Part shown: one piece after another, positions 1 to 64,000 of the stretch
How positions within the stretch are numbered: the stretch's first letter is position 1
How the letters are laid out: every line of letters begins with the position of its first letter
Source: Rhynchopus sp. YZ270_cl-10
Lineage: Eukaryota
Direction: 5' to 3'
Length of the DNA stretch: 64,000 nt
NCBI GenBank assembly: GCA_964035575.1
Contig: OZ037834.1
Span: 868,001 to 932,000 of the forward strand
Notes under the pieces: generated by a model
What the model saw: only the letters and a program-made list of their open reading frames with translations
What the model was told of the DNA's origin: nothing
Databases searched by the model: none
Made by a program: the position numbers and the translations under genes

Positions 1-2460
1 CTTTACAAGGCAGAGGCCTCCCGGTATCATTTGGCCGAAACCTACTCTGTGAGCGAACCTGTCAAAATCACGATGGTTCAGTCCTTCCATGCCACCTCGG
101 CAGACTACATACGGTTTACCTGGGGGTGCAACGTGCCGGCGCCGACGTTGCCTACACCGCCGTGTGTTGCAACGGAGGTGCTGACCGATGGGTCGCTGAA
201 CCATACGCACCACCAAGGTGGGGAGAACCTCTGTTGGTCGATCGACTGTGACAGTGAGGTGCGGGTAGTGTTCACTGCCTTCGAAACGGCGCCGTCGCAT
301 GACTACTTAAGGATTGCTGAGGTGAAGCTGGACGGATCCATTGAGGAGGTGTTCCGTGGCTCAGGTGACGCTGTCGCAACGCATGTGACCTTGGTGCTGC
401 AAGGCCCCTTGCTCATTCAATTCGTGAGCGATGTAGGTGAAGATGATCTAGGAGGGTTTTCCTTAGAATATTCCTGTCTTTTAGGAAAAACTTGTGCATC
501 CTTGGCAGGGACGTCTGGTTTGGTGTCAATGGATTTGCCGCGTGCGTTGGGGGCAACGTGCTGGGAGTTTAGCGGATGTGAAGGGACGGTGGAGGTGAAG
601 CAGGCGTCGCATTTTGGGGGGTACATGCTGCTGGCAAATGCGTCTGGTCTGCAGGATACGCACTTCGCAGGGCTGGAGCCTGATGAGGGGAACCTCGACA
701 AAATCGCGGGGGTGGCGATTGAGGCGGCTGGGGCGGCTAATATTACCGCAAACATGCGCTGGCCGGACCTGGTCACTGCGTCGATTGCCCGCTTTACGTG
801 GGGCTGCAACGTACCTGCACCGGACCTCATCCCTGAAACACAGAACCCACCCCCCGTCAGCGACCAATGCGTCTCGGAGCTGCTTGCCCCCGGGCACGGC
901 GAGCTGCACCACACGAACTACAGCGCGAATGAGAACATCTGCTGGGAGCTGGGCTGTGCGGAGTACATAACCATTGACTGGCTGGCATTTGACACGGAGG
1001 CGTTCTACGACAAGGTGTCGGTGTACAGCCTGCAGGATGGGATGGAAACATTGGTGCTCGAAGCCTCCGGGGCAACTGCAGACAACGTCTCCCTGATAGG
1101 CCCAGCATCGATCCGCTTTGTCAGCGACGACGTCGTCATGGGAGATGGGTTTTCCCTGCGTTACAGCTGTTTGGACTACACAGCGGCCCCGACAGATGCA
1201 CCTACCCTCGCCCCCACCGATGTGCCCAAAACGCTTGGACCAGGCAAAACATCAGAGCCCACAGCGGAGCCCACAGCAGCACCGACCCTCATCCCAGGGA
1301 CCACAGCAGAACCCACCGCGGAACCCACCGCAATCCCTGACACTGCGGAACCCACTGCAGAGCCAACCGCCGAGCCAACTGCAGCCCCAACGGCAGTTCC
1401 GACAACGATACCAGACCCAGAGGACACTGCTGAGCCTACTACTGCACCGGTAAATGAGACGGCGGCTCCGACTGTTGTGCCTACTGCGATTCCGACTGCG
1501 GTGCCCACTGCGACTCCAACGGACGCACCTGCCACGGTTGTATGGTGTACGTCTGACCAGGAGTGCATGCAGTATGGTGACGCAGATGCACGGTGTGTTG
1601 CTGATGAGTGCGTCTGTGGAGATGGATTTCAGAAGCCTGTCCAGGCGGGGACCGGTGTGGTGTCGCATATATGTGTTGATGCTTCTACTCGCATTGCGGA
1701 TGTGGTGCACTGCGCTTACGACGTGGCATGCGACGATGTCGCTCGCAACGCTGCGATCGCCTCAGGCCACGTGGCAAAGATCATCCCTGATGCCGCCATC
1801 ACCGAGACCAAGGAGCAATGTGGCTCCCTCAATGTCTTTGTGTTTGTCACAGATGTGCCTCTTCTTGACATTGCATCGCTTGACCTCGCGGCCGAACTTA
1901 CCTCCCAAATGGAAGCCACACAACAACACATCGGGAACGTTCTTTCTGCAGGTCTCGCCTCGCTTGATGCGTTGCGCTGTAGAAACATTGCAAACGCTGC
2001 GGTGGTGGTGCGGATTAATGATGTATGCAGTGCGCTGCAATGTGACGGTGGATATACGCTTCAAAATGGTGGCTGCGTCGAAGAGATCGCCAACGGTAGT
2101 GGCGGTGACAGCGGGGGTGGAAGTGACGCCCCGATTGGCGCGATTATCGGTGGTGTGATCGGAGGTGTGGTGCTGATCGTCATTGTCATCATCGCGGCAG
2201 TGTGTGTATGCAGACGTCCCTCCAAGCCCTCTGCTAACGAACCCTATGGTGCCGACAAAGACTTTGAAGACAACGAAGTTGCAGCAGCGGCAGCGGCGAA
2301 ACGCAAAGGTGTCCACGAAGGCGTCATCGTGTACGACGAAAACGGGAAGGAGATCCCGGACACTGTTGTCATTACTGAGACCCCTGAAGAACCGGAGGTG
2401 GAAGTGGTACCAGTCTTCCCCCCATTCGTAGATGCCCCGCCGGAGAAGGATGAAGCATGA
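1..2460 (+). CDS. Type I membrane surface protein: CUB-like repeats, Thr/Pro/Ala mucin-like stalk, Cys-rich domains, C-terminal TM helix; 5'-truncated by the window edge
   Basis: Frame is open from base 1. CUB-like motifs (ENLCWSI.C...FETAPSHDYL...F.SD...GGFSLEYSC; NYSANENICWELGC...FDTEAFYDKVSV), PTAEPTA repeats at ~1180-1540, and a TM segment AIIGGVIGGVVLIVIVIIAAVCVC followed by RR. Confidence 0.85.
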   Translation, partial: LYKAEASRYHLAETYSVSEPVKITMVQSFHATSADYIRFTWGCNVPAPTLPTPPCVATEVLTDGSLNHTHHQGGENLCWSIDCDSEVRVVFTAFETAPSHDYLRIAEVKLDGSIEEVFRGSGDAVATHVTLVLQGPLLIQFVSDVGEDDLGGFSLEYSCLLGKTCASLAGTSGLVSMDLPRALGATCWEFSGCEGTVEVKQASHFGGYMLLANASGLQDTHFAGLEPDEGNLDKIAGVAIEAAGAANITANMRWPDLVTASIARFTWGCNVPAPDLIPETQNPPPVSDQCVSELLAPGHGELHHTNYSANENICWELGCAEYITIDWLAFDTEAFYDKVSVYSLQDGMETLVLEASGATADNVSLIGPASIRFVSDDVVMGDGFSLRYSCLDYTAAPTDAPTLAPTDVPKTLGPGKTSEPTAEPTAAPTLIPGTTAEPTAEPTAIPDTAEPTAEPTAEPTAAPTAVPTTIPDPEDTAEPTTAPVNETAAPTVVPTAIPTAVPTATPTDAPATVVWCTSDQECMQYGDADARCVADECVCGDGFQKPVQAGTGVVSHICVDASTRIADVVHCAYDVACDDVARNAAIASGHVAKIIPDAAITETKEQCGSLNVFVFVTDVPLLDIASLDLAAELTSQMEATQQHIGNVLSAGLASLDALRCRNIANAAVVVRINDVCSALQCDGGYTLQNGGCVEEIANGSGGDSGGGSDAPIGAIIGGVIGGVVLIVIVIIAAVCVCRRPSKPSANEPYGADKDFEDNEVAAAAAAKRKGVHEGVIVYDENGKEIPDTVVITETPEEPEVEVVPVFPPFVDAPPEKDEA

Positions 2461-3013
2461 ACAAAGAGGATAAAAAAGAAGGGAAAAATATAGATATTAC
2501 GCGCAGAGAAACACTCGTTTTTTTCACGGTGCGTCTGTTTTGTTTTTCTCAACGCCGCCTTTTTTTTTCATTTTTTTTTTCTTCATTTTTTTTCTCGGTA
2601 TGATACTGTTTTCCATGGATACACACGTAAAGGAGTTCCGTGCTGTTTACAGCTCTCGATAGGCGATTGAGCTTATCTAACAACGACCAAAATAAAGAAA
2701 GTAAAGAAAAATAAGAAATGGGGGGAAAAATGGAGAGAAAAGAAACGAGATTTTCACAAAAAAAAAAAATGACAACAAAAGTTTTGTGAACGTCTATTTT
2801 TAATAGGAATGAGAGCGGGGTGGATGGAGAGGAGGGGTTTTTGCTTCACCATCTGCAGAAAAGTAAAGTGAAAAGGAGTGTCTGAATGGGCAGGTACAAC
2901 TGCCCTCAACAGATTCAGGGGGGGCCGCCACCTAACAAAAGTTCTGTTGATCGTCAACAGAATTTACATTGCCCCGTTCTATAAAAAGGAATGGTAAAAA
3001 AGTTTTTAAAAAA

Positions 3014-3075
3014 ACAGTGGATATTGCACAACTGTGGACAACACAACAGAGGCAACTACAGTACTCCAACAATTA
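3014..3075 (+). repeat. ~60-bp dispersed repeat (ACAGTGGA.ATTGCACAA.CTGTGG.CAACAC...GAGGCAACTACA..ACTCCAACAATT)
   Basis: Related copies seen at ~3858-3920, ~38678-38745, ~44661-44725 and ~59047-59095. Confidence 0.7.
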
Positions 3076-4111
3076 ATGAAAAAAAGAAAAAGAAGAAAAA
3101 AACTCAACAAAGCTGAGCGTTGTTGTCCGCAGGGTACATTCTTTGCTTTCATCCAGACGGCTGGCAGCATACAGTGTCAGTCGGAGGCGCACCGCTGTGG
3201 CAACAACTACCCATGTTTTCCCCCATATTTTCCCAAAGGGCGCATTGTTGCACCCTCTCAAGATACTTTACATTCTCCTGAATGGAAAGCATCAAGAGAA
3301 TTTATTTCCTTTTTTGAAAAAACCCCCTTTTTTTTATAGCGAACCTCGGAACTGTTTTTTCTTGAAATTATTCTTTTCTTTGAAACAATTAGAAAAAAAA
3401 AAGATTGACTGTATCTGTAGAGAACGTCCTTTTTTGTACTTTCTCTTAGAAAGTATCTGAAACTATTTTTTTTCTTTTTTTTTTTTTCCCACAAAAAAAA
3501 ACAGTGGTACCTACCATAGTGTGAACTGCACCAAAAACTTTCTCTGTTATCATTATTACATAGTAATTGTCTGCGGGGGGATACGGTGGGACCAGGTGCT
3601 AAAAATGCTGTGATTCTCCCCATTTCAATTTGTTGGGCATTTGCACCTTTTGATCACTTGAGTTTTTCTTTTTGCCTTCCATGTTAACAGTGGTTCTGCG
3701 ACCAAAAACTCCACCAAAATTTGAAAGAAACAAACCACTTCTATACCGTAGTAGAAAATGAATTGCCGGCTCCATTTTTTTCTTGGAGCTTCCAGGGACC
3801 GTACATTGCTCCGTTCCATAAAGGAACGGTGAAAAAAAAAAGTTTTCAAATAACAGTACAGTGGAGATTTGCACAAAACTGTGGACAACACTACTGAGGC
3901 AACTACAGTACTCCAACATTTTTTTATCAAAAAATGAAAACAGAAGTCCTTGGGGATGGACGTTAAATGCATCCAGGGGTGGCAGCCTTTTTGTGGCACC
4001 TCCTGAACCCCCTACGAAGGTCTGAGAAAAGGACTTTTTGAGGGGTTAAAAGGGTGCTTATCCTCTACAAGGTGTGAAAAAGGCACACACCCCAGCCTGA
4101 TTGAACTAGGT

Positions 4112-4548
4112 ACCCCCTACGGTAGTGGCTGCATATGTGTCTACATAGACGCTTTTGGTGCATAAACACGCAGTATGTTAAGCAATTATCACAAATACAG
4201 CCACCATCAAGGCAGTGGTGGCTGCATCCGTGGTGCATACGCACATATGTACCCTAAAAGCACATACGCATGCAGCCACCACTGCCTTGATGGTAAACAT
4301 ACAAAAAAACATTTTCAAACCCCCTACGGTAGTGGCTGCATATGTGTCGAAGTACACGCTTTTGGTGCATAAACACGCAGTATGTTATGGCAGTTCTCAC
4401 AATACAGCCACCATCAAGGCAGTGGTGGCTGCATACGTATGTGCTTTTAGGGTACATATGTGCGTATGCACCACGGATGTAGCCACCGCTGCACTAATAG
4501 TGGCTGTATTTGTGATAATTGCTTAACATACGTGTGTATGCACCAAAA
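4112..4548. repeat. Nested direct and inverted repeat (foldback-like) built on GCAGTGGTGGCTGCAT
   Basis: ~4112-4225 is repeated at ~4321-4435; ~4160-4290 is the reverse complement of ~4405-4545. Confidence 0.7.
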
Positions 4549-4852
4549 TCGTATACGTGCCATGTATTACACAGCATATGAAGCCACCACACTACTTCAC
4601 CTCCCCCTTCTTTTACCTTCTTTACCCAACCTCATTCGACGCATTTTCTTGTTTGCCTCCTACCATGTTTCCCTGCTCGGGGGTGTTCTTCAAATAGCCA
4701 TACATAGTTGTAGTCATGGCCTACTGCGGCAGAGTAGGCCAGACGACCATGTATGAATAATATCATTTTTTTGTTTTGTTTTTGCAGTTTTTTTTTTATG
4801 TTTTTGTTTATGTTCAGTCTTCATTCTCCATCTTCAACGTTTCCTCACAACC

Positions 4853-4989
4853 TTCACCGTACACGACGGTGAAGTAAATGGCTTGACTTGTGGGGTTTAC
4901 TTTGTGGTTTCATCGTTATAAGTCAACGATGAAAACACAAAGTAAAACCACAAGTCAAAGTCATTTACTTCACCGTCGTGTACGGTGAA
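4853..4989. repeat. ~137-bp near-perfect hairpin (foldback/MITE-like)
   Basis: TTCACCGTACACGACGGTGAAGTAAATG... pairs with ...CATTTACTTCACCGTCGTGTACGGTGAA; a related half copy lies at ~40895-40950. Confidence 0.75.
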
Positions 4990-5330
4990 CAAAGACAACA
5001 ACGAATTGCTAAGAAAAAAAAAAAGAAACGGGGTGTGTGCTGTGGAAAACCCCCCCCTGCCTTCGAAACCATCGTAGCATCTGATAGCAATTACTTTGTT
5101 TTGTTTTGTCTTTTTTCTCTTTTTTTTTTTTTCAGTGCCTGCGTCCGCCGATGAACGGTGAGGCGTTGTGTATTTGCAAAAGCTTCTCCTTTAAAAGGAT
5201 GACTAATCACGTAAGGCTTAAGATATATGCGCACGAGAGGCACATTCATCTTTCAAGTTTTTGTGGGGAGAACATTTTTTGTGTGATCCCTCAAACCATA
5301 TACTAATCAATTTATTTGATTTGCATATGA

Positions 5331-5492
5331 TTGGTGCTCCTGAAATAAAAAATTACCAAGTACGCAACAACTACGCACTAAGTACGCAACAAGTACGCAA
5401 TATAGGGTATTCCTGTATTTTTTTTTTTTTTTTTTTTTTCCGTACACAAAGTGCGCAACAAGTACGCAAAATGGGGTTTTCAGGAGCACCAA
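5331..5492. mobile_element. MITE with 15-bp TIRs (TTGGTGCTCCTGAAA) and internal GTACGCAA repeats
   Basis: TIRs at both ends, with TGA flanking both sides (possible 3-bp TSD). Confidence 0.6.
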
Positions 5493-5564
5493 TGATGAAA
5501 ATATCTTTCAAGTTTTCCTCCCTCCTCCTCCTCCTCCTCCCTCCTCCTCCTCCTCCTCCTCCTC

Positions 5565-5863
5565 TACAGTAAACTTGTTTAAGAAGCTTTGCTTCGACTC
5601 AGGAGTCTTTCAAGATATAGAATGACTAATGCAGCATGCCCCTCATGGGCTTACCACTTACGGTTAGTAAGGTTGGAACGAGGATCGATGGGGAACCCAA
5701 AACACACAAAACACACAAACACACATTCACGAATCAGAATTTTGTCTTTTGCTTCCCCAGTATCGCCCTCTGTACGTACTCCTCTCCTCATCTACGGAAA
5801 AAAGAATCTCCCCCCGCCCCCCTTTTTTAGTTTACTTGTATACTCGTCTTTATCTTGTAAAGA
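5565..5863 (+). mobile_element. Solo terminal-repeat unit, subfamily 2, copy 1
   Basis: 299 bp flanked by (CCT)n. Its start TACAGTAAACTTGTTTAAGAAGCTTTGCTTCGAC resembles the YR-element repeat start CCAGTTAACTTGTTTAAAGCAGCTTTGCTGCGAC. Confidence 0.7.
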
Positions 5864-6049
5864 CTCCTCCTCCTCCTCCTCCTCCTCCTCCTCCTCCTCC
5901 TCCTCCTCCTCCTCCTCCTCCTCCTCCTCCTCCTCCTCCTCCTCCTCCTCCTCCTCCTCCTCCTCCTCCTCCTCCTCCTCCTCCTCCTCCTCCTCCTCCT
6001 CCTCCTCCTCCTCCTCCTCCTCCTCCTCCTCCTCCTCCTCCTCCTCCTC

Positions 6050-6348
6050 TACAGTAAACTTGTTTAAGAAGCTTTGCTTCGACTCAGGAGTCTTTCAAGA
6101 TATAGAATGACTAATGCAGCATGCCCCTCATGGGCTTACCACTTACGGTTAGTAAGGTTGGAACGAGGATCGATGGGGAACCCAAAACACACAAAACACA
6201 CAAACACACATTCACGAATCAGAATTTTGTCTTTTGCTTCCCCAGTATCGCCCTCTGTACGTACTCCTCTCCTCATCTACGGAAAAAAGAATCTCCCCCC
6301 GCCCCCCTTTTTTAGTTTACTTGTATACTCGTCTTTATCTTGTAAAGA
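6050..6348 (+). mobile_element. Solo terminal-repeat unit, subfamily 2, copy 2
   Basis: Essentially identical to 5565-5863 and flanked by (CCT)n. Confidence 0.7.
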
Positions 6349-6382
6349 CTCCTCCTCCTCCTCCTCCTCCTCCTCCTCCTCC

Positions 6383-6680
6383 CCAGTTAACTTGTTTAAA
6401 GCAGCTTTGCTGCGACATGGGGAGATCTGGTGTTTAGTATGAATAAAAATAAAAGCTTTGCCCCATTCATGTTTTTTGTTTTTTTACCACTTTGCATTGC
6501 AAAGGCTGGAAAGGCGAAGGAAAACACCACTCACCTTCATCAGGGAAAAATCTCTGTTTTCGGGTGGTCTCTTTTCCTTCCCTCGTACGTCACAATAAAG
6601 AAACCCCTTCCCTCGCATTTTTTCACGACATTGTTTTTGGGTTTGGGTAATGTTCACGGGCTATTCTCTATACACCAGAT
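6383..6680 (+). mobile_element. Solo A-B repeat of the adjacent YR retroelement (subfamily 1)
   Basis: Near-identical to A2-B2 (11432-11728) and flanked by CTCC/(CCT)n on both sides. Confidence 0.85.
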
Positions 6681-6989
6681 CTCCTCCTCCTCCTCCTCCT
6701 CCTCCTCCTCCTCCTCCTCCTCCTCCTCCTCCTCCTCCTCCTCCTCCTCCTCCTCCTCCCCAGTTAACTTGTTTAAAGCAGCTTTGCTGCGACATGGGGA
6801 GATCTGGTGTTTAGTATGAATAAAAATAAAAGCTTTGCCCCATTCATGTTTTTTGTTTTTTTTACCACTTTGCATTGCAAAGGCTGGAAAGGCGAAGGAA
6901 AACACCACTCACCTTCATCAGGGAAAAATCTCTGTTTTCGGGTGGTCTCTTTTCCTTCCCTCGTACGACACAAAAAAAAAAAAAAAAAA

Positions 6990-8042
6990 ATGGACATGAG
7001 CGAGTTCAAAAATGCACCTTCCAGAATGTTCTGGTTTAAGGTCAGCAACGTGTTGGGAGGGATGTGCAAGGAGGCACCAAACATCGTGAAGGAAAAATTG
7101 GGTTCGGTGAGTCTTCAGGGCAAGTTCGTGTGCGACACCCTGGAGGCTATCTCTTCTTCAGAGGTAGAGTCCTTGACTGTAGAGGCCCTGCGCGAGGTAA
7201 TCGGCGTGGTGACCCGATCGGAGCCTGAGAAGTGGGCGAACACGCCTCCGCGGAGGCTGGCGCTGTTCCTCACGGCAGTGCGGCGTGCAGTGGGAGAAGA
7301 GGCGTTTGAGGGGTTGCTGGCGGACGAGAACAGAGAGGCTTTTCCCTCGTCACCCGATGTAACCTCTCCACAGGCGGCCCACGACACGGAGGAGGAAGCT
7401 GTCGCTGCCGAAGTGTCGAGGAAGCGGTTCACTTTCGCTCCGCGGGCAGACGGGGGGCTACTGCCCGGCAGTGCGGGAGGCGGGGGCCCAGCAGCCGGCG
7501 ACACGTTGGATGCGCAGAGCTTTGGCGGAGGCAGCGACATCGGGGATGATGCGGATGATGCGGGTGTGGATGCGGACGATGTGACCCTGAACCACAAAAG
7601 GTGGCAGGAGTTGGATCGCATCCAGCAGGGTGACTTGCTCGCGAACCTCCGGGGGTACATCCCGACGAGGGACGGTGACGCGAAGGATGCCGCGCACGCT
7701 TCCTGGACACTGATCCAGAAGATCCTCAAGGGGAGGAGTATGGTTGATATCCTCGGTGACTCCTTGGACAACCTGCTCTTCTTCCACTACAGGTTTACCC
7801 TGGGAGTGGAGGCTGCTAAGGCTTTCCGGATGCGCGGCATAGTAGGGTCTACGACCACCCCGACACGCAGGCAGGCTATGCTGGCAGCCGTGGCGGCGAA
7901 CAACACGCACAAGGGCAAGCGATCCTACCAAGGAGGAGGAGGACGCCAGCAACAGAACAAACGCATGCGTTATGACCCGTCGGCGTCGTTCAACACGAAA
8001 GGAGCGGGCAAAGGCAAGAAAGGGGGAGAGAAGGGTTCCTAA
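6990..8042 (+). CDS. Gag-like ORF1 of the YR retroelement (350 aa)
   Basis: First ORF after A1 and a poly-A run, with a basic Gly-rich C-terminus. Assignment is positional; no diagnostic motif recognised. Confidence 0.65.
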   Translation: MDMSEFKNAPSRMFWFKVSNVLGGMCKEAPNIVKEKLGSVSLQGKFVCDTLEAISSSEVESLTVEALREVIGVVTRSEPEKWANTPPRRLALFLTAVRRAVGEEAFEGLLADENREAFPSSPDVTSPQAAHDTEEEAVAAEVSRKRFTFAPRADGGLLPGSAGGGGPAAGDTLDAQSFGGGSDIGDDADDAGVDADDVTLNHKRWQELDRIQQGDLLANLRGYIPTRDGDAKDAAHASWTLIQKILKGRSMVDILGDSLDNLLFFHYRFTLGVEAAKAFRMRGIVGSTTTPTRRQAMLAAVAANNTHKGKRSYQGGGGRQQQNKRMRYDPSASFNTKGAGKGKKGGEKGS

Positions 8043-9534
8043 CTCGGCAGCCTGCCCGAGGCCACCCCTGAACCAGACGAACTACCAGGCGGTGGGCCTT
8101 CGAGACATATGTCTCACAAAGAACAACTACAAGGCGGTGGGCCTTCGAGACGTATGTCTCACAAAGAACAACTACAAGGCAGTGGGCCTTCGAGACGTAT
8201 GTCTCACAAAGAACAACTACAAGGCGGTGGGCCTTCGAGACATATGTCTCACAAAGAACAACTACAAGGCAGTGGGCCTTCGAGACGGATGTCTCAAACA
8301 AACCAATTTCAATTCTCTCAATCAAAACAAGAGCCAAGCGGTGGGCTTTTCTCTCAATGCAAAAAGCAACAAGGCGGTGGGCCGTCGAGACGTATGTCTC
8401 AAACATACCAATTTCAATTCTCTCAATCAAAACGAGAACCAAGCGGTGGGCTTTTCTCTCAATGCAAAAAGCAACAAGGCGGGGGGCCTCCCAGAGGGCA
8501 GCCAGGAGATGCAAACTCCGATGACCCCTCCTCGAGTTTTTCCGCCGCCCTGCTTAGAGCCAGAAACGCTTGGAAAACAATTATCAAAAAAGAAAAAACT
8601 AGCCATCGAGAACAAGGTGTTTGCGGAGAGGGACGGAAAGTCGTTGGGATCGCTGATCCATCACTTGGTGCGCTGGGACGAGCTAGCACAATTTGCGAAG
8701 GCACCAAAAACGATGAGCGAGGAGGACCGGATCTGCACACGTTTTTCGGAGTGGAGGGCGAAGCAACACAGCGGAAGGCCGACGGACGAGCTGATAATAG
8801 AGTACGCCCACAGCATGTTAAATACGACAGCACCCAGCACGGCAAAGAAGTACATGGAGACGTTGGTGCGCGGAGCTCATCGAGAGGGCGTGAAAGGAGT
8901 ACGGACGCGTATGCTGCTGGACGCGAAGAAGGGACTCGCCAGACTGGGGACGATGATCCGTCCAAATCAAGCTCCGGCAATGTCAGCGGCAGATGCGAAG
9001 TCAGCTGTGGAGAAGTTGTGGGATCAGGGATGCAGACCGGCGGCAGCGTTGGCGGCGATCGCTTGGGTCTCTCGTGCACGGATACCCGATTTGAGGTACC
9101 TCACGAAACTGGACTGGAAAGAGTTTCCGTCCAAGACCCCCCAAAACTTGGAGACAGTAGGAGGAGAATTCTTTGCGCGGGAAAAGGGGTGCAAGACGTG
9201 GAAGCCACCGATCAACCTACCGCCGGGGAACATTACGGCGATTGCCGTACGGTTCATGCGCAGCGTAGCCGACGAGAAGGCGCTGGTGTTCGGGGGCTCC
9301 TCAGCCCTGTACGAGAGGTTGAAGCGCGAGCTGAAGAAGGTGTTCCCGCAGGCTTCGTGGCTTCACTCGATGAGACGAGGGGCCATACAGGAGGTGGAGA
9401 AGACAGGAGCGAAGAGGGGCGACTTGCGGGAGCTGTTGAGGCATGCGAGCGAGCAGGAGACGGTGCGATACCTGCGGACGAACACACTAGGGAGACGGAG
9501 GGAGGAAGCGAAGCTGCTGTCTTCGCTGCAATGA
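7972..9534 (+). CDS. Tyrosine recombinase (ORF2)
   Basis: Catalytic signature R (AWVSRARIPDLRYL), HxxR (HSMRRGA), H...Y (LLRHASEQETVRYL). The true start is uncertain. Confidence 0.9.
   Translation: MTRRRRSTRKERAKARKGERRVPNSAACPRPPLNQTNYQAVGLRDICLTKNNYKAVGLRDVCLTKNNYKAVGLRDVCLTKNNYKAVGLRDICLTKNNYKAVGLRDGCLKQTNFNSLNQNKSQAVGFSLNAKSNKAVGRRDVCLKHTNFNSLNQNENQAVGFSLNAKSNKAGGLPEGSQEMQTPMTPPRVFPPPCLEPETLGKQLSKKKKLAIENKVFAERDGKSLGSLIHHLVRWDELAQFAKAPKTMSEEDRICTRFSEWRAKQHSGRPTDELIIEYAHSMLNTTAPSTAKKYMETLVRGAHREGVKGVRTRMLLDAKKGLARLGTMIRPNQAPAMSAADAKSAVEKLWDQGCRPAAALAAIAWVSRARIPDLRYLTKLDWKEFPSKTPQNLETVGGEFFAREKGCKTWKPPINLPPGNITAIAVRFMRSVADEKALVFGGSSALYERLKRELKKVFPQASWLHSMRRGAIQEVEKTGAKRGDLRELLRHASEQETVRYLRTNTLGRRREEAKLLSSLQ
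8080..8490 (+). repeat. In-frame tandem repeats (45-bp x~5, then 105-bp x2) within the overlapping YR and RT frames
   Basis: AACTACAAGGCGGTGGGCCTTCGAGAC.TATGTCTCACAAAGAAC units read as NYKAVGLRDVCLTKN in one frame and GGGPSRRMSHKEQLQ in the other. Confidence 0.9.
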
Positions 9535-11216
9535 TTCGGGGGCTCCAGGAGGACTACGGCGATGAGGCGCACACCAATATCGAGGAATGGAACCCGCCAC
9601 AGTCAGGAGAATGCACTGGTTTGAGCCCGGATATGATGACACCACCTCCACGACAGGCAAAGCTCGACTCTTTCCCCCGAACGACGATATGCGTGGAGCG
9701 GATACGAATACTAGCAGAAGGCGCGGGCATGGACACGACGTTCACGAACTGGATGACGGATCCCAACGCGATTGATGCGGTGCGGAGTGGGTGCATCCCG
9801 TTGCCAGGCCCGAAATCCGACCTCCCACCCTCCTTCATTGCGGCGTGTGTAAGGGCAGGGGTCTGCAAAAAGGTAGGGAGAAACGAACGAGCTCGCGGAG
9901 TGGTGAAGGTATTCACGGTGCCTAAGTCGGACCCCACCGTTCATAGAACCATCATTGACGGCCGACCCATCAATAGAGTCACTCCTAAACCTCCAACGTT
10001 CCACCTCATATCACCCCCTCAGCTATACCACCTGCTTAAAAGAAAAGGCGCTAAGTGGGTAGCAAAAATTGATCTCAAAGGATTTTTTCATCAACTTCCC
10101 ATCCACGACGAAGTGTCCCTCTTCTTCTGTTTCCGCATAGGTCAGACTTGGTACCGGTGGACTCGGGTGCCTATGGGTTGGTCCGTTGCACCGTACATTG
10201 CGCAGAACACGGCTGAAGCGCTAATCGGGACCGCGCTGGGGGTGAGGGCAGTCGTGTACCTGGATGATATACTTCTTTTCGGGGAGACTTCCGCAACCGT
10301 GCAGACATTGTTGACAGAGATTTTGGAGCGTTTTCGTTTTGCCGGGGCGGAGCTGAACTTTGGCAAGTCAGTTCTGAAGCCAGTCTGCGCTCTGGAGTAC
10401 ATCGGTATTATTTGGCACCCGGAGCAGGGCGTGTTTTGTTTTCCGGACTTGTGGATTGCGAAGGTGGAGCACACGTGTGATAGGTTTGCGTCCGCACAGT
10501 CCATGTCGGTACGGACAATATGGCAGATGCTGGGTATTGGGGTTCGAGCCCTGTTCGTGTTAGGTACCCCGTTGTGCCATTACGATGCGATACTTGGTTG
10601 CCTCAGCGGCTGGTCTAGTCTGATTGCAAAGGGTGCGCTTGACTGGGACACGGTGGTGGATATTCCCGGTGAGCTGAAACGGGAAGTGACGCGTCTTGTC
10701 GATGACTTTGTGCGTCCAGGATGTCGATTCTCCCTGCCGGAACCTGCAACAGAATGGGACTCCGTGGTGTGGACGGATGCGTGCACGACGGGGTGGGGCG
10801 CAGTGTGGCAGCATCTGGAGGACGCCACAGCGAGAGCCGATTGGGGGCAGTGGAACTGTGCGGCCACACACAGACACATCTTTCTTCTTGAAGCGGAAGC
10901 GGCAGCAAAGGGCATAAGGGCGGTGCTTCATGAAGAAAAAACTGAGAAGGGGGTGTTGCTGTTGGTGGATAATAAGGGTTTGGCGGGCGCCATCAAACGC
11001 GGACATTCTAAGTCACGCTTGGGTAATTTCTTTTTACGCTATATTTTTTCGTTTGTGCAACCACACCACCTCCGTGTAGAATGGATTGCCTCGGAAGAGA
11101 ATCACACAGCAGACGAGCTCTCTCGACGCAAAAGTGACTCTGACGGCACTCTTACGGTCCCGCTGTGTTGGGATCGTGTTCACGAGAAGGTTGGTAGTTT
11201 TGGTTTTTCAGAGTGA
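8109..11216 (+). CDS. Reverse transcriptase / RNase H (ORF3); the conserved part lies downstream of ATG 9531
   Basis: RT motifs KIDLKGFFHQL, VPMGWSVAP and YLDD; DIRS-type RNase H motifs WTDACTTGWG, HIFLLEAEAA, LLVDN and WIASEENHTADELSR. Confidence 0.95.
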   Translation: MSHKEQLQGGGPSRRMSHKEQLQGSGPSRRMSHKEQLQGGGPSRHMSHKEQLQGSGPSRRMSQTNQFQFSQSKQEPSGGLFSQCKKQQGGGPSRRMSQTYQFQFSQSKREPSGGLFSQCKKQQGGGPPRGQPGDANSDDPSSSFSAALLRARNAWKTIIKKEKTSHREQGVCGEGRKVVGIADPSLGALGRASTICEGTKNDERGGPDLHTFFGVEGEATQRKADGRADNRVRPQHVKYDSTQHGKEVHGDVGARSSSRGRERSTDAYAAGREEGTRQTGDDDPSKSSSGNVSGRCEVSCGEVVGSGMQTGGSVGGDRLGLSCTDTRFEVPHETGLERVSVQDPPKLGDSRRRILCAGKGVQDVEATDQPTAGEHYGDCRTVHAQRSRREGAGVRGLLSPVREVEARAEEGVPAGFVASLDETRGHTGGGEDRSEEGRLAGAVEACERAGDGAIPADEHTRETEGGSEAAVFAAMIRGLQEDYGDEAHTNIEEWNPPQSGECTGLSPDMMTPPPRQAKLDSFPRTTICVERIRILAEGAGMDTTFTNWMTDPNAIDAVRSGCIPLPGPKSDLPPSFIAACVRAGVCKKVGRNERARGVVKVFTVPKSDPTVHRTIIDGRPINRVTPKPPTFHLISPPQLYHLLKRKGAKWVAKIDLKGFFHQLPIHDEVSLFFCFRIGQTWYRWTRVPMGWSVAPYIAQNTAEALIGTALGVRAVVYLDDILLFGETSATVQTLLTEILERFRFAGAELNFGKSVLKPVCALEYIGIIWHPEQGVFCFPDLWIAKVEHTCDRFASAQSMSVRTIWQMLGIGVRALFVLGTPLCHYDAILGCLSGWSSLIAKGALDWDTVVDIPGELKREVTRLVDDFVRPGCRFSLPEPATEWDSVVWTDACTTGWGAVWQHLEDATARADWGQWNCAATHRHIFLLEAEAAAKGIRAVLHEEKTEKGVLLLVDNKGLAGAIKRGHSKSRLGNFFLRYIFSFVQPHHLRVEWIASEENHTADELSRRKSDSDGTLTVPLCWDRVHEKVGSFGFSE

Positions 11217-13178
11217 TATGTTGTTGTTGTTGTTGATTTCTGTTTTTGCGTTGGGGAGGTGGTGTGATGGTACACGTCAGGGTGGATTTAATGGTCCAAA
11301 GCGGCATATGGTCTCTTTTCCTTCCCTCGTACGTCACAATAAAGAAACCCCTTCCCTCGCATTTTTTCACGACATTGTTTTTGGGTTTGGGTAATGTTCA
11401 CGGGCTATTCTCTATACACCAGATCTCCTCCCCAGTTAACTTGTTTAAAGCAGCTTTGCTGCGACATGGGGAGATCTGGTGTTTAGTATGAATAAAAATA
11501 AAAGCTTTGCCCCATTCATGTTTTTTGTTTTTTTACCACTTTGCATTGCAAAGGCTGGAAAGGCGAAGGAAAACACCACTCACCTTCATCAGGAAAAATC
11601 TCTGTTTTCGGGTGGTCTCTTTTCCTTCCCTCGTACGTCACAATAAAGAAACCCCTTCCCTCGCATTTTTTCACGACATTGTTTTTGGGTTTGGGTAATG
11701 TTCACGGGCTATTCTCTATACACCAGATCTCCTCCTCCTCCTCCTCCTCCTCCTCCTCCTCCTCCTCCTCCTCCTCCTCCTCCTCCTCCTCCTCCTCCTC
11801 CTCCTCCTCCTCCTCCTCCTCCTCCTCTGCCTCTCTCCTCCCTCCCCCTCTTTCCCTTCATCACCAGCACCTATCCACCCGCTTGGGATCGTATTGCATT
11901 TTTTTTCTTCAACGTCTTCGTTTTCCCCTCAGAGAGTAGTACCCTGGAGGGAGATCAGATTTAGCGAACTGATTTGTATGGGTTTTTGTGTGGGAGGGGA
12001 TGGGGGGGTTATTATGAAAATGTGTGCCTTATTGTCATCCGAGATGAGGAAAAGAATGCTGTGAAAAAAAAAGGCCGCAAATATTGTGGTCAAGAAGAAG
12101 GTGCGCTCTCACTCAAAAAAATGATTGTGTTCGCGCTTTCAACCAAAAAAAAGTTGCTCCTATATTTTTTGAAAACTTGGGTTGTGTTGCCAAGAGGGAA
12201 AAAAAAATCCCGCAAAAAAACGTTGGTGAGGCTGAAGGGAGGGGGGGGTGATTCGCACTTCTGGCGCACTTTCTTGCGCATTTTTTTTCACCCCATACCA
12301 AAAAAATTTCGAGGGCTGATTCGCACTTTTTGCGTCCCCCCTCCCATTCAACCACACTAACAGTGCTATCAAGTGTAGAACGTGGAAACAAGCTCCCGGA
12401 AAACAGGTGCGTGAGCCTCGGGTAACATGCAAAAAAAGGATGTGTAACCACAATGTGAGGCATAATCATCTCAGCCTTGATTTTGTTTTTCTTTTTAAAT
12501 ACTGCGTCGCTGCCGAGTCTTTTGGTTCTTCTTTTTGTACGTTTTTTTTGGATTTGTTCTGTTTTTTTTATTATCGATTTACGATAGTTTTACATTCTTC
12601 TCCCTCTGTGTGTTGTGTTGTTGTGTCTCTTATACGTTCGTAGACACGCTGCTATTGGATGTGCATGCAGACGTGGGTGCAGTTAATTTATGTTCAGTGC
12701 CAGGTGGTCGAACGTCCAACTTCTCCCTGTGTCGTGCCGGTGACGATTTAGAAAAAAAATAATATTCAGGCAAACAAAAAAAAAGAAGTGGAGCACACTC
12801 TAGTGTGGCTGCACATAACCAAGTTTTCAAAACAAAACAAAAAACATAACAGTACAGTAGAGTGATAGTATTCGAGTCATGGAATAAAAAAAAGACACCC
12901 CCGCGTTTTTTTTATCCCGAATTTAATCGGGTATTATTCGGAGAAACTCAAGGAATTTTTTTTGTTCAGCATTTTTTGTCTCGTCTCTGCCACATTCACC
13001 TAGTCAGGCTTCTGAGGTAGTGGGTTGCTTGCAGCATAATACAGCACAATATGTGCAATGCTTGGCTCTGGAACCATCCACATTTGCTTTCAAGCACATC
13101 ATATCACAGACGCAGGAATTACCCCCACAACTGATATCAAACACAAACACCCGACAGATTAAACATAACTCTACACAG

Positions 13179-13964
13179 ATGCTCTCCGTTCTAGTGGTGA
13201 CCCTGGTGCTGCACGCTGCCAGCGAGACTATCGAACTCGCAGAGAAAGGTGTCGTGGACCGCTTGCTGCCGTACGCGTCGGAGGACACCGTGTGGTCGGT
13301 GCAGTGTGACGGCGTGTTCAGGATACATTATCAGAACTGGTTTGAAGGCGTCTTCATCATCGCACGCAACGGGGAGGAATGGGACAGGACCACAGGCGAC
13401 AACAACAGGCGGTCTAGACCATTCGAGCAGACCATCGTTCAGGGGTACGTCATCACGTTGACGGCACGTGTGTCGCCGTCTCATCACAACAAAGTGCTCT
13501 TCTCGTGGGCCTGCGGCGCTACACCTGCACTGCTTCCAGCAACAATGAACACTGCTGGGGATGTGGTCCACATGAACTACGAGGCTGGGGAGAATGTGAC
13601 CTGGGCGCTGCCCTGCGACGGAAAAGTGGACATCACGTGGACGTACTTTGACACAGAAGAAGGAGAAGATGTCGTCAGCATCGGAAGCAACGGCGCAGTG
13701 TTCAACGAGTCTGGCTCCAGCATGCCTGCACCGAACACCTATTATTCTTCGTACTTTCATTGGGCGTACCTCACCTTCACCAGCGAAACTGCTCGCGAAG
13801 GTGGAGGTTTTGCCTTGCGCTACCACTGCCTGTCCACTCCGGTCACTCCGTTCGAAATGTCCCCTCCACGTAATCATGAAAGAGTTCCTGTCAGCCTCAT
13901 TGTGTCCCTGTTCGGAGGTTTTGTGTTTGGTCTTGTGGTTGTGGTGGCTGCGTGTGTATGTTAA
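13179..13964 (+). pseudogene. Small CUB-like single-pass membrane protein, copy 1; a 2-nt insertion after the TM segment removes the cytoplasmic tail
   Basis: Highly similar to 34096-34971; reads TGT-TA-ATTGCG where the paralog reads TGC-ATTGCG, creating a TAA. May still encode a truncated protein. Confidence 0.7.
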
Positions 13965-14625
13965 TTGCGTCAAGGTGTCACGCAAAAGTAAAGAGACCCG
14001 ACCAAGACTGCGAGCTCGGCACCACCTCGGGTTGAGTTCCATTGTGTGAAAGACAGCGCAACACTTTAAGGGCGTCATTTCTGCATTTCATTTTTACCAA
14101 ACAATTCAAAGATGTGAATGCAAAGTAATGTTGATTTTTTTTTTCAACGTTTCTTTTCTTTGTTTTTACTCGTATATTTTCTGACCACCTTCACCAGTTT
14201 CATCTGACCACCTTCACATCACCAACACGTCCCGAGGCAGTGTTGGTGGCCATCCCCACAGGCAAATCTACGTGGTGCGCCATTGCGGCTGTGTTTGGTT
14301 TACCTCAAGCCTGCATTTCCGTATTATGTCGTGTCCCCTACTCATGTTAGATTTTATCTGTCATGATTGTTTTGCTGAATTTTTCAAGATGTATGTGTGC
14401 ACGACAGAGGCACATTCATCTTGGCACGTTTTCTTTTGTCACGAGAGGGCTTTGTATTTCAAGTCAACTTTTGTTTGTTCAGCATTGCACCCAATCGACA
14501 CTTGCCTATCGAGGTAGATTTGTGACACACACAATCGTCGCCCGAAGGTATTGTATTTTAATTTTTGTTGTTTTGCTGTTCTCTCTTTGTGTGCATCCTG
14601 TGTTCACAAAAAGAGAACACATTTA

Positions 14626-14741
14626 CCGCAATCGTAAAAATTTTGGACCGTATAATACTTGGACCGTAAAAATTCTGGAACTTTTTGGGGTTTTTGGCAA
14701 ACTGTAACATTTTTTACGGTCCACAATTTTTACGATTACGG
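14626..14741. mobile_element. 116-bp Tc1/mariner-pogo-like MITE with TA TSD
   Basis: TIRs CCG.AATCGTAAAAATT with TA on both sides. The empty site (GAACACATTTA|TTGCTTTT) is present in the paralogous block at ~19881-19900. Confidence 0.85.
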
Positions 14742-14869
14742 TATTGCTTTTTTCGCTACTTCAAAACCAACCTTTGATTTTCAAAATAATGCATAATATA
14801 TTTTCCAACTGGCCACCAAATGTTTTTCACAACAGAAACAGGATATTTTATTTCTTCAAGTACAAAAAA

Positions 14870-15070
14870 CACGGGTTGCCTACGATCGTAGTACGATCTC
14901 TTACGATCGCAGCTCTTTTTTGATCGCACTACGATCGTACTACGATCAAAGTACGATCGTAGTACGATCGTACTTACGATCGTATTATGATCGTACGATC
15001 GTACTACGATCGTAACGATCGTAGTACGATCGTAATGATCGTAGTACGATCGTAGTACGATCGTACGATC
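14870..15070. repeat. CACGG terminus followed by a (TACGATCG/GTAC) palindromic array; probable end of a DNA transposon
   Basis: CACGGGTTGCC is followed by ~190 bp of TACGATCGTAG-type units. The adjacent 15095-15290 is the inverted homolog of ~27100-27290 and ~30830-31000. Confidence 0.65.
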
Positions 15071-17163
15071 TTCCTTCTAAGGTGCTCGCTCTCCATACCT
15101 AGACCCTCGAATTTTTTTTTTTTGCCCCTATATTGGGCTAATTTCGACGATTTGAGGCCATTAAAAGCAAAATTTGGCACTTTTGAGCATCTAGGGGGGT
15201 CTAAAACGCGGTTCCGCGAACCCAAAATTTCGTGATTTTTACCAAAAACAAGTCGATTTTTGAAAAAATCTCAAAAAAAAAAAATCCCAATTTTTTTTTT
15301 TTCACAAGTGTTTTTGAGGCCTGCTCACTACACCCTAGGTACCCTTCTGGGACCAAAAAGTCAAAAAAAGCAAGAATTGGGCTGTTTTGAGCATCTAGAG
15401 TTAATTCCCCAGTCATTTTCTGTACCACCAGTGCATTTTGTATGGGCCAGCGCCTTGTCAAAAAATCAAAAAATCTCAAAAAACATAGGGTGAAAACGAT
15501 CGTTTTTTTTTTGTACTCAGGTAGCTACGTAGCCTTCAGGGAGGCAATCGTGTGCTAATACAGAAAGTATCAGTCAAGGCTGTCCTTACAGACGCATGCC
15601 AAAGCGGCCGCCACATGGGTGTGGACTTAAGATTGTTTTTTTTTTTTTTTTTTTTTTACGAATCTGGGAAAAAGTGATCGGTCTTTTTTTTTTTTTTTTT
15701 TTTTTCACGATCGTGAAGAAAAAAAAACGATCGTTTTTTTTTTTTTTTTTTCTTCACGATCGTGAAAAAAAAGCACCTTTTTCTTCACGATCGTGAAGGA
15801 AAAAAAAAACGATCGTTTTTTTTTTCCCATATTATGTCGTTGATCGCTGGCCCACACCAGGGAGGGAGCCCCCACAGGTGCCCACAACCCCCCTGAAATC
15901 GGCCGAGAGTAACTTTTAGCGGTGTTTTGACGTAAAATGTCACCTTTTTTGCCATTTTTGGGGTGTACTTTTCTGGAACAAAATTCGCAAAACCCGAAAT
16001 ACGAATCGTAAAAAATCGCGACATTCTATGACATGCGTATACCATGAAGCAGCACGTCACGGCATGGCATGTAACATGCACATGTAATATCGCCAAAAAC
16101 CTAGTCGTAGTAACATCATCACTGTGCAAACCCCTGTCCATCCAATACAATTCACACTCTTTGTGGGTGGTCTTGCTGCCTTTTTGCCACAGTAATTTTT
16201 GGCCCGGCAGGCATGCTCTTGAAGCATGGCAATTTAGTGTGTATGGGGCAGGGTGTTGTTTTGTTCTGAATTCCCTTTGTTACAATATCTATCCAATCGC
16301 GAGTGGTTGTATGTGTATCGTGAGACACTCTTTTTAACCCTTTACGGACCAAGAGGACATTTATGCCCATTGTGGCGGGGGATGCGGCGTTCAACACCAG
16401 GCCAAGTTGGCCAAAAGCCCAACTTTTGTACTGTCCAACCTCTGTACAATTACGGTATATTTCGTTGGCTGGTGGTCTGAAGAGTGATCTGACCATATTC
16501 TCCAGGTATAACAAATGCCCAAATAATGCATTGGCGAAGGAATTTTGCACTTTTGACCATCACACATTACTTGTATTTTTACCGGTTTTTTAATGAGTAC
16601 AACCTATGTCAGAGCACGCTGTCCCACAGATTTTAGAATTTGGGGGGGTCACGCAACAGGGATTACGCAGCTCCCCATACTTATCGCTAAATATGCCGTT
16701 TTCCCCGAAAAATTTTAGAATTCCACGCCCAATTTCTTTCTTTTTGGCAAAAAAAAATTTTTCGCGCTTCGCGCGAAAAAGGTCCTCAGAAGCTCAATTC
16801 CGGAAACAAATACGGGGGGAGCGACGTTTTCCAACTCCTCCGCCATCAGCAGGAACACCTCCGTTTTCTCTTGAATCTGGGACGCTTGTTGCTGAGAAAC
16901 AGGGCAACAGCGCGTTCAAGCATATTCCCCATCTTTTCAGTGTTAAACTCGTGGCGAAGCCACGGTACGCAACATTTCTAAAAATTGCGCTTAAAATTGC
17001 CTACTATGTCGCGGGAAGGGTGGGTTGAAAGCTCGCGCCGCAGTGCATCTTCCTTTTCCGGTAAAATAGAAGAAAATTGTCTTCTAAAAATAGAATTCTG
17101 TGGGGGGTAGGTGAGAGGTGGGCGGAGCCCCCACTCCTCCACCCCAGCCTCAATCCAAAACCC

Positions 17164-17195
<32 letters not shown>

Positions 17196-18941
17196 ATTAA
17201 TAATCTGTATTCTGTAACCTCTCTCTATTTTACGGCAGGTGTGACCGGTTGAGGTGATACTTCCGGACTGAGGAAGGGCATTCTTTTACTTTTTTTTCTG
17301 TTTTTTTTGGTATTTTTTGAGCTGAGATTTTCAAAAAATACCAAAAATACCAGGGTCAACCGCTGTGATGCTCATTGTTTAGAACACAGGGCTATTTCTA
17401 AATATGGGGTCCGGAGTCCAAAATCCAATCCGGGACACAATTTTGGCAGATTTATTTTGGGCCAAAAACGTCTTTATTTACATTTTTGGGATTCGCCCGT
17501 GCAGTGGTGGGGTCAATCTCGAAAATTGGATTTTTTGACCACTTAAATTTTGAGAAATATGAGCCCGGTCACTTATACGTGGGCCCATTTTCGGCTAAAA
17601 TTTTCCTCAAAATCCGGGTTTGTAAAATTGACCCTTCTGTGAAGGAAGGTTGTGGAAAAGGGTCCTTATTTGCATTTTTGGAAGCCGCCCGTGCAGTGGT
17701 GGGGTCAATTTGCAGAATTGGGCAAGTTCTTGCAAGACAACGGGTAATGTTTGTTAGCTCTAAGGAGGGAAGGGGAGCGTTTGTAGCTCACACAGCACCC
17801 CAAACCCTGGCCTCTCTGTCCACAGCACACAGCTCTTCCCCTGAGTTCCATTTGTGCCTCAACATGCTGAGCGCATCTTCAGTACGATGGGTGGATGAGC
17901 GAGAAGAGGCGCAACTGGCTAGTTGCACCAAAGCTGCACAAGCTTGTGGTCGTAGCACGCAGTTTGCGCGAGAGCAAGCCGCCACAAGAGAATGGTTGGT
18001 GGGATGAGGAGAAGCTGGTGCAGGAGGAGAAGGAGCGTGCGGGAGCTATATTGACTGCGACGCGACAGCTGAGGACCCCAAGGTTGATGATGATGCTGAG
18101 CATCACGACTCTGACATCAGTGAAGGCTCTTGGGACTAAACGCATACAGTCTTGTCCGTACCCATTTCTCCCACACAAGTCACCACCCCCTTGTGACTTG
18201 CCTGTAACAGTGGAAACGTTTCCCTCCCAGCCGCAAACCCGTTCAGTGTATCGTGAGCCACTGCAGTGACCCACTCACGCTCGACCCTGTCCCTCCTTGT
18301 AAACAGTTCGCCTTCTCCTACGTTGTGCTAAGGAAAACCAAAAAACATGCTCAAAAATGATGGGCACGGGGGTCAGACTCCACTTCTGACCACTTAAAAT
18401 TAGGTCATACACGTGTTATACCCCAAACTGACCAAGAAATTTTCCCAGTGTTCGATGGTGATCGAATTAAATCGGTGGTAAAAAGTGAAAAATGGGGCAT
18501 GCCAGGCCCACGTCAATCAGCCTAAAAATGTTGCAACTTTAAACGCGCGTCTCTCCCGTACACCAATATACACTTTTTAACACACACAGTACAGCAAGGG
18601 AAAACCAAGGGATTTTACCCTGTGTTCTCCTTGTTACGGCTGCACTAACCTAATCATCAAAACTGCTCGATTTTGGCTTTATCTAAAAGATCGACATCAA
18701 TTCTTACGAAATATAATTTATTTTACGATTTTGAGTAGAATTCTGTTTGCAGGGCGAAGTCACGAGGCAGGGGGTGATTTTGGGGGTGAGCGCCAAAAAA
18801 AGTCCTTTTCCTAGGGTTGACCCACCTCCCTCCAGCATCCAACGATATGACATTTTCACGAAAGTTGTCGATTCTTGCCTTATTATTGTCACACAGAAAA
18901 AAAATGTTTTTACGAAAAAAATTCAGTGTAACTCACTGGCA

Positions 18942-19268
18942 TCTGGCTCCAACATCCCTGCACCGAGGACCTATTATTATTCTTACTTTCATTGGGCGTA
19001 CCTCACCTTCACCAGCGAAACTGCTCGCGAAGGTGGAGGTTTTGCCTTGCGCTACGACTGCCTGTCCACTCCGGTCACTCCGTTCGTAATGTCACCTCCG
19101 CGTGACGGAGTTCCTGTTAGCTACATTGTGACCATAGTTGTAAGTTTTGTGTTCGGTCTTGGGGTTGTGGTGGCTGCATGTGTGTTCATTGCGTCAAGGT
19201 GTCACGCAGAACGCAAGAGTCCCGACCAAGACTGCGAGCTCGGTACCACCATGAGCTCCATTATGTGA
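18942..19268 (+). pseudogene. 3' fragment of the small CUB-TM gene (5' part replaced by repeat DNA)
   Basis: YFHWAYLTFTSETAREGGGFALRY.CLSTPVTPF...TM matches copy 1; homology of the 3' flank continues to ~20000. Confidence 0.8.
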
Positions 19269-20190
19269 ACACACACTTTATGTGCTATATTTCCGAACGC
19301 TTGCGACACGCCGCATCTGATACTAACCACACAAAGACACGCCGATGTGTCCAGTGCCCCGTCATTTCTGCATTTTATTTTACCATTTCAAAGATGTGAA
19401 TGCAAAGTAATATTGATGTTTTTTTCAACCTTTCTTTTCTTTGTTAACTCGTATATTTTCTGACCTCCAGTTTCATCTGACCACCTTCACATCACCAACA
19501 CGTCCCGAAGCAGTGTTGGTGGCCAAACAAATCTAAGTGGTGCGCCATTGCGGCTGTGTTTGGTTTACCTCAAGCCTGCATTTCCGTATTATGGTCGTGT
19601 CCCCCTATTCATGTTAGATTTTATCTGTCATGACTTTTTGCTAGATTTTTCAAGATGTGTGTGTGCACGACAGAGGCACATTCATCTTTACATATTTTCT
19701 TTTGTCACGAGAGGGCTTTGTATTTCAAGTCAACTTTTGTTTGTTCAGCATTGTACCCAATCGACACTTGCCTATCGAGGTAGATTTGTGACACACACAA
19801 TCGTCGCCCGAAGGCATTGTGTTTAAATTTTTGTTGTTTTGCTGTTCTCTCTTTGTGTGCATCCTGTTTTCACAAAAAGAGAACACATTTATTGCTTTTT
19901 TTGCAACTCCAAAACCAACCTTTGGTTTTTGAAATAATGTTTTCCAACTGGCCACCAAATGTTTTTCACAACGAGAAACATGAGATTTTAATTTTTTTTT
20001 TCAAGGAGGAAAAAAAAAAGTACATTCATTTCGAGCCACAATACAGTCGGGAATCACTGTGTGTCCTTCTCCTCCTTCTCCTCCTTTCCCTTCTCCTTCA
20101 GATGTGTCCGTCGTTTCAGGGACAACACGCTGTCCCTCTACATTGCTACAGGTTTACAAGCAACAACACACCAACAGGAAAACAACACAA

Positions 20191-21647
20191 ATGCCAAAAT
20201 ACAACAAGATGTGGAAGGCACTCCGAATGTGCAGTACAAACGCATCCAGCACATCGAATGTGGCCGAAACTGTTAATATGTTTGGTTTTGCTGCCAACAG
20301 GGTTACTGCATTTGTCGGTTTCATCGTATCGGCGGGTGGAGCGTACGCGGTCTACACACGAAGTCAACACCACCTCGACCGGACGCTGCGGACGATTGTA
20401 ATGGAAGAATACGTGCCCGAAGTTGCACCAACTGAATACATTACGAGAATACAAGAAAAGGAACTGAAGGAGAAGTTGGAGAAGAACATTGCCGGAAAGG
20501 GAAAGTTCTTCATGTTGATGGGTGAGAGCGGCTCAGGCAAAACCACGATGATGCAACACATACTCACAGACTACGAGAAAGGTGTGATCTTCGTCAAGAT
20601 CAATACAACTGACTTGCTCAAGGCGGGTAACGGAGAGACAGGGGAGGTGCTTAAAGCGGCTGTGCTCGACAAATTCAAAGGGTGTGCGAATCACCCCCGT
20701 AGACATCCTTCCTTTACGGACTTCATCAGACACGCGAACCAAGGTCCGGTTGAAGGAGGTCAAGAAGCCTGGGGGGAAGGAGAAGGATCACCCGCTGATT
20801 CTCTACATCACTCTGGACAGCAAGGATGATAAGCTCTCTTACCAGCTGATGACGGATATTGCCAAGTCATTCGGTGTCTTGGCCAGCGATCTTTCATCTG
20901 AGAACTGTTGCAGGACAATCCTCGAATTCCCCAAAACAGAAATCTCGGACAAGATCATAGACCTCCGTGGTGGCTGGGACAGTTTCCAAGTAGATGCAAT
21001 GACAGAGGACGAGTTTAAGAAAATTGGGAAACAGGTGTTGGACGTGAAGGATCCTCAGCTCCTTGTTGAGGAGCTTCTCTCATACTATCGCAACTGGTTG
21101 GGGGGGGCACACAAAGAATTTATCGGCGTTAGCTTCTCTTGCAACAACGAATACAAGTATGAACAGTTGCCTTTGTTACCTTTTTTGTACAATTGCTATT
21201 CACCACACATCTCATCGCAGTTGAGTCTGCCACCCCCGAAACAAGGAAGAAGATTTTGACGGAGCTGAAGGCGGGTATGTTGTTGTTGGGGTGGGTAGTT
21301 TGTCAATTATGAGACACATGTATTGCACAGGGATCGACACGGAGTTCGAGGCTTCTGTAAAACAACTTGGCAGAGAACACCCTAAAGCAATCAAGCTGTT
21401 GACAGCAATCGCTGCGACTGGAGTCAAAGGTTTGTATACTGATGACCTGCACGAAAGCGACATCATGAGCGAGTTGATTAATCGCGACTCAAGCTCGACC
21501 CTGCTCCGCAAAGTAGATAAGAACAAAGTGAGGATATACCGCTACTCTCACGCGCTTTTCCTGCATGGTATGAAGGAGCCAAATGACAAAGTGCAGAATA
21601 CCGACGACGTGAAGAAGAAGTTCGGGATGAACGCCAAATCTGCTTGA
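20191..21647 (+). pseudogene. Membrane-anchored P-loop NTPase (AAA/STAND-like), three exons, one frameshift near 20740
   Basis: N-terminal hydrophobic helix and Walker A GESGSGKTT. Exons 20191-21156, 21246-21274 and 21331-21647 have phase-compatible GT-AG introns; the frame switches at AAC-C-AAG. Confidence 0.7.
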
Positions 21648-21690
21648 TTGATGATTTGGGTGTGTGGTAAGAATTGTGAATATATTTAAA

Positions 21691-24452
21691 GAGAAAAGTT
21701 CGATTTCGGCCTCGAAAATACCCGTGACACCGATTTGTCACGGTACTTTGTCACGGAATTTTTTTGAAAGATTCGATTTCGTGACAAAAAAAAATCGATT
21801 TCGTGACAAGCCGATTTTTTCATTGACACACAAAATTCAATTTAGTGACAAATGACTTTTTTCATTGACAAAAAAAAATTCGATTTCGTGACAAATCCAT
21901 TTTTTTCTCATATGAAAAAAAGTACTCTGAGAGATTCGTTAAGGATTCGTATGACATAATATTAACTTTTTGTCAGCGGTGTGGCAAAAAGTGAAATTGT
22001 GTTTTTAGCCTAAAAATGGGTGGGGGAGATGTAAAAAGTACTTTTATTTTTACTTTTTGTCACACTTGATCTGCCTTTGTTTTTGGTGGGATTTTGGCTT
22101 GGTGTGGCAAAATGTTGTGGTCTTCATGCCCAGGTCATATCCTGCTACATATTTCTCGGCATTGTGTTGGGAGTTGTGTTCAATATAATTTATGCCTTAC
22201 GAATACTTATCGATCTCTCAGAGTACTTTTTTTTATATAGAGAAAAAATTATATATTGAGTAAAAAGCGGACGTGTCACACTCGTGTGGTTCTCACAAAT
22301 CAGTTGGTTTTTTGTATCACTCGCTTCGCTCGTGATACAAAATTCTATGTCACACTCGCTTCGCTCGTGAGACAACATAAATTACGTCACTCGCTTCGCT
22401 CGTGACGTAAAAGAACCAACTGATTTGTGAGAACCACACTCGTGTGACAAAAAGTCCACTTTTTTTCACCTCAATAAATAGCTATTTCATTGACAAAAAA
22501 ATGTCATTGAAAAAAATGGAATTTGTCAAGGAAAAAGTCGTGACAGCCAACCCGCCAGTCACTGAAAAGTGACCAGACAGCCACTTGACAAACACAAAAG
22601 AGGCCATTCTTGAGCTGTCTAGAAACCGAAGGGCAGAGACTGAAGACACAAGGTATGATAACTTTATGATTATGCAAGACTTAGTATATCGCGAACACGG
22701 TCAGGCTTGCACGCCTCTGGCCAGAGGCCAGCCCCACTAAATGATATGCAGCAGACACTCATTGCAGATTTCATTTTCATTCGGTAAAAAATTAATGGGT
22801 GCGCACGTTTCTATACCTAATACCCCAACCCTCACCCATACATTCCATTACACACACCAAAACAGATCGAATCCACCAGCGCATGCGACGGAAGCAGATT
22901 CAGATTGTGGTTTGATAAGCAGAGTTCGGTTATTATGGTGGTGGAAAGGGGGGTGGGAACACTTTGTCAGTCACTGCTATAGCCATTAACCAGGGAGCAT
23001 AGCTAGTGCAAGAAATTCGACTTTGGAAACCTTCCGGAAAGTCTGTCCTCTGCTTCCGGAGGACTAGACACAAGAAAATATTGTTTGTTCCCCCAGAAAA
23101 CCAGTGCACAATTCACACTCCTTGTGGGTGGTCTTGTTGCCTTTTCGTCATAGTAATTTTGGCCCAGGCATGTTCTTGAAGCATGACAATTTAGTGTGTA
23201 TGGGGCAGGGTGTTGTTTTGTTCTGAATTCTCTTTGTTATAACATCTAAGTCAATCGCGGGTGGTGGTTTGTGTAGCGTGAGGCACTCTTTTTAACAAAC
23301 TTCCTGCAGTTGCTATGCACTGTTATTTCTTCGGATTTATCATCATACAGCGTAACATAGTGGATTCGCCTGGTCGACACAACCTTTGATAGATATGGGA
23401 TAACCAACCCCCTTCGACCCCTCGTGGGTTCACTGAACAAGCCCTAGTGGTAGTTAAACGCGATTGACATTTACATTCCTAGAGATGAAAGAACAAGATA
23501 ACACTTCTGTACCCGCGCATCAAAATTGTGGAAAACTTTGCACCCCAAACACCCTCAACAACGCCCGCCAAAAGGCGCCCCTTGTTGCTGGGAGTTGGTT
23601 CTCATGTTTGATACACTGCACAGCAGGCATTCCTCCTGAGTCCAACGCATGTTTGGCCTGTCTGCGGCGTTGTACTTAAGGTGCACGAAGACAGGGTCTG
23701 GTGGTAAATTTTGCGTAGTACTGCGACGTGGTACTACGTGGGTCTGGGAACCTGGTACCTGGGTACAGGATATTTGTTGTAAAGACATCTTCCACCATGC
23801 ATTGAGGAGGGTAAGACAGTGTTCGCAGTTTCTACCTGATAGCATTACACATTTAACTTCTCCACGGGGGTCTTGGGCCGTTCATTCGGTTATACCTTGA
23901 CTACCGGAAGATATTCTTGAGGCCTTTTTGGTCTCTAGAATATCCGGTCTTCCCGAACGGAGGCACACTTTGTGTGTTACTACGACCTGGCAATTTCCAG
24001 CAGTAGGTTAAGTAATCTTTCTTGTAAATTGTTGGATCATTATCTCCTCAGTGCATGCATGCCCCACGTGACTGGACACTTTTGTGTTTGTCATGTGGAG
24101 CTGTGGTTGCTCTTTCACGACTTTTATCCTTGTGTCCAGTGTACCCAGTACCCAGTGCCCTGTCACGACTTTTTCCTTGACAAAAAGTTCGGTTTCCTTG
24201 ACAAAATCCATTTTTTCATTGACATTTTTTTGTCACTGAATTTTTGGATTTGTCACGAAATCGAATTTTTTTTGTCAATGAAAAAATTGGTTTGTCACGA
24301 AATCGAATTTTGTGTGTCAATGAAAAAATTGGTTTGTCACGAAATCGATTTTTTTTTGTCACGAAATCGAATCTTTCAAAAAAATTCCGTGACAAAGTAC
24401 CGTGACAAATCGGTGTCACGGTAATTTTCGAGGCCGAAATCGAACTTTTCTC
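21691..24452. mobile_element. Non-autonomous Mutator-like element: ~210-bp TIRs and 9-bp TSD
   Basis: TIRs GAGAAAAGTTCGATTTCGGCCTCGAAAA contain TTCGTGACAAA repeats; TSD ATATTTAAA at 21682-21690 and 24453-24461. No transposase ORF. Confidence 0.85.
22254..22476. mobile_element. MITE-like foldback element with three internal CACTCGCTTCGCTCGTG hairpins
   Basis: Outer arms TGTCACACTCGTGTGGTTCTCACAAATCAGTTGGTT and their complement enclose three stems. Confidence 0.75.
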
Positions 24453-24534
24453 ATATTTAAACTTTTGTGAGTATTTTTTATTTTTAGTTTATTGTGGAGG
24501 TACCCTAACTGTTCGGTCCAATTCGGTGTAATTC

Positions 24535-27500
24535 CACGGATGCTGCCAGATCTGGCCAGATCTCCAGATCTGGGCCGCCCAGATCTGGCCAGATCTGGAA
24601 AAATTTTTTTTTTTTTTTGAAAAAAAAATTTTCCCAGACGTCCCAGATCTGGCCAGATCTGGCCAGATCTGGCCAAATCTGGGAGATCTGGGACGTCTGG
24701 GAAAATTTTTTTTTCCAGGTACCCCAATGACATAACGAAGTATCGCTTGAAGTACCGTTCAATATACGTTGCTCGTGTGTGCAAGTTACGAAGTAGGACA
24801 CACAAGGTATATCAAACGATAAATCAATCAGATAAACGTTACATCATCGGAAAATTGTTGGCACCGCCGCCCTGTCTTCGTATTTATTACGTCGACAGGC
24901 CAAACAGCGTTGGGCTCAGAAGAAGCAGTGCAAAACACTGGGGATCAACATGAGAACCAACTCCCAACAACACAGGCTACCGAAGTAGCAGGTGGGGTGT
25001 TGCGGGTGTTTGGGGTGAAAGAAAATCGATTTTGGTAAGTTCCAGCAGAAAATTCTTAAGTTTGCACAATTGAGAAGGGTGTTACCACTGCCTAATATTA
25101 TTCGTACATGTGAACCGGTAAGGTCGAGAAGGGTGGACACGGCATACAAGTACAAGTACAAGTAAGACGTACCTTCTACAAAGGCTGAATTCGCAATTCT
25201 TAAGGGATTGAATTCAGCCCCCACGTGGTGTTTTTGAGAAAATCATTCCATGGTATACAGCTAATGGTTCCCGAAGAATGATTCGCCCCTCCTCGTTCAT
25301 GCAAACTTAAGAAAATTCTGAAGTAACTACAACCTGGCGTGCGGGTACAGATGCATTGCTTTGTTCTTTCCTCAAAGTCATGTGTGATCTCTCGGGTCTG
25401 TACTAAAGTCAGTGTTTAGATAAGCATCCACTTGACTCGTTCTAACAACCGTTGAAATCTAGAACAAAACAATACACTGCCCCTTCTCACACCAAGCCGC
25501 CATGCTTCAAGAGCATGCCCTGGGCAAAAATTACTCTGACAAAAATTGGTTTTCTGGGGGAACGCAATATTTTCTTGTGCCTAGTCCTCCGCAAGCAGAG
25601 GACAGACTTTCCGGATCCCGAAGTCGAATTTCTTGCACTAGCTATGCTCCCTGGATTAAATGGCTATAGCAGTGACTGACTAAGAGTTTCATAATAATTA
25701 GGGTGGTCTATGGGGTGGGTTAATGGAAAAGTTGGTATATAAACCCGACTTTTACGATCGCCACCTGGTTTTCAAATAATTGCACCAGCTCTTCCATCGG
25801 CACTGCTTCGCTGTCACGATGAAGGGTCGTCGGTTCGGGTACCTGTTAAGAGAAATTGAATGTAAAAGTAGAGACTACAACAAAAAAACAAACAAACAAA
25901 CAAGAAGCCGCCCCGTACCCCTTAAACGTAAAAGTGACATTTTTGTTGACAAAAAAAAAAATAGCTAAAAAATAGCGGACATGTCGAAAAGGGAGAAAAC
26001 CGGGGGGTTAAAAACATACCTTGCACTCGGCCCACTCTCCAGGTACAAAGAACATCACTGCACGACAAACCCACTACTACGATAGAAAATAACTATTTTT
26101 TACCGAACAGAAAGGTCGTTTTATTGATGAGTGTTTTCTGAGTGCACACTCAGTGGGGACAAAATGCAACACTTACCGAAAAAATTCTCCAATCGGACAA
26201 AAACCTTTCTAAACACCCAAAAAAAACACCTCAGTCCACATCCGCTGGGGTCGCGAGATGGAAATATATGGTTTTACAGCTTTTGGGGGGTCTAGCGTGG
26301 GTCCCAGATGCATTTTGCAACGGGTCTGTGTGTGTGTGTGTGTGTGCCTCAACCGCTTCACAGTACCCTTTTTTGTAACTGAAAACGACGCATCCTGTAC
26401 CTAAGTGCACTGAAGCCTTGCTTGCGTCCTCCTTCGTGGTTTTGGGCGTTCGCATGCGAGAATCATTATCGCATTCGCACATGTAATTCTCGCATCACGG
26501 AGAGGATTTTAGCGTTACGTGACCACAAAAAAAGTGCACAAAATTAGTTTGGTCAAAAATCACCTTGCACTTGTGAAGGCATTGCTAAGGAAATGTGAAA
26601 TATGCGTGTTTTGGTACACAAAAGTGCGTTTTGGGTGGTTCTGAAGGGTCAAAACACCAAAAAAATGCGTTTTTTTGCATTTTTGGTCACCCAAGGACCC
26701 ACTATTTTGGTTGATATTTTTTTTTTCCCTTTGCGAAAAAGTACCCAAAAAGCACGGCTATAAAAACGCTAAGGAAAAATCGATATTCATTTTTTGGGCA
26801 GAGAAGTGCGTTTTAGGCGCCCACAGATGGTCAAAACATCAAAATTTTTGTGTTTTTGGCATCTTTGGACACCCAAGGACCCACTATCAGGGGTGAATTT
26901 TTTTTGCCTGAGATTTGCCTTTGCCAAAAATCGAAAAAAAAAATTATGAAGGAAATTGCTAAGAAAAAGTCGAAATTGTGGGCCCCTGTAGTGCATATGG
27001 CGGTACCCAGATCGTCAAAACACCCGACTCTTGCGTTTTTTTGCACTTTTTGGTGCACAAAAACCCTACTCAGGGGTCAAAATTTTCCCGGGAAAAAAAA
27101 ATTTTTTTTCGAGATTTTTCAAAAATCGACTTGTCTTTGGTAAAAACCACGAAATTTCGGGTGCGCGAAACCACGTTTTAGACCCCCACAGATGCTCAAA
27201 AGTGTCAAATTTTGCTTTTAACGGCCTCAAATCGTCGAAATTAGCCCTATATAGGGGCGAAAAAAAAAAATTCGAGAGTCCCTTTCCCTGGGAGACAATA
27301 GCCAGAAATCTGAGAAAAAAAAAAAAATGGCCAGATTTCCAGATCTGGCCAGATCTGGCCAGATCTGGCCAGATCTGGCCAGATCTGGGGTTTTTTTTTT
27401 TTTTTTGAAAAAAAAAATTTCCCAGATTCCCAGATCTGGCCAGATCTGGCCAGATCTGGCCAGATCTGGGGTTTTTTTTTTTTTTTTGAAAAAAAAAATT

Positions 27501-27621
27501 TCCCAGATTCCCAGATCTGGCCAGATCTGGCCAGATCTGGAAACAAGATCTCCACATCTGGAAAACGAGCCAGATCTGGGAAATTGGCCCCCAAATCTGG
27601 CCAGATCTGGCAGCATCCGTG
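24535..27621 (+). mobile_element. Non-autonomous DNA transposon: CACGG...CCGTG termini, (CAGATCTGGC)n subterminal arrays, 6-bp TSD
   Basis: TIRs CACGGATGCTGCCAGATCTGGCCAGAT; TAATTC at 24529-24534 and 27622-27627. It sits inside a smaller AGGTACCCTAAC...GTTAGGGTACCT element (~24498-27734). Confidence 0.8.
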
Positions 27622-28359
27622 TAATTCGGTCCATTTCGTTTTTTTTTTTTTCGCAAAGGGAAATTTCCCCTTGTACCAGAAAAACCGAAAAAAACGAAAT
27701 GAAAACCGAAAAAAACCGAAATGTTAGGGTACCTTTTTTGGTCGATTTCGTTTTTTTTCCAAAGGGGGGACCCTTTGGTCGCCGAAATTCCCCAGCCAAA
27801 TTTGGTCGCAAAATCGGCCGATTTTTCAAAAATCTCAAAAAAAAAAAAAATTTTTTTTTTTTTCACAAGTGTTTTTGAGGCCTGCTCACTACACCCTAGG
27901 CACCCTTCTGAGACCAAAAAGTCAAAAAAAGCAAGAATTAGGCTGTTTTGAGCATCTAGAGTTTATTCCCCAGCCATTTTCTGTACCACCAGTGCACTTT
28001 GTATGGGCCAGCGCCTTGTCGAAAATCGAAAAATCTCAAAAAAAAAAAATTTTTTTTTCGGGAAAATTTCGACCACTGAGGTGGGTCTTTGGGCACCAAA
28101 AAATGACGTCGTTAACAGCTTTGAGCCAAGGAGGTTCATCGTGTCGTCAGCCACGCCCCTAAACCAACAAAAGACTACAAACAAAAACAAACTTACAAGA
28201 GGCCGCCCCGTACCCCCTCCAGGCAAATAAAAAAGTAAAAGAATGCCCTTCCTCAGTCCGGAAGTATCACCTCAACCGGTCACCTGCCGTAAAAGAGAGA
28301 GAGGTTACAGAAAAAGAAAAAAAAAAAAGAAAAATGCAAAAAAACGCAAAAAAAAAATT

Positions 28360-28404
<45 letters not shown>

Positions 28405-28498
28405 CAAAAAAAATGCAAAAATCGGGTGTTTTGACCATCTGTGGTTACACAAAACACACTTCTGTGTACAAGCCTACACCAATACAGTGGTAATACAA

Positions 28499-31299
28499 CA
28501 CGGTGGCCCATTCCTACCCTTAGGGTAGGGTCCGCGGGGGGTACCCCATGGGGTACCCCCCAGACTACCCCATGGGGTACCCCCCAAATCTGAGGGGTAC
28601 CCCATGGGGTACCCCCCAGACTACCCCCGGGGGGTACCCCCGGTACAGGTACACAGGTACACAGGTACACAGGTACACAGGTACACAGGTACACAGGTAC
28701 ACAGGTACACAGGTACACAGGTACACAGGTACACAGGTACACAGGTACACAGGTACAGCCAGAGTGCCAGAGTCAAGGGTCCGCGCGGGGTCCGCCCCCC
28801 AATGACATAACGAAGTATCGCTTGAAAATACCGTTCAATATATGTTGCTTGGTGTGCATGAAGAAGGACACACAAGGTATATCAAACGATAAATCAATCA
28901 GATAAACGTTACATCATCGGAAAATTGTTGGCACCGCCCCCCTGTCTTCGTATTTATTACCCCGTCGACAGGCCAAACAGCGTTGGGCTCAGAAGAAGCA
29001 GTGCAAGACAGTCACTGGGGATCAACATGAGAACCAACTCCCAACAACACAGGCTACCGAAGTAGCAGGTGGGGTGTTGCGGGTGTTTGGGGTGAGAAAA
29101 TCGATTTTGGTAAGTTGCAGCAGAACATTCTTAAGTTCGCACTAGTCGAGAGAGGCTTACCCGCTGCAGTGAAGCAGTGCACCCATTTAAGGGTGGAGAA
29201 GCGTGACACGCACATACAAGTATGTACGTTACTTCAACAAAGGCTGAATTCTGGTAATTCTAAGGGATGTGAATTCAGCCACCACGCAGGTAGTGTTTTA
29301 AGGTTCCTCGCTTTGTGCTACACAGCGGACTCATGACACAAAGGAGTTGCCCCCGCTCTCTTTCGCGCAAACTTAAGAAAATTCTGGAGTCACTACAACC
29401 TGGCGTGCGGGTACAGATGCATTGCTTTGTTCTTTCCTCAAAGTCATGTGTGATCTCTCGGGTCTGTACTAAAGTCAGTGTTTAGATAAGCATCCACTTG
29501 ACTCGTTCTAACAACCGTTGAAATCTAGAACAAAACAATACACTGCCCCTTCTCACACCAAGCCGCCATGCTTCAAGAGCATGCCCTGGGCAAAAATTAC
29601 TGTGACAAAAATTGGTTTTCTGGGGGAACGCGATATTTTCTTGTGCCTACTGTAGTCCTCCGCAAGAGCAGAGGACAGACTTTCCGGATCCCGAAGTCGA
29701 ATTTTTTGCACTAGCTATGCTCCCTGGGTTAAATGGCTATAGCAGTGACTGACTAAGAGTTTCATAATAATTGGGGCGGTCTATGGGGTGGGTTAATGGA
29801 AAAATTGGTTTAAAAACCCAACTTTTGCGGTCCCCACCCGGTTTGCAATAATTGCACCAGCTCTTCCATCGGCACTGTTTCGCTGTCACGATGAAGGGTC
29901 GTCGGTTCGGGTACCTGTTGAGAGAAATTGAGTGCAAAAGTAGAGACTGCAACAAAAAAAATCAAACAAACAAACAAGAAGCCGCTCCGTACCTCTTCCA
30001 TGCAAAAAAGAAAGTAAAAGACTGCCCTTCCTCAGTCCGGAAGTAGCACCTCATCCGGTTCCCTGACGTAAAAGAGTTGTAGAGGTTACGAGATGCCATG
30101 ATAAAAAAGTAAAAGTGACAATTTTGACAATAAAAATATGCTTCGATTTACATCCGAGCGGGACAAAGGCGAAAAGGGGGAGCGGGGGGGTGTAAAAACC
30201 GGGGCTTAAAAACATACCTTGCAGCACTCGCTCGGCCTACTCTCCAGGTACGAGAACATCACTGCACGAACAATCCCACTGATACTGATACCTGCATTCT
30301 ATTTGTTGCCACATGGTAAAAATGACCAAAACTTCGACCAATTTTTTTTTTCTTCACAATTTGCTCATTGAGGCTTTGTATTTTTTGGGCCATTTATGAC
30401 CCACCACGCCCGATTTTGGGCGAGAAGAAAAAAAAATTTGGGTCAAAAATCGACGCGTCTTTGGTAAAATCACGACTTTTCGGGCGCGAAACCACGTTTT
30501 AGACCCCCACAGATGCTCAAAAGTGCCAAATTTTGCTTTTAATGGCCTCAAAGGATCACGGGAGCACCCCTCGTAATTACGAGGGCTCCCCACGCCGTGA
30601 CGTCGTCATTGCGCGCGTAATTTCCCACGTATGCGGGCGTGGTTGGTCATAAAATGGCCCAAAAACCCCAAACAAAACCTCAGATTGACCAAATCGAGGA
30701 AAAATTGTCAAGTCGAAATTTCAGCCAAAATACGGTCATTTTGGTTATACCCCGCGGTGTATGCAGTAGCTAGAACACGTACACAGCTAAGTTCCTAAGC
30801 GATTTCCTTCACATTTTTCATGAAAAATTGGTCAAAAATCGACTTGTCTTTGGTAAAAAAACCACGAAAAATCGGCTGCGCAAAACCACGTTTTAGACCC
30901 CCACAGATGCTCAAAAGTGCCAATTTTTGCTTTTAATGGCCTCAAATCGTCGAAATTAGGCCTATATAGGGCAAAAAAAAATTTTTGAGAGTCCCTTTCC
31001 CTGGGAGGCAATAGCCACCGGGTGTGCAGGGGGTACCCCGGGGGGTACCCCCCAGGGTCCGCGGGGGTACCCCATGGGGTACCCCCGCGGACCCTGGGGG
31101 GTACCCCTCGGGGTACCCCAAACCCCCCAAAGGGTACCCCGCGCGGACCCTACCCAACCCTGTGGGGTACCCCCTGGGGTAGCCCACGCGAGGGGGTACC
31201 CCCCGCGGACCCTACCCTGTGTGGTACCCTACCCTGCGGGGTACCCCTTTTGGGGGTACCCCCGGGGGTACCCCCAAAAGGGTCCGCTGGGCCACCGTG
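28499..31299 (+). mobile_element. Related non-autonomous DNA transposon: CACGGTGGCCCA termini, (GGGGTACCCC)n and (ACAGGTAC)n arrays
   Basis: 12-bp TIRs; internal ~28797-30300 is a direct homolog of ~24722-26100. No matching TSD seen. Confidence 0.7.
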
Positions 31300-32666
31300 A
31301 AGGCGATTTTTGACCAAAAAAAAAATTTTTTTTTCGCCCAAAATCGGGCGTGGTACGTCATAAAATGGCCCAAAAAATCCAAGGAAAACCTTCGATTGGG
31401 CAAATTATGAAAAAAATTTTCAAGTCAAATTTTCAACCAAAATACGGTCATTTTGTTCACACAGTGATTCTACGTCATGCTAGCTTCCTGTGCAGAACTC
31501 CAGCAATTCACCAATGCCGGCATATATCTTTCCATTATCGCCATTGCACTTCGTTCACGCCATTGCACTTCGGTCATTTTGTGCATACCCTGTGACTGTG
31601 GTGGCTAGAGAACACGCACATGCAGACCCGTTCCTTGCAATTTCCAGTGTTGTGTTTATCAATGCATGCATCCAGAGGACCTCTGGTTTACGAAATCGTA
31701 GGCACTCCTGTGCAAAAATGAAGTCGGTTTTTGACCCAAAATCGGGGTGGGTGGGCCATAATTTGCTCCAAATTTGGCCGAAAATCGGGATTTTTCTGAA
31801 AATTTTCATTGTGCCCAGCAAAAATCCTTGATTTTTTGAAGAATTTTCCAAAAAATATGCTATACCCCCTATGACTGGACCCAACTCCCCTCACCCTTTT
31901 TTTCCCCGAAAAAAGCCCCCAAAATTCCTACCATTTTTACCATTTTTACCATTTTTGACCAATTTAGGGTACCTCCTGTGTGGTGTATACTGAGTGTTAC
32001 ACAGTACGGTGGCTGTGTAGGTATTTGTTTGGATTGGTAGCATTATTGCACGGAATACTTTAGGAAAGAGGTTAATACAAGATCGGCTGAGCCGGTCACT
32101 GCTCTGGGTGCCCATGTGTTTTGGCCAATTCTTGACGAGGATGGGGGTGCAGGGTAAATTGGGTACTTCTTGGGTCCTTCTAGGGTATACACCCTAGCCC
32201 TATACAGCCACACCAATTTTTTGTTTTGTTTTTTTTGGGGACGTGACACTTGCGACATATAGTGTGATCTGGGTGAGGAAGCGTTCCAACTTTTTCAATA
32301 TCTCCCGCGATTTTTCCCACCCCCGTTTTTAAAATCAACAGAGTTACTTGTGTACGTTGAGATTTTTAATCTGTATTTTGTACTTATTACAACGACAACA
32401 CGACTAAGTACGACCTACCTCTGTACCGTCTGCAGTACAGAGGCTTCGGATGACATTGAGTATTGGAAAGTGATTGCTGAGACAAAAGGGAAAAAAAAAC
32501 TCAGATACCCAAGTTTTAGAGAAGCACGAATAGATGATAACTATGATGATAAGGAAATACGCACATAAAGAAGAACTAATGGGCGGTTGTTTCTCTCTGG
32601 AAGCTGTTGTGTGAGTTGTCGAGAAAGTTGGCCAACTTGTTGAAGCGAAGATGTACCTGCAACAGT

Positions 32667-32715
32667 TGAAGTGAAGTGAAGTGAAGTGAAGTGAAGTGAA
32701 GTGAAGTGAAGTGAA
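32667..32715 (+). repeat. (TGAAG)n microsatellite
   Basis: About 10 tandem units. Confidence 0.9.
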
Positions 32716-34095
32716 ACTGCTGTTGGAAGTACATTATGAGAAGCAAAAATATGTACACTAATGAACCCCCGTAAGTTTCTTTTCTCTTGTTTCCTGTGCC
32801 TGCGTCAGCTGAGTCCTTTGTAGTGACGTTTCTTTTTCAGATGAGATGGTAACCTTGAAGATGAGAGCTCCTGGTGCAGACGTCCACAAACACAGGTGTG
32901 GGACACAAAGATCTTATGTATACCATGCAACAAGAAAAAAAAAAAAAAAGTACGTTCATTTCGAGCCTCCACAATGCAGTCGGGCATCACTGTGTGTCCT
33001 CCTCCTCCTCCTCCTCTTTTTCCCCTCTACCTTCAAATATATCCGTCGTTTCGGGGAACACGCTGTCCCTATCTCCATGCTCCCCTCTTCCCTCAACCCT
33101 ACTAATTCGCATTACAGCAGGCCGAGCGTTCCTAGGTTGCGGACATGAAGACTTGATCTTCCCACTGCACTGCCCCCCATGTCCACCTTGTTGAGTGTTG
33201 TTGCCTTCCGCCGCAGTGCGGGCACCGCTTCTTAAGTTCGATGTGAACCCTTTCTTTGGGAGCTGGGGGCGTCATTAGTGTGCGGGATCTCGTCCGGTCG
33301 CCTCAGGGGTTCCAATTCATCATCCATACTGTAAACTGTATGTGGGGGCGATGAGGGTTCAAAACTTGCATCGAACGAAATAAATGTGCCTCTTGACCAG
33401 GCGAGGCAACTTTGCCTCTGCCTCAGCCCCCTGCCGTTCTCCCCTTGGTAGGGAGGGGGGACGATCTTCCCAGCCTTTCTTCGCTGCCCTGACGTACCCC
33501 TGCACCTGCTTCTTGACCCCAATCATGGTACCCGATCACGCTGTGTTTTTTTAGGCAACTTATCACGAACTGATCAGCTGGCTGGAAGAGGTGGGTGAAC
33601 TACCTACCTACGTAGGCAGTGCCAGTGGTGCTGCTGTTGCCGTTAGTGGAGAGGTATCGCTCCACGGCGCTTTCGTCCCCCCGGCAAGAACTTTTGGGTC
33701 CTTCAGCATCTCCTTCGCCTTACTTCAGTTATGTACAACCAAGTCTGCAAGGTTGTAGGGCACTGTAGGTAGGTCACAGCATACGTTACCATCTGGTGCA
33801 TCTTCCGCCATTCACAGTACTCAAGCTGATAGGCCTGTAGTGAGGTGTCCTTACTCTTATCATAAGCACCGTGCCACAGCCTATACGTCTCTGGTGTGCC
33901 TGCAGAACCTGCTGTGTAGGTTTTTTAGTCTGTCACCCAAAGATGTGCAATGCTTGGCTCTGAGGAACCATCCACATTTGCTTTCAAGCACATCATATCA
34001 CAGTACAATGCAGTACAACAACACAGACGCAGGAATTACCCCACACAACTGACATCAAACACAAACACCGACAGATTAAACATAACTCTACACAG

Positions 34096-34971
34096 ATGCT
34101 CTCCGTTCTAGTGGTGACCCTGGTGCTGCACGCTGCCAACGAGACTATCGAACTCGCAGAGAGAGGTGTCGTGGACCGCTTGCTGCCGTACGCGTCGGAG
34201 GACACCGTGTGGTCGGTGCAGTGTGACGGCGTGTTCAGGATACATTATCAGAACTGGTTTGAAGGCGTCTTCATCATCGCACGCAACGGGGAGGAATGGG
34301 ACAGGACCACAGGCGACAACAACAGGCGGTCTAGACCATTCGAGCAGACCATTCCTAGCGTTCAGGGGGACGTCATCACGTTGACGGCACGTGTGTCGTC
34401 GTCTCATCACAACAAAGTGCTGTTCTCGTGGGCCTGCGGCGCTACACCTGCACTGCTTCCAGCAACAATGAACACTGCTGGGGATGTGGTCCACAGGAAC
34501 TACGAGGCTGGGGAGAGTGTGACCTGGGCGCTGCCCTGTGACGGAGAAGTGGACATCAAGTGGACGTACTTCGACACAGAAGAAGGAGAAGACTTCGTCA
34601 GCATCGCAAGCAACGGCACTGCAGTGTTCAACGAGTCTGGCTCCAGCATGCCTGCACCGATCACGTTTCCCTCAAAAGATTGGGCACGCCTCACCTTCAC
34701 CAGCGAAACTGCTCGCGAAGGTGGAGGTTTTGCCTTGCGCTACCACTGCCTGTTGTCCACTCCCGCTTGGACGTCGTCTCCACACGAGGGGACTGATGAC
34801 GGGGTTCCTGTCGGCCTCATTGTGTTAATCGTCGTAGGTTCTGTGTTGGGTCTTGTGGTTGTGGTGGCTGTATGTGCATGCATTGCGTCAAGGTGTCTCG
34901 CAGAACGCAAGAGCTTCGACCAACCCCAAGACCGCGAGCTCGGCACCTCCGGCGTGAGTCCCATTGTGTGA
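34096..34971 (+). CDS. Small CUB-like single-pass membrane protein (intact copy, 291 aa)
   Basis: Signal peptide MLSVLVVTLVLHAA, CUB-like NYEAGESVTWALPC...FDTEEGEDFVSI...FTSE...GGFALRYHC, TM helix and short tail. Confidence 0.85.
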   Translation: MLSVLVVTLVLHAANETIELAERGVVDRLLPYASEDTVWSVQCDGVFRIHYQNWFEGVFIIARNGEEWDRTTGDNNRRSRPFEQTIPSVQGDVITLTARVSSSHHNKVLFSWACGATPALLPATMNTAGDVVHRNYEAGESVTWALPCDGEVDIKWTYFDTEEGEDFVSIASNGTAVFNESGSSMPAPITFPSKDWARLTFTSETAREGGGFALRYHCLLSTPAWTSSPHEGTDDGVPVGLIVLIVVGSVLGLVVVVAVCACIASRCLAERKSFDQPQDRELGTSGVSPIV

Positions 34972-36274
34972 AGGGCAGGAGACACACACTTTATGGGCTA
35001 TATTCCGAATGCTATAGGATAAGACACATCTGATATCAAACACACAAAGACACACTAATGTCTCCACAGTGCCCCATCATTTCATGTTACCAAACATTTC
35101 AAAGATGTGAATGCAAAGTAATTTTGATGTTTTTTTCAACGTTTCTTTTCTTTGTTTCAACTCGCATATTTTCTGACCACCTTCACCAGTTTCATCTGAC
35201 CACCTTCACATCACCAACACGTCCCGAGGCAGTGTTGGTGGCCATTCCCACAGGCAAATCTACGTGATGCGCCATTGCGGCTGTGTTTGGTTTACCTCAA
35301 GCCTGCATTTCCGTATTATGGTCATGGCCCTGTGACTCCTACTCATGTTAGATGCTTTCTGTCATGATTGTTTTGCTGAATTTTTCAAGATGTGTGTGCG
35401 TACGAAAGAGGCACATTCATCTCACGCATTTTCTTTTGTCACAAGAAGGCTTTGTTACAAATTGTATTTCAAGCCAACTTTAATTTTTGTTGTTTTTTGC
35501 TGTTCTCTCTTTTTGTGTATCCTGTGTTCACAAAAAGAGAACGCATTTTATTGCTTTATTTCCGCTACTCTAAACCAACCTTTGATCAAAAAAGGTTTTC
35601 CACAAGCTGGCCTCCAAATGTTTTCGAAGAAACATGCTATATTTTTTTTTTTCGAGGAGGGACAAAAAAAAAAGATGATTCCATTTCCTTCTGTCTTTTA
35701 CCCCTCTCTCTCTCTCTCCTAACAGACACAGCCCAACACTGCTCTACCACCCACTCTCCTTCTTCTTCTCCACAACGGTGAGTAAAGGAGCCGAAGAAAC
35801 GTACTCCTACTCCTCCCCTCTCTTCACAGTGAAATACAATACAAACAGAGGAAGCAAAAAATATAAAAAAATAATAAAATAAAAGCTACTTTCTAGGGTT
35901 GAGGATGGCCTCCGTCCATACCGATTAAGTACAAAGCCTTAGGGCGACATTGTGTACAGATCCTACCTCGGTAGGTGATTGTCGATACAACAAAAAAAAA
36001 CAGCCTGGCCAAACCGTATCTCACCCCGGGGGCCTAATTACCCCCTGGGCATCCAATGATCCCCGTTCGTTACCTGACGAGTGGAGGCGGGAGTAGGACA
36101 GTAGTAGCGGTGTCCACGAAACGAGAGATCGGCGAGAGGAAAGGCTGCGTGGAGTTCACACGAGAAAAGCGAGGTGTCTTCACGTCATCAATTTTATCAA
36201 TTTTTCAAACAAAAAAACAAAACAAAACAAACAAACTTTCAAACCCAGGGAAATAAATAACAAACCGCTGCACA

Positions 36275-38400
36275 ATGGGGTTCGGTGAGTCAATGCTAAA
36301 CCAAATCGGTTTTGGTGGCGAAGAACGCGACGACGGCGCGACGTACACAAGCTTTGGCGAACGCATGAGCCAGGCCCTTTGTGGGGTCTGCTTCGGCGTG
36401 GTGCTCTTCATAGGCTCGCTTGTCTTGCTTGGCTGGAACGAAAAGCGTGCCGTGTACACCGCTGAAACGATCGACTACGCGCGAGACAAATACATCCAAC
36501 TGGACGGCTGCACACCTCTCACGCAATACAACGATGAGCTGGTTGCTATCACTGGATGCGAGCCCTCTCCTGAGTCCACCTACTCTGTTAGCGATGCCGA
36601 CTATTTGTCTGGCATCGTTGGGTCAGGAGGTGTCAAAAACACGTTGTCACGCTCGACGTTTCCTGTCTTCTCTTGGTCACGTAAAGTGCAGGAATACGTT
36701 CGAAAAGAAACCTCCACAACAAGCAAGAATAAGAACAGCAACGGCGGCACCGTGACCACCTACTCATACTCGAACAGCTGGGTGTACTCTTCCGAGACGT
36801 ATTCGAAGCCGGGGAATCCGAGCCCGAAGTCAATTCCTTCCTCATTCAGGGATACGTCTGGGTCGGCACCCGCAGTGTGCATCGCAGGGAACTACAGTGC
36901 AACGGGGTGCAGTGCAGGGACCACCGATTCCTTCGTTTTGAACGCAGCGAACAGCTTCCAGCAGGGGATGATTAAGGACTGTGGGGAGTCAGAACCGTTG
37001 ACGGTGGACAGCGCAGTGCAGGTGGATGTGGCGACAGTCGGCGGGTCGGACGCAACGAAGTGTGGGAACTACCTGCAGACGCGGATCGGGTCGTGCAGCT
37101 CGGCGTACGCAGCGGACAGCAATGAGTACGGCGACTTCCGCTGGTGGTGGTCGCTGAAGGTCTTCAAGGACAGCACGAAGGTGTCTGTCCTCGCAAAGCA
37201 GGTCGTCGTCAACGGCGTGACCACCTTCGAAGAGTGGCAGAACCCCGACAGGGTATGTGTTGTTTCGATAAACGTGTACCAATTTTTCTGTATTTTCTTG
37301 CCTGTTCTGTAGGGGTCTGAGGATGACAGCCCCCGTTCTTGAACGTTTCAAGTGCAGGCGTCCCAGTGGTTGTGGCAGCGTTTTCGCATACCTGCAGAAG
37401 AGCAGAGTGTAGATTATTTCTACAGGGCAGTGTTCAAGAGTGTGGGTCCCCCCATAACCACAGCACACCCCGTTTTTTTTCCGATAGCAATTACCGTGGT
37501 GTCTCTTATTTTCGAGCAATGAATGTTCGTCTAATAATGAACTTTCGTCTGAAAGCTTATTTTCGTTTAAGGTTTTGGTTAATAAAGTAAAATGTCCGTA
37601 CAGTATTATAACTTTCGTTCTCGAATTTGGGTCGTTTTTTTGTTCGAAAATAAGAGACACCACGGTACTTGTTTTTTTTGCTTCCTTCAAGAACCCCATG
37701 CTTTTTTCAATAACACCACAACACACAGAGTGACTGCTCCTACTGCACGATAGGTACGCTTGAGTCAGGCACGCTCACTGGAGAGGACATCCTCGACAAG
37801 CTTGAGGACGCGAACACAGCGCTGACGTGGATTCTCCGCTTCGTGGGGTGGCTGCTCTGCTGGTTCGCCCTGCAGCTTGTGGTCGGACCTATTGCGCTGG
37901 CACCTGAGATTATCCCTTTCATCGGCGACTTCATTGGCGGCGTGGTGGGCAAGATTCTGTGCACAATCACCTGCATCGTGGCGACCTCTGTATCGCTCCT
38001 GGTCATTGCGATTGCGTGGCTTGCGTTCAGGCCTATGATAGGCATTCCGCTGTTGATTCTGTTCTGCTGTGGCTGTGTGGGCGCAGGGTTCCTCCTGCGT
38101 GCAATGAAGAACCAACGCAAGAAGACCGCAGCTGCCAAAGCCGACCACGACGGACCTACCTTCCAACCAGGCCAGCAAGAGATGGCAGGCGGCTACCCCC
38201 CGCAGGCCCACACCCCCACAGGAGGTGACTACGGGGTGGCACCAGGTGGTCCACCCGGCTATGCACCCCCACAGCAAGCGGGCTACCCTGCACCGCCAGG
38301 AGACGGCGGTTATCCCCAAGGTGGGGGCTACCCCATGCAAGGAGGAGGAGGCTACCCACAACAGCAGTACAGCGACCACGGAGGGACTGCAGCGCTGTGA
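36275..38400 (+). CDS. TMEM43: TMEM43-like membrane protein, two exons (36275-37252, 37729-38400)
   Basis: SFGERMSQALCGVCFGVVLFIGSLVLLGWNEKRAV; VSVLAKQ; spliced LEDANTALTWILRFVGWLL; IAIAWLAFRP; Gly/Pro/Tyr-rich tail. Confidence 0.85.
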
Positions 38401-40675
38401 TTCTGGGGGGGGGTGTTTTTTGGGATGGATAACAAAAAAAAAAGGGGGGGTAATTTTTTAGATGAGTGACATTTTTTAGGAGGGTCCCTGGCGCTCCTAA
38501 GATTCCCAGGAAATTCCGGGGATTTTGGAGGTGTTTTAGAACAAAGGAAAAACCAGAGGATTCCATTCGTCACGCAAAGGGTTTATTCTCTTGAGGCAGG
38601 GAGGTTTTTTTTTGTTTGGATTAAAACCAAACATTCTCTTTGGGAACAGAGGGGGTGTTTGGGAAGAAGGAAATAAAAGTGGAGATTATTGCGCAACCTT
38701 GTGGCAACACAAACCTGAGGCAACTACACACAACTCCAACAATTAAATTTTATCAAAAAAAACAAAAGGACCGTTTGTAGTATGGATTTGTAATGTTTGC
38801 GTACCCTCTTGGTTCCTTTTTATCGTAGACAAACAAAAACCCAAACAAATCCTTCTCTCGGCACAAACAACAAAACCGTATCAAAAAAAACAGTGAGATA
38901 CCACGAACAAAAAAAAACCCCCTGATTTACAGCAATCTTTTACTAACCCTCTTTAGTGCAAATTTTTGTTGTTGCTTTTTTCATCCTTCCTGGCTGGCAT
39001 ACGTGTATACGTGGGTCAGCCGGAGGTGTGCCTGCATCAACAACTATTCCTTTGTTTCTGTTTCTCCCGAATCGAAGCAACAATGAATATAAACAATTCT
39101 CCCTTGCGACAAATGTGTATGTGTGTGTTGTGTGTTTTTGTTGTACCGATCCACAGAAGAAAAAAGCTAAATTCCAATACAAAGTTTAATATAACACAAA
39201 AAAAAAAGAAATACCCTGGTTCTGGTTTTCCCCTCAGTGGAGTCAAGGCGCTGCTCCATATTTATTTTTTTTATACCTACAATCGTAGCAATCAACGAAA
39301 AAACCTTTTTTCCTTTTACTTACCTATCAGAGTTACTATTTTTTTTGGACTCAAAGAGGTTTCCTCTTCACGGCCCCAGGTAGTCAGTGGGGGAGCGTAT
39401 TGCAGTAATAAAAATATCAACCACAGAAATATTTATTACACCACTTTGCGCACAAACACCATCTTTTGTACTTTTCTCTTCTTTGATTTGAAAGTATATG
39501 AAACTAATTGTGTGAGTTGTATGTATGCACATGCACATTCCATTCATCTCACAAGTTTTTTTCTTCTTTTCTTTTTTTTTTGAAATTTCCCTATTTTTGA
39601 GCACTAGGTAATTCACTTTGTAAAGTGTTTCAAAGGTGTTTCCACTTCCAACTACCTTTTTTCTTTTTTTTCAAACCCTTCGGTGTGTTTTTTGGCTAGA
39701 GGTGTACCTGCTGTTGTTTACATCCGTACGCCACGCTCTTTCCGAACGTTTTCCAACCTCCTCCTCCTTTTTTAACGAATGTGACCAAGGTGACTGATGT
39801 TGACTTAATGTTCAAAACATTAAGTTGATCTAATCAGACTAAGCACGAGAGGCTTAACATCATCTTAGAAACCTTTCTTTTTTTTGAAGGTAGACCAAAG
39901 CGAGGCTTCGGTTCATTTCACATTTTTTCTCTCTTTTTTCCTTTATAAGGTGGCTTACCGAGGCTTTCTTATGAGCTCTAATTTTTTTTTCTCTCTCGGA
40001 GTTTTCTGTTTTGTCTTCGTCCAAGGAGGACGTTTGGCACTTGCAACTTCCTCTTTTTTTTTCTCTCTCCCTTGAAAAGCGTTTGAAAGATACCTGTTGT
40101 GGTGTGGCTGAAGGGAGGTGCTATTTTCTGCTATTTTGGGGTCGTCGGCCACAGCATGTTGTGCAGAATCAAAAGATAACACGGAAGGAGATAGATAGGC
40201 TGTCTTTGTTGTTGTTAGCAGACAGCCAGGCTCTCTCCCGCAGACAACCCTGTGTGGTTCAATTCTCTTCAGCTCCATGGAGAAACGATGGGGAAGCGTT
40301 TCCGCGCAGGAAATTTATCACGCACATTACTTTTTTTTTTTTTGTGAGCGGAAAAGTGTCACGTCGTTCTCTTCACCCCGTGTGGAGGGAGGTCTGTGTG
40401 ACATTGTCAGCACATCGAACAACTAGTAGAAGGGGTGTTTGCCGTAAGAAGACTATCATACGGTATAGCTGGGCTTGAGGTGAAACCCCAACCAGGCAAG
40501 CCCGACATAAGGCCAGCTATATTAGCACCGTCCATAAGTAGTGTTGCCGTAAGAAAATGCTACCTTGTTTGTTTTTTTCCCCCGGCTGGACAGGGAAGTC
40601 CCTATATTGGGCATGGACCCTACGGCCCGGGAACGGCATGCAATTACCATTCCCCCTTGTGTGTTGACACTTTAC

Positions 40676-40767
40676 CCGTACCGTTAACCGCAATAGGTCT
40701 CCTAGGTCGGCTAAAAGCCTCTGGCCGACAGAACAATGTAGGTAAAGGAAGTCGGCAAACTAGATCC
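40676..40767 (+). pseudogene. Isolated ~90-bp fragment resembling LSU (28S) rRNA
   Basis: CCGTACC...AACCGCA.TAGGTCTCC.AGGT...AGCCTCTGG...AACAATGTAGGTAAAGGAAGTCGGCAAACTAGATCC matches a conserved eukaryotic LSU segment as I recall it. Confidence 0.7.
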
Positions 40768-40950
40768 CATACCTTTCAAAACACACAGGTTTTCATTCAT
40801 TCAGATGCTTTTTTTTTTTGACGAATAAGTTGCACAACCTTCCCCTGTGGCTTTGGAGGCAATACATGACCACCTTCATCATGTATTGTATACTGCAAGG
40901 TGAAGTAAATGACTTGAGTTGAGGATTTTTTTGTGGTTTCACCGTTGAAC

Positions 40951-41053
40951 CACCTGATGTTTACCCCGCGTATAGGCGCGTAAAAACGTGTACTGACGGT
41001 CCGTATGCCTGTACGGACCTATACGGTCCTATACGCGGGGTAAACATCAGGTG
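40951..41053. mobile_element. 103-bp MITE, CA...TG termini, 7-bp TSD (P-element-like signature)
   Basis: TIR CACCTGATGTTTACCCCGCGTATAGG; GTTGAAC at 40944-40950 and 41054-41060. Confidence 0.85.
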
Positions 41054-41439
41054 GTTGAACCATGGTTTAAAAAACCACAAAAAGTACATACCACAGCTTG
41101 AGTAGCATTTACCTTCACCCGCTGTGTGCGAATATGCATCACATATACCGCCAGCCATGCCCTTTGTGAGTTCGCAGCCATCTATTCGTTTTTCCCCCCT
41201 TCTGTCTCAAGTCTGCTCCAATTCTTTATTCAGATGTGTGTCACCCCTTTCCCCCATATCTTCCCTCTTTTCTCATGCCCCAGTTTTCGTCGTGCTACAC
41301 ATTTCGTCGATTACTCAAATATCCCCTCAGAATCCCTCAGTTTGTCCCAATAGTCTTAAAAACAAAAGTACCCCCCCTTCAAAATCTTCGCTTGATTTCT
41401 GTTTTGTAGCTAAGTAGCCCAGTCAAATCGGTTCTTTCA

Positions 41440-41552
41440 GATGTAAACCATGAAATGGATTGTAGGGCATGGTTGGGGGGGTCCACCCCGGTACAGCCTG
41501 GTCATTGTACCAAGGTACACTGTTCACGAGAGGGTTTTGTATGTCAAGTCAA
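41440..41552 (+). repeat. ~110-bp dispersed repeat (GATGTAAACCA.GAAATGGA.GTAGG..GCATGGTTGGG...GGTACAGCC.GGTCATTGTACCAAG...)
   Basis: Copies at ~55811-55925 and ~59117-59230; partial copies at ~60055-60125 and ~53790-53850. All are on the + strand. Confidence 0.75.
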
Positions 41553-41591
41553 CCTTCTTTTTGTATCCAGAAAACAGAGAGACACAACGTC

Positions 41592-42638
41592 ATGGAAATA
41601 TGTGTGGAGAGCTTGGACGGAGTGAAGTACACAGTCGAGGTGGGTGTGGATGATACAACTGCGGACATACGGCGGAAGGTGGCGTCTGCAGCAGGGTTGT
41701 GCGAAGACGGCTTTGACATGAGCTTCGGGGGGGAGGTGATGATCGAAGGAGACTACATCACGCAGCTGAGTGCTGGGGACACAGTTGTTCTGAAGACGAA
41801 GTCGCAGAAGCACGACGCCATTGCAGCTCTTCGTGACTTGGGTGAGACAAGGTGGTTGACGGCAGAGAGGTTCCAAGAGCTGGAAAATCTTAAGCTGATT
41901 CATTTGTTTCTGCAGGCAGAAGTTGTTACTGAGATACCCTATAAATTCTTGTCAGGTGGCACGTTCGAGGAACTTGATCTCAGTGGTGCGTCAGCTGTGA
42001 CGAGAACTAACGACAGATTCCTCTACGAGTGCAGGTCAGTGCGCGCTGTAGATTTATCTGGGTGGACAAGTACGTGGCTGATAGGAGCCTCCTTCCTCTT
42101 CAGCTGCAACGCGTTAACCACACTTGACTTGTCTGGGTGGAATAATGTGACGCACATTGGATCCTCCTTCCTCGCACACTGCACCGCATTGACCACACTT
42201 GACTTGTCTGGGTGGAGGCAGGTGACCCATATAGGGGGCTACTTTCTGGACAACTGCAGCGCATTGCAAACTGTTGATTTGTCAGGCTGGCACAACGTGA
42301 TGCACATTGGGTGCCATTTCGTCTCGAGCTGCAGTGAATTGCGAACGCTTGCCCTGCCTGGGTGGAAGAATGTGGTACAGATCAACAGCCACTTCGTCTA
42401 CAACTGTGGCGCGTTGACTGCACTCGACTTTTCTGGGTGGACGAGTGTGATGAAGATTGAGACAGGCTTCCTCAACGGGAGCACAACACACAACTGCAAC
42501 ATCAACGTCACCGGATCGAGCAGTCTTGTGTCAGCACATGTGAAGCATAGCCCCATAGGCGATGTCAAGCCCGCCCTTACATCCCGTACATCTCGGTATA
42601 AGGATGGCGATACCAAGTGCCAATGCGTGTGCATGTGA
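41592..42638 (+). CDS. Ubiquitin-like domain + BspA-like leucine-rich repeats + C-terminal CaaX
   Basis: MEICVESLDGVKYTVEVGVDDTTADIRRKV (Ubl); 25-aa repeats C.ALTTLDLSGW..VTHIG..FL; ends KCQCVCM*. Confidence 0.8.
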   Translation: MEICVESLDGVKYTVEVGVDDTTADIRRKVASAAGLCEDGFDMSFGGEVMIEGDYITQLSAGDTVVLKTKSQKHDAIAALRDLGETRWLTAERFQELENLKLIHLFLQAEVVTEIPYKFLSGGTFEELDLSGASAVTRTNDRFLYECRSVRAVDLSGWTSTWLIGASFLFSCNALTTLDLSGWNNVTHIGSSFLAHCTALTTLDLSGWRQVTHIGGYFLDNCSALQTVDLSGWHNVMHIGCHFVSSCSELRTLALPGWKNVVQINSHFVYNCGALTALDFSGWTSVMKIETGFLNGSTTHNCNINVTGSSSLVSAHVKHSPIGDVKPALTSRTSRYKDGDTKCQCVCM

Positions 42639-43025
42639 GGCACGTGCATCTTTCGACAGGCTAGGTGCTCATGAGTAATGTGATATTTCACTGTTCAAAC
42701 GCTGAAAATGAGTACATTGTCGTTTGTATGCATTTCTATTTTCTTCTGTACATGTTTTCTCCCATTTGCCTTTTTACGTTTTACATTTAAGCATGCAGAC
42801 ATCTAATAACGGTCGCTTTTTTCTTTGGGCTGATCTGCGGCCTTAACCGCAATAAACATCGACTGTAATACGCAATATGTACGCTGTCGGAACAGGAAAA
42901 AAAACACACACAACACAAAAAAAGTTCACTTAGATTCTTACCAGCCAACAAAGCCCCCCCATTTTCAAACCCACCCCCATCCACAGACGTTGTCACCCCC
43001 CCTCACCTCTCTCTCCCCCCCACCC

Positions 43026-43841
43026 ATGGGTGACATCTCCTCTACCTGCCGTGCACGAGAAGACGATCTATCCGAAGAGCTCCGCGGGGAACTCGACGCG
43101 CTTGTCCGCCAGAACTCAGAGCTTCTTGCCCAGCGCGACTCTTTGCTTGGCGAAATCGAGGAGGAGACCTCTACACGTGCCTCCACACATCAGTGTATGT
43201 CCCCTCTGTCGTTACCTCCCCCGGGTACACCACCGCCGGCATGGGTTGCTGAGGGGGGGTTGAGCATGCCCCAAGCATTGCACAGCCTCGAAACGCTGGT
43301 GGTCCGGGAACGCCAGCTCCGCCGTGCCGCGGAACGCACTGCATCGGAGACCGCTGCAGACCTCGCAGCATTGAGAGAAGAAACAGCTGTGCTCAGACGA
43401 CGCCTCGCGACACCAACGGGATATGACAAAGGGGTGGGGACGAACACACAGACGGCGGAGGTGGCGTGCAGTACTGTGGATTTGAAGCTGGGTGTTACGT
43501 CGAAGGACATTCAGGTGGAGGGGGCGGGGCAGAGTCGGGTGACACTGGAGAGAAGAGCTTTGGCGCGGTTGAATGCACTGCGAGGGGGGGGAGGAGGAGG
43601 TGGTGGTGACATGCTTACACTCGGGGTGAACGACGGTGCAGGAATTCGAGGAGCCTGTGTAGATGTGCGTGGAGGTGGAGGTGGAGGTAGCGGGTCGCCG
43701 CCAACAGGCCTGCAGAGGTCGTTCAGTGCAGGCCCGCCGGTGGCCTATGAGGAAAGCGTGCGGTATCAGAATGTGGGTGGTGGTGGTGGAGGAGGTGGTG
43801 CGACGTTTGCCCCACGTTGTGCAGTGGGGATGGTAGTGTGA
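43026..43841 (+). CDS. Hypothetical coiled-coil protein with Gly-rich C-terminus
   Basis: GC-rich ORF with heptad-like segments (ELRGELDALVRQNSELLAQRDSLL). Confidence 0.6.
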   Translation: MGDISSTCRAREDDLSEELRGELDALVRQNSELLAQRDSLLGEIEEETSTRASTHQCMSPLSLPPPGTPPPAWVAEGGLSMPQALHSLETLVVRERQLRRAAERTASETAADLAALREETAVLRRRLATPTGYDKGVGTNTQTAEVACSTVDLKLGVTSKDIQVEGAGQSRVTLERRALARLNALRGGGGGGGGDMLTLGVNDGAGIRGACVDVRGGGGGGSGSPPTGLQRSFSAGPPVAYEESVRYQNVGGGGGGGGATFAPRCAVGMVV

Positions 43842-45347
43842 AAAGAAAAGGGCCGGCATTGAGTATAGATCGTTAGGTAGGTGTAAGTGATTGTTGAGGC
43901 AAAAAAGAGGCTTTCCGCTTTTATTGTGTTGTTGTAAAAACAAAAAAAAAAAAAAACGTATAGTGGGGTTCATCCTCCGGGTGTCTACACTAATACAACC
44001 AAGTTTTCAAAAAAAACACAAAAAAACAGTCAAATGGAGCTTAGGTGTCTCCTGACTAATTACATTTGTGACAATCCTCCAAGTTTTTCAAAATAAAACA
44101 AATTCCCCAAATTTAGTTTCCCAGTGTTCGGTCTCTATCTGGGTAGTTGGTAATTGGTCACCCAGGACACCAAGGTGTTGTGTCTGGTTGGTGGTATACA
44201 TGAAGAGCGTGTTCCCCATTGGGCCGCCTTCCTTTCTCCTCCCCCCCTCCCCCCTTTTTTGAATCATTCCCCCACACGGGGAAAGATCTATAGCCCTACG
44301 ATGGCTTTCCTAAGGATGGCTGTGGTCAACGGAGCAACATGACGTAGCTTTGGACACATCAGTAGCAAAAATGTTTTGTTCAAAGGTGACTAAGCATGGG
44401 CTCATTGTCACCTGGTAAAAATTTTCTTTTGGACTGCATGGTCGGGGGTCCACCTGGGTACACTGCCACGAGAAGGTCAATGTATTCCTCGTCAAATTTT
44501 GTTCAATTTTTTTTTCAACACCTGACCAGAGAGGTGCCATGCGTCCCGAGAGGTGGTCCACTGTAGAACCCTCTTCCAAAAAAGAATTATGAGGGGAATG
44601 CAGGCCAACCCCGTTGGCGACACGTCATACACACACACTCCCCCACCCCAAAAAAAAAGGACAGTGGAGATTGCACAAACTGTGGCGCAACACTACCGAG
44701 GCAACTACACCTACTCCAACAATTTATCAAAAAAAAAAAATGTATTTTGTGCACTAAAACAAAAATACCAAAAAAAAAAACAAAGGCAACGCGATACCAA
44801 ACGGGGCACGTTGGTTTTTAACACCTCCCCTCTCAATCCCCATTGAGTTACTCGAAATAGTCTTTCCATTCATTTACCAATTTTTTTTCTCTTTTTTTCT
44901 TCTTTCTTTCCTTGCCTTTCACAAAACACACTCTTCTTTTGTATTCGAAAGATGTGCACTCCATCTTTCAAAAAAAAGGCTTTTTTTTTTTGTTCGTTTT
45001 CGGTTTTGACAACAACGTCCCCTTTTACACAATTTTCTTCTTTTCAAATTCTACCAAAAAAAAAAAAAAAATAGCTAAGCCTTCGGGGATAACCTTCCAG
45101 GTGACAAAAAGGAACCCAAGCAAGATCCTACTCGGTGATTGTGTGGACAAAAACGCAAAAAAAAAAAAGGCCCCTCCTTGTAACTTCCTTGTAGAACTTC
45201 TAAACATTTCCCCTTCTCCACCCTTGTGTTGCAACCTTCTAAAATGAGGAAAAGCACGGTGGGTCATTCGGAGCTGCATTAATAACTTCACTTTCATTGA
45301 AAAACCCCGTTTAGTACACTTTACACATCCCCCTCTGAGCCTCTCCC

Positions 45348-47105
45348 ATGGGATGGAAAGAAAGCTGCGCAGAGGAGGAAGAGTTCCATCGCTGCAAAGG
45401 CGTGCTTGAGGATGCATTGGAGAAGCTATTAGGTGCTCTCGAGGGTGGCGACAAGGATGGCGCGCTCCACTGGGAGGCTGCCGTCGCAGCCGCCGAGCAC
45501 GACGTCGACGAGCACCGCTCTCGCGACGCACTGAGCCCCGTCTCCCTCGGCACCTCCGCCGCCACGACCCACGCCACCTACGTCCTGGGACACCTCGACC
45601 CGACCATCCCCCTCACCAAAACCGTCACGACAGCGCTGCAGTACCGTTGTTCGCTTATCTCCAAGCATATGCGGCTGATGTCAAAGCTCATCCTGTCGAC
45701 AGACTTTCTGTTCATCCTTGTACATTATGCCGAGGGGACTACAGAGGGTGGGGGGCCAGTTGAAACATTACTACAAGATATTGCAACGACAGTGCGGCTG
45801 ACGAAGACAATGGTAGTACATAAAGGGCGGATTACCGAAGAGATGAGAGGATTGTTGACAGCGCCGTTTTCGTTTTTGAGGGTCGAGGAGACGGAGGAGA
45901 AGGCGACGGCAGCGCTGTTGAATGAGCTCGAAGGGGTGTACGCGAAGATCGACCCTCATGCAGACAGACTGGTCGCAAAAAGCATTCGCGAAGAAAACTG
46001 CGTTCCTCAAGCAGAATGCGGGAAATTGGTCATCCTTCGAGCCAGCATCGTACATCTCTCAGAACTGCTTGAAGGTCCTTTTCCTGAAGAATGTTCTGAA
46101 CTTCTTAACCAAATCCTCCAAACCGGTGAAAAGCATATGGGCAAAGGACGATGCGGCGGGGTAGAAGGGATGTCCGTCGTTTTTGTTTATTCAGTAAAAG
46201 ACATAGCGGGGGCATTGCAATGTGCGGAGAGGATAATCGAATGCGGCAGGGTCGTGCGAGAACGGAGTCGCGTTGATGAGGTTGGGTCCTGTTTTTTCCC
46301 AAACTGTGCCCTACACATAGATGATGTGCTAACCTGCGGGGTCGGTGGGGACACCGCCAAGGTGTACAGCACCGTTGGCCATGGGGTTGGGTTTTGTGAG
46401 TCTCTCCTTCTCTTGAGCACTTCTGGTCGCATTCCGTCGCCCATTCTCGCATCCTCCAGTGTAAAGAACCGGGTAGACTCCGAGCTAGGTCTCTCCCTTC
46501 AGTACACCTTTTCCGAAGTTGCGAATGCAAAGCGAATCAACAATGCACACCATGCGATCTTCACCGTCTCCTCCCCAGGGTCTCCCACAGAAGACAATAC
46601 CACCGCTATCACTACCCAACGGCACGCCTATTTTGAACGCCGCAGGGCGCTTGCTGATGAATGTATTGACATCTCCAAGCCGAACACTACCCTCATGGGG
46701 GGTCACCACATCGGGCCAAACGCGACAGTTGAGGACCCCATAGCGGGTGTCATGCCTCAGTCTGCAGGGAGCCTCTCACTGCACCGCATCGAGATGGAGG
46801 GGGAGGATGAGGACATCAGACTGAACCCTACCCACACAACGTTGCATAGCGGGAAGGGTGGGCCTCAGGGGAGAATGGGTGGGGTGTCTGAGGGTGGTGG
46901 TGGTGGTGATGCAGGGAGTCTCACCCGAGGCCGTCTCGTGGCGCACCTTCGTGAAGGCTCTGTGCAGGGCGCGCTGTCGGCGGAGCTTTCGTTGCCCCTG
47001 GAAGGGACGTTGATGGAGGGGATAGGGATTAGGGCAGGTGATAGCGCGGAGGTGACGGCAGAGCAGCTGGCGGTGGTCATGCAGAGGGTGCGGCATCAGC
47101 AGTGA
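45348..47105 (+). CDS. Protein with a degenerate class III nucleotide-cyclase-like domain and possible degenerate EF-hand-like C-terminus
   Basis: Motif spacing LVILRASIVHLSEL / ELLNQ / VEGMSVVFVY / ALQCA / CALHIDDVLTCGVGG / YSTVGHGVGFCESL / PILASSSV follows the adenylate/guanylate cyclase fold. Confidence 0.6.
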   Translation: MGWKESCAEEEEFHRCKGVLEDALEKLLGALEGGDKDGALHWEAAVAAAEHDVDEHRSRDALSPVSLGTSAATTHATYVLGHLDPTIPLTKTVTTALQYRCSLISKHMRLMSKLILSTDFLFILVHYAEGTTEGGGPVETLLQDIATTVRLTKTMVVHKGRITEEMRGLLTAPFSFLRVEETEEKATAALLNELEGVYAKIDPHADRLVAKSIREENCVPQAECGKLVILRASIVHLSELLEGPFPEECSELLNQILQTGEKHMGKGRCGGVEGMSVVFVYSVKDIAGALQCAERIIECGRVVRERSRVDEVGSCFFPNCALHIDDVLTCGVGGDTAKVYSTVGHGVGFCESLLLLSTSGRIPSPILASSSVKNRVDSELGLSLQYTFSEVANAKRINNAHHAIFTVSSPGSPTEDNTTAITTQRHAYFERRRALADECIDISKPNTTLMGGHHIGPNATVEDPIAGVMPQSAGSLSLHRIEMEGEDEDIRLNPTHTTLHSGKGGPQGRMGGVSEGGGGGDAGSLTRGRLVAHLREGSVQGALSAELSLPLEGTLMEGIGIRAGDSAEVTAEQLAVVMQRVRHQQ

Positions 47106-47581
47106 AAGGGAAAGGGGGTGAGAGAGAGAGAGGAGGTTTTTGAAAAAAAGGGGAACAAAGGATAAGGAAAAGCAATGTTTTCATGTTGTTATGACCAAAT
47201 CTTTGAACCCATAGTGTTGCAGTGGTAAAAACGATGTGTGTTATATGGGGTGCTTTGCGCCTTCATCCTTTCTTTCCCCCTAGCATTTTCCCCTTACTTT
47301 CTTTTCTTAGTCTCTCTAATTAATAAGATTTTCTTCTCCCCCACCCCATTCCTTTCCCTTTCCCCTCCCCCTTTCCCAAACCAACCTCAACACCAAAAAG
47401 GGGGATTTATCTTTTGCAGGGGGGGTCTTATCCCCCTCCCCTCCCCTCTCCCCCTCTTTTCCTTCCCTACCTATACCTCTTTTCTTCTAAGGTGACTTCC
47501 TCTAAGCATAACGAGAGGCTTTTTGAGGTCATCTTATAAAACTTTTTCTTTTTTTTCTCTTTTCTCTTCATCACACAAAAA

Positions 47582-50500
47582 ATGGACGATGGCTTCAGCA
47601 ATGCCGCCTCCCTGCAGGCTACCGGATGGGGGCGTGTTGTGTTCCGTGGTCCTGTTCACCGAGAAGCGTATCCTGAAGACCCGCTTGCGGCGACCAATGG
47701 AACGACACAGGGTGACGTGGAGATGGGGCTGCTTGCGGGGGATGGGCTGGGGTCGCAGCCAGATTCCCCTGGAGGGACCCAGCCGGGGGTGGCGGAAAAC
47801 AGCACAGCGGTGCTGACTGCGAGGGCGCCGAAGCCGAGGGAGTTTCCTGTATCCGCGCAGCAAGGGGGCGACTCGCTGCTGCGTGCGGTAGGTGCCGTGC
47901 GGCAGGAAGGGACATACTCCCGGTCCCTCTGCAACGCTACCCCCGTTTACTGCGATGTGCTCCGCAAAGATAGTCTTGGCAACGAAGACCCCGCCTGGTG
48001 TGCCTCAAATCGTCCTGGCGTGCCGGTTACTACTGACGCCCAGGGGAGACGGTTGGGAAAGGAGCAGGTTACGCAAAGGACAGAGCACGGTGTGAAGGCG
48101 ATTGTTCATGTGATCGGCCACGTGGATTTCAATCGAATGAAGTTTCGTGATGAAGGGGCGAAAAAGAAGGGCGCGTTGACGGAGGTGGATGACTGTCATT
48201 TGGTGCGGTTTTTGAAGAGGAGGAAGGAGAAGGAGAAGGAGGAGAAGGAGAAACGGCAGGAGGAGGACAAGGACGACGACGAGGACGACTCTTCGGAGGA
48301 GGAAGAGGTCAAGGCACAGAAGAAGCCGCCGCGGGGGCAGACCGACTTCATTGGTGACACTGATGTGTACGACGACAAACGCAAACGCATCGTCGACAAA
48401 CAAAAACACCACCTCGGGATGGACCTCACCGGGGAGGACGAATGCGACGAGCTCCACAACATCATCAACACCGGCCACGAGGACGGTGCCCTGCTCACCT
48501 CCGGCGAAGTAGCCAAGGTCATCCGCCAATACCTCACCCGCTCTGTGGTCGCAGCCGCACGCAACAAACACTGCTGCATCCTCACCACCGACACTGCAGA
48601 CATAAAAGGCGCACTCTCCCGCGGCGTCCAAGCAGCCGGTGTCCTCAAACACGGTGAATACCAAGACGGCCTGACAATAGGAGGCAGGGTCCCTGTTTTT
48701 GACGTCCAACCCATGCAGGTTCCGAAGGAGTTTCTCAGCCGGTGGTGTTCCCATCATATCCTGGTATCCCCAGGAAACACTAAGGCCCCGGCAGTAGACT
48801 TCAGCCCTGATGAGGGTGGCGCGCTCCTTGAAAGCGATGTGGGCACGTTAGAACAGCCTCCTGCTGAAGCATCTGCGCGGGATGTGACCGACACTGTCGT
48901 CAAGCTATTGGAGGCAGCATCAAAAGGAAGCCACGGCCTCGTAGAGCGGCCCCCAGCGAGGGTGGTTGGGGTGCTGGTCGGAGGGCATGTAAAGTCAACA
49001 CGGTTCGATATGCTACCTTACGTTCGCAACAGATGGCCGTTTCTCATCATAGAAGGGAGTGGAGGGTACGCCGATATGCTGGCCTCGATCATCACAAAGA
49101 TTGAATCAAGAGCTGGAGGGGTTGCATCGAAGGATGATTATCAAGCTTTGCTGTCAAATTATGACTCTTCCACTGCACAGGTGTTGTACGAAGGGAATTG
49201 GGTGTTAATTCGGAAAGGTACTGTACCGGAGGTGGTTACACGGATGTTGAGTCAGGCGATTTCTGGGGATGAAATTCTGACCAGGGCGTGGGAGTCGTAC
49301 GCAGCGTGGAACCAGCTGGCACGCAACAATGAGTTGCTTTACCGGAATCTGATGTTATGTATTCTTGTCTGCGGGATGCTTGCGACCGCGATATCGATCT
49401 TTCAAACCTTCCTGCAGCTCACCTTCCAAAACGAAACCGACGGCGAAGACGAATCCGGACAACGCAAATGGGCCGGTGGGCACAACACCATCTTTGCCCA
49501 CCTCCACTCCTCCCTCTCCATTGTCGTCGTGGTGCTCCCTATTACCATCTCCCTTCTCCAATCTATCACTAACCGGATCAACGCTGGAGCCAAATGGGTA
49601 TCACTAAAATCCTGCGCCGAAGGACTTCTCTCTGAAATCTATATGTATCGTACACGCTCCGGGGCATATTCGGAACACGAAATCAAAAAGGCCTACGAAA
49701 AACGGATGAAACTCAAACGCAGCAAAGAGCGTGAACAGAGTAATGGCACTGCAAGCGTAGTAGGCGATGAAGAAGGTGAAGGAGACGACGCAGACGGCCT
49801 AGCGGAGAACGCCCCTGTCTACGCAACACGCTCCGAACTTCTCCACGTCAAGCTCAACCAATACACCCAGGAGCTGGTCACGTCTGAAATGAGTGAGAAC
49901 AACATTCCCAAATACAGTGGTTGCATCCCTCCCAAGGAGGTAACACAATATGGGGACGACGGCTATTCTGACCTGACCATCCAAGCATACGCAGACCTCC
50001 GTCTCACACCAAAGATCAACGCATACAACGAAGACGCAGCGTTCTATGACCGCAGCAAGTCCCGCATTACCCTCACCATATACGGTTTTGGTGCGTTAGG
50101 CACAGCGCTTGCAGCGTTGGCCACCTTCGAAGCACTTCGTCCATACAACATAGGAGCCTGGGTAGCGCTAACCACCGCAGTAGGCAGTGCGTTAACCAGA
50201 TATCTGGATTATACGAAAAGTGAATGGCTGCACAACAAATACACGACAGTAATGCATGAATTGGAGAGTGTAGAGTCCTGGTGGTCGTCTCGAGGGAGCG
50301 ATGGGGCGAAAAGCGCGACAATGGACCAAATGGTGACGGCATGTGAAGATAAAATTACCGAAGAGATTTCTGAGTTTAAACAGCAGTTGAAAATCGCTGT
50401 GGCAGAGGCTGCTAAGGAGGCCGAAAAACAGGCAGAAGAACGGGCACAAATTCAAGAGAAGCTTCGAAAAGGTGAACAACCGGATTTGGTCAAAAAAATG

Positions 50501-53500
50501 GACTCTCTAGGCTTATCCCGCATCAACTCTGATGCTATTCTTGGTGCGCTTAAAGACCCTACCTCTTCTGATGCACGTAAACTCATTAAAACGCTTCAAC
50601 GAATCGACGATGAATTCGGTGGAGTCATCGATGAAGTAAAGGCCGCAGCGGAAGACTCTGCGCTAGGAAAAATCATTTCGACGCATATTCAGGACATTGC
50701 AGAGTACAAAAAATACATGGACGCTGCAGGGAATATCATCGAAAACGTTAAAGGGGCGGTCGAAGGGGGGATCCACCTGAACCCGTTAAACCTCGAAAAG
50801 CTTATACCTCATGATCTGATGGAGACTATAAAGGATACTACAAAGCGAAAAGGGTTTTTGAGCCATATTGACACAATCAGTAGGGTGTGTGACCCGTGGC
50901 AAATGTCGTACGGTGATATTCTTATTACTGCGAAGAAGTGTGGGCGGCATTTTCACAAACAGATCGGCGCGTTGCCGTATCGGGTGGCAATGGAAGGGGT
51001 GGCGAAACTGTGTTTTCAAGAGGTGTTTACGGAGTTTGAGGAGGCGTTGGACAAGCTGGGGCTTTCTGCATTAGATTTTGTTGAGTCGAGAGAGCAGTTG
51101 GACATATTCATTTCGGAAATCCGAAAACTTTCGGGGCTGCCAGCGAACATCAATCTCAAGGCGATTATGACAGCCTGCTCCATCCCTACCATCAAAACCG
51201 CGTTTCAAGGACTCAGTGAAGCAAAAGTCCGGTCCATTCTGAAGAGAGGGTCAAAATACTTCATAGAAAGCTCTCCGGCATTGGAGCTGCATAAAAGCAT
51301 TTCGGAGACCACTGCTGATATGGACCTCGACGTCGCCTTCGCAGACAACCACGAAGAACTGATTCAGACCCTCTGCAGAGCGTTTGAGCTGACTTCAGAC
51401 CTCCCAGCGCACTTTCTGGAAAAGGAGGAAATCGTTTCGGTCTTCCCAGACCGGGTTCGCGAGCAGTTTGCGGAAAAGAGTTTTATTTCATTAATTGCTG
51501 TTCTCTCCCGCCTTCAGAAGGGGACCATCGGGAAGAAATTTATGGACGCCTGGATTCGTGCCCCTATTGACCCCTCTGTTGCGATGGCTCATACTGGAGG
51601 GCTGGACATAGAAGAACCTAGGGAGCAACAGTCCTTCAGACGAGGCTCGACTGGGACGTGCAATACCTTTGCAACGTCGAAGAGTGCTGCTGGGAAGACG
51701 ATGCGGGGGTTGGGAGGAAAAGTGACCAGGTTGTCTCGGTTTTCGCAGTTGGAGGTGATGCTGCATTCGTTCCAGAATAGGTTGAAGTTGAGTCTGGCTG
51801 CAGAGAGGTTGAGTCAAATTGAGATTAATTCTTTGAGCAAATCGTCGCTTCTGAAGAAAATACGGAATATCATTGGCGCCGACCCTGCGTTAAATGAAGA
51901 GCTCCAAGTCTGCAACGATGCAGGCATCCGATTGGTCTTAAGCGGCGTGCGCTCTGCAGTGAGCAACAGCTATCCTGGACGGATCTTTGACATGCTTACC
52001 GACGAGCTGGTCTCCTTCGATGCAGGCATGATGTTCACCTGGGACGACAGAGAAAAGCTTATCAACCGCATGAAGGATTTCAAAGGCATCAACGTCAACA
52101 AAAAACCCGACGAATGGCTCCGTTCCATGCTTGGCTACAAATCGCTCATCGACCGCTGCCGCTGTCTCGACACACAACAACTCAAAGAGCTCATCATGCG
52201 GTTGCAAAGCCTTATGGGATCTACCTTCGGAAGGCGAGTATTTGACAAAAGCTTGGAACATCTCAACGCTTTAGACCAAGATAGCTATAAAGAAGCAGGG
52301 TTCATGTCGTGGAGAGACCAAATGGTTGACCGATTTGTGTCCACCTGTATGAACACCGATGAGGAGATGGTCGAAAAACCGTGCGACGATGCGGATGTGT
52401 TCCGGGAGTCAATGAATATGGACGAACAGATTATTCGGTTGACCGCGAATCTCTCGGTCCGCGAGCTTCGTACTGTGATCCTACAGATTAAAGAGCTGGC
52501 AGGTGAGCGCGTTGTGGCGAACATCTTTGAAGCTGCATCTAAAGAAATCAACTCGGAAGAAGTCTTCCACATCTTCGACAGTGCCTTTATGTTGCCCCCT
52601 ATTCGCCAACGTTTGATCATGTGTATGACAAATCTATTGATCAACCCACTAACGCAAAGGACATTACACCTTGCAGACATAGCAGCAGCCCTGCCCGATA
52701 AAACCTTGAAGAGATTGCAACAGAACGTTGTGTTGCCTGAAAAGCACCTAGTCTCGGACACGATTTTGTTGGATCCTGGTGTGGTGACTTCGGAAGGCCT
52801 CCGTTTTGACATTCTGGACTCCTGTTCGGACAACCTGAACCGCGCTTTAGTGGAGTCGCTGGTTAAGGTGTTCAAAGGCAAGGCGCGACTCGCAGAGGTA
52901 GTGGAGTTTTTGCTCGCAGAGATGAAGCTGACGGCAGGCTACCGGCTGTTCTTGCGTCTGTGCTCAGAGGTAACGTCGTTCTGTCTTCGGGAGATTGTGA
53001 AAAGCCCGCGGGCGCGGCAGGGGCTGTTCCCGGTGTTCTTAAAAATGGTGTGGTACAATCGGTTTGGGTTCAAACCTCGTGTGTTGAGTCGCAACTCCAC
53101 CGAGTACACCTTAGTGCAGGTGATGATACCAGGACCCGTAGGGGAGGACGGAACCTTTAAGCTGATCGAGGCAAAGCCAACGAAGGAAGTGATCATGGTG
53201 CTGCTGGAGGAGTTCTGCGAGGACTCGCATGAGGAGGTGGAGGAGTGTCTGATGCACTGCACGGCAGCGCAGCTGAAGGATGTGATTGGGTCCTTTTATA
53301 AGATTTTGACGAGCACGCATGTGGGCGTCTTTTTTCAGTTTTTGGAACGTTCGGTGATTTTAGGATCAACGAGGAAGCTGAAGGGCCTGCACAACGCTGA
53401 CCCTGAGCTGAAAAGGCGGCGGATCCTTGAGGACGAAAGGGAGAAGCGGCTGCGCAACGAGGGGATTGTGTACGTGAAGCATTCGCTGCGGCTGTCCTCG

Positions 53501-55015
53501 ACGCGTGTGTTCGACAGCTTTGACGGGTTTGACGTGCGTCTCTTCACCTCACGTGGTGAGAAGGAGAAGCGCACCATCCTCAGCAGGTTCATCCAGTCCG
53601 ACGACGTCATCTCCATCATCGCTGCCTACAACGAGGTGCAGATGAAGAGCCTCTTCTCGTACATCAAGAGCAACCCTGCCTTCAGGAAGTTCAGCGATCC
53701 CGAGGAATCCGACCACGACTCAGATGGGGTATGTAATAGGTGTATAGGTGCAAATAAGTTAAGTCAAAAATCCTGAAAAAATCATTTTTGTGTATAGGAC
53801 TGCTTGGGAGGGGTGTGTCCACCCCACCAACCACCAAGATGTACGAGAGGCCCATTTCATCTTACAAATTTTCTTTTGCAAAACAGTCGGCCTGCGTCCT
53901 GGAACGGTGAGACGTTTGCACTTTCAACTTCTTCTCTTTCTTTGTAGTGAGACATCTGACATCAAAAAGATACACCAAAACCCCACCATTTTGGCCCATG
54001 TTCTGCGCAAGAATCAGTCCATGAATTATCAACCAAACCCTTAACCACACACACACAGGACCGCTCCGACGCAGGCTCCTCTGCTGCCAGCAGTGTCGGC
54101 TCTGACGCTGGCGACCCACGTCTGGCAGAAGTCGACGTACCTACGGGTGAAGGGTTTGTTCTCTACCCCCCTCTGCACCCTCTGCACCCTCTGCTCCCCA
54201 GTTAACTTGTTAAAGCAGCTTTGCTGCGACATGGGGAGATCTGGTGTTACTGTAGATGATAGTATAAGATGCTTTGGTCCATTTTTGCTTTTATTACCTC
54301 TTTGCTCTGCAAAGGTTGGAACGGGAAAGACAAAACACACCACCTTCATCAGGAATTTTTCCACAAATTTGTTTCCCCGGTGTGTTTTCCTTCCCTCGTA
54401 CGTCACAATAAACGAAACCCCTCCTCACATTGTTTTTGTTGCGCTTTCAGGACCTCATCGACGGATCACTATTTGTACACCAGATCTCCACCCTCTGCAC
54501 CCCCTCCACCCCTGCCTACCACCTTTCTCTTAACACCACACCCCAACAGAGAGAAGACAGAGAAGCCCCGCAACCCACATGCATCTCCGCATGCAAGGAG
54601 CGGGCCGCGTGGGCAGCAGCAGCAGCACCAGGCGTCGTCCTCCGCCTCCGCCTTTGCCACCACAAAGCGTTCTGCCTTCGGTGCGCCCCCTGCAGACACC
54701 GAACCGCCACGTCCGTCACGGCGTGCGACGATAACGGAAGACCTCCAAGCCACGCCGCTGACGCAGCACACAGCAAAGCAGCTCTCCTCGGATGGTGGGG
54801 GCACAGAGCCGGGGGAGCTGGGGGCAGGGGTCTCGCCGAGGGGGAGCGATGTGGCTACTGACGGACCAGGGGGAGAGGTGGTGGGGGAAAAGGAAAGTGT
54901 GGAGAAGGAGAAGGAGAAGGAGAAGGAGAAGGAGGGCCCCGTGGAGGAAGGTGACGGTGGTGCTGGACCATCAGGCGGAGGAGCAGAGGGCGCGAAAGAG
55001 GAAGACAAGGCGTGA
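47582..55015 (+). CDS. ~2235-aa SLOG (LSDAT/TRPM-type) + two SLATT (DUF4231-like) 2TM domains + long helical C-terminus; exons 47582-53728, 54059-54153, 54550-55015
   Basis: SLOG-like CSHHILV...VVGVLVGG...NRWPFLIIEGSGGYADMLA; SLATT-like KWVSLKSCAEGLLSEIYMYRTRSGAY and YADLRLTPKINAY...WVALTTAVGSAL...KYTTVMHELESVESWW; introns are phase-compatible GT-AG. Confidence 0.8.
54198..54485 (+). mobile_element. Diverged solo A-B repeat of the YR retroelement within intron 2 of the SLOG-SLATT gene
   Basis: Same termini (CCAGTTAACTTG...ACACCAGAT) and internal CCCTCGTACGTCACAATAAA; CTCC on both flanks within a (CCTCTGCAC)-type repeat. Confidence 0.85.
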
Positions 55016-56493
55016 TAAGAAGAGGGTTGAGGGAGGGGTGATGGGCAAAGTAATAATGTTTACCAGCACAGCACACAGAATGCAGTGTATTGTTGTTAAG
55101 AGTCTACTTTTATGTGTTTTTGTGTTGTTAATTTCTGCCAAATGCGCACCCATAGTGGTGATAAAGGTGGCTAAGCACGAAATGCTTAGGTTCATCTTGC
55201 AAACGTTTGTTTTGTCTGCACAAAACACAGCCATTCGGCCATTCGTGTTTCTTAGGTAATGTCGTAGATACATACGATTGCTGTTGTCCCTAACCTAATC
55301 TGCTAATCTATTTTCCTCTCTTGCAAGGATGTAAGGATCTCGTGAAGAAAACAGCGTGGGCCACTATTAGTGATAGTGGTCTATAATCAACTTGGACCCT
55401 TTCCTCCATAATCTGTCGGTTTCGGTATATCGTCACACAGTCTTTCTCTTCTATCCGAAAGACAACGTTTTTCTCTACGGGGGTGTTTTTTTTCTTCGAC
55501 TGAGCTGCGTTAGCACGTTGCAGCTGCTCTTTTTTTCCACGAGAGATTCGCTTGCACTTTCAAGGATCACTTTTCTCCACCCGATGCATCATAGTCACAA
55601 GAGGGCTTTGGTGTTTCAAGTCATATTTCTTTGGAATCTTTGGGATAAACACAAAAAGAGAGGGTTTGGTATGTCTTTCCCCACCAGTGCCCGCGTCTGC
55701 CCGAAGAACGGTGAGGTGTTTGCACTTTCAACTTTTCTTTTTTCTGGAAGCGTGCAATGCAACAAACGGTCGAGATCTGATCAAGCGGAACGGATATATT
55801 TCTGTGCTCTCAGATGGAAACCACGAAATAGCTGTAGGACTGCATGGTTGGGTTGTCCACCCCCTGGTACAGCCGGTCATTGTACCAAGGTACACTGTTC
55901 ACGAGCGGGTTTTGTATTTCACCTCTTCTTTTTTCCCCTAACACCTGGCGGGACACAAAAAGACATCACAATAGATCCCTCTCCCCCCCGAGAGGGTGGG
56001 GTGGCGGGTGTGGTGGTTGTGTTCGGCTTTCAACTTTCAACTTTTCTCCGTCTGTTTTTTGTTCTCCTCTCTCATCTTTGAAGGAAAATTGTTTGATATA
56101 AAACCTCACGCAAAAAAAGTGTCACAAAAAATAGCTTTCCCTCCGCCCCATTATTTTGTGTTTGCTCTGCTAAATGTGTGGTAATCAACTATGGATCGTG
56201 TTGATTTTTTTCTCTTCAAATATTTCAAACAAATCACAAAACCGTATCTCTCGATTTTTTTTAAGTTCGCTCAAAGGAGAGCGATTTTTCTATTTTCAAT
56301 ATTTTTTTGCTCCGTTCTGTTTCCCCTTCCCTCCTCCCCCCCATTTTTTGTGTTTTGCTTTTCACAAGGCTGACCAGAAAAAAAATAGTAGAAATAAAAT
56401 ATAATCACTCAAAAAAGAAAATGGAAACTTTTCCCTCCCAAAAAACCTACACCCCCCCTTTCACACAAAAAAAAGGCTATCAAAACACACACA

Positions 56494-59404
56494 ATGTCCG
56501 ACCCCGAGCCCACCCTACAGCTTCTCGTCAGAGAGCGGAACGGGGTGTCTGCGTTTAACATTGAGGGCACCGACTTTGTGGACACAGGCTTCTCTGACCA
56601 GGGGGTTGACTCTATCGCGTACGACGGCCTGGGCACGTCCTTTGTGTCGTACAACAGAAAAGAGGGGGCGACCGTCTACGATGCAGAGACACGTACCCCG
56701 CTGTTTGAGTCTGATGTGAAGAAGGTTATGGGGGCAGCGTTGTCGCGGAAGGGGACGTACCTTGCACTATGGCAGGTGCCCGACCTTGAGGGGAAGAGGG
56801 AGAATTTGTACATCTATAAAGTGCGCAGCCAGGAGCGTGTAGGGTCGTTGTGGGCACCGCATTGGCCCTGCATTGATTGGTTCGCGGATGAGTCCTGCGC
56901 TGTGTTCTACCATCTCCTCACCGGCATTTCGTTTTACGAAGATTTTGCCAAGCCTCCCACAGCAAACGTTCCCGGTCGTTGGAATGTCGTCTCGCTCTCC
57001 CCTACCTCCCCTGCTACAATCTTCGCCGCGATGATCCCCGGAGAGAAGGAGCGTGAGACCGTGCCGACGAAGATTCGCGTCTTCAGATATCCAAAGGTTG
57101 TAAAGGATATTCTGACGCACGAGCTTCGTGTCGACTCCGCGTCGGTGTCGTGGAATAAGAAGGGCACGTCGTGCCTCGTGCAGGCAGGGCTTGACGCAGA
57201 TGCTAGCGGGCGGTCGTACTACGGCGAGGCCGCGCTGTTCCTCTTCAACGTGCAGGACAAGAAGATCACCCCCATCCCCACAGGGGACACACCGATCCAC
57301 GACGTCAAATGGAACGGAAACGGCAAGGAGTTTATCGTCGTCTACGGGAAGATGCCTGCAAACGAGGCGAAGCTCATCGACGAGAAGGGTGTGCTCATCC
57401 ACAAATTCGACGTCTCCCCGAAAAACACGGTCCACTGGTCGCCCCACAACAGATACTTCATGCTGGCTGGGTTCGGCAACCTTCCTGGGGACATGGTGAT
57501 GTACGACAGAGAGCACCTGGGGAAGGGGACTCAGGTGATAGGGCGGTGCAGCCAGTCGTCTGTGACGTTGTGTCTGTTTTCGCCGTGCTCGAAGTACTTC
57601 CTGTGTGCCACGTGCCACCCACGTATGACCACAGCAAACAAGATCACGCTCTTCAAGGTCAACGGTGAGAAGGTAGGCGAGAAGCCGTACCAGGAGCTGT
57701 ACGAGGCAGCGTGGCGTCCCTTCACCGTCAAAGCCTTCTCACAGGGTGCCCCTCTCGCAGCAGCACCGGCTCCGAAGGCAGCAGCAAAGCCTGCAGCCAA
57801 GACCGCAGTGTTCAGAGCGCAGGGACGCAACCCTGGACACGCGGACGCAATTAAGGCGAGTCTCTCAGTGCCAAAGGTAATGTCATTTTTTTGTGTATTT
57901 TTTTTGGGTTTAAAAGAGAACGAAGCGACATCACAAATAAAAATACCCAAAAACATAAACCACAGAAAGCGCACTACAGCTCGAGCAGCAAAGTTGCCGA
58001 CAGCTTCACCTCCTGGAGGAATGCGGATGAGAAGCCGAAGACACCACAGGAGGCGGCTGCGGCCAAGGTTGTGGGTATGTTGTCTTCCTCCTCCTTCTTC
58101 TTCTTTTTTACTCCCAATCGCAACACTCCGGGGGTCCGATAACCCTTTAGAGATCGGATTTATAGTGCACTGTTGATAGTTGCGTCCCACGTACTCTCGT
58201 CCACCATCTGCAAACACCTTAGGTTCGTTCAGCTTAGGCACATTCCTGTGTCAAACGTCCAGCTTCTCCAATGTCCTTTGACGGCTGTAGCCCCCACCAG
58301 CCATCTGTGATGGCCTTTTTTTTTTCCCCCACCCCCGTTCCCCTGCCGCCCCTTGTGCTTCAAACTGCTCACACTCTGCCAGGTCGCCGCTCGCGTCCGT
58401 CGAGTCAGATCCTCCGTCGTAGACTAGTGTAGGAGCTTTGTCTACCCGCTCTCGGAGCTTGCGACAGAGCTCCGCGACGCGTGCGTCAGTCTGCCTCTGG
58501 CAGAGCTTTTCGTCCTGTGATAATATTATTTTGTAAAGAATGACAAAGGCATATGCTATATAGGGTATCTTATAGGTGCATACCGCGCTCGGCTTTTCCC
58601 CCCGGGTTCGGGGAAGGCTCACACACCCCTTTCTCTCCACCACACTACCCCCACCCATAACCCCTTTCCCCCCTACAGGAGCAACAGTGGTCGGCCTTGA
58701 GCCTGCAGAGAAGAAGAAGGAGAAGAAGCCTAAGAAGGAGTGCGAGGTGGAGCAGAACCCCATTGAAGACTACACCAAGAAGAGGTATGTGAGCAAGGTG
58801 AATGGAACGCATGTGAAATTGTTTTTGTACCACATACACATTATTATAAACACAGCTTCCCCGACGTAGAGAAGGCCCTGAAGGTGGCGAAGAAGAAGGT
58901 GGATGCGTGCGGTGTGCTCAACAACAAAGAGGTGAAGGACCTGAACTCAGACCAGCTCAACAAGCTGAAGGACTTCCACAACCTCAAGGCGGAAGTCAAG
59001 CATCTCGAGGTATGTTTTTGCAAGGATTTAAAAAAAAAAGACTTTGACAGTGGAGCTTGCACATAGGTGGCAACTGCACTATTCCACAATTTTTCAAAGA
59101 GGGAATTTTATTTATCAGATGTAAACCACGAAATGGATGTAGGACTGCATGGTTGGGTGTCCACCCCCCGGTACAGCCGGTCATTGTACCAAGACACAGT
59201 GTTCACGAAAGGGCTTTGTATTTCAACTCTACTTATTTTTATCAACGCAAATGCAAAAAGCCTAAATGGCTGCGGTCGACGAAAAAAGAACATAGTAGTA
59301 GAGTAGTAAGGACAGATCAGTTGGTATAGTGTTATGTTTCACGTCTCCTATTTACAACACCAACCCCACAGGCACTCAAAAAGGCGGGCAAGAAGTCGCA
59401 GTGA
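56494..59404 (+). CDS. EIF2A: Translation initiation factor eIF2A (beta-propeller); exons 56494-57876, 57966-58074, 58679-58784, 58856-59009, 59372-59404
   Basis: DASGRSYYGE, PIHDVKW...EFIVVYGKMPA, WSPHNRYFMLAGFGNLPGDM, ATCHPRM..AN, and a C-terminal coiled coil (DLNSDQLNKL); splice phases are consistent. Confidence 0.9.
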
Positions 59405-60606
59405 TCTTTGGAGACATTTTACCCTTTTTTTATTGGAGAAAACTTTGCAGTCATTCAAATAACCAACGAAGAAGGTTGAAGGTTGTCCCCAAAAATAACA
59501 CAGCAACAACTGCCTCCGTTCTAACCTTGCGGGTCTGGGCATAGTCCATCTTTCCCCCCCTTTTTTTTTTCTGACAGCGCATTTGCAATGCGTTTGTGTG
59601 CACGACAACAACGTAGCAGGGGTACCTCTTCTTGAGGTTTTTATGGATTTTTTATGGGGAAAAAAAATGATATCGTGTGGTTCATCTTTAGATCTCCATG
59701 TTATATTATTTTCTGGGGGATTTTTTTTGTGTGGATGTGTTTTTTGAAAAAAGCAAATGTTGGATAAATTCCTAAAAGAGCGAAGCATTGCACACAAATA
59801 CGTGGATCTGTTTCTGGCTTGTTTTCAGTAGTTTCTCAGTTCGTTGTTAAAAAAGTTTTTTTTTTCTTTTTCTCTTTTTGCGTCCCTCCGCGGAGTATCA
59901 CGCCTCCCATGCAGAGGCTGCAGAGGCGTTTTTGCACTATCAACTTCACCTTTTTTTCCCCCAAACAAAAAACTCCCTACAACGAGCTTCAATTCTTTTG
60001 AACAAACGTTCATCAAAAATGAATGCAGTGTTTTAAAGAGGGAGTTTATTATGGGAAAACCTCGAAATGGATGTAGGATTGCATGATTAGGGGTGTCCAT
60101 CTTGTTGTATTTCAAGTCAACTTTTTTTTTTTGGTCAGGCCGTCGTAGTCGGAGCATGGGGTAGATCTATGGTGTGTTTTGTCTTTTAATGTTCTCCATC
60201 TGGATGTTTCCGATACTACAAAACTAAGATCTGCACCAAGATCAACCCCCACGCTCCAGAGAGGCTCACCGCCAACTCCTTTCGCGGGCGTGGACGCACT
60301 CCTACGATGTGCCACGGCTTTTTTCAGTAAGGTGTGTATCAGATTCTCACAAAAAAGCAATTAGCAAAAAGAAAAAAGCAAAAAAAAAAAAAAAAGGATG
60401 AAAAACGCTGGTCAGGCAAAAGTAAAAACGTAGAAAGGCTTCTTGAAATGTTGTTGGAATAAACAAAACCCATTTGCAGTTTTGCAATCAATTCGGTGGC
60501 TGCTTCTCTCCTAGGTGTTTTTATCAACTTCACTTTTTCAAAACACCCCTCTCACATCAGGGGCGGTATCTATACACAGCCACCCATATCGGCAACACAA
60601 AAAAAG

Positions 60607-62921
60607 ATGTCCGACACCATGACTGATGGTGAGTGGCGCGACAAATTCACAAAGTTTTACTCGCTGCACCGCCCGAGTCTGATCGAGCGCATTCCACGTC
60701 TGCTGAGCAAGCACAAAGGCGAGGAGGCGGAGCTGCTGGAAAGCCTGCGCAGCAAATACGGCCAGCGGCCGTCACTGCCGTCCATCATCCCGACCGGGAA
60801 GGAGTCTGCAGGGAAGCGTTCGCTGAGCATTTCGTTTCAGGACCCTCCGGTCAGCTCAACCACCACGGCACCGGTGGTCCTGGAGGAAGAGAAGACGATA
60901 CCTGACATGGGCGAGTCGCCGAACACGCGACGCGCTTGGTCCGACCATACCAGCCAAGAGTCGCCAGTTGCCGCAGCACCGAGCCCGTCGTTTCCTCGGG
61001 AGACAACACTGAACAGCATGATCTACCAGCACCTGAAGAGCCTCGGGCTGACAGAGAGCAGCGAGGCCTTTAAGGAGCAGGAGCCGCTGTCGACGGACTC
61101 TGCCGTCACACAGATGCTGTCTGCGGTGCAGGGGTCGCCCTTGCAGAGACTGTTCTCGAAGAACGCGACGTCCGAGGCCATCATCGACCAGCTCCTGAAG
61201 GACACACCCATGCGGCTGACTGCGTCCGCACACCACTTCTTCGACCAGGACACCATGCACCACCTCATACAGATGGCGCTGCAGCCTATGTGGTCTACAC
61301 ACCAATGCAAGGTGCACCTCAAGAACGGATGTGGCCCTGTCAACATCGCACGGTGCGGTACACTGCGTGCAGCATCACTGAACCAACTCGTTGAACGCAT
61401 TTCAAAGGTGATCCACCAGCCGCAGACCCAGCGTTTGGTGCACGAAATCCAAATGGACGCCCAAGCGGTGCAGGCCTTCCTCCGCACCTACAAGCACTTC
61501 TGCGCGCCGCACACACTCTTAGCAAAGCTCTTTCAACGCTGGTTCGTCCCCATGGGGATTCCATTCACAGAGAGCTACTCAAACTACTTTATCATGATCC
61601 ACTGCGGCGGGTCTACTAAGAACTCTGCAAAGTTCTGGGAGGTGGTGAGTTTAAAGACACGTTTGAAGGTGTCGGGCATTTTGTTGGATTGGATCCGTGA
61701 GTTCCCCGAGGACTGGGACGAGCTCATGATACACGGCCTTGAGACCTTTATCGATGACAACTACTACACACCGGGGCCGGGTAACGCAAGCGTCTGCACG
61801 CAGTTCCTGCAGTACGCTGAGGCGCTGAAGGTCGCTCTTAAAGAGGTTGTCGAGACGCGGCAGGCAAAACCACCGCCACCTGACGTACCGGACATCGAAG
61901 ATGTAGATGTTGCCAGCCCCCTGACCTTCCTCTCGAAGGACCTCCCGTACACGGTGCTCGCGAAGCAGATCACCTCAGTGGACCACGACCTCATCAGACA
62001 GATCAATGTGCGTGAGTTGCTTGACTTCACAAAGAATGAAATGCATTTTTTGAATCTGCAGTCCAGTGGAGGAGGTGGAGGTGGTGGCAGTGGTGGCGGT
62101 GTGCCGCAGAGTGTAACGAACCCCTTCGTCCATATGCACCCAGGGTTCGGCAGTCTCAGTGCCTCGGGGAGTCAGTTCCCAAACCTGATGGACAGGAGTG
62201 CGGAGGGTGGAGGGCGGACGACGATTAACGTAGACGGAAAAGGTGGGTGGGCACGTGGCCTGTCGCAGTTCTTCCACCGCTCGCAGGAGTTGCAGAAGTG
62301 GGTGGTCGTCGAGCTGCTGACGACGGCGTGCGAGGGGGAGAGGGGACGCAAGATGGAAAAATTTGTCGAGCTGGCGTACAAGCTGCTTGAGTTGAACAAT
62401 CTTCAGGCCTGCCAGTCGCTTGTCTACGCTTTCAACCATCCAGGTCTGCAGCGGGCGATGAACTTCTTTGGCGCGACGGAAAGCGGCCAGGCATGTCTCG
62501 AGCGTGTGTCGCACCTTCAGCGTGTCTTCTGCGAGCCTGGCTGCACGACGCAGATCAAAAAGCTCATGACGGACATCCACCAGGAGGACCGTGAGGCGCA
62601 CCCCCCGATCCCGTGCCTCGGTGTGTGGGTCAGCGACCTGCAGCTCATTGAGGAGTCCGAGCCGACAGTGCTCCTGGACGAGGGGGTCGGACTCATACAC
62701 TGGCGCAAGTACCAGGCCGTGTCCACTATCTTCACACGGTTCGCGAATATTCAGAGTCTTGTGGTATGCTTTCCTGATTTTCCCTGGTTTAGGTTCCTAC
62801 CTTCCTTGACAATCGTCTTCTATTAACCACACACACACACACAGATTCCGCCGACATTTTACAAGATACACAGAATACAACGGTACCTGCACAACGCACT
62901 GGAACGCTGCAAACAGCTTGA
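60607..62921 (+). CDS. RasGEF (REM + CDC25-like) with LisH-like motif; exons 60607-62763 and 62845-62921; last exon uncertain (possibly ~63840-63918)
   Basis: LNSMIYQHLKSLGLTESSEAF (LisH-like); RAASLNQLVERI, FLRTYKHF, WIREFPEDW (REM); LAKQITSVD, LELNNLQA, PPIPCLGVWVSDL, GLIHWRKY (CDC25). Confidence 0.85.
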
Positions 62922-64000
62922 GTATGAGCTTTTTTTTTTTTCACAAGCAGGGTTTCCGCCAGGATTTGGGGTTTCAGAAATTGGGGTGTACCATAAAAAC
63001 GACTCCCAAAAAAATTTTTTTTCTCCCCGAAAAAGCGGTCGTCGCGCGCTTCGCGCGCGCCTCCCTGGCAGACACAGGTAGAGAGGCGAAGCGTGCGGGG
63101 GGTGCTACAAAAAATTTTTTTTGGGAAGGGTTGAAAGGCAGAAGGGAGGCGCGAGATACGCTCACTACCGGTTGAGGTTCACTTCCACTGGGCTGCAGAA
63201 GGGCGGTCTTTGGTAGTGGTTCGTTTGGAGGTCGGGGGTGGAAGCTTAACAAGGTAAGGAGTCTTGTGAGAGGGTGATGGTATTTGCTTTTTTCATTGCA
63301 TGGCGCTACAGTGATTACAGTGCTGCCGTTGCAACATGTAATAGAAAGTGAATGCATTCGTCGCTTGCACCGAAGCCTCCTTTTAAAAAAGGGGGCAATA
63401 CACAGAAGTGTCAATGAGAATATAGCAACATCAAATAGCCAGCAACACAGCGCCGCAAGCGCACGGTACGCTACTTTTTTTTCTTCCACTTCTTTTCTTC
63501 CTAGATTTTACCCCCCTTTTCTTCCACTTCTTTTGACACAGCGAGCCAAACGCTCTGCACGGTGGGGTCACATGACCACGGGGGGTCATCTACAACCTCT
63601 AAAACCCCATTTTTCTCGGGGTGTACTTTGGTACACCCCGAATCCCTGTAAAAATCTAAAATTTTCCGGGGGAAATATTGGGGTGTACCAAAGTACACCC
63701 CGGTACACCTTGGCGGAAACTCTGACAAGTGTTTTTTTTTCTCTTAGTCCTCAAAGAGGTTTCCTCTTCACGGCTAGGTAGTTAGTGGGAGCGATGTCAA
63801 CATTTACATAAACGGCACGTCCTGAAGGGAAACACGCAGGGCGGCACCCGCTTCTTTCCTTTCGTCGCTGGCGACGTCGGCTGCCCTGTATGCTCTTGGA
63901 AGGCTACCAAGCCCGTGACTCCCCACGCGGATGTCGAACCTCAAGGAGAAATATCCTCAAGACATCCTCGCGGACCGCCAAACAACGCCCCCTTCTTTTT

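Follow-up and report, generated by a model that had tools for sequence, protein, structure and literature searches.

VIPER and TATE, the closest described retrotransposons that carry a tyrosine recombinase (YR), share an A1 / B1-A2-B2 repeat pattern and the domain order gag, YR, reverse transcriptase/RNase H (RT/RH) (PMC6681497). VIPER and its short form SIRE, from Trypanosoma cruzi, have overlapping YR and RT frames and abundant solo A-B units, and the available portions of their descriptions report neither a simple-repeat target nor a junction structure (PMC6681497, PMC12278014). TATE, found in Leishmania braziliensis and other kinetoplastids, inserts precisely into the telomeric hexamer with a TT duplication and builds tandem clusters; the accessible accounts mention no fold-back at its junction (PMC6681497, PMC2696322). 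Ngaro and PAT elements have the same repeat layout and solo AB repeats, and are described, in the excerpts available, without an internal complementary region (ICR); in Ngaro the RT/RH lies in ORF2, ahead of the YR (PMC8547959, PMC13465315). DIRS-1 carries a YR, inverted terminal repeats, an 88-base ICR near the right end that is complementary to the joined ends, and a short junction motif matching the target (PMC7192593). Simple repeats are also landing sites for microsatellite-targeting non-LTR retrotransposons, whose insertion is endonuclease-primed in contrast to the recombination proposed here (PMC4640811).

The element described below, from the 64-kb stretch of DNA analysed here (the window), whose source is probably a diplonemid protist, shares with TATE the domain order, the split direct repeats and precise insertion into simple repeats in tandem clusters, but its targets are interstitial C-rich repeats with a relaxed match. 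It resembles VIPER/SIRE in repeat pattern, size, overlapping frames and solos, and differs in having three solo subfamilies with one target type, and a gag-like frame in which no CCHC box was seen. As in DIRS-1, an internal sequence is complementary to the joined ends; here, however, it measures 13-19 bases, is placed some 40 bases in from the left end, within direct repeat A, and is predicted to fold locally, whereas Ngaro and PAT are described without such a region. Repeat targeting itself is already known for TATE, and what is new is this predicted fold-back at the junction, which resembles the DIRS ICR. Our main reading, to which we give a probability of about 0.68, is that the YR recombines the CTCCTCC of the B-A junction with similar C-rich host repeats, and that the predicted fold-back keeps or rebuilds the joined ends in a single-stranded DNA intermediate.

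The (CCT)n array and its full-length element

As the first-pass annotation had described, one (CCT)n tract holds two subfamily-2 solos (s2a and s2b), a subfamily-1 solo (s1) and a full element in a single orientation. The features, all on the + strand and with units counted from the likely crossover, are as follows; solos were delimited by unit comparison and junction parse.

5516..5562, +, left (TCC)n tract with one 1-base irregularity
5563..5867, +, s2a, subfamily-2 solo A-B unit
5868..6047, +, (TCC)60 spacer, in phase
6048..6352, +, s2b, subfamily-2 solo A-B unit, the same as s2a; unit type also in public contigs
6353..6379, +, (TCC)9 spacer
6380..6684, +, s1, subfamily-1 solo A-B unit, 1 base unlike A2-B2
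6685..6756, +, (TCC)24 spacer
6757..11732, +, full-length split-direct-repeat YR retrotransposon (A1-gag-YR-RT/RH-B1-A2-B2), 4,976 bp, intact
6757..6966, +, A1 repeat
6990..8042, +, gag-like ORF, 350 aa, named from position alone
7846..9534, +, YR frame (catalytic residues, Cre-like predicted fold)
8080..8488, +, 45-bp and 105-bp tandem repeats within two overlapping open frames
8109..11216, +, RT/RNase H ORF, 1035 aa when counted from the first ATG; overlaps the YR frame
11309..11428, +, B1 repeat, with AGATCTCC as its end
11416..11482, +, fold-back predicted to span the junction; the B end pairs with an internal complement (11470-11482) inside A2
11425..11431, +, 7-mer at the B1-A2 junction, CTCCTCC, which fits the (CCT)n target perfectly
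11429..11732, +, A2-B2 repeat, built like the solos
11733..11827, +, right (TCC)n tract
54169..54194, +, left part of the CCCTCTGCA 9-mer tandem, split by s3 and resuming at 54490
54195..54489, +, s3, subfamily-3 solo A-B unit

The TCC-repeat stretches around the array units measure 47, 180, 27, 72 and 95 bases. The inner three are each divisible by 3, which means that every insertion left the repeat in phase, in agreement with the earlier view that insertions preserve the target. Four units are present as claimed, but their independence is less secure, since s2a and s2b are identical over 299 of 299 bases and possibly represent one insertion followed by duplication. By hand arithmetic, if each of the three subfamilies stands for one independent insertion, two or more of them would land in the tract with a chance of ~2e-4, taking the tract as 421 of about 57,800 non-element bases in a window picked out for this very reason. 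Four shorter CCT/AGG runs in the 64-kb window have no units inside.

It is very improbable that the array is in part an assembly artefact at the microsatellite, with the s2 unit duplicated and the spacer lengths wrong. The identity of adjacent units and the homopolymer differences between A copies would fit such an error, and none of the public contigs of 4 runs (3 studies) spans the array, so that unit number and order rest on a single assembly. Against it, the source contig is 522,440 bases long and the spacers are unequal in length yet in phase. Moreover, the element body and both unit types are present in public contigs of all 4 runs (3 studies), one contig reading (TCC)n, A1 and gag in order, and this recurrence in independent runs indicates that the parts are real.

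Within the element, the last 25 bases of A1, a pyrimidine tract, recur as the start of B1 and in the middle of A2-B2. The junction between B1 and A2 reads AGAT-CTCCTCC-CCAG, confirming that the element carries a piece of its target. The gag-like ORF has no Pfam match. The RT matches RVT_1 (Pfam, E 5e-22), with YLDD at 10257 and RNase H acidic motifs, placed by eye, at 10770, 10887, 10965 and 11109. Seventeen of the 20 long ORFs in the window lie on the units' strand. Contig depth points to about 5-7 full copies, the protein clusters suggest at least four autonomous families, and same-cluster RT proteins are 99.5-100% alike in 15 of 15 comparisons. With its intact frames and such similar copies, the element is likely to have been active recently, as had been proposed.

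Recombinase and classification

The YR has the residues R191, K226, H286, R289, H312 and Y321 (numbered from the ATG at 8509). A word-indexed protein search found no YR relative; a full HMMER scan found 44. The Pfam family Phage_integrase was matched by 19 of 41 aligned relatives, the YR as a single sequence has no Pfam match, and the best solved match of the YR profile is Cre (E 7e-11). The single-sequence fold was poor (pLDDT 43.9) and was replaced by an alignment-based model (pLDDT 92.7), for which Cre chains fill ranks 1-14 with TM 0.65-0.75; the recombinase is thus predicted to fold like Cre. One cluster of relatives, with 32% identity to the YR, is named TATE in Diplonema papillatum, and the atlas neighbours are mostly from Euglenozoa, some with RT_RNaseH.

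In common with the order DIRS, the element has a reverse transcriptase with RNase H and, instead of a DDE integrase, a YR with intact catalytic residues. The gag-like, YR, RT/RH order with overlapping YR and RT frames and the A1 / B1-A2-B2 split direct repeats are VIPER-like. Three other assignments were rejected. TATE proper inserts into the telomeric hexamer and duplicates TT, whereas the readable sites here are all C-rich and interstitial; Ngaro has its RT/RH upstream of the YR, and here the YR lies before the RT domain; and the element has direct repeats rather than the inverted terminal repeats and right-end ICR of DIRS-like elements. A quick RT/RH tree, which had no named VIPER, TATE, Ngaro or PAT rows, sets the element apart from two fish DIRS-type RTs. 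Among 42 candidate stretches of viral contigs, the RT alignment picked out no relative, and metagenome contigs gave 0 matches to a DNA pattern of the common left end. Layout, the Cre-like YR and the TATE-named relatives support the proposed classification as a VIPER/TATE-like retrotransposon, an assignment by sequence layout and affinity.

Target sites and the crossover point

Flanks could be read at eight sites, five of them in the window, although one public site may equal the A1 locus. All eight are C-rich on the same strand, and three are C-rich sequences other than (CCT)n: the CCCTCTGCA 9-mer, a CCTCCA hexamer following one further copy in public contigs, and a non-repeat C-rich stretch preceding another. 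Where they can be read, the three further sites agree with the 7-mer in 5-6 of its 7 bases. The target range is wider than (CCT)n; CCT repeats are used, as suggested earlier, but not exclusively.

An unlikely alternative is that no true preference exists, and that one or two insertions were multiplied by unequal crossing-over and by microsatellite growth from the element-borne CTCCTCC, the C-rich flanks reflecting survival in intergenic pyrimidine tracts. The identity of s2a and s2b is consistent with this, the s1 solo adjoins its parent and may be what recombination left behind, as solo AB repeats of Ngaro are explained in the available text (PMC8547959), and unit orientation may be selected, given the strand bias of the long ORFs. 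It accounts less well for two subfamilies alike only at their ends in the same tract, for the fit of the three further sites to the 7-mer, and for a distant relative (L020) that also lies within a tandem repeat.

The s3 solo, 77% identical to s1 over 252 columns, is the most informative for the crossover point. The first-pass annotation, which placed this unit at 54198, noted CTCC on both flanks, which is correct, and narrowed the core to CTCC, which at this site is the less parsimonious of the two parses available. Deleting s3 with exactly the 7-nt junction gives back the host 9-mer in four perfect copies, and the CTCC-core parse leaves the array interrupted with 2; the clean restoration points to a one-base crossover. 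A target-site duplication would amount to 0-1 shared base under the 7-mer parse and to 4 under the core parse; VIPER/SIRE are listed as having none in the available descriptions. Among the joints listed from 4 runs, none skips the unit as an empty allele would. Public contigs cross the s3 junctions without differences, though only 18-30 bases into the unit, short of the 31-base rule.

A single CTCC core at the circle junction, recombining with a target CTCC and ending up on both sides, with the 7-base spacer as two overlapping cores, is possible but clearly less probable than our main reading. The subfamily-1 internal complement fits B end, CTCC and A start over 16 bases, perfectly and with no bulge, which favours this model. 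In addition, the right ends of all other copies listed reach or pass CTCC, which is also where three of the four left ends listed begin, and a short core is duplicated by DIRS and TATE according to the accessible accounts (PMC7192593; TT for TATE, PMC2696322). However, the sole junction present in sequence has 7 bases, neither placement within the 7-mer gives both 54195 flanks, and pairing of the subfamily-2 complement extends as far as base five of the 7-mer. Counting against our main reading, one diverged copy aligns only from 54197 onwards and may be without CTC at its left end. On balance we lean modestly towards a one-base crossover, and the CTCC flanks are likely to be mostly carried by the element itself.

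The predicted junction fold-back and a proposed model for integration

Repeat A contains an internal complement of the B end (in s2a, it starts at 5602). The predicted fold has a 3-base bulge at the 7-mer and two small hairpins in the loop. The stem has a z-score of -5.86, with 0 of 200 shuffles as strong, and the junction fold is the strongest of 98 windows along the element, whose only perfect short-range inverted repeat of at least 10 bases is this stem. Pairing within the own subfamily gains 11.1 and 5.1 kcal/mol against 0.0 and 1.8 for swapped combinations; each subfamily is thus predicted to pair solely with its own B end. RNAalifold recovered the long stem from three units aligned with MAFFT, though with subfamily 2 one base out of register, and for this reason an anchored comparison was used. 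LoxP-like inverted arms around the 7-mer, the duplex form, are absent in the element and in the sister hairpins indistinguishable from the fold-back, and Rfam gave 0 matches across the 64-kb window.

A junction-spanning stem is found in three of four distant relatives. Those of L021, L012 and L020 beat 406/406, 395/395 and 443/443 control 30-mers (+ strand), and L011 is a weak pass, with 7 of 419 controls equally good; in L021 and L012 other windows fold as strongly as the junctions. When 16 locus tails were scanned blind, 6 had z < -3.5, in some cases at a distance from known junctions, and only pre-set junction positions were therefore counted. In five sister loci with a simpler hairpin, 93% of pairs are kept and 5 of 15 are changed on both sides.

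In these sister hairpins, pairs possible only on the sense strand (G-T) outnumber A-C pairs 6:1, from about four independent changes. This would suit a fold-back that works in RNA, by self-priming, as a template-jump pause or in processing, with an ordinary double-stranded circle integrating. The fold stands out as strongly in RNA as it does in DNA, and a 3' hairpin has been proposed as the DIRS-1 reverse transcription primer (quoted in the accessible part of PMC7192593). We consider such a role possible but less probable than our main reading, as G-T is tolerated in sense-strand DNA too, the stems within the window have plain Watson-Crick pairs and form equally well on either strand, and an RNA function would not need the stem to be centred, as it is, on the crossover point.

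Our preferred model of recombination at the 7-mer builds on the layout, the intact frames, the Cre-like predicted fold, the in-phase insertion, and the complementarity with its co-variation, and we infer the remaining steps. The element transcript would be reverse-transcribed, and the 25-base A/B overlap, present three times, would permit template jumps giving a full circle or a B-A-only mini-circle, the likely source of some solos. The fold-back would act like the DIRS ICR, setting the junction exactly. Crossover at the middle C of the 7-mer would leave TCC at the left side and CTCC at the right, and near matches such as CTCCACC and CTGCACC would also serve as targets. In (CCT)n, insertion would remake a perfect 7-mer on either side, so that the tract could be used again and arrays would accumulate. 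The junction stem likely guides both copying and insertion of the element.

A more speculative and rather unlikely extension is that VIPER-like elements integrate a folded single strand, the stem forming the double-stranded recombinase site, with one exchange at the bulge linking it to any loosely matching C-rich repeat and replication resolving the product. Its precedents are bacterial, the integron attC (PMC3458562) and CTX phage attP (PMC3442271) sites, where, from the available descriptions, a bulged stem at the crossover would give one exchange and no duplication; here the folded strand is a prediction from sequence only, and its cleavage by the YR an analogy. If this were true, the 300-bp solos would be self-contained mobile cassettes, and the stem would be a family-wide signature predicting the target of each family. 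The mobility of SIRE-like solos has been raised as an open question (PMC6681497, in the part available).

The accessible published descriptions of split-repeat YR retrotransposons do not work out how these elements restore their ends and integrate. The co-varying junction fold-back is a concrete part to mutate and rescue, and with it come a multi-copy family that is intact and a target defined to 7 bases. It also connects two structural classes of YR elements, those with an ICR and those with split repeats. A recombinase writing into microsatellites without consuming the site would also explain the repeat-embedded arrays in these genomes.

The element and its array

A TCC tract at 5516-11827 is interrupted by two subfamily-2 units, one subfamily-1 unit and one full element, as the first-pass annotation had described, and the fifth unit it reported belongs to a third subfamily that matches subfamily 1 at 77%.

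5563-5867, solo A-B unit, subfamily 2
6048-6352, solo A-B unit, subfamily 2
6380-6684, solo A-B unit, subfamily 1
6757-11732, plus strand, full tyrosine recombinase (YR) retrotransposon, VIPER/TATE-like
11425-11431, CTCCTCC 7-mer at the B1|A2 junction
54195-54489, solo A-B unit, subfamily 3

The subfamily-2 units are identical (299/299 bases). The full element has 4,976 bases, with A1 on the left and B1-A2-B2 on the right, a layout shared with VIPER and TATE according to passages of PMC6681497 and PMC12278014. Repeats A and B overlap in a 25-base pyrimidine tract with three copies per element. This tract (6942-6990, 11309-11345) lies immediately upstream of the gag-like start, and in two of three copies it is followed by AG, resembling a trans-splice acceptor; in SIRE, such a tract has this role.

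All three reading frames are open. The first (350 aa) was named gag-like from its position and has no Pfam match. The YR frame on its own also had no match in Pfam; 19 of its 41 aligned relatives match Phage_integrase. A search of the YR profile against solved structures gave Cre as the best hit (E 7e-11), the arginines, histidine and tyrosine of the catalytic site being aligned, and Cre chains occupied ranks 1 to 14 in a comparison with the alignment-based model (pLDDT 92.7). The third frame matches RVT_1 (E 5e-22). Among 20 YR relatives looked up, the named ones included TATE and hypothetical proteins of Diplonema papillatum, as well as proteins of Diplonema ambulator and Rhynchopus euleeides. 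TATE-like ORFs of diplonemids are mentioned without description in the accessible text of PMC10161547.

Contigs of all four public sequencing runs (three studies) include both the body of the element and the types of unit, and one contig runs from (TCC)n through A1 into gag; no array-spanning contig was found among them. RT proteins from the same cluster (four clusters) proved 99.5-100% alike in all 15 comparisons. In run X1, depths were 88-102 for unique contigs, 544-593 for element-body contigs and 3,176 for a subfamily-2 contig, which corresponds to roughly 5-7 full copies and ~30 subfamily-2 units, rough figures as contig depth is a poor proxy for copy number. The element family is real and well preserved, and it is new within a known kind of element. 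The same runs contain a sister family that matches P0004 (loose ends 10735 and 11155). A related subfamily is represented, at single-copy depth, by a derivative of 982 bases with internal deletions (X1 record 3, also X3 and X5; on 7716-11666, joints 7822-8065, 8142-9044 and 9324-11641). Position 8521 is A in the window and G in 4/4 runs, an assembly error or private variant.

Elsewhere in the window, two short motifs (53876-53939 and 55162-55198; about 35-60 bases with T-run flanks, a similar one at 5136) have a summed contig depth near 100,000 versus ~100 for unique DNA and are therefore very high-copy dispersed repeats. A 2,064-aa ORF (47582-53776) matches SLATT_1, DUF4231 and, weakly, SLOG (LSDAT), domains typical of prokaryotic nucleotide-signalling defence, here in a eukaryote. 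The region 14600-31400 is poor in genes and has the appearance of a stack of non-autonomous DNA transposons: it contains nested inverted-repeat pairs (21691/24452, 17241/28283, 23033/25615, 15102/27280), arrays of the decamer CCAGATCTGG and an array of ACAGGTAC. Other features include paralogous membrane-anchored genes 21 kb apart (13179-13964 and 34096-34971, 95-99% alike), on the upstream side of the array a longer CUB-like protein (73-2460), and an eIF2A whose nearest matches are EukProt records, one at 63%.

Insertion target and crossover point

Eight insertion sites were readable. Four lie in the TCC tract and one at 54195; the other three come from public contigs, among the loose ends listed (24 of 138 and 22 of 187). 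All eight are C-rich on the sense strand of the unit. One public site (X1 and X3) has a CCTCCA hexamer on the right; in X6, one left flank is non-repeat and C-rich and another is (TCC)n, possibly the same locus as the A1 site. Three of the eight lie in other C-rich sequence, so the proposed targeting of (CCT)n is not exclusive: (CCT)n is the best target, but others are also used, whichever crossover point is assumed. The proposal that insertion preserves the target is borne out for both crossover points, as the tract stays usable; its inner spacers (180, 27 and 72 bases) are divisible by three, so the repeat phase is kept at every insertion.

The left flank of the 54195 unit finishes CTGC-TCC and the right opens CTCC-ACC. 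When the unit is excised together with exactly the seven bases of the junction, a host 9-mer is recovered in four tandem copies, so a one-base crossover likely occurs at the central C of the 7-mer; the CTCC on each side would then be mostly element-borne. The first-pass annotation had taken CTCC itself as the recombination core. CTCC does flank this unit on both sides, and the internal complement of subfamily 1 perfectly matches a junction with one CTCC, but excision around that core yields two 9-mer copies and one interrupted copy. We therefore favour crossover within the 7-mer, with a probability of about 60%. No empty allele at 54195 was found among the contigs listed for the four public runs.

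Predicted fold-back at the split-repeat junction

Some 40 bases into A, the B end (CTCC included) recurs as its reverse complement. At the B1|A2 junction, the predicted DNA fold (-20 kcal/mol, z -5.86, 0/200 shuffles) is the strongest of 98 windows along the element and is equalled in z by the RNA fold; in its stem, three bases bulge out at the 7-mer. The arms of subfamily 2 differ in sequence and still pair, and the loop contains a small hairpin with a change on both sides. Joins within a subfamily gain 11.1, 5.1 and 10.8 kcal/mol (controls as good: 0, 4 and 0 of 387), versus just 0.0 and 1.8 for swapped subfamilies.

Four of 33 distant metagenome loci (L021, L012, L020 and L011) carry both A1 with its flank and A2, thus fixing the junction position beforehand. 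On the sense strand, cross-boundary B-end pairing beats 406/406, 395/395 and 443/443 control 30-mers in L021, L012 and L020; 3/395 controls are as good on the L012 minus strand, and 7/419 in L011, whose A copies are just 87% alike. With genomic flank replacing the B end, no fold was unusual (z -0.5, -0.5, -1.8 and +0.4). Other windows of L021 and L012 fold as strongly as their junctions, so the evidence is position, not strength alone. In L020, A1 follows a 14-base tandem repeat in three copies that partly resembles this relative's own junction (1075-1118), and the L012 contig contains two different elements, each YR-like plus RT, head to tail (241-8381).

A simpler hairpin downstream of RT is common to five loci from the nearest sister clade, with 93% of 75 cells paired and both-sided changes in 5/15 pairs. 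None of 500 shuffles matched it in percentage paired or covariation score; by a stricter count of pairs, 51/500 did. Two contigs stop within the left arm of this hairpin, a hint that the junction may lie there. G-T pairs outnumber A-C pairs 6 to 1, a faint pointer to the sense strand.

Proposed route and relation to known elements

Most likely, the element would be reverse transcribed, the triple overlap would allow template jumps producing full and mini circles, the fold-back would secure the junction at a single-stranded stage, by analogy with the internal complementary region (ICR) of DIRS-1, and YR would cross over inside the 7-mer. In DIRS-1, the ICR is essential and cDNA is mostly linear and single-stranded (PMC7192593, in part). 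An ICR-like role for the stem is our leading, still tentative, choice; action at the RNA level is somewhat unlikely, and service as a direct folded substrate, as described for integrons (PMC3458562) and CTX phage (PMC3442271), slightly more doubtful. That the stem has no role is very improbable.

Repeat targeting extends what TATE shows, namely precise insertion into telomeric hexamers, in tandem clusters (passages of PMC2696322). For Ngaro, AB repeats are known to occur as solos (excerpts of PMC8547959), and the mobility of SIRE (A2-B2) is described as open in sections of PMC6681497 and PMC12278014. Reviews treat ICR and split repeats as two separate classes, and the terms 'hairpin' and 'secondary structure' are both absent from the accessible text of PMC6681497. 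Our literature search found neither a (CCT)n-targeting YR element nor a fold-back at a split-repeat junction; earlier mention of either is possible, for example in the Ngaro, PAT or SIRE founding papers or in supplements. The co-varying junction stem is likely the part that specialists would find new, and it makes the route of replication and integration directly testable.

Follow-up and report, generated by a model that had tools for sequence, protein, structure and literature searches.

The described systems closest to the element analysed here are retrotransposons with a gene for a tyrosine recombinase (YR). VIPER and SIRE, as far as the consulted part of their description goes (PMC6681497), share with it the gene order gag-YR-reverse transcriptase/RNase H (RT/RH), overlapping ORF2 and ORF3, split repeats arranged as A1...B1-A2-B2, and solo A-B units, SIRE being equal to A2 plus B2. 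The YR motifs are alike by eye, HSMRRGA and TVRYL in our element against HSIKRGA and TVRYL in T. cruzi VIPER, whereas the RT motif is YLDD in the former and WIDN in VIPER (PMC6681497). Ngaro and PAT, in the descriptions drawn upon (PMC9210276, PMC3266345), have the same repeat layout and gene set, but the present element is devoid of an SGNH hydrolase or methyltransferase ORF, and no junction hairpin was found in those descriptions. DIRS-1 resembles it in having an internal stretch complementary to an element end, the internal complementary region (ICR), and single-stranded intermediates are reported from the same order of elements; the DIRS-1 ICR, however, extends over the two ends (33 + 55 nt) on either side of a 3-nt junction and goes with inverted termini (PMC7192593, PMC3266345), whereas the complement described below covers 13-16 bp of one end, lies inside a direct repeat and tolerates bulges. 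On the priming and integration of YR retrotransposons, the accessible portion of the DIRS-1 cycle study reports no primer and no data on recombinase specificity, and the double-stranded circle assumed by the model could not be amplified (PMC7192593). According to the excerpts available for bacterial systems, folded attC sites have as their parts an outer stem, a spacer that stays unpaired and an inner stem (PMC2727003), folded attC is known to insert with little homology (10.1101/2022.09.11.507474), a 3'-phosphotyrosine is left behind by tyrosine recombinases (PMC5357621), and the exchange of one strand on a folded single-strand substrate has been shown for attC and for the CTX phage (PMC2727003, PMC5357621). 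Within the portions of the literature searched (PMC6681497, PMC7192593, PMC9210276, PMC3266345, PMC5814959), a search that left the founding papers outside its range, no description of a junction hairpin in a split-repeat YR element was found.

The stretch of DNA analysed, hereafter the window, comprises 64,000 nucleotides of the Rhynchopus sp. YZ270_cl-10 contig OZ037834.1 (positions 868,001 to 932,000), and all repeats, ORFs and stem arms given below lie on its plus strand. Segment 6757-11732 (4,976 bp) is a VIPER/Ngaro-type split-repeat YR retrotransposon, ordinary for its kind and VIPER-like in layout and motifs, made of A1, three ORFs, B1, A2 and B2 with near-identical repeats; its ends are direct repeats and not the inverted terminal repeats of a DIRS1-like element. 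A1 (6757-6967), the left end, differs from A2 by two 1-nt indels; B1 (11309-11428) is identical to B2 and has its first 25 nt in common with the end of A; and A2-B2 (11429-11732) forms the right end, adjoined downstream by (CTC)n. ORF1 (6990-8042) is gag-like by position only, with no match in Pfam. ORF3 (8109-11216), which overlaps ORF2 in a different frame, is a reverse transcriptase (RVT_1, E 1e-21) labelled RNase H from motifs in the alignment only. In a quick tree built on neither a named VIPER nor a named Ngaro reference, the RT clade of the window (10 rows, SH-aLRT 98) was sister (90) to a clade with diplonemid proteins; the nearest named RTs are diplonemid, and RT neighbours in a protein atlas, judged on three members per cluster, are mostly from Euglenozoa; the clusters matched by host proteins contain no named members. 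Within the element, a 45-nt tandem repeat present five times, followed by a longer duplication, occupies 8030-8312; these repeats are open in the recombinase and RT frames, and the third frame has stop-free stretches. The overlap between A and B (25 nt; 11309-11333 and 6943-6967) extends to about 30 nt in subfamily 2, as judged from loose contig ends at 6245 and 6275; it is a pyrimidine-rich block conserved in the copy at 54 kb and could be a strand-transfer site.

ORF2 (7972-9534) holds the complete catalytic set of a tyrosine recombinase in the expected order (R147, H242-x-x-R245, H268 and Y277, numbered from 8641), with 95 amino acids from R to H. Pfam and PDB sequence searches gave no match for ORF2, and its predicted model (mean pLDDT 52) matched Cre, Xer and Int folds with a best E of 2e-4, Cre ranking first. 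This low-confidence model reached Z scores of up to 6.9 with TopIB and Xer, with lambda-type recombinases also among the first matches, and it ranked IntI below Cre; in the same model, residues 21-265 of IntI covered residues 23-240, and residues 21-242 of XerD covered residues 20-240. Neither the spacing nor the low-confidence model gave any sign in ORF2 of the I2 insertion of integron integrases.

The internal B1|A2 junction reads ACACCAGAT-CTCCTC-CCCA (AGATCTCCTCCCCAG in the window text), which is 3 nt longer than the B end-CTCC-CCA given by an earlier, sequence-only reading of this DNA. To place the crossover, use was made of a diverged solo A-B copy (54195-54489; 77% identical) that is inserted in a CCCTCTGCA minisatellite. 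Excision of this copy at CTCC|TC restores a perfect 9-bp unit, and its two ends then equal the internal junction exactly; a crossover one base further left fits the flanks at 54 kb equally well, and no other position does. Together with loose contig ends, these flanks put the crossover of the full element between C11428 and T11429. Left ends were found at T11429 (X3 and X5, as a two-record consensus) and at T6048 (X1), and a right end at C6352 (X5), the flank evidence amounting to a handful of contigs, some of them as two-record consensus. At 54 kb the base at +1 is A, and in X5 it is C; X3, X5 and X1 have A or T at -1. The element itself has C|T. Target duplication is absent, and the bases flanking the crossover need not match. 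CTCC was considered as a target duplication and rejected, as it breaks the 9-bp period of the minisatellite at 54 kb and fails to rebuild the internal junction.

The last 13 nt of B1 (11416-11428), ending at the crossover, are the exact reverse complement of 11470-11482 inside A2, and the two form the arms of an outer stem. The 3' arm extends to 11468 (11468-11482), with 11469 pairing with T+1 (G.T in the full element, A-T in subfamily 2) and 11468 with C+2. The complement begins 39-41 nt into A, and not about 35 nt as first estimated, the spacing between the arms being likewise 39-41 nt. It had been described as the complement of B end, core and A start together: the 13-bp match to the B end is exact, but the A start pairs only by way of a 3-nt bulge (CCA/TGG), and in subfamily 2 a single A base pairs. 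As background, a 13-mer whose complement lies no more than 60 nt away occurs at 188 of 63,927 window positions, mostly in unrelated palindromic arrays. Folding of 11405-11495 gave z scores of -6.8 as RNA and -7.0 as DNA, with none of 200 shuffles folding equally well, and the signal was mostly lost when the B end was left out (11429-11495; z -1.1 as RNA, -2.4 as DNA). Pairing reaches one base past the crossover in both subfamilies and two in subfamily 1, and then opens; in all three families of the window an in-register stem runs to the crossover and 1-2 nt beyond. Because it ends one base past the crossover, the shared-register stem covers the right end only. Pairing beyond the 13-bp core was not above chance in subfamily 1 and the 54-kb copy (out of 1000 shuffles, 249 and 253 with RNA parameters and 397 and 373 with DNA). 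Subfamily 1 also has a competing register with a 3-nt bulge, often the minimum-energy fold, that pairs 5-6 nt of the A start; the pair probability at -1 in subfamily 1 is only 0.18 as DNA and 0.43 as RNA. Twelve contigs, drawn from all four public runs, track the window sequence to 11483, one base beyond the stem, and then diverge; all of them may belong to the 54-kb family. One further contig (depth 9) that skips 11426-11472, the interior of the hairpin, is a possible artefact and was left out of the evidence.

The outer stem encloses a spacer, two mini-hairpins (H1 and H2) and a second spacer. The first spacer (11431-11435) is unpaired in the shared register and contains CAG in all six A copies of the window. 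In H1 (11436-11448; TWAA-CTTG-TTWA), which the earlier reading did not mention, one pair is compensated when the 54-kb copy is compared with subfamily 2. The full element has an extra T in H1 at 11444, which is missing in 37-69% of contig depth in four of four runs. H2 (11450-11462; GCAGC-TTT-GCTGC) becomes GAAGC-TTT-GCTTC in subfamily 2, so that the covariation already remarked upon for this small hairpin comes down to one double-sided change. The mean pair probability of H1 was 0.32-0.63 as DNA and 0.01-0.17 as RNA, and H2 of subfamily 2, on the plus strand, reached about 0.9 with DNA parameters against 0.31 with RNA. With RNA parameters H1 hardly forms and H2 is missing from the minimum-energy fold of subfamily 2; the mini-hairpins are thus predicted more consistently by DNA than by RNA parameters.

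Solo A-B units allowed these helices to be compared between lineages. Besides the diverged copy at 54 kb, the window holds three of them, a subfamily 1 unit (6380-6684) with 99.7% identity to A2-B2, and two subfamily 2 units (5563-5867 and 6048-6352) identical to each other. Both subfamilies occur at high depth in contigs of the public runs, and loose contig ends hint at a separate full-length partner for subfamily 2; the B1|A2 junction of this subfamily was put together from its two ends, no contig joint being listed. The proposal that both partners change together in subfamily 2 was borne out: 16 of the last 17 B nucleotides pair, with one bulged T, and DNA duplexes of own-family arms (-18.0 and -15.6 kcal/mol) are far stronger than those across families (-5.6 and -5.9 kcal/mol). 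This covariation comes from two independent lineages within the window. Likewise, the diverged copy does keep both features while its middle drifts, with 52 of the first 54 nt and 13 of the last 13 conserved against 168 of 237 between them (Fisher p 9e-7); since unpaired positions are conserved as well, this speaks for constraint and not for structure as such. The view, put forward at the outset, that the junction stretch is under selection for a fold is supported by three helices with compensated changes and by a register that keeps to the crossover. That the stem end stays at the crossover though the sequence of the arm has been replaced points, in addition, to something acting at the crossover bond.

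A single (CTC)n tract (5520-6760 and 11733-11827) holds a stack of four insertions from the two subfamilies. Further flanks at loose contig ends consist of pyrimidine-rich repeats such as (TTC)n and (CTCCAC)n, so that the element targets microsatellites. The proposal that the covarying arm helps to specify the target is not supported, given that the two subfamilies occupy one and the same (CTC)n tract and share the CTCC|TC junction.

The junction stem is not peculiar to the element of the window. In VIPER sequences (PMC6681497, supplement file 1, in the part covered), judged by eye with G.T allowed, a stem ends at or next to the boundary in three of the four readable junctions, T. cruzi included. 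In T. cruzi VIPER, GATTATTCT pairs by eye with AGAATGATC over 9 bp around a 14-nt loop, with 11 further pairs outside, and, among the matches listed (PMC6681497, file 12), all six right ends with flank stop on the last T of the stem. The same entries show T. cruzi right ends extending 5-6 nt (TATTCT) past the published boundary, into pyrimidine-rich flanks (PMC6681497, file 12). Two C. fasciculata VIPER families in this supplement have stems of 8 and 9 bp that end on the same T or one base before it, the stem at a third C. fasciculata junction is weak, and the B. saltans junction falls in a run of N; the non-standard pairs of VIPER stems are T.G on the plus strand. Compared to VIPER, the present element has its arms further apart (an insert of 39-41 nt that includes two mini-hairpins), and its targets are (CTC)n and C-rich.

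More distant relatives were sought by RT clade. Viral scans and a first metagenome scan yielded no closer relative with DNA context, one of the DNA patterns used matching three of the six window copies. The distant scan gave 15 metagenome loci, four with a junction (L002, L009, L011 and L012) and 11 without a whole one, of which L003, L004 and L006 gave the A start only. With the boundary taken as the leftmost possible crossover only, L002 and L011 showed, by script and as DNA, a stem ending at +2 and, within it, a 5-nt spacer and a short hairpin; L009 had seven pairs in that register and a different minimum-energy fold, and in L012 the boundary is undefined. These AT-rich stems are singly weak (DNA z of +0.5 for L002, +1.3 for L009, -1.1 for L011 and -2.9 for L012), and 4.5-25% of positions near the relatives' junctions score equally well. 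In-register folding was seen in two of four metagenomic junctions, only one of the two stems reaching even marginal significance, and the distant relatives support the stem-end pattern no more than modestly. In L004 a hairpin with a CTTG loop occurs at the offset of H1, and neither L002 nor L011 has an AG just inside A. By eye, another hairpin of this distant clade, GC-rich and with arms that vary, is contained entirely in B, just upstream of the junction, at L001:4100-4157, L002:4580-4615 and L009:4615-4650.

Of the four roles first proposed for the structure (splint, priming, attC-like site and target choice), an attC-like single-stranded site fits best. The reading that we favour, at a probability of about 0.45, is that the recombinase would cut the junction as a folded site in plus-strand DNA, in the way of integron attC. 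Accordingly worded as a model, the junction, as a single plus strand, would fold into a stem ending one base past the crossover; the recombinase would bind the folded B-end arm and cut at CTCC|TC; a single strand exchange would join the element to pyrimidine-rich chromosomal DNA; and replication or repair would resolve the product. The sequences show how the element is laid out, that its arms are complementary and change in a compensated way, and where the crossover lies; folding in vivo, as DNA rather than RNA, the use of the plus strand and the single-exchange route are what we infer. The cut in attC lies one base before the end of the outer stem. The same stem end point recurs without sequence likeness in VIPER, L002 and L011, and the succession of outer stem, unpaired spacer and inner stem is the geometry of a folded attC. 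A 6-8 bp double-stranded core is usual for tyrosine recombinases; here the arm spacing is loose (39-41 nt, with a common 1-nt indel), target duplication is absent and no base is fixed on either side of the crossover. These features favour folded DNA, as do the more consistent prediction of the mini-hairpins as DNA and the YR fold and catalytic set of ORF2. Since the recombinase would leave a 3'-phosphotyrosine, and the cutting subunit of tyrosine recombinases occupies the arm 5' of the cut, the plus strand would be the substrate.

The likeness to attC and to the folded attP of CTX, which in the excerpts used (PMC2727003, PMC5357621, PMC7790495) comprises a tyrosine recombinase, an outer stem, spacer and inner structure conserved in shape and not in sequence, and little target homology, is one that we infer at the level of working alike only. 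The RYYYAAC and GTTRRRY boxes (GTT/AAC) of attC (PMC2727003, as excerpted) are absent at the crossover of the element, CTCC|TC. Unlike attC, the element has a branched inner part in place of an L stem with extrahelical bases, and its context is that of a eukaryotic retroelement. Several findings weigh against folded DNA: energies pick no strand (-20.0 against -19.6 and -15.7 against -15.8 for the two strands as DNA, barely separated), the few plus-favouring G.T pairs fit RNA equally, subfamily 1 has its competing 3-nt-bulge register, ORF2 is without sign of I2 and the relatives' stems are singly weak. The I2 insertion enables integron integrases to use single strands; CTX integrates through ordinary XerC. 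We know of no source of free plus-strand DNA for the element. In the available part of the DIRS-1 study, moreover, the single-stranded cDNA is the antisense strand (PMC7192593), which weighs against a plus-strand DNA substrate.

The main rival, itself somewhat unlikely, places the fold in element RNA, where RT or Gag would start or transfer minus-strand synthesis at the exact end, or where it would set or hide an RNA processing site, in which case the conserved CAG at +5 to +7 could be involved if the host trans-splices. The few G.T pairs favour the plus strand, to which element RNA corresponds (the VIPER stems being judged by eye), the RNA of the 54-kb family folds strongly and with a plus bias (-39.7 against -34.3 kcal/mol), priming would call for a signal whose stem stops at the last base of the element, the nearest named RTs are those of diplonemids, and the primer of DIRS-1 is not known from the portion of the study available (PMC7192593). 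Fold-back priming from the B2 end onto A, however, would by our reasoning copy A-ORFs-B only and lose A2-B2, and the A1...B1-A2-B2 layout is nevertheless kept in the window element and in VIPER. H1 hardly forming and H2 being lost from the subfamily 2 minimum-energy RNA fold also count against an RNA role, as does the want of an AG just inside A in L002 and L011. No Rfam family matches the junction either, the four matches obtained (E 1-4) being all far under threshold and none of them at 11405-11495.

Improbable, in our estimate, is that the arms are inverted binding sites on double-stranded DNA, whether in a cruciform or as a core arm with an accessory arm some four helical turns away, the pairing being a by-product of both arms being read by one protein. 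An arm of 13 bp is typical of tyrosine recombinases, Cre came first in the fold search with the ORF2 model, and an altered protein specificity would change both arms together; but the spacing is 39-41 nt here and far shorter in relatives, two additional short helices carry compensated changes, and no 6-8 bp overlap is held in common with the targets. The standing DIRS model, in the parts of its accounts at hand, assumes a double-stranded circle (PMC7192593, PMC3266345), in agreement with duplex arms. Least probable is an ICR-like splint or template that would hold both linear cDNA ends, or rewrite the B end, for circle closure: the ICR is essential in DIRS-1 as far as the study was available (PMC7192593), the alternative register of subfamily 1 pairs 5-6 nt of the A start and solo A-B units have no internal junction to copy, but the shared register covers the right end and 1-2 nt of the left end only, contrary to the splint first suggested, subfamily 2 pairs one A base, in the subfamily 1 register 3 nt are looped out where the ends join, templated copying would erase the subfamily 2 bulge and the G.T pairs of VIPER and L011, and in full elements the junction is already internal.

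Tentatively, and at rather less than even odds, the attC-like reading may be extended to split-repeat YR retrotransposons at large, T. cruzi VIPER/SIRE included, which would insert via a folded single-stranded junction whose shape, not sequence, sets the cut. Such insertion would be the eukaryotic counterpart, of independent evolutionary origin, to attC recombination in integrons, carried out by a Cre-like enzyme without the I2 helix, and gene-less A-B units could then move on their own. New here are the base-level link between stem end and crossover, the natural swap between two subfamilies, and the extension to VIPER. A stem end that tracks the crossover across unrelated sequences offers a short, defined substrate for a direct test of single- versus double-stranded integration, with the two natural subfamilies as ready-made swap controls. 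The abundant SIRE of T. cruzi would gain a structural signal, and such a stem could point to an enzyme for homology-poor DNA insertion.

Other features of the window were recorded alongside. Gene-less palindromic units at 4100-4540 and 4853-4989, with inverted arms of 122 and 65 nt, are MITE-like. Short-palindrome arrays (TACGATCG, CCAGATCTGG and GGGGTACCCC) and an 8-mer tandem array occupy 14880-15070, 24550-24710, 27320-27600, 28520-28760 and 31030-31120; all these arrays lie amid long inverted repeats (15.1/27.1/30.9 kb; 21.7/24.3 kb), and are probably the ends of other mobile elements. Finally, an ORF of 2064 amino acids at 47582-53776 has SLATT/DUF4231 matches and weak SLOG (TRPM-type) matches.
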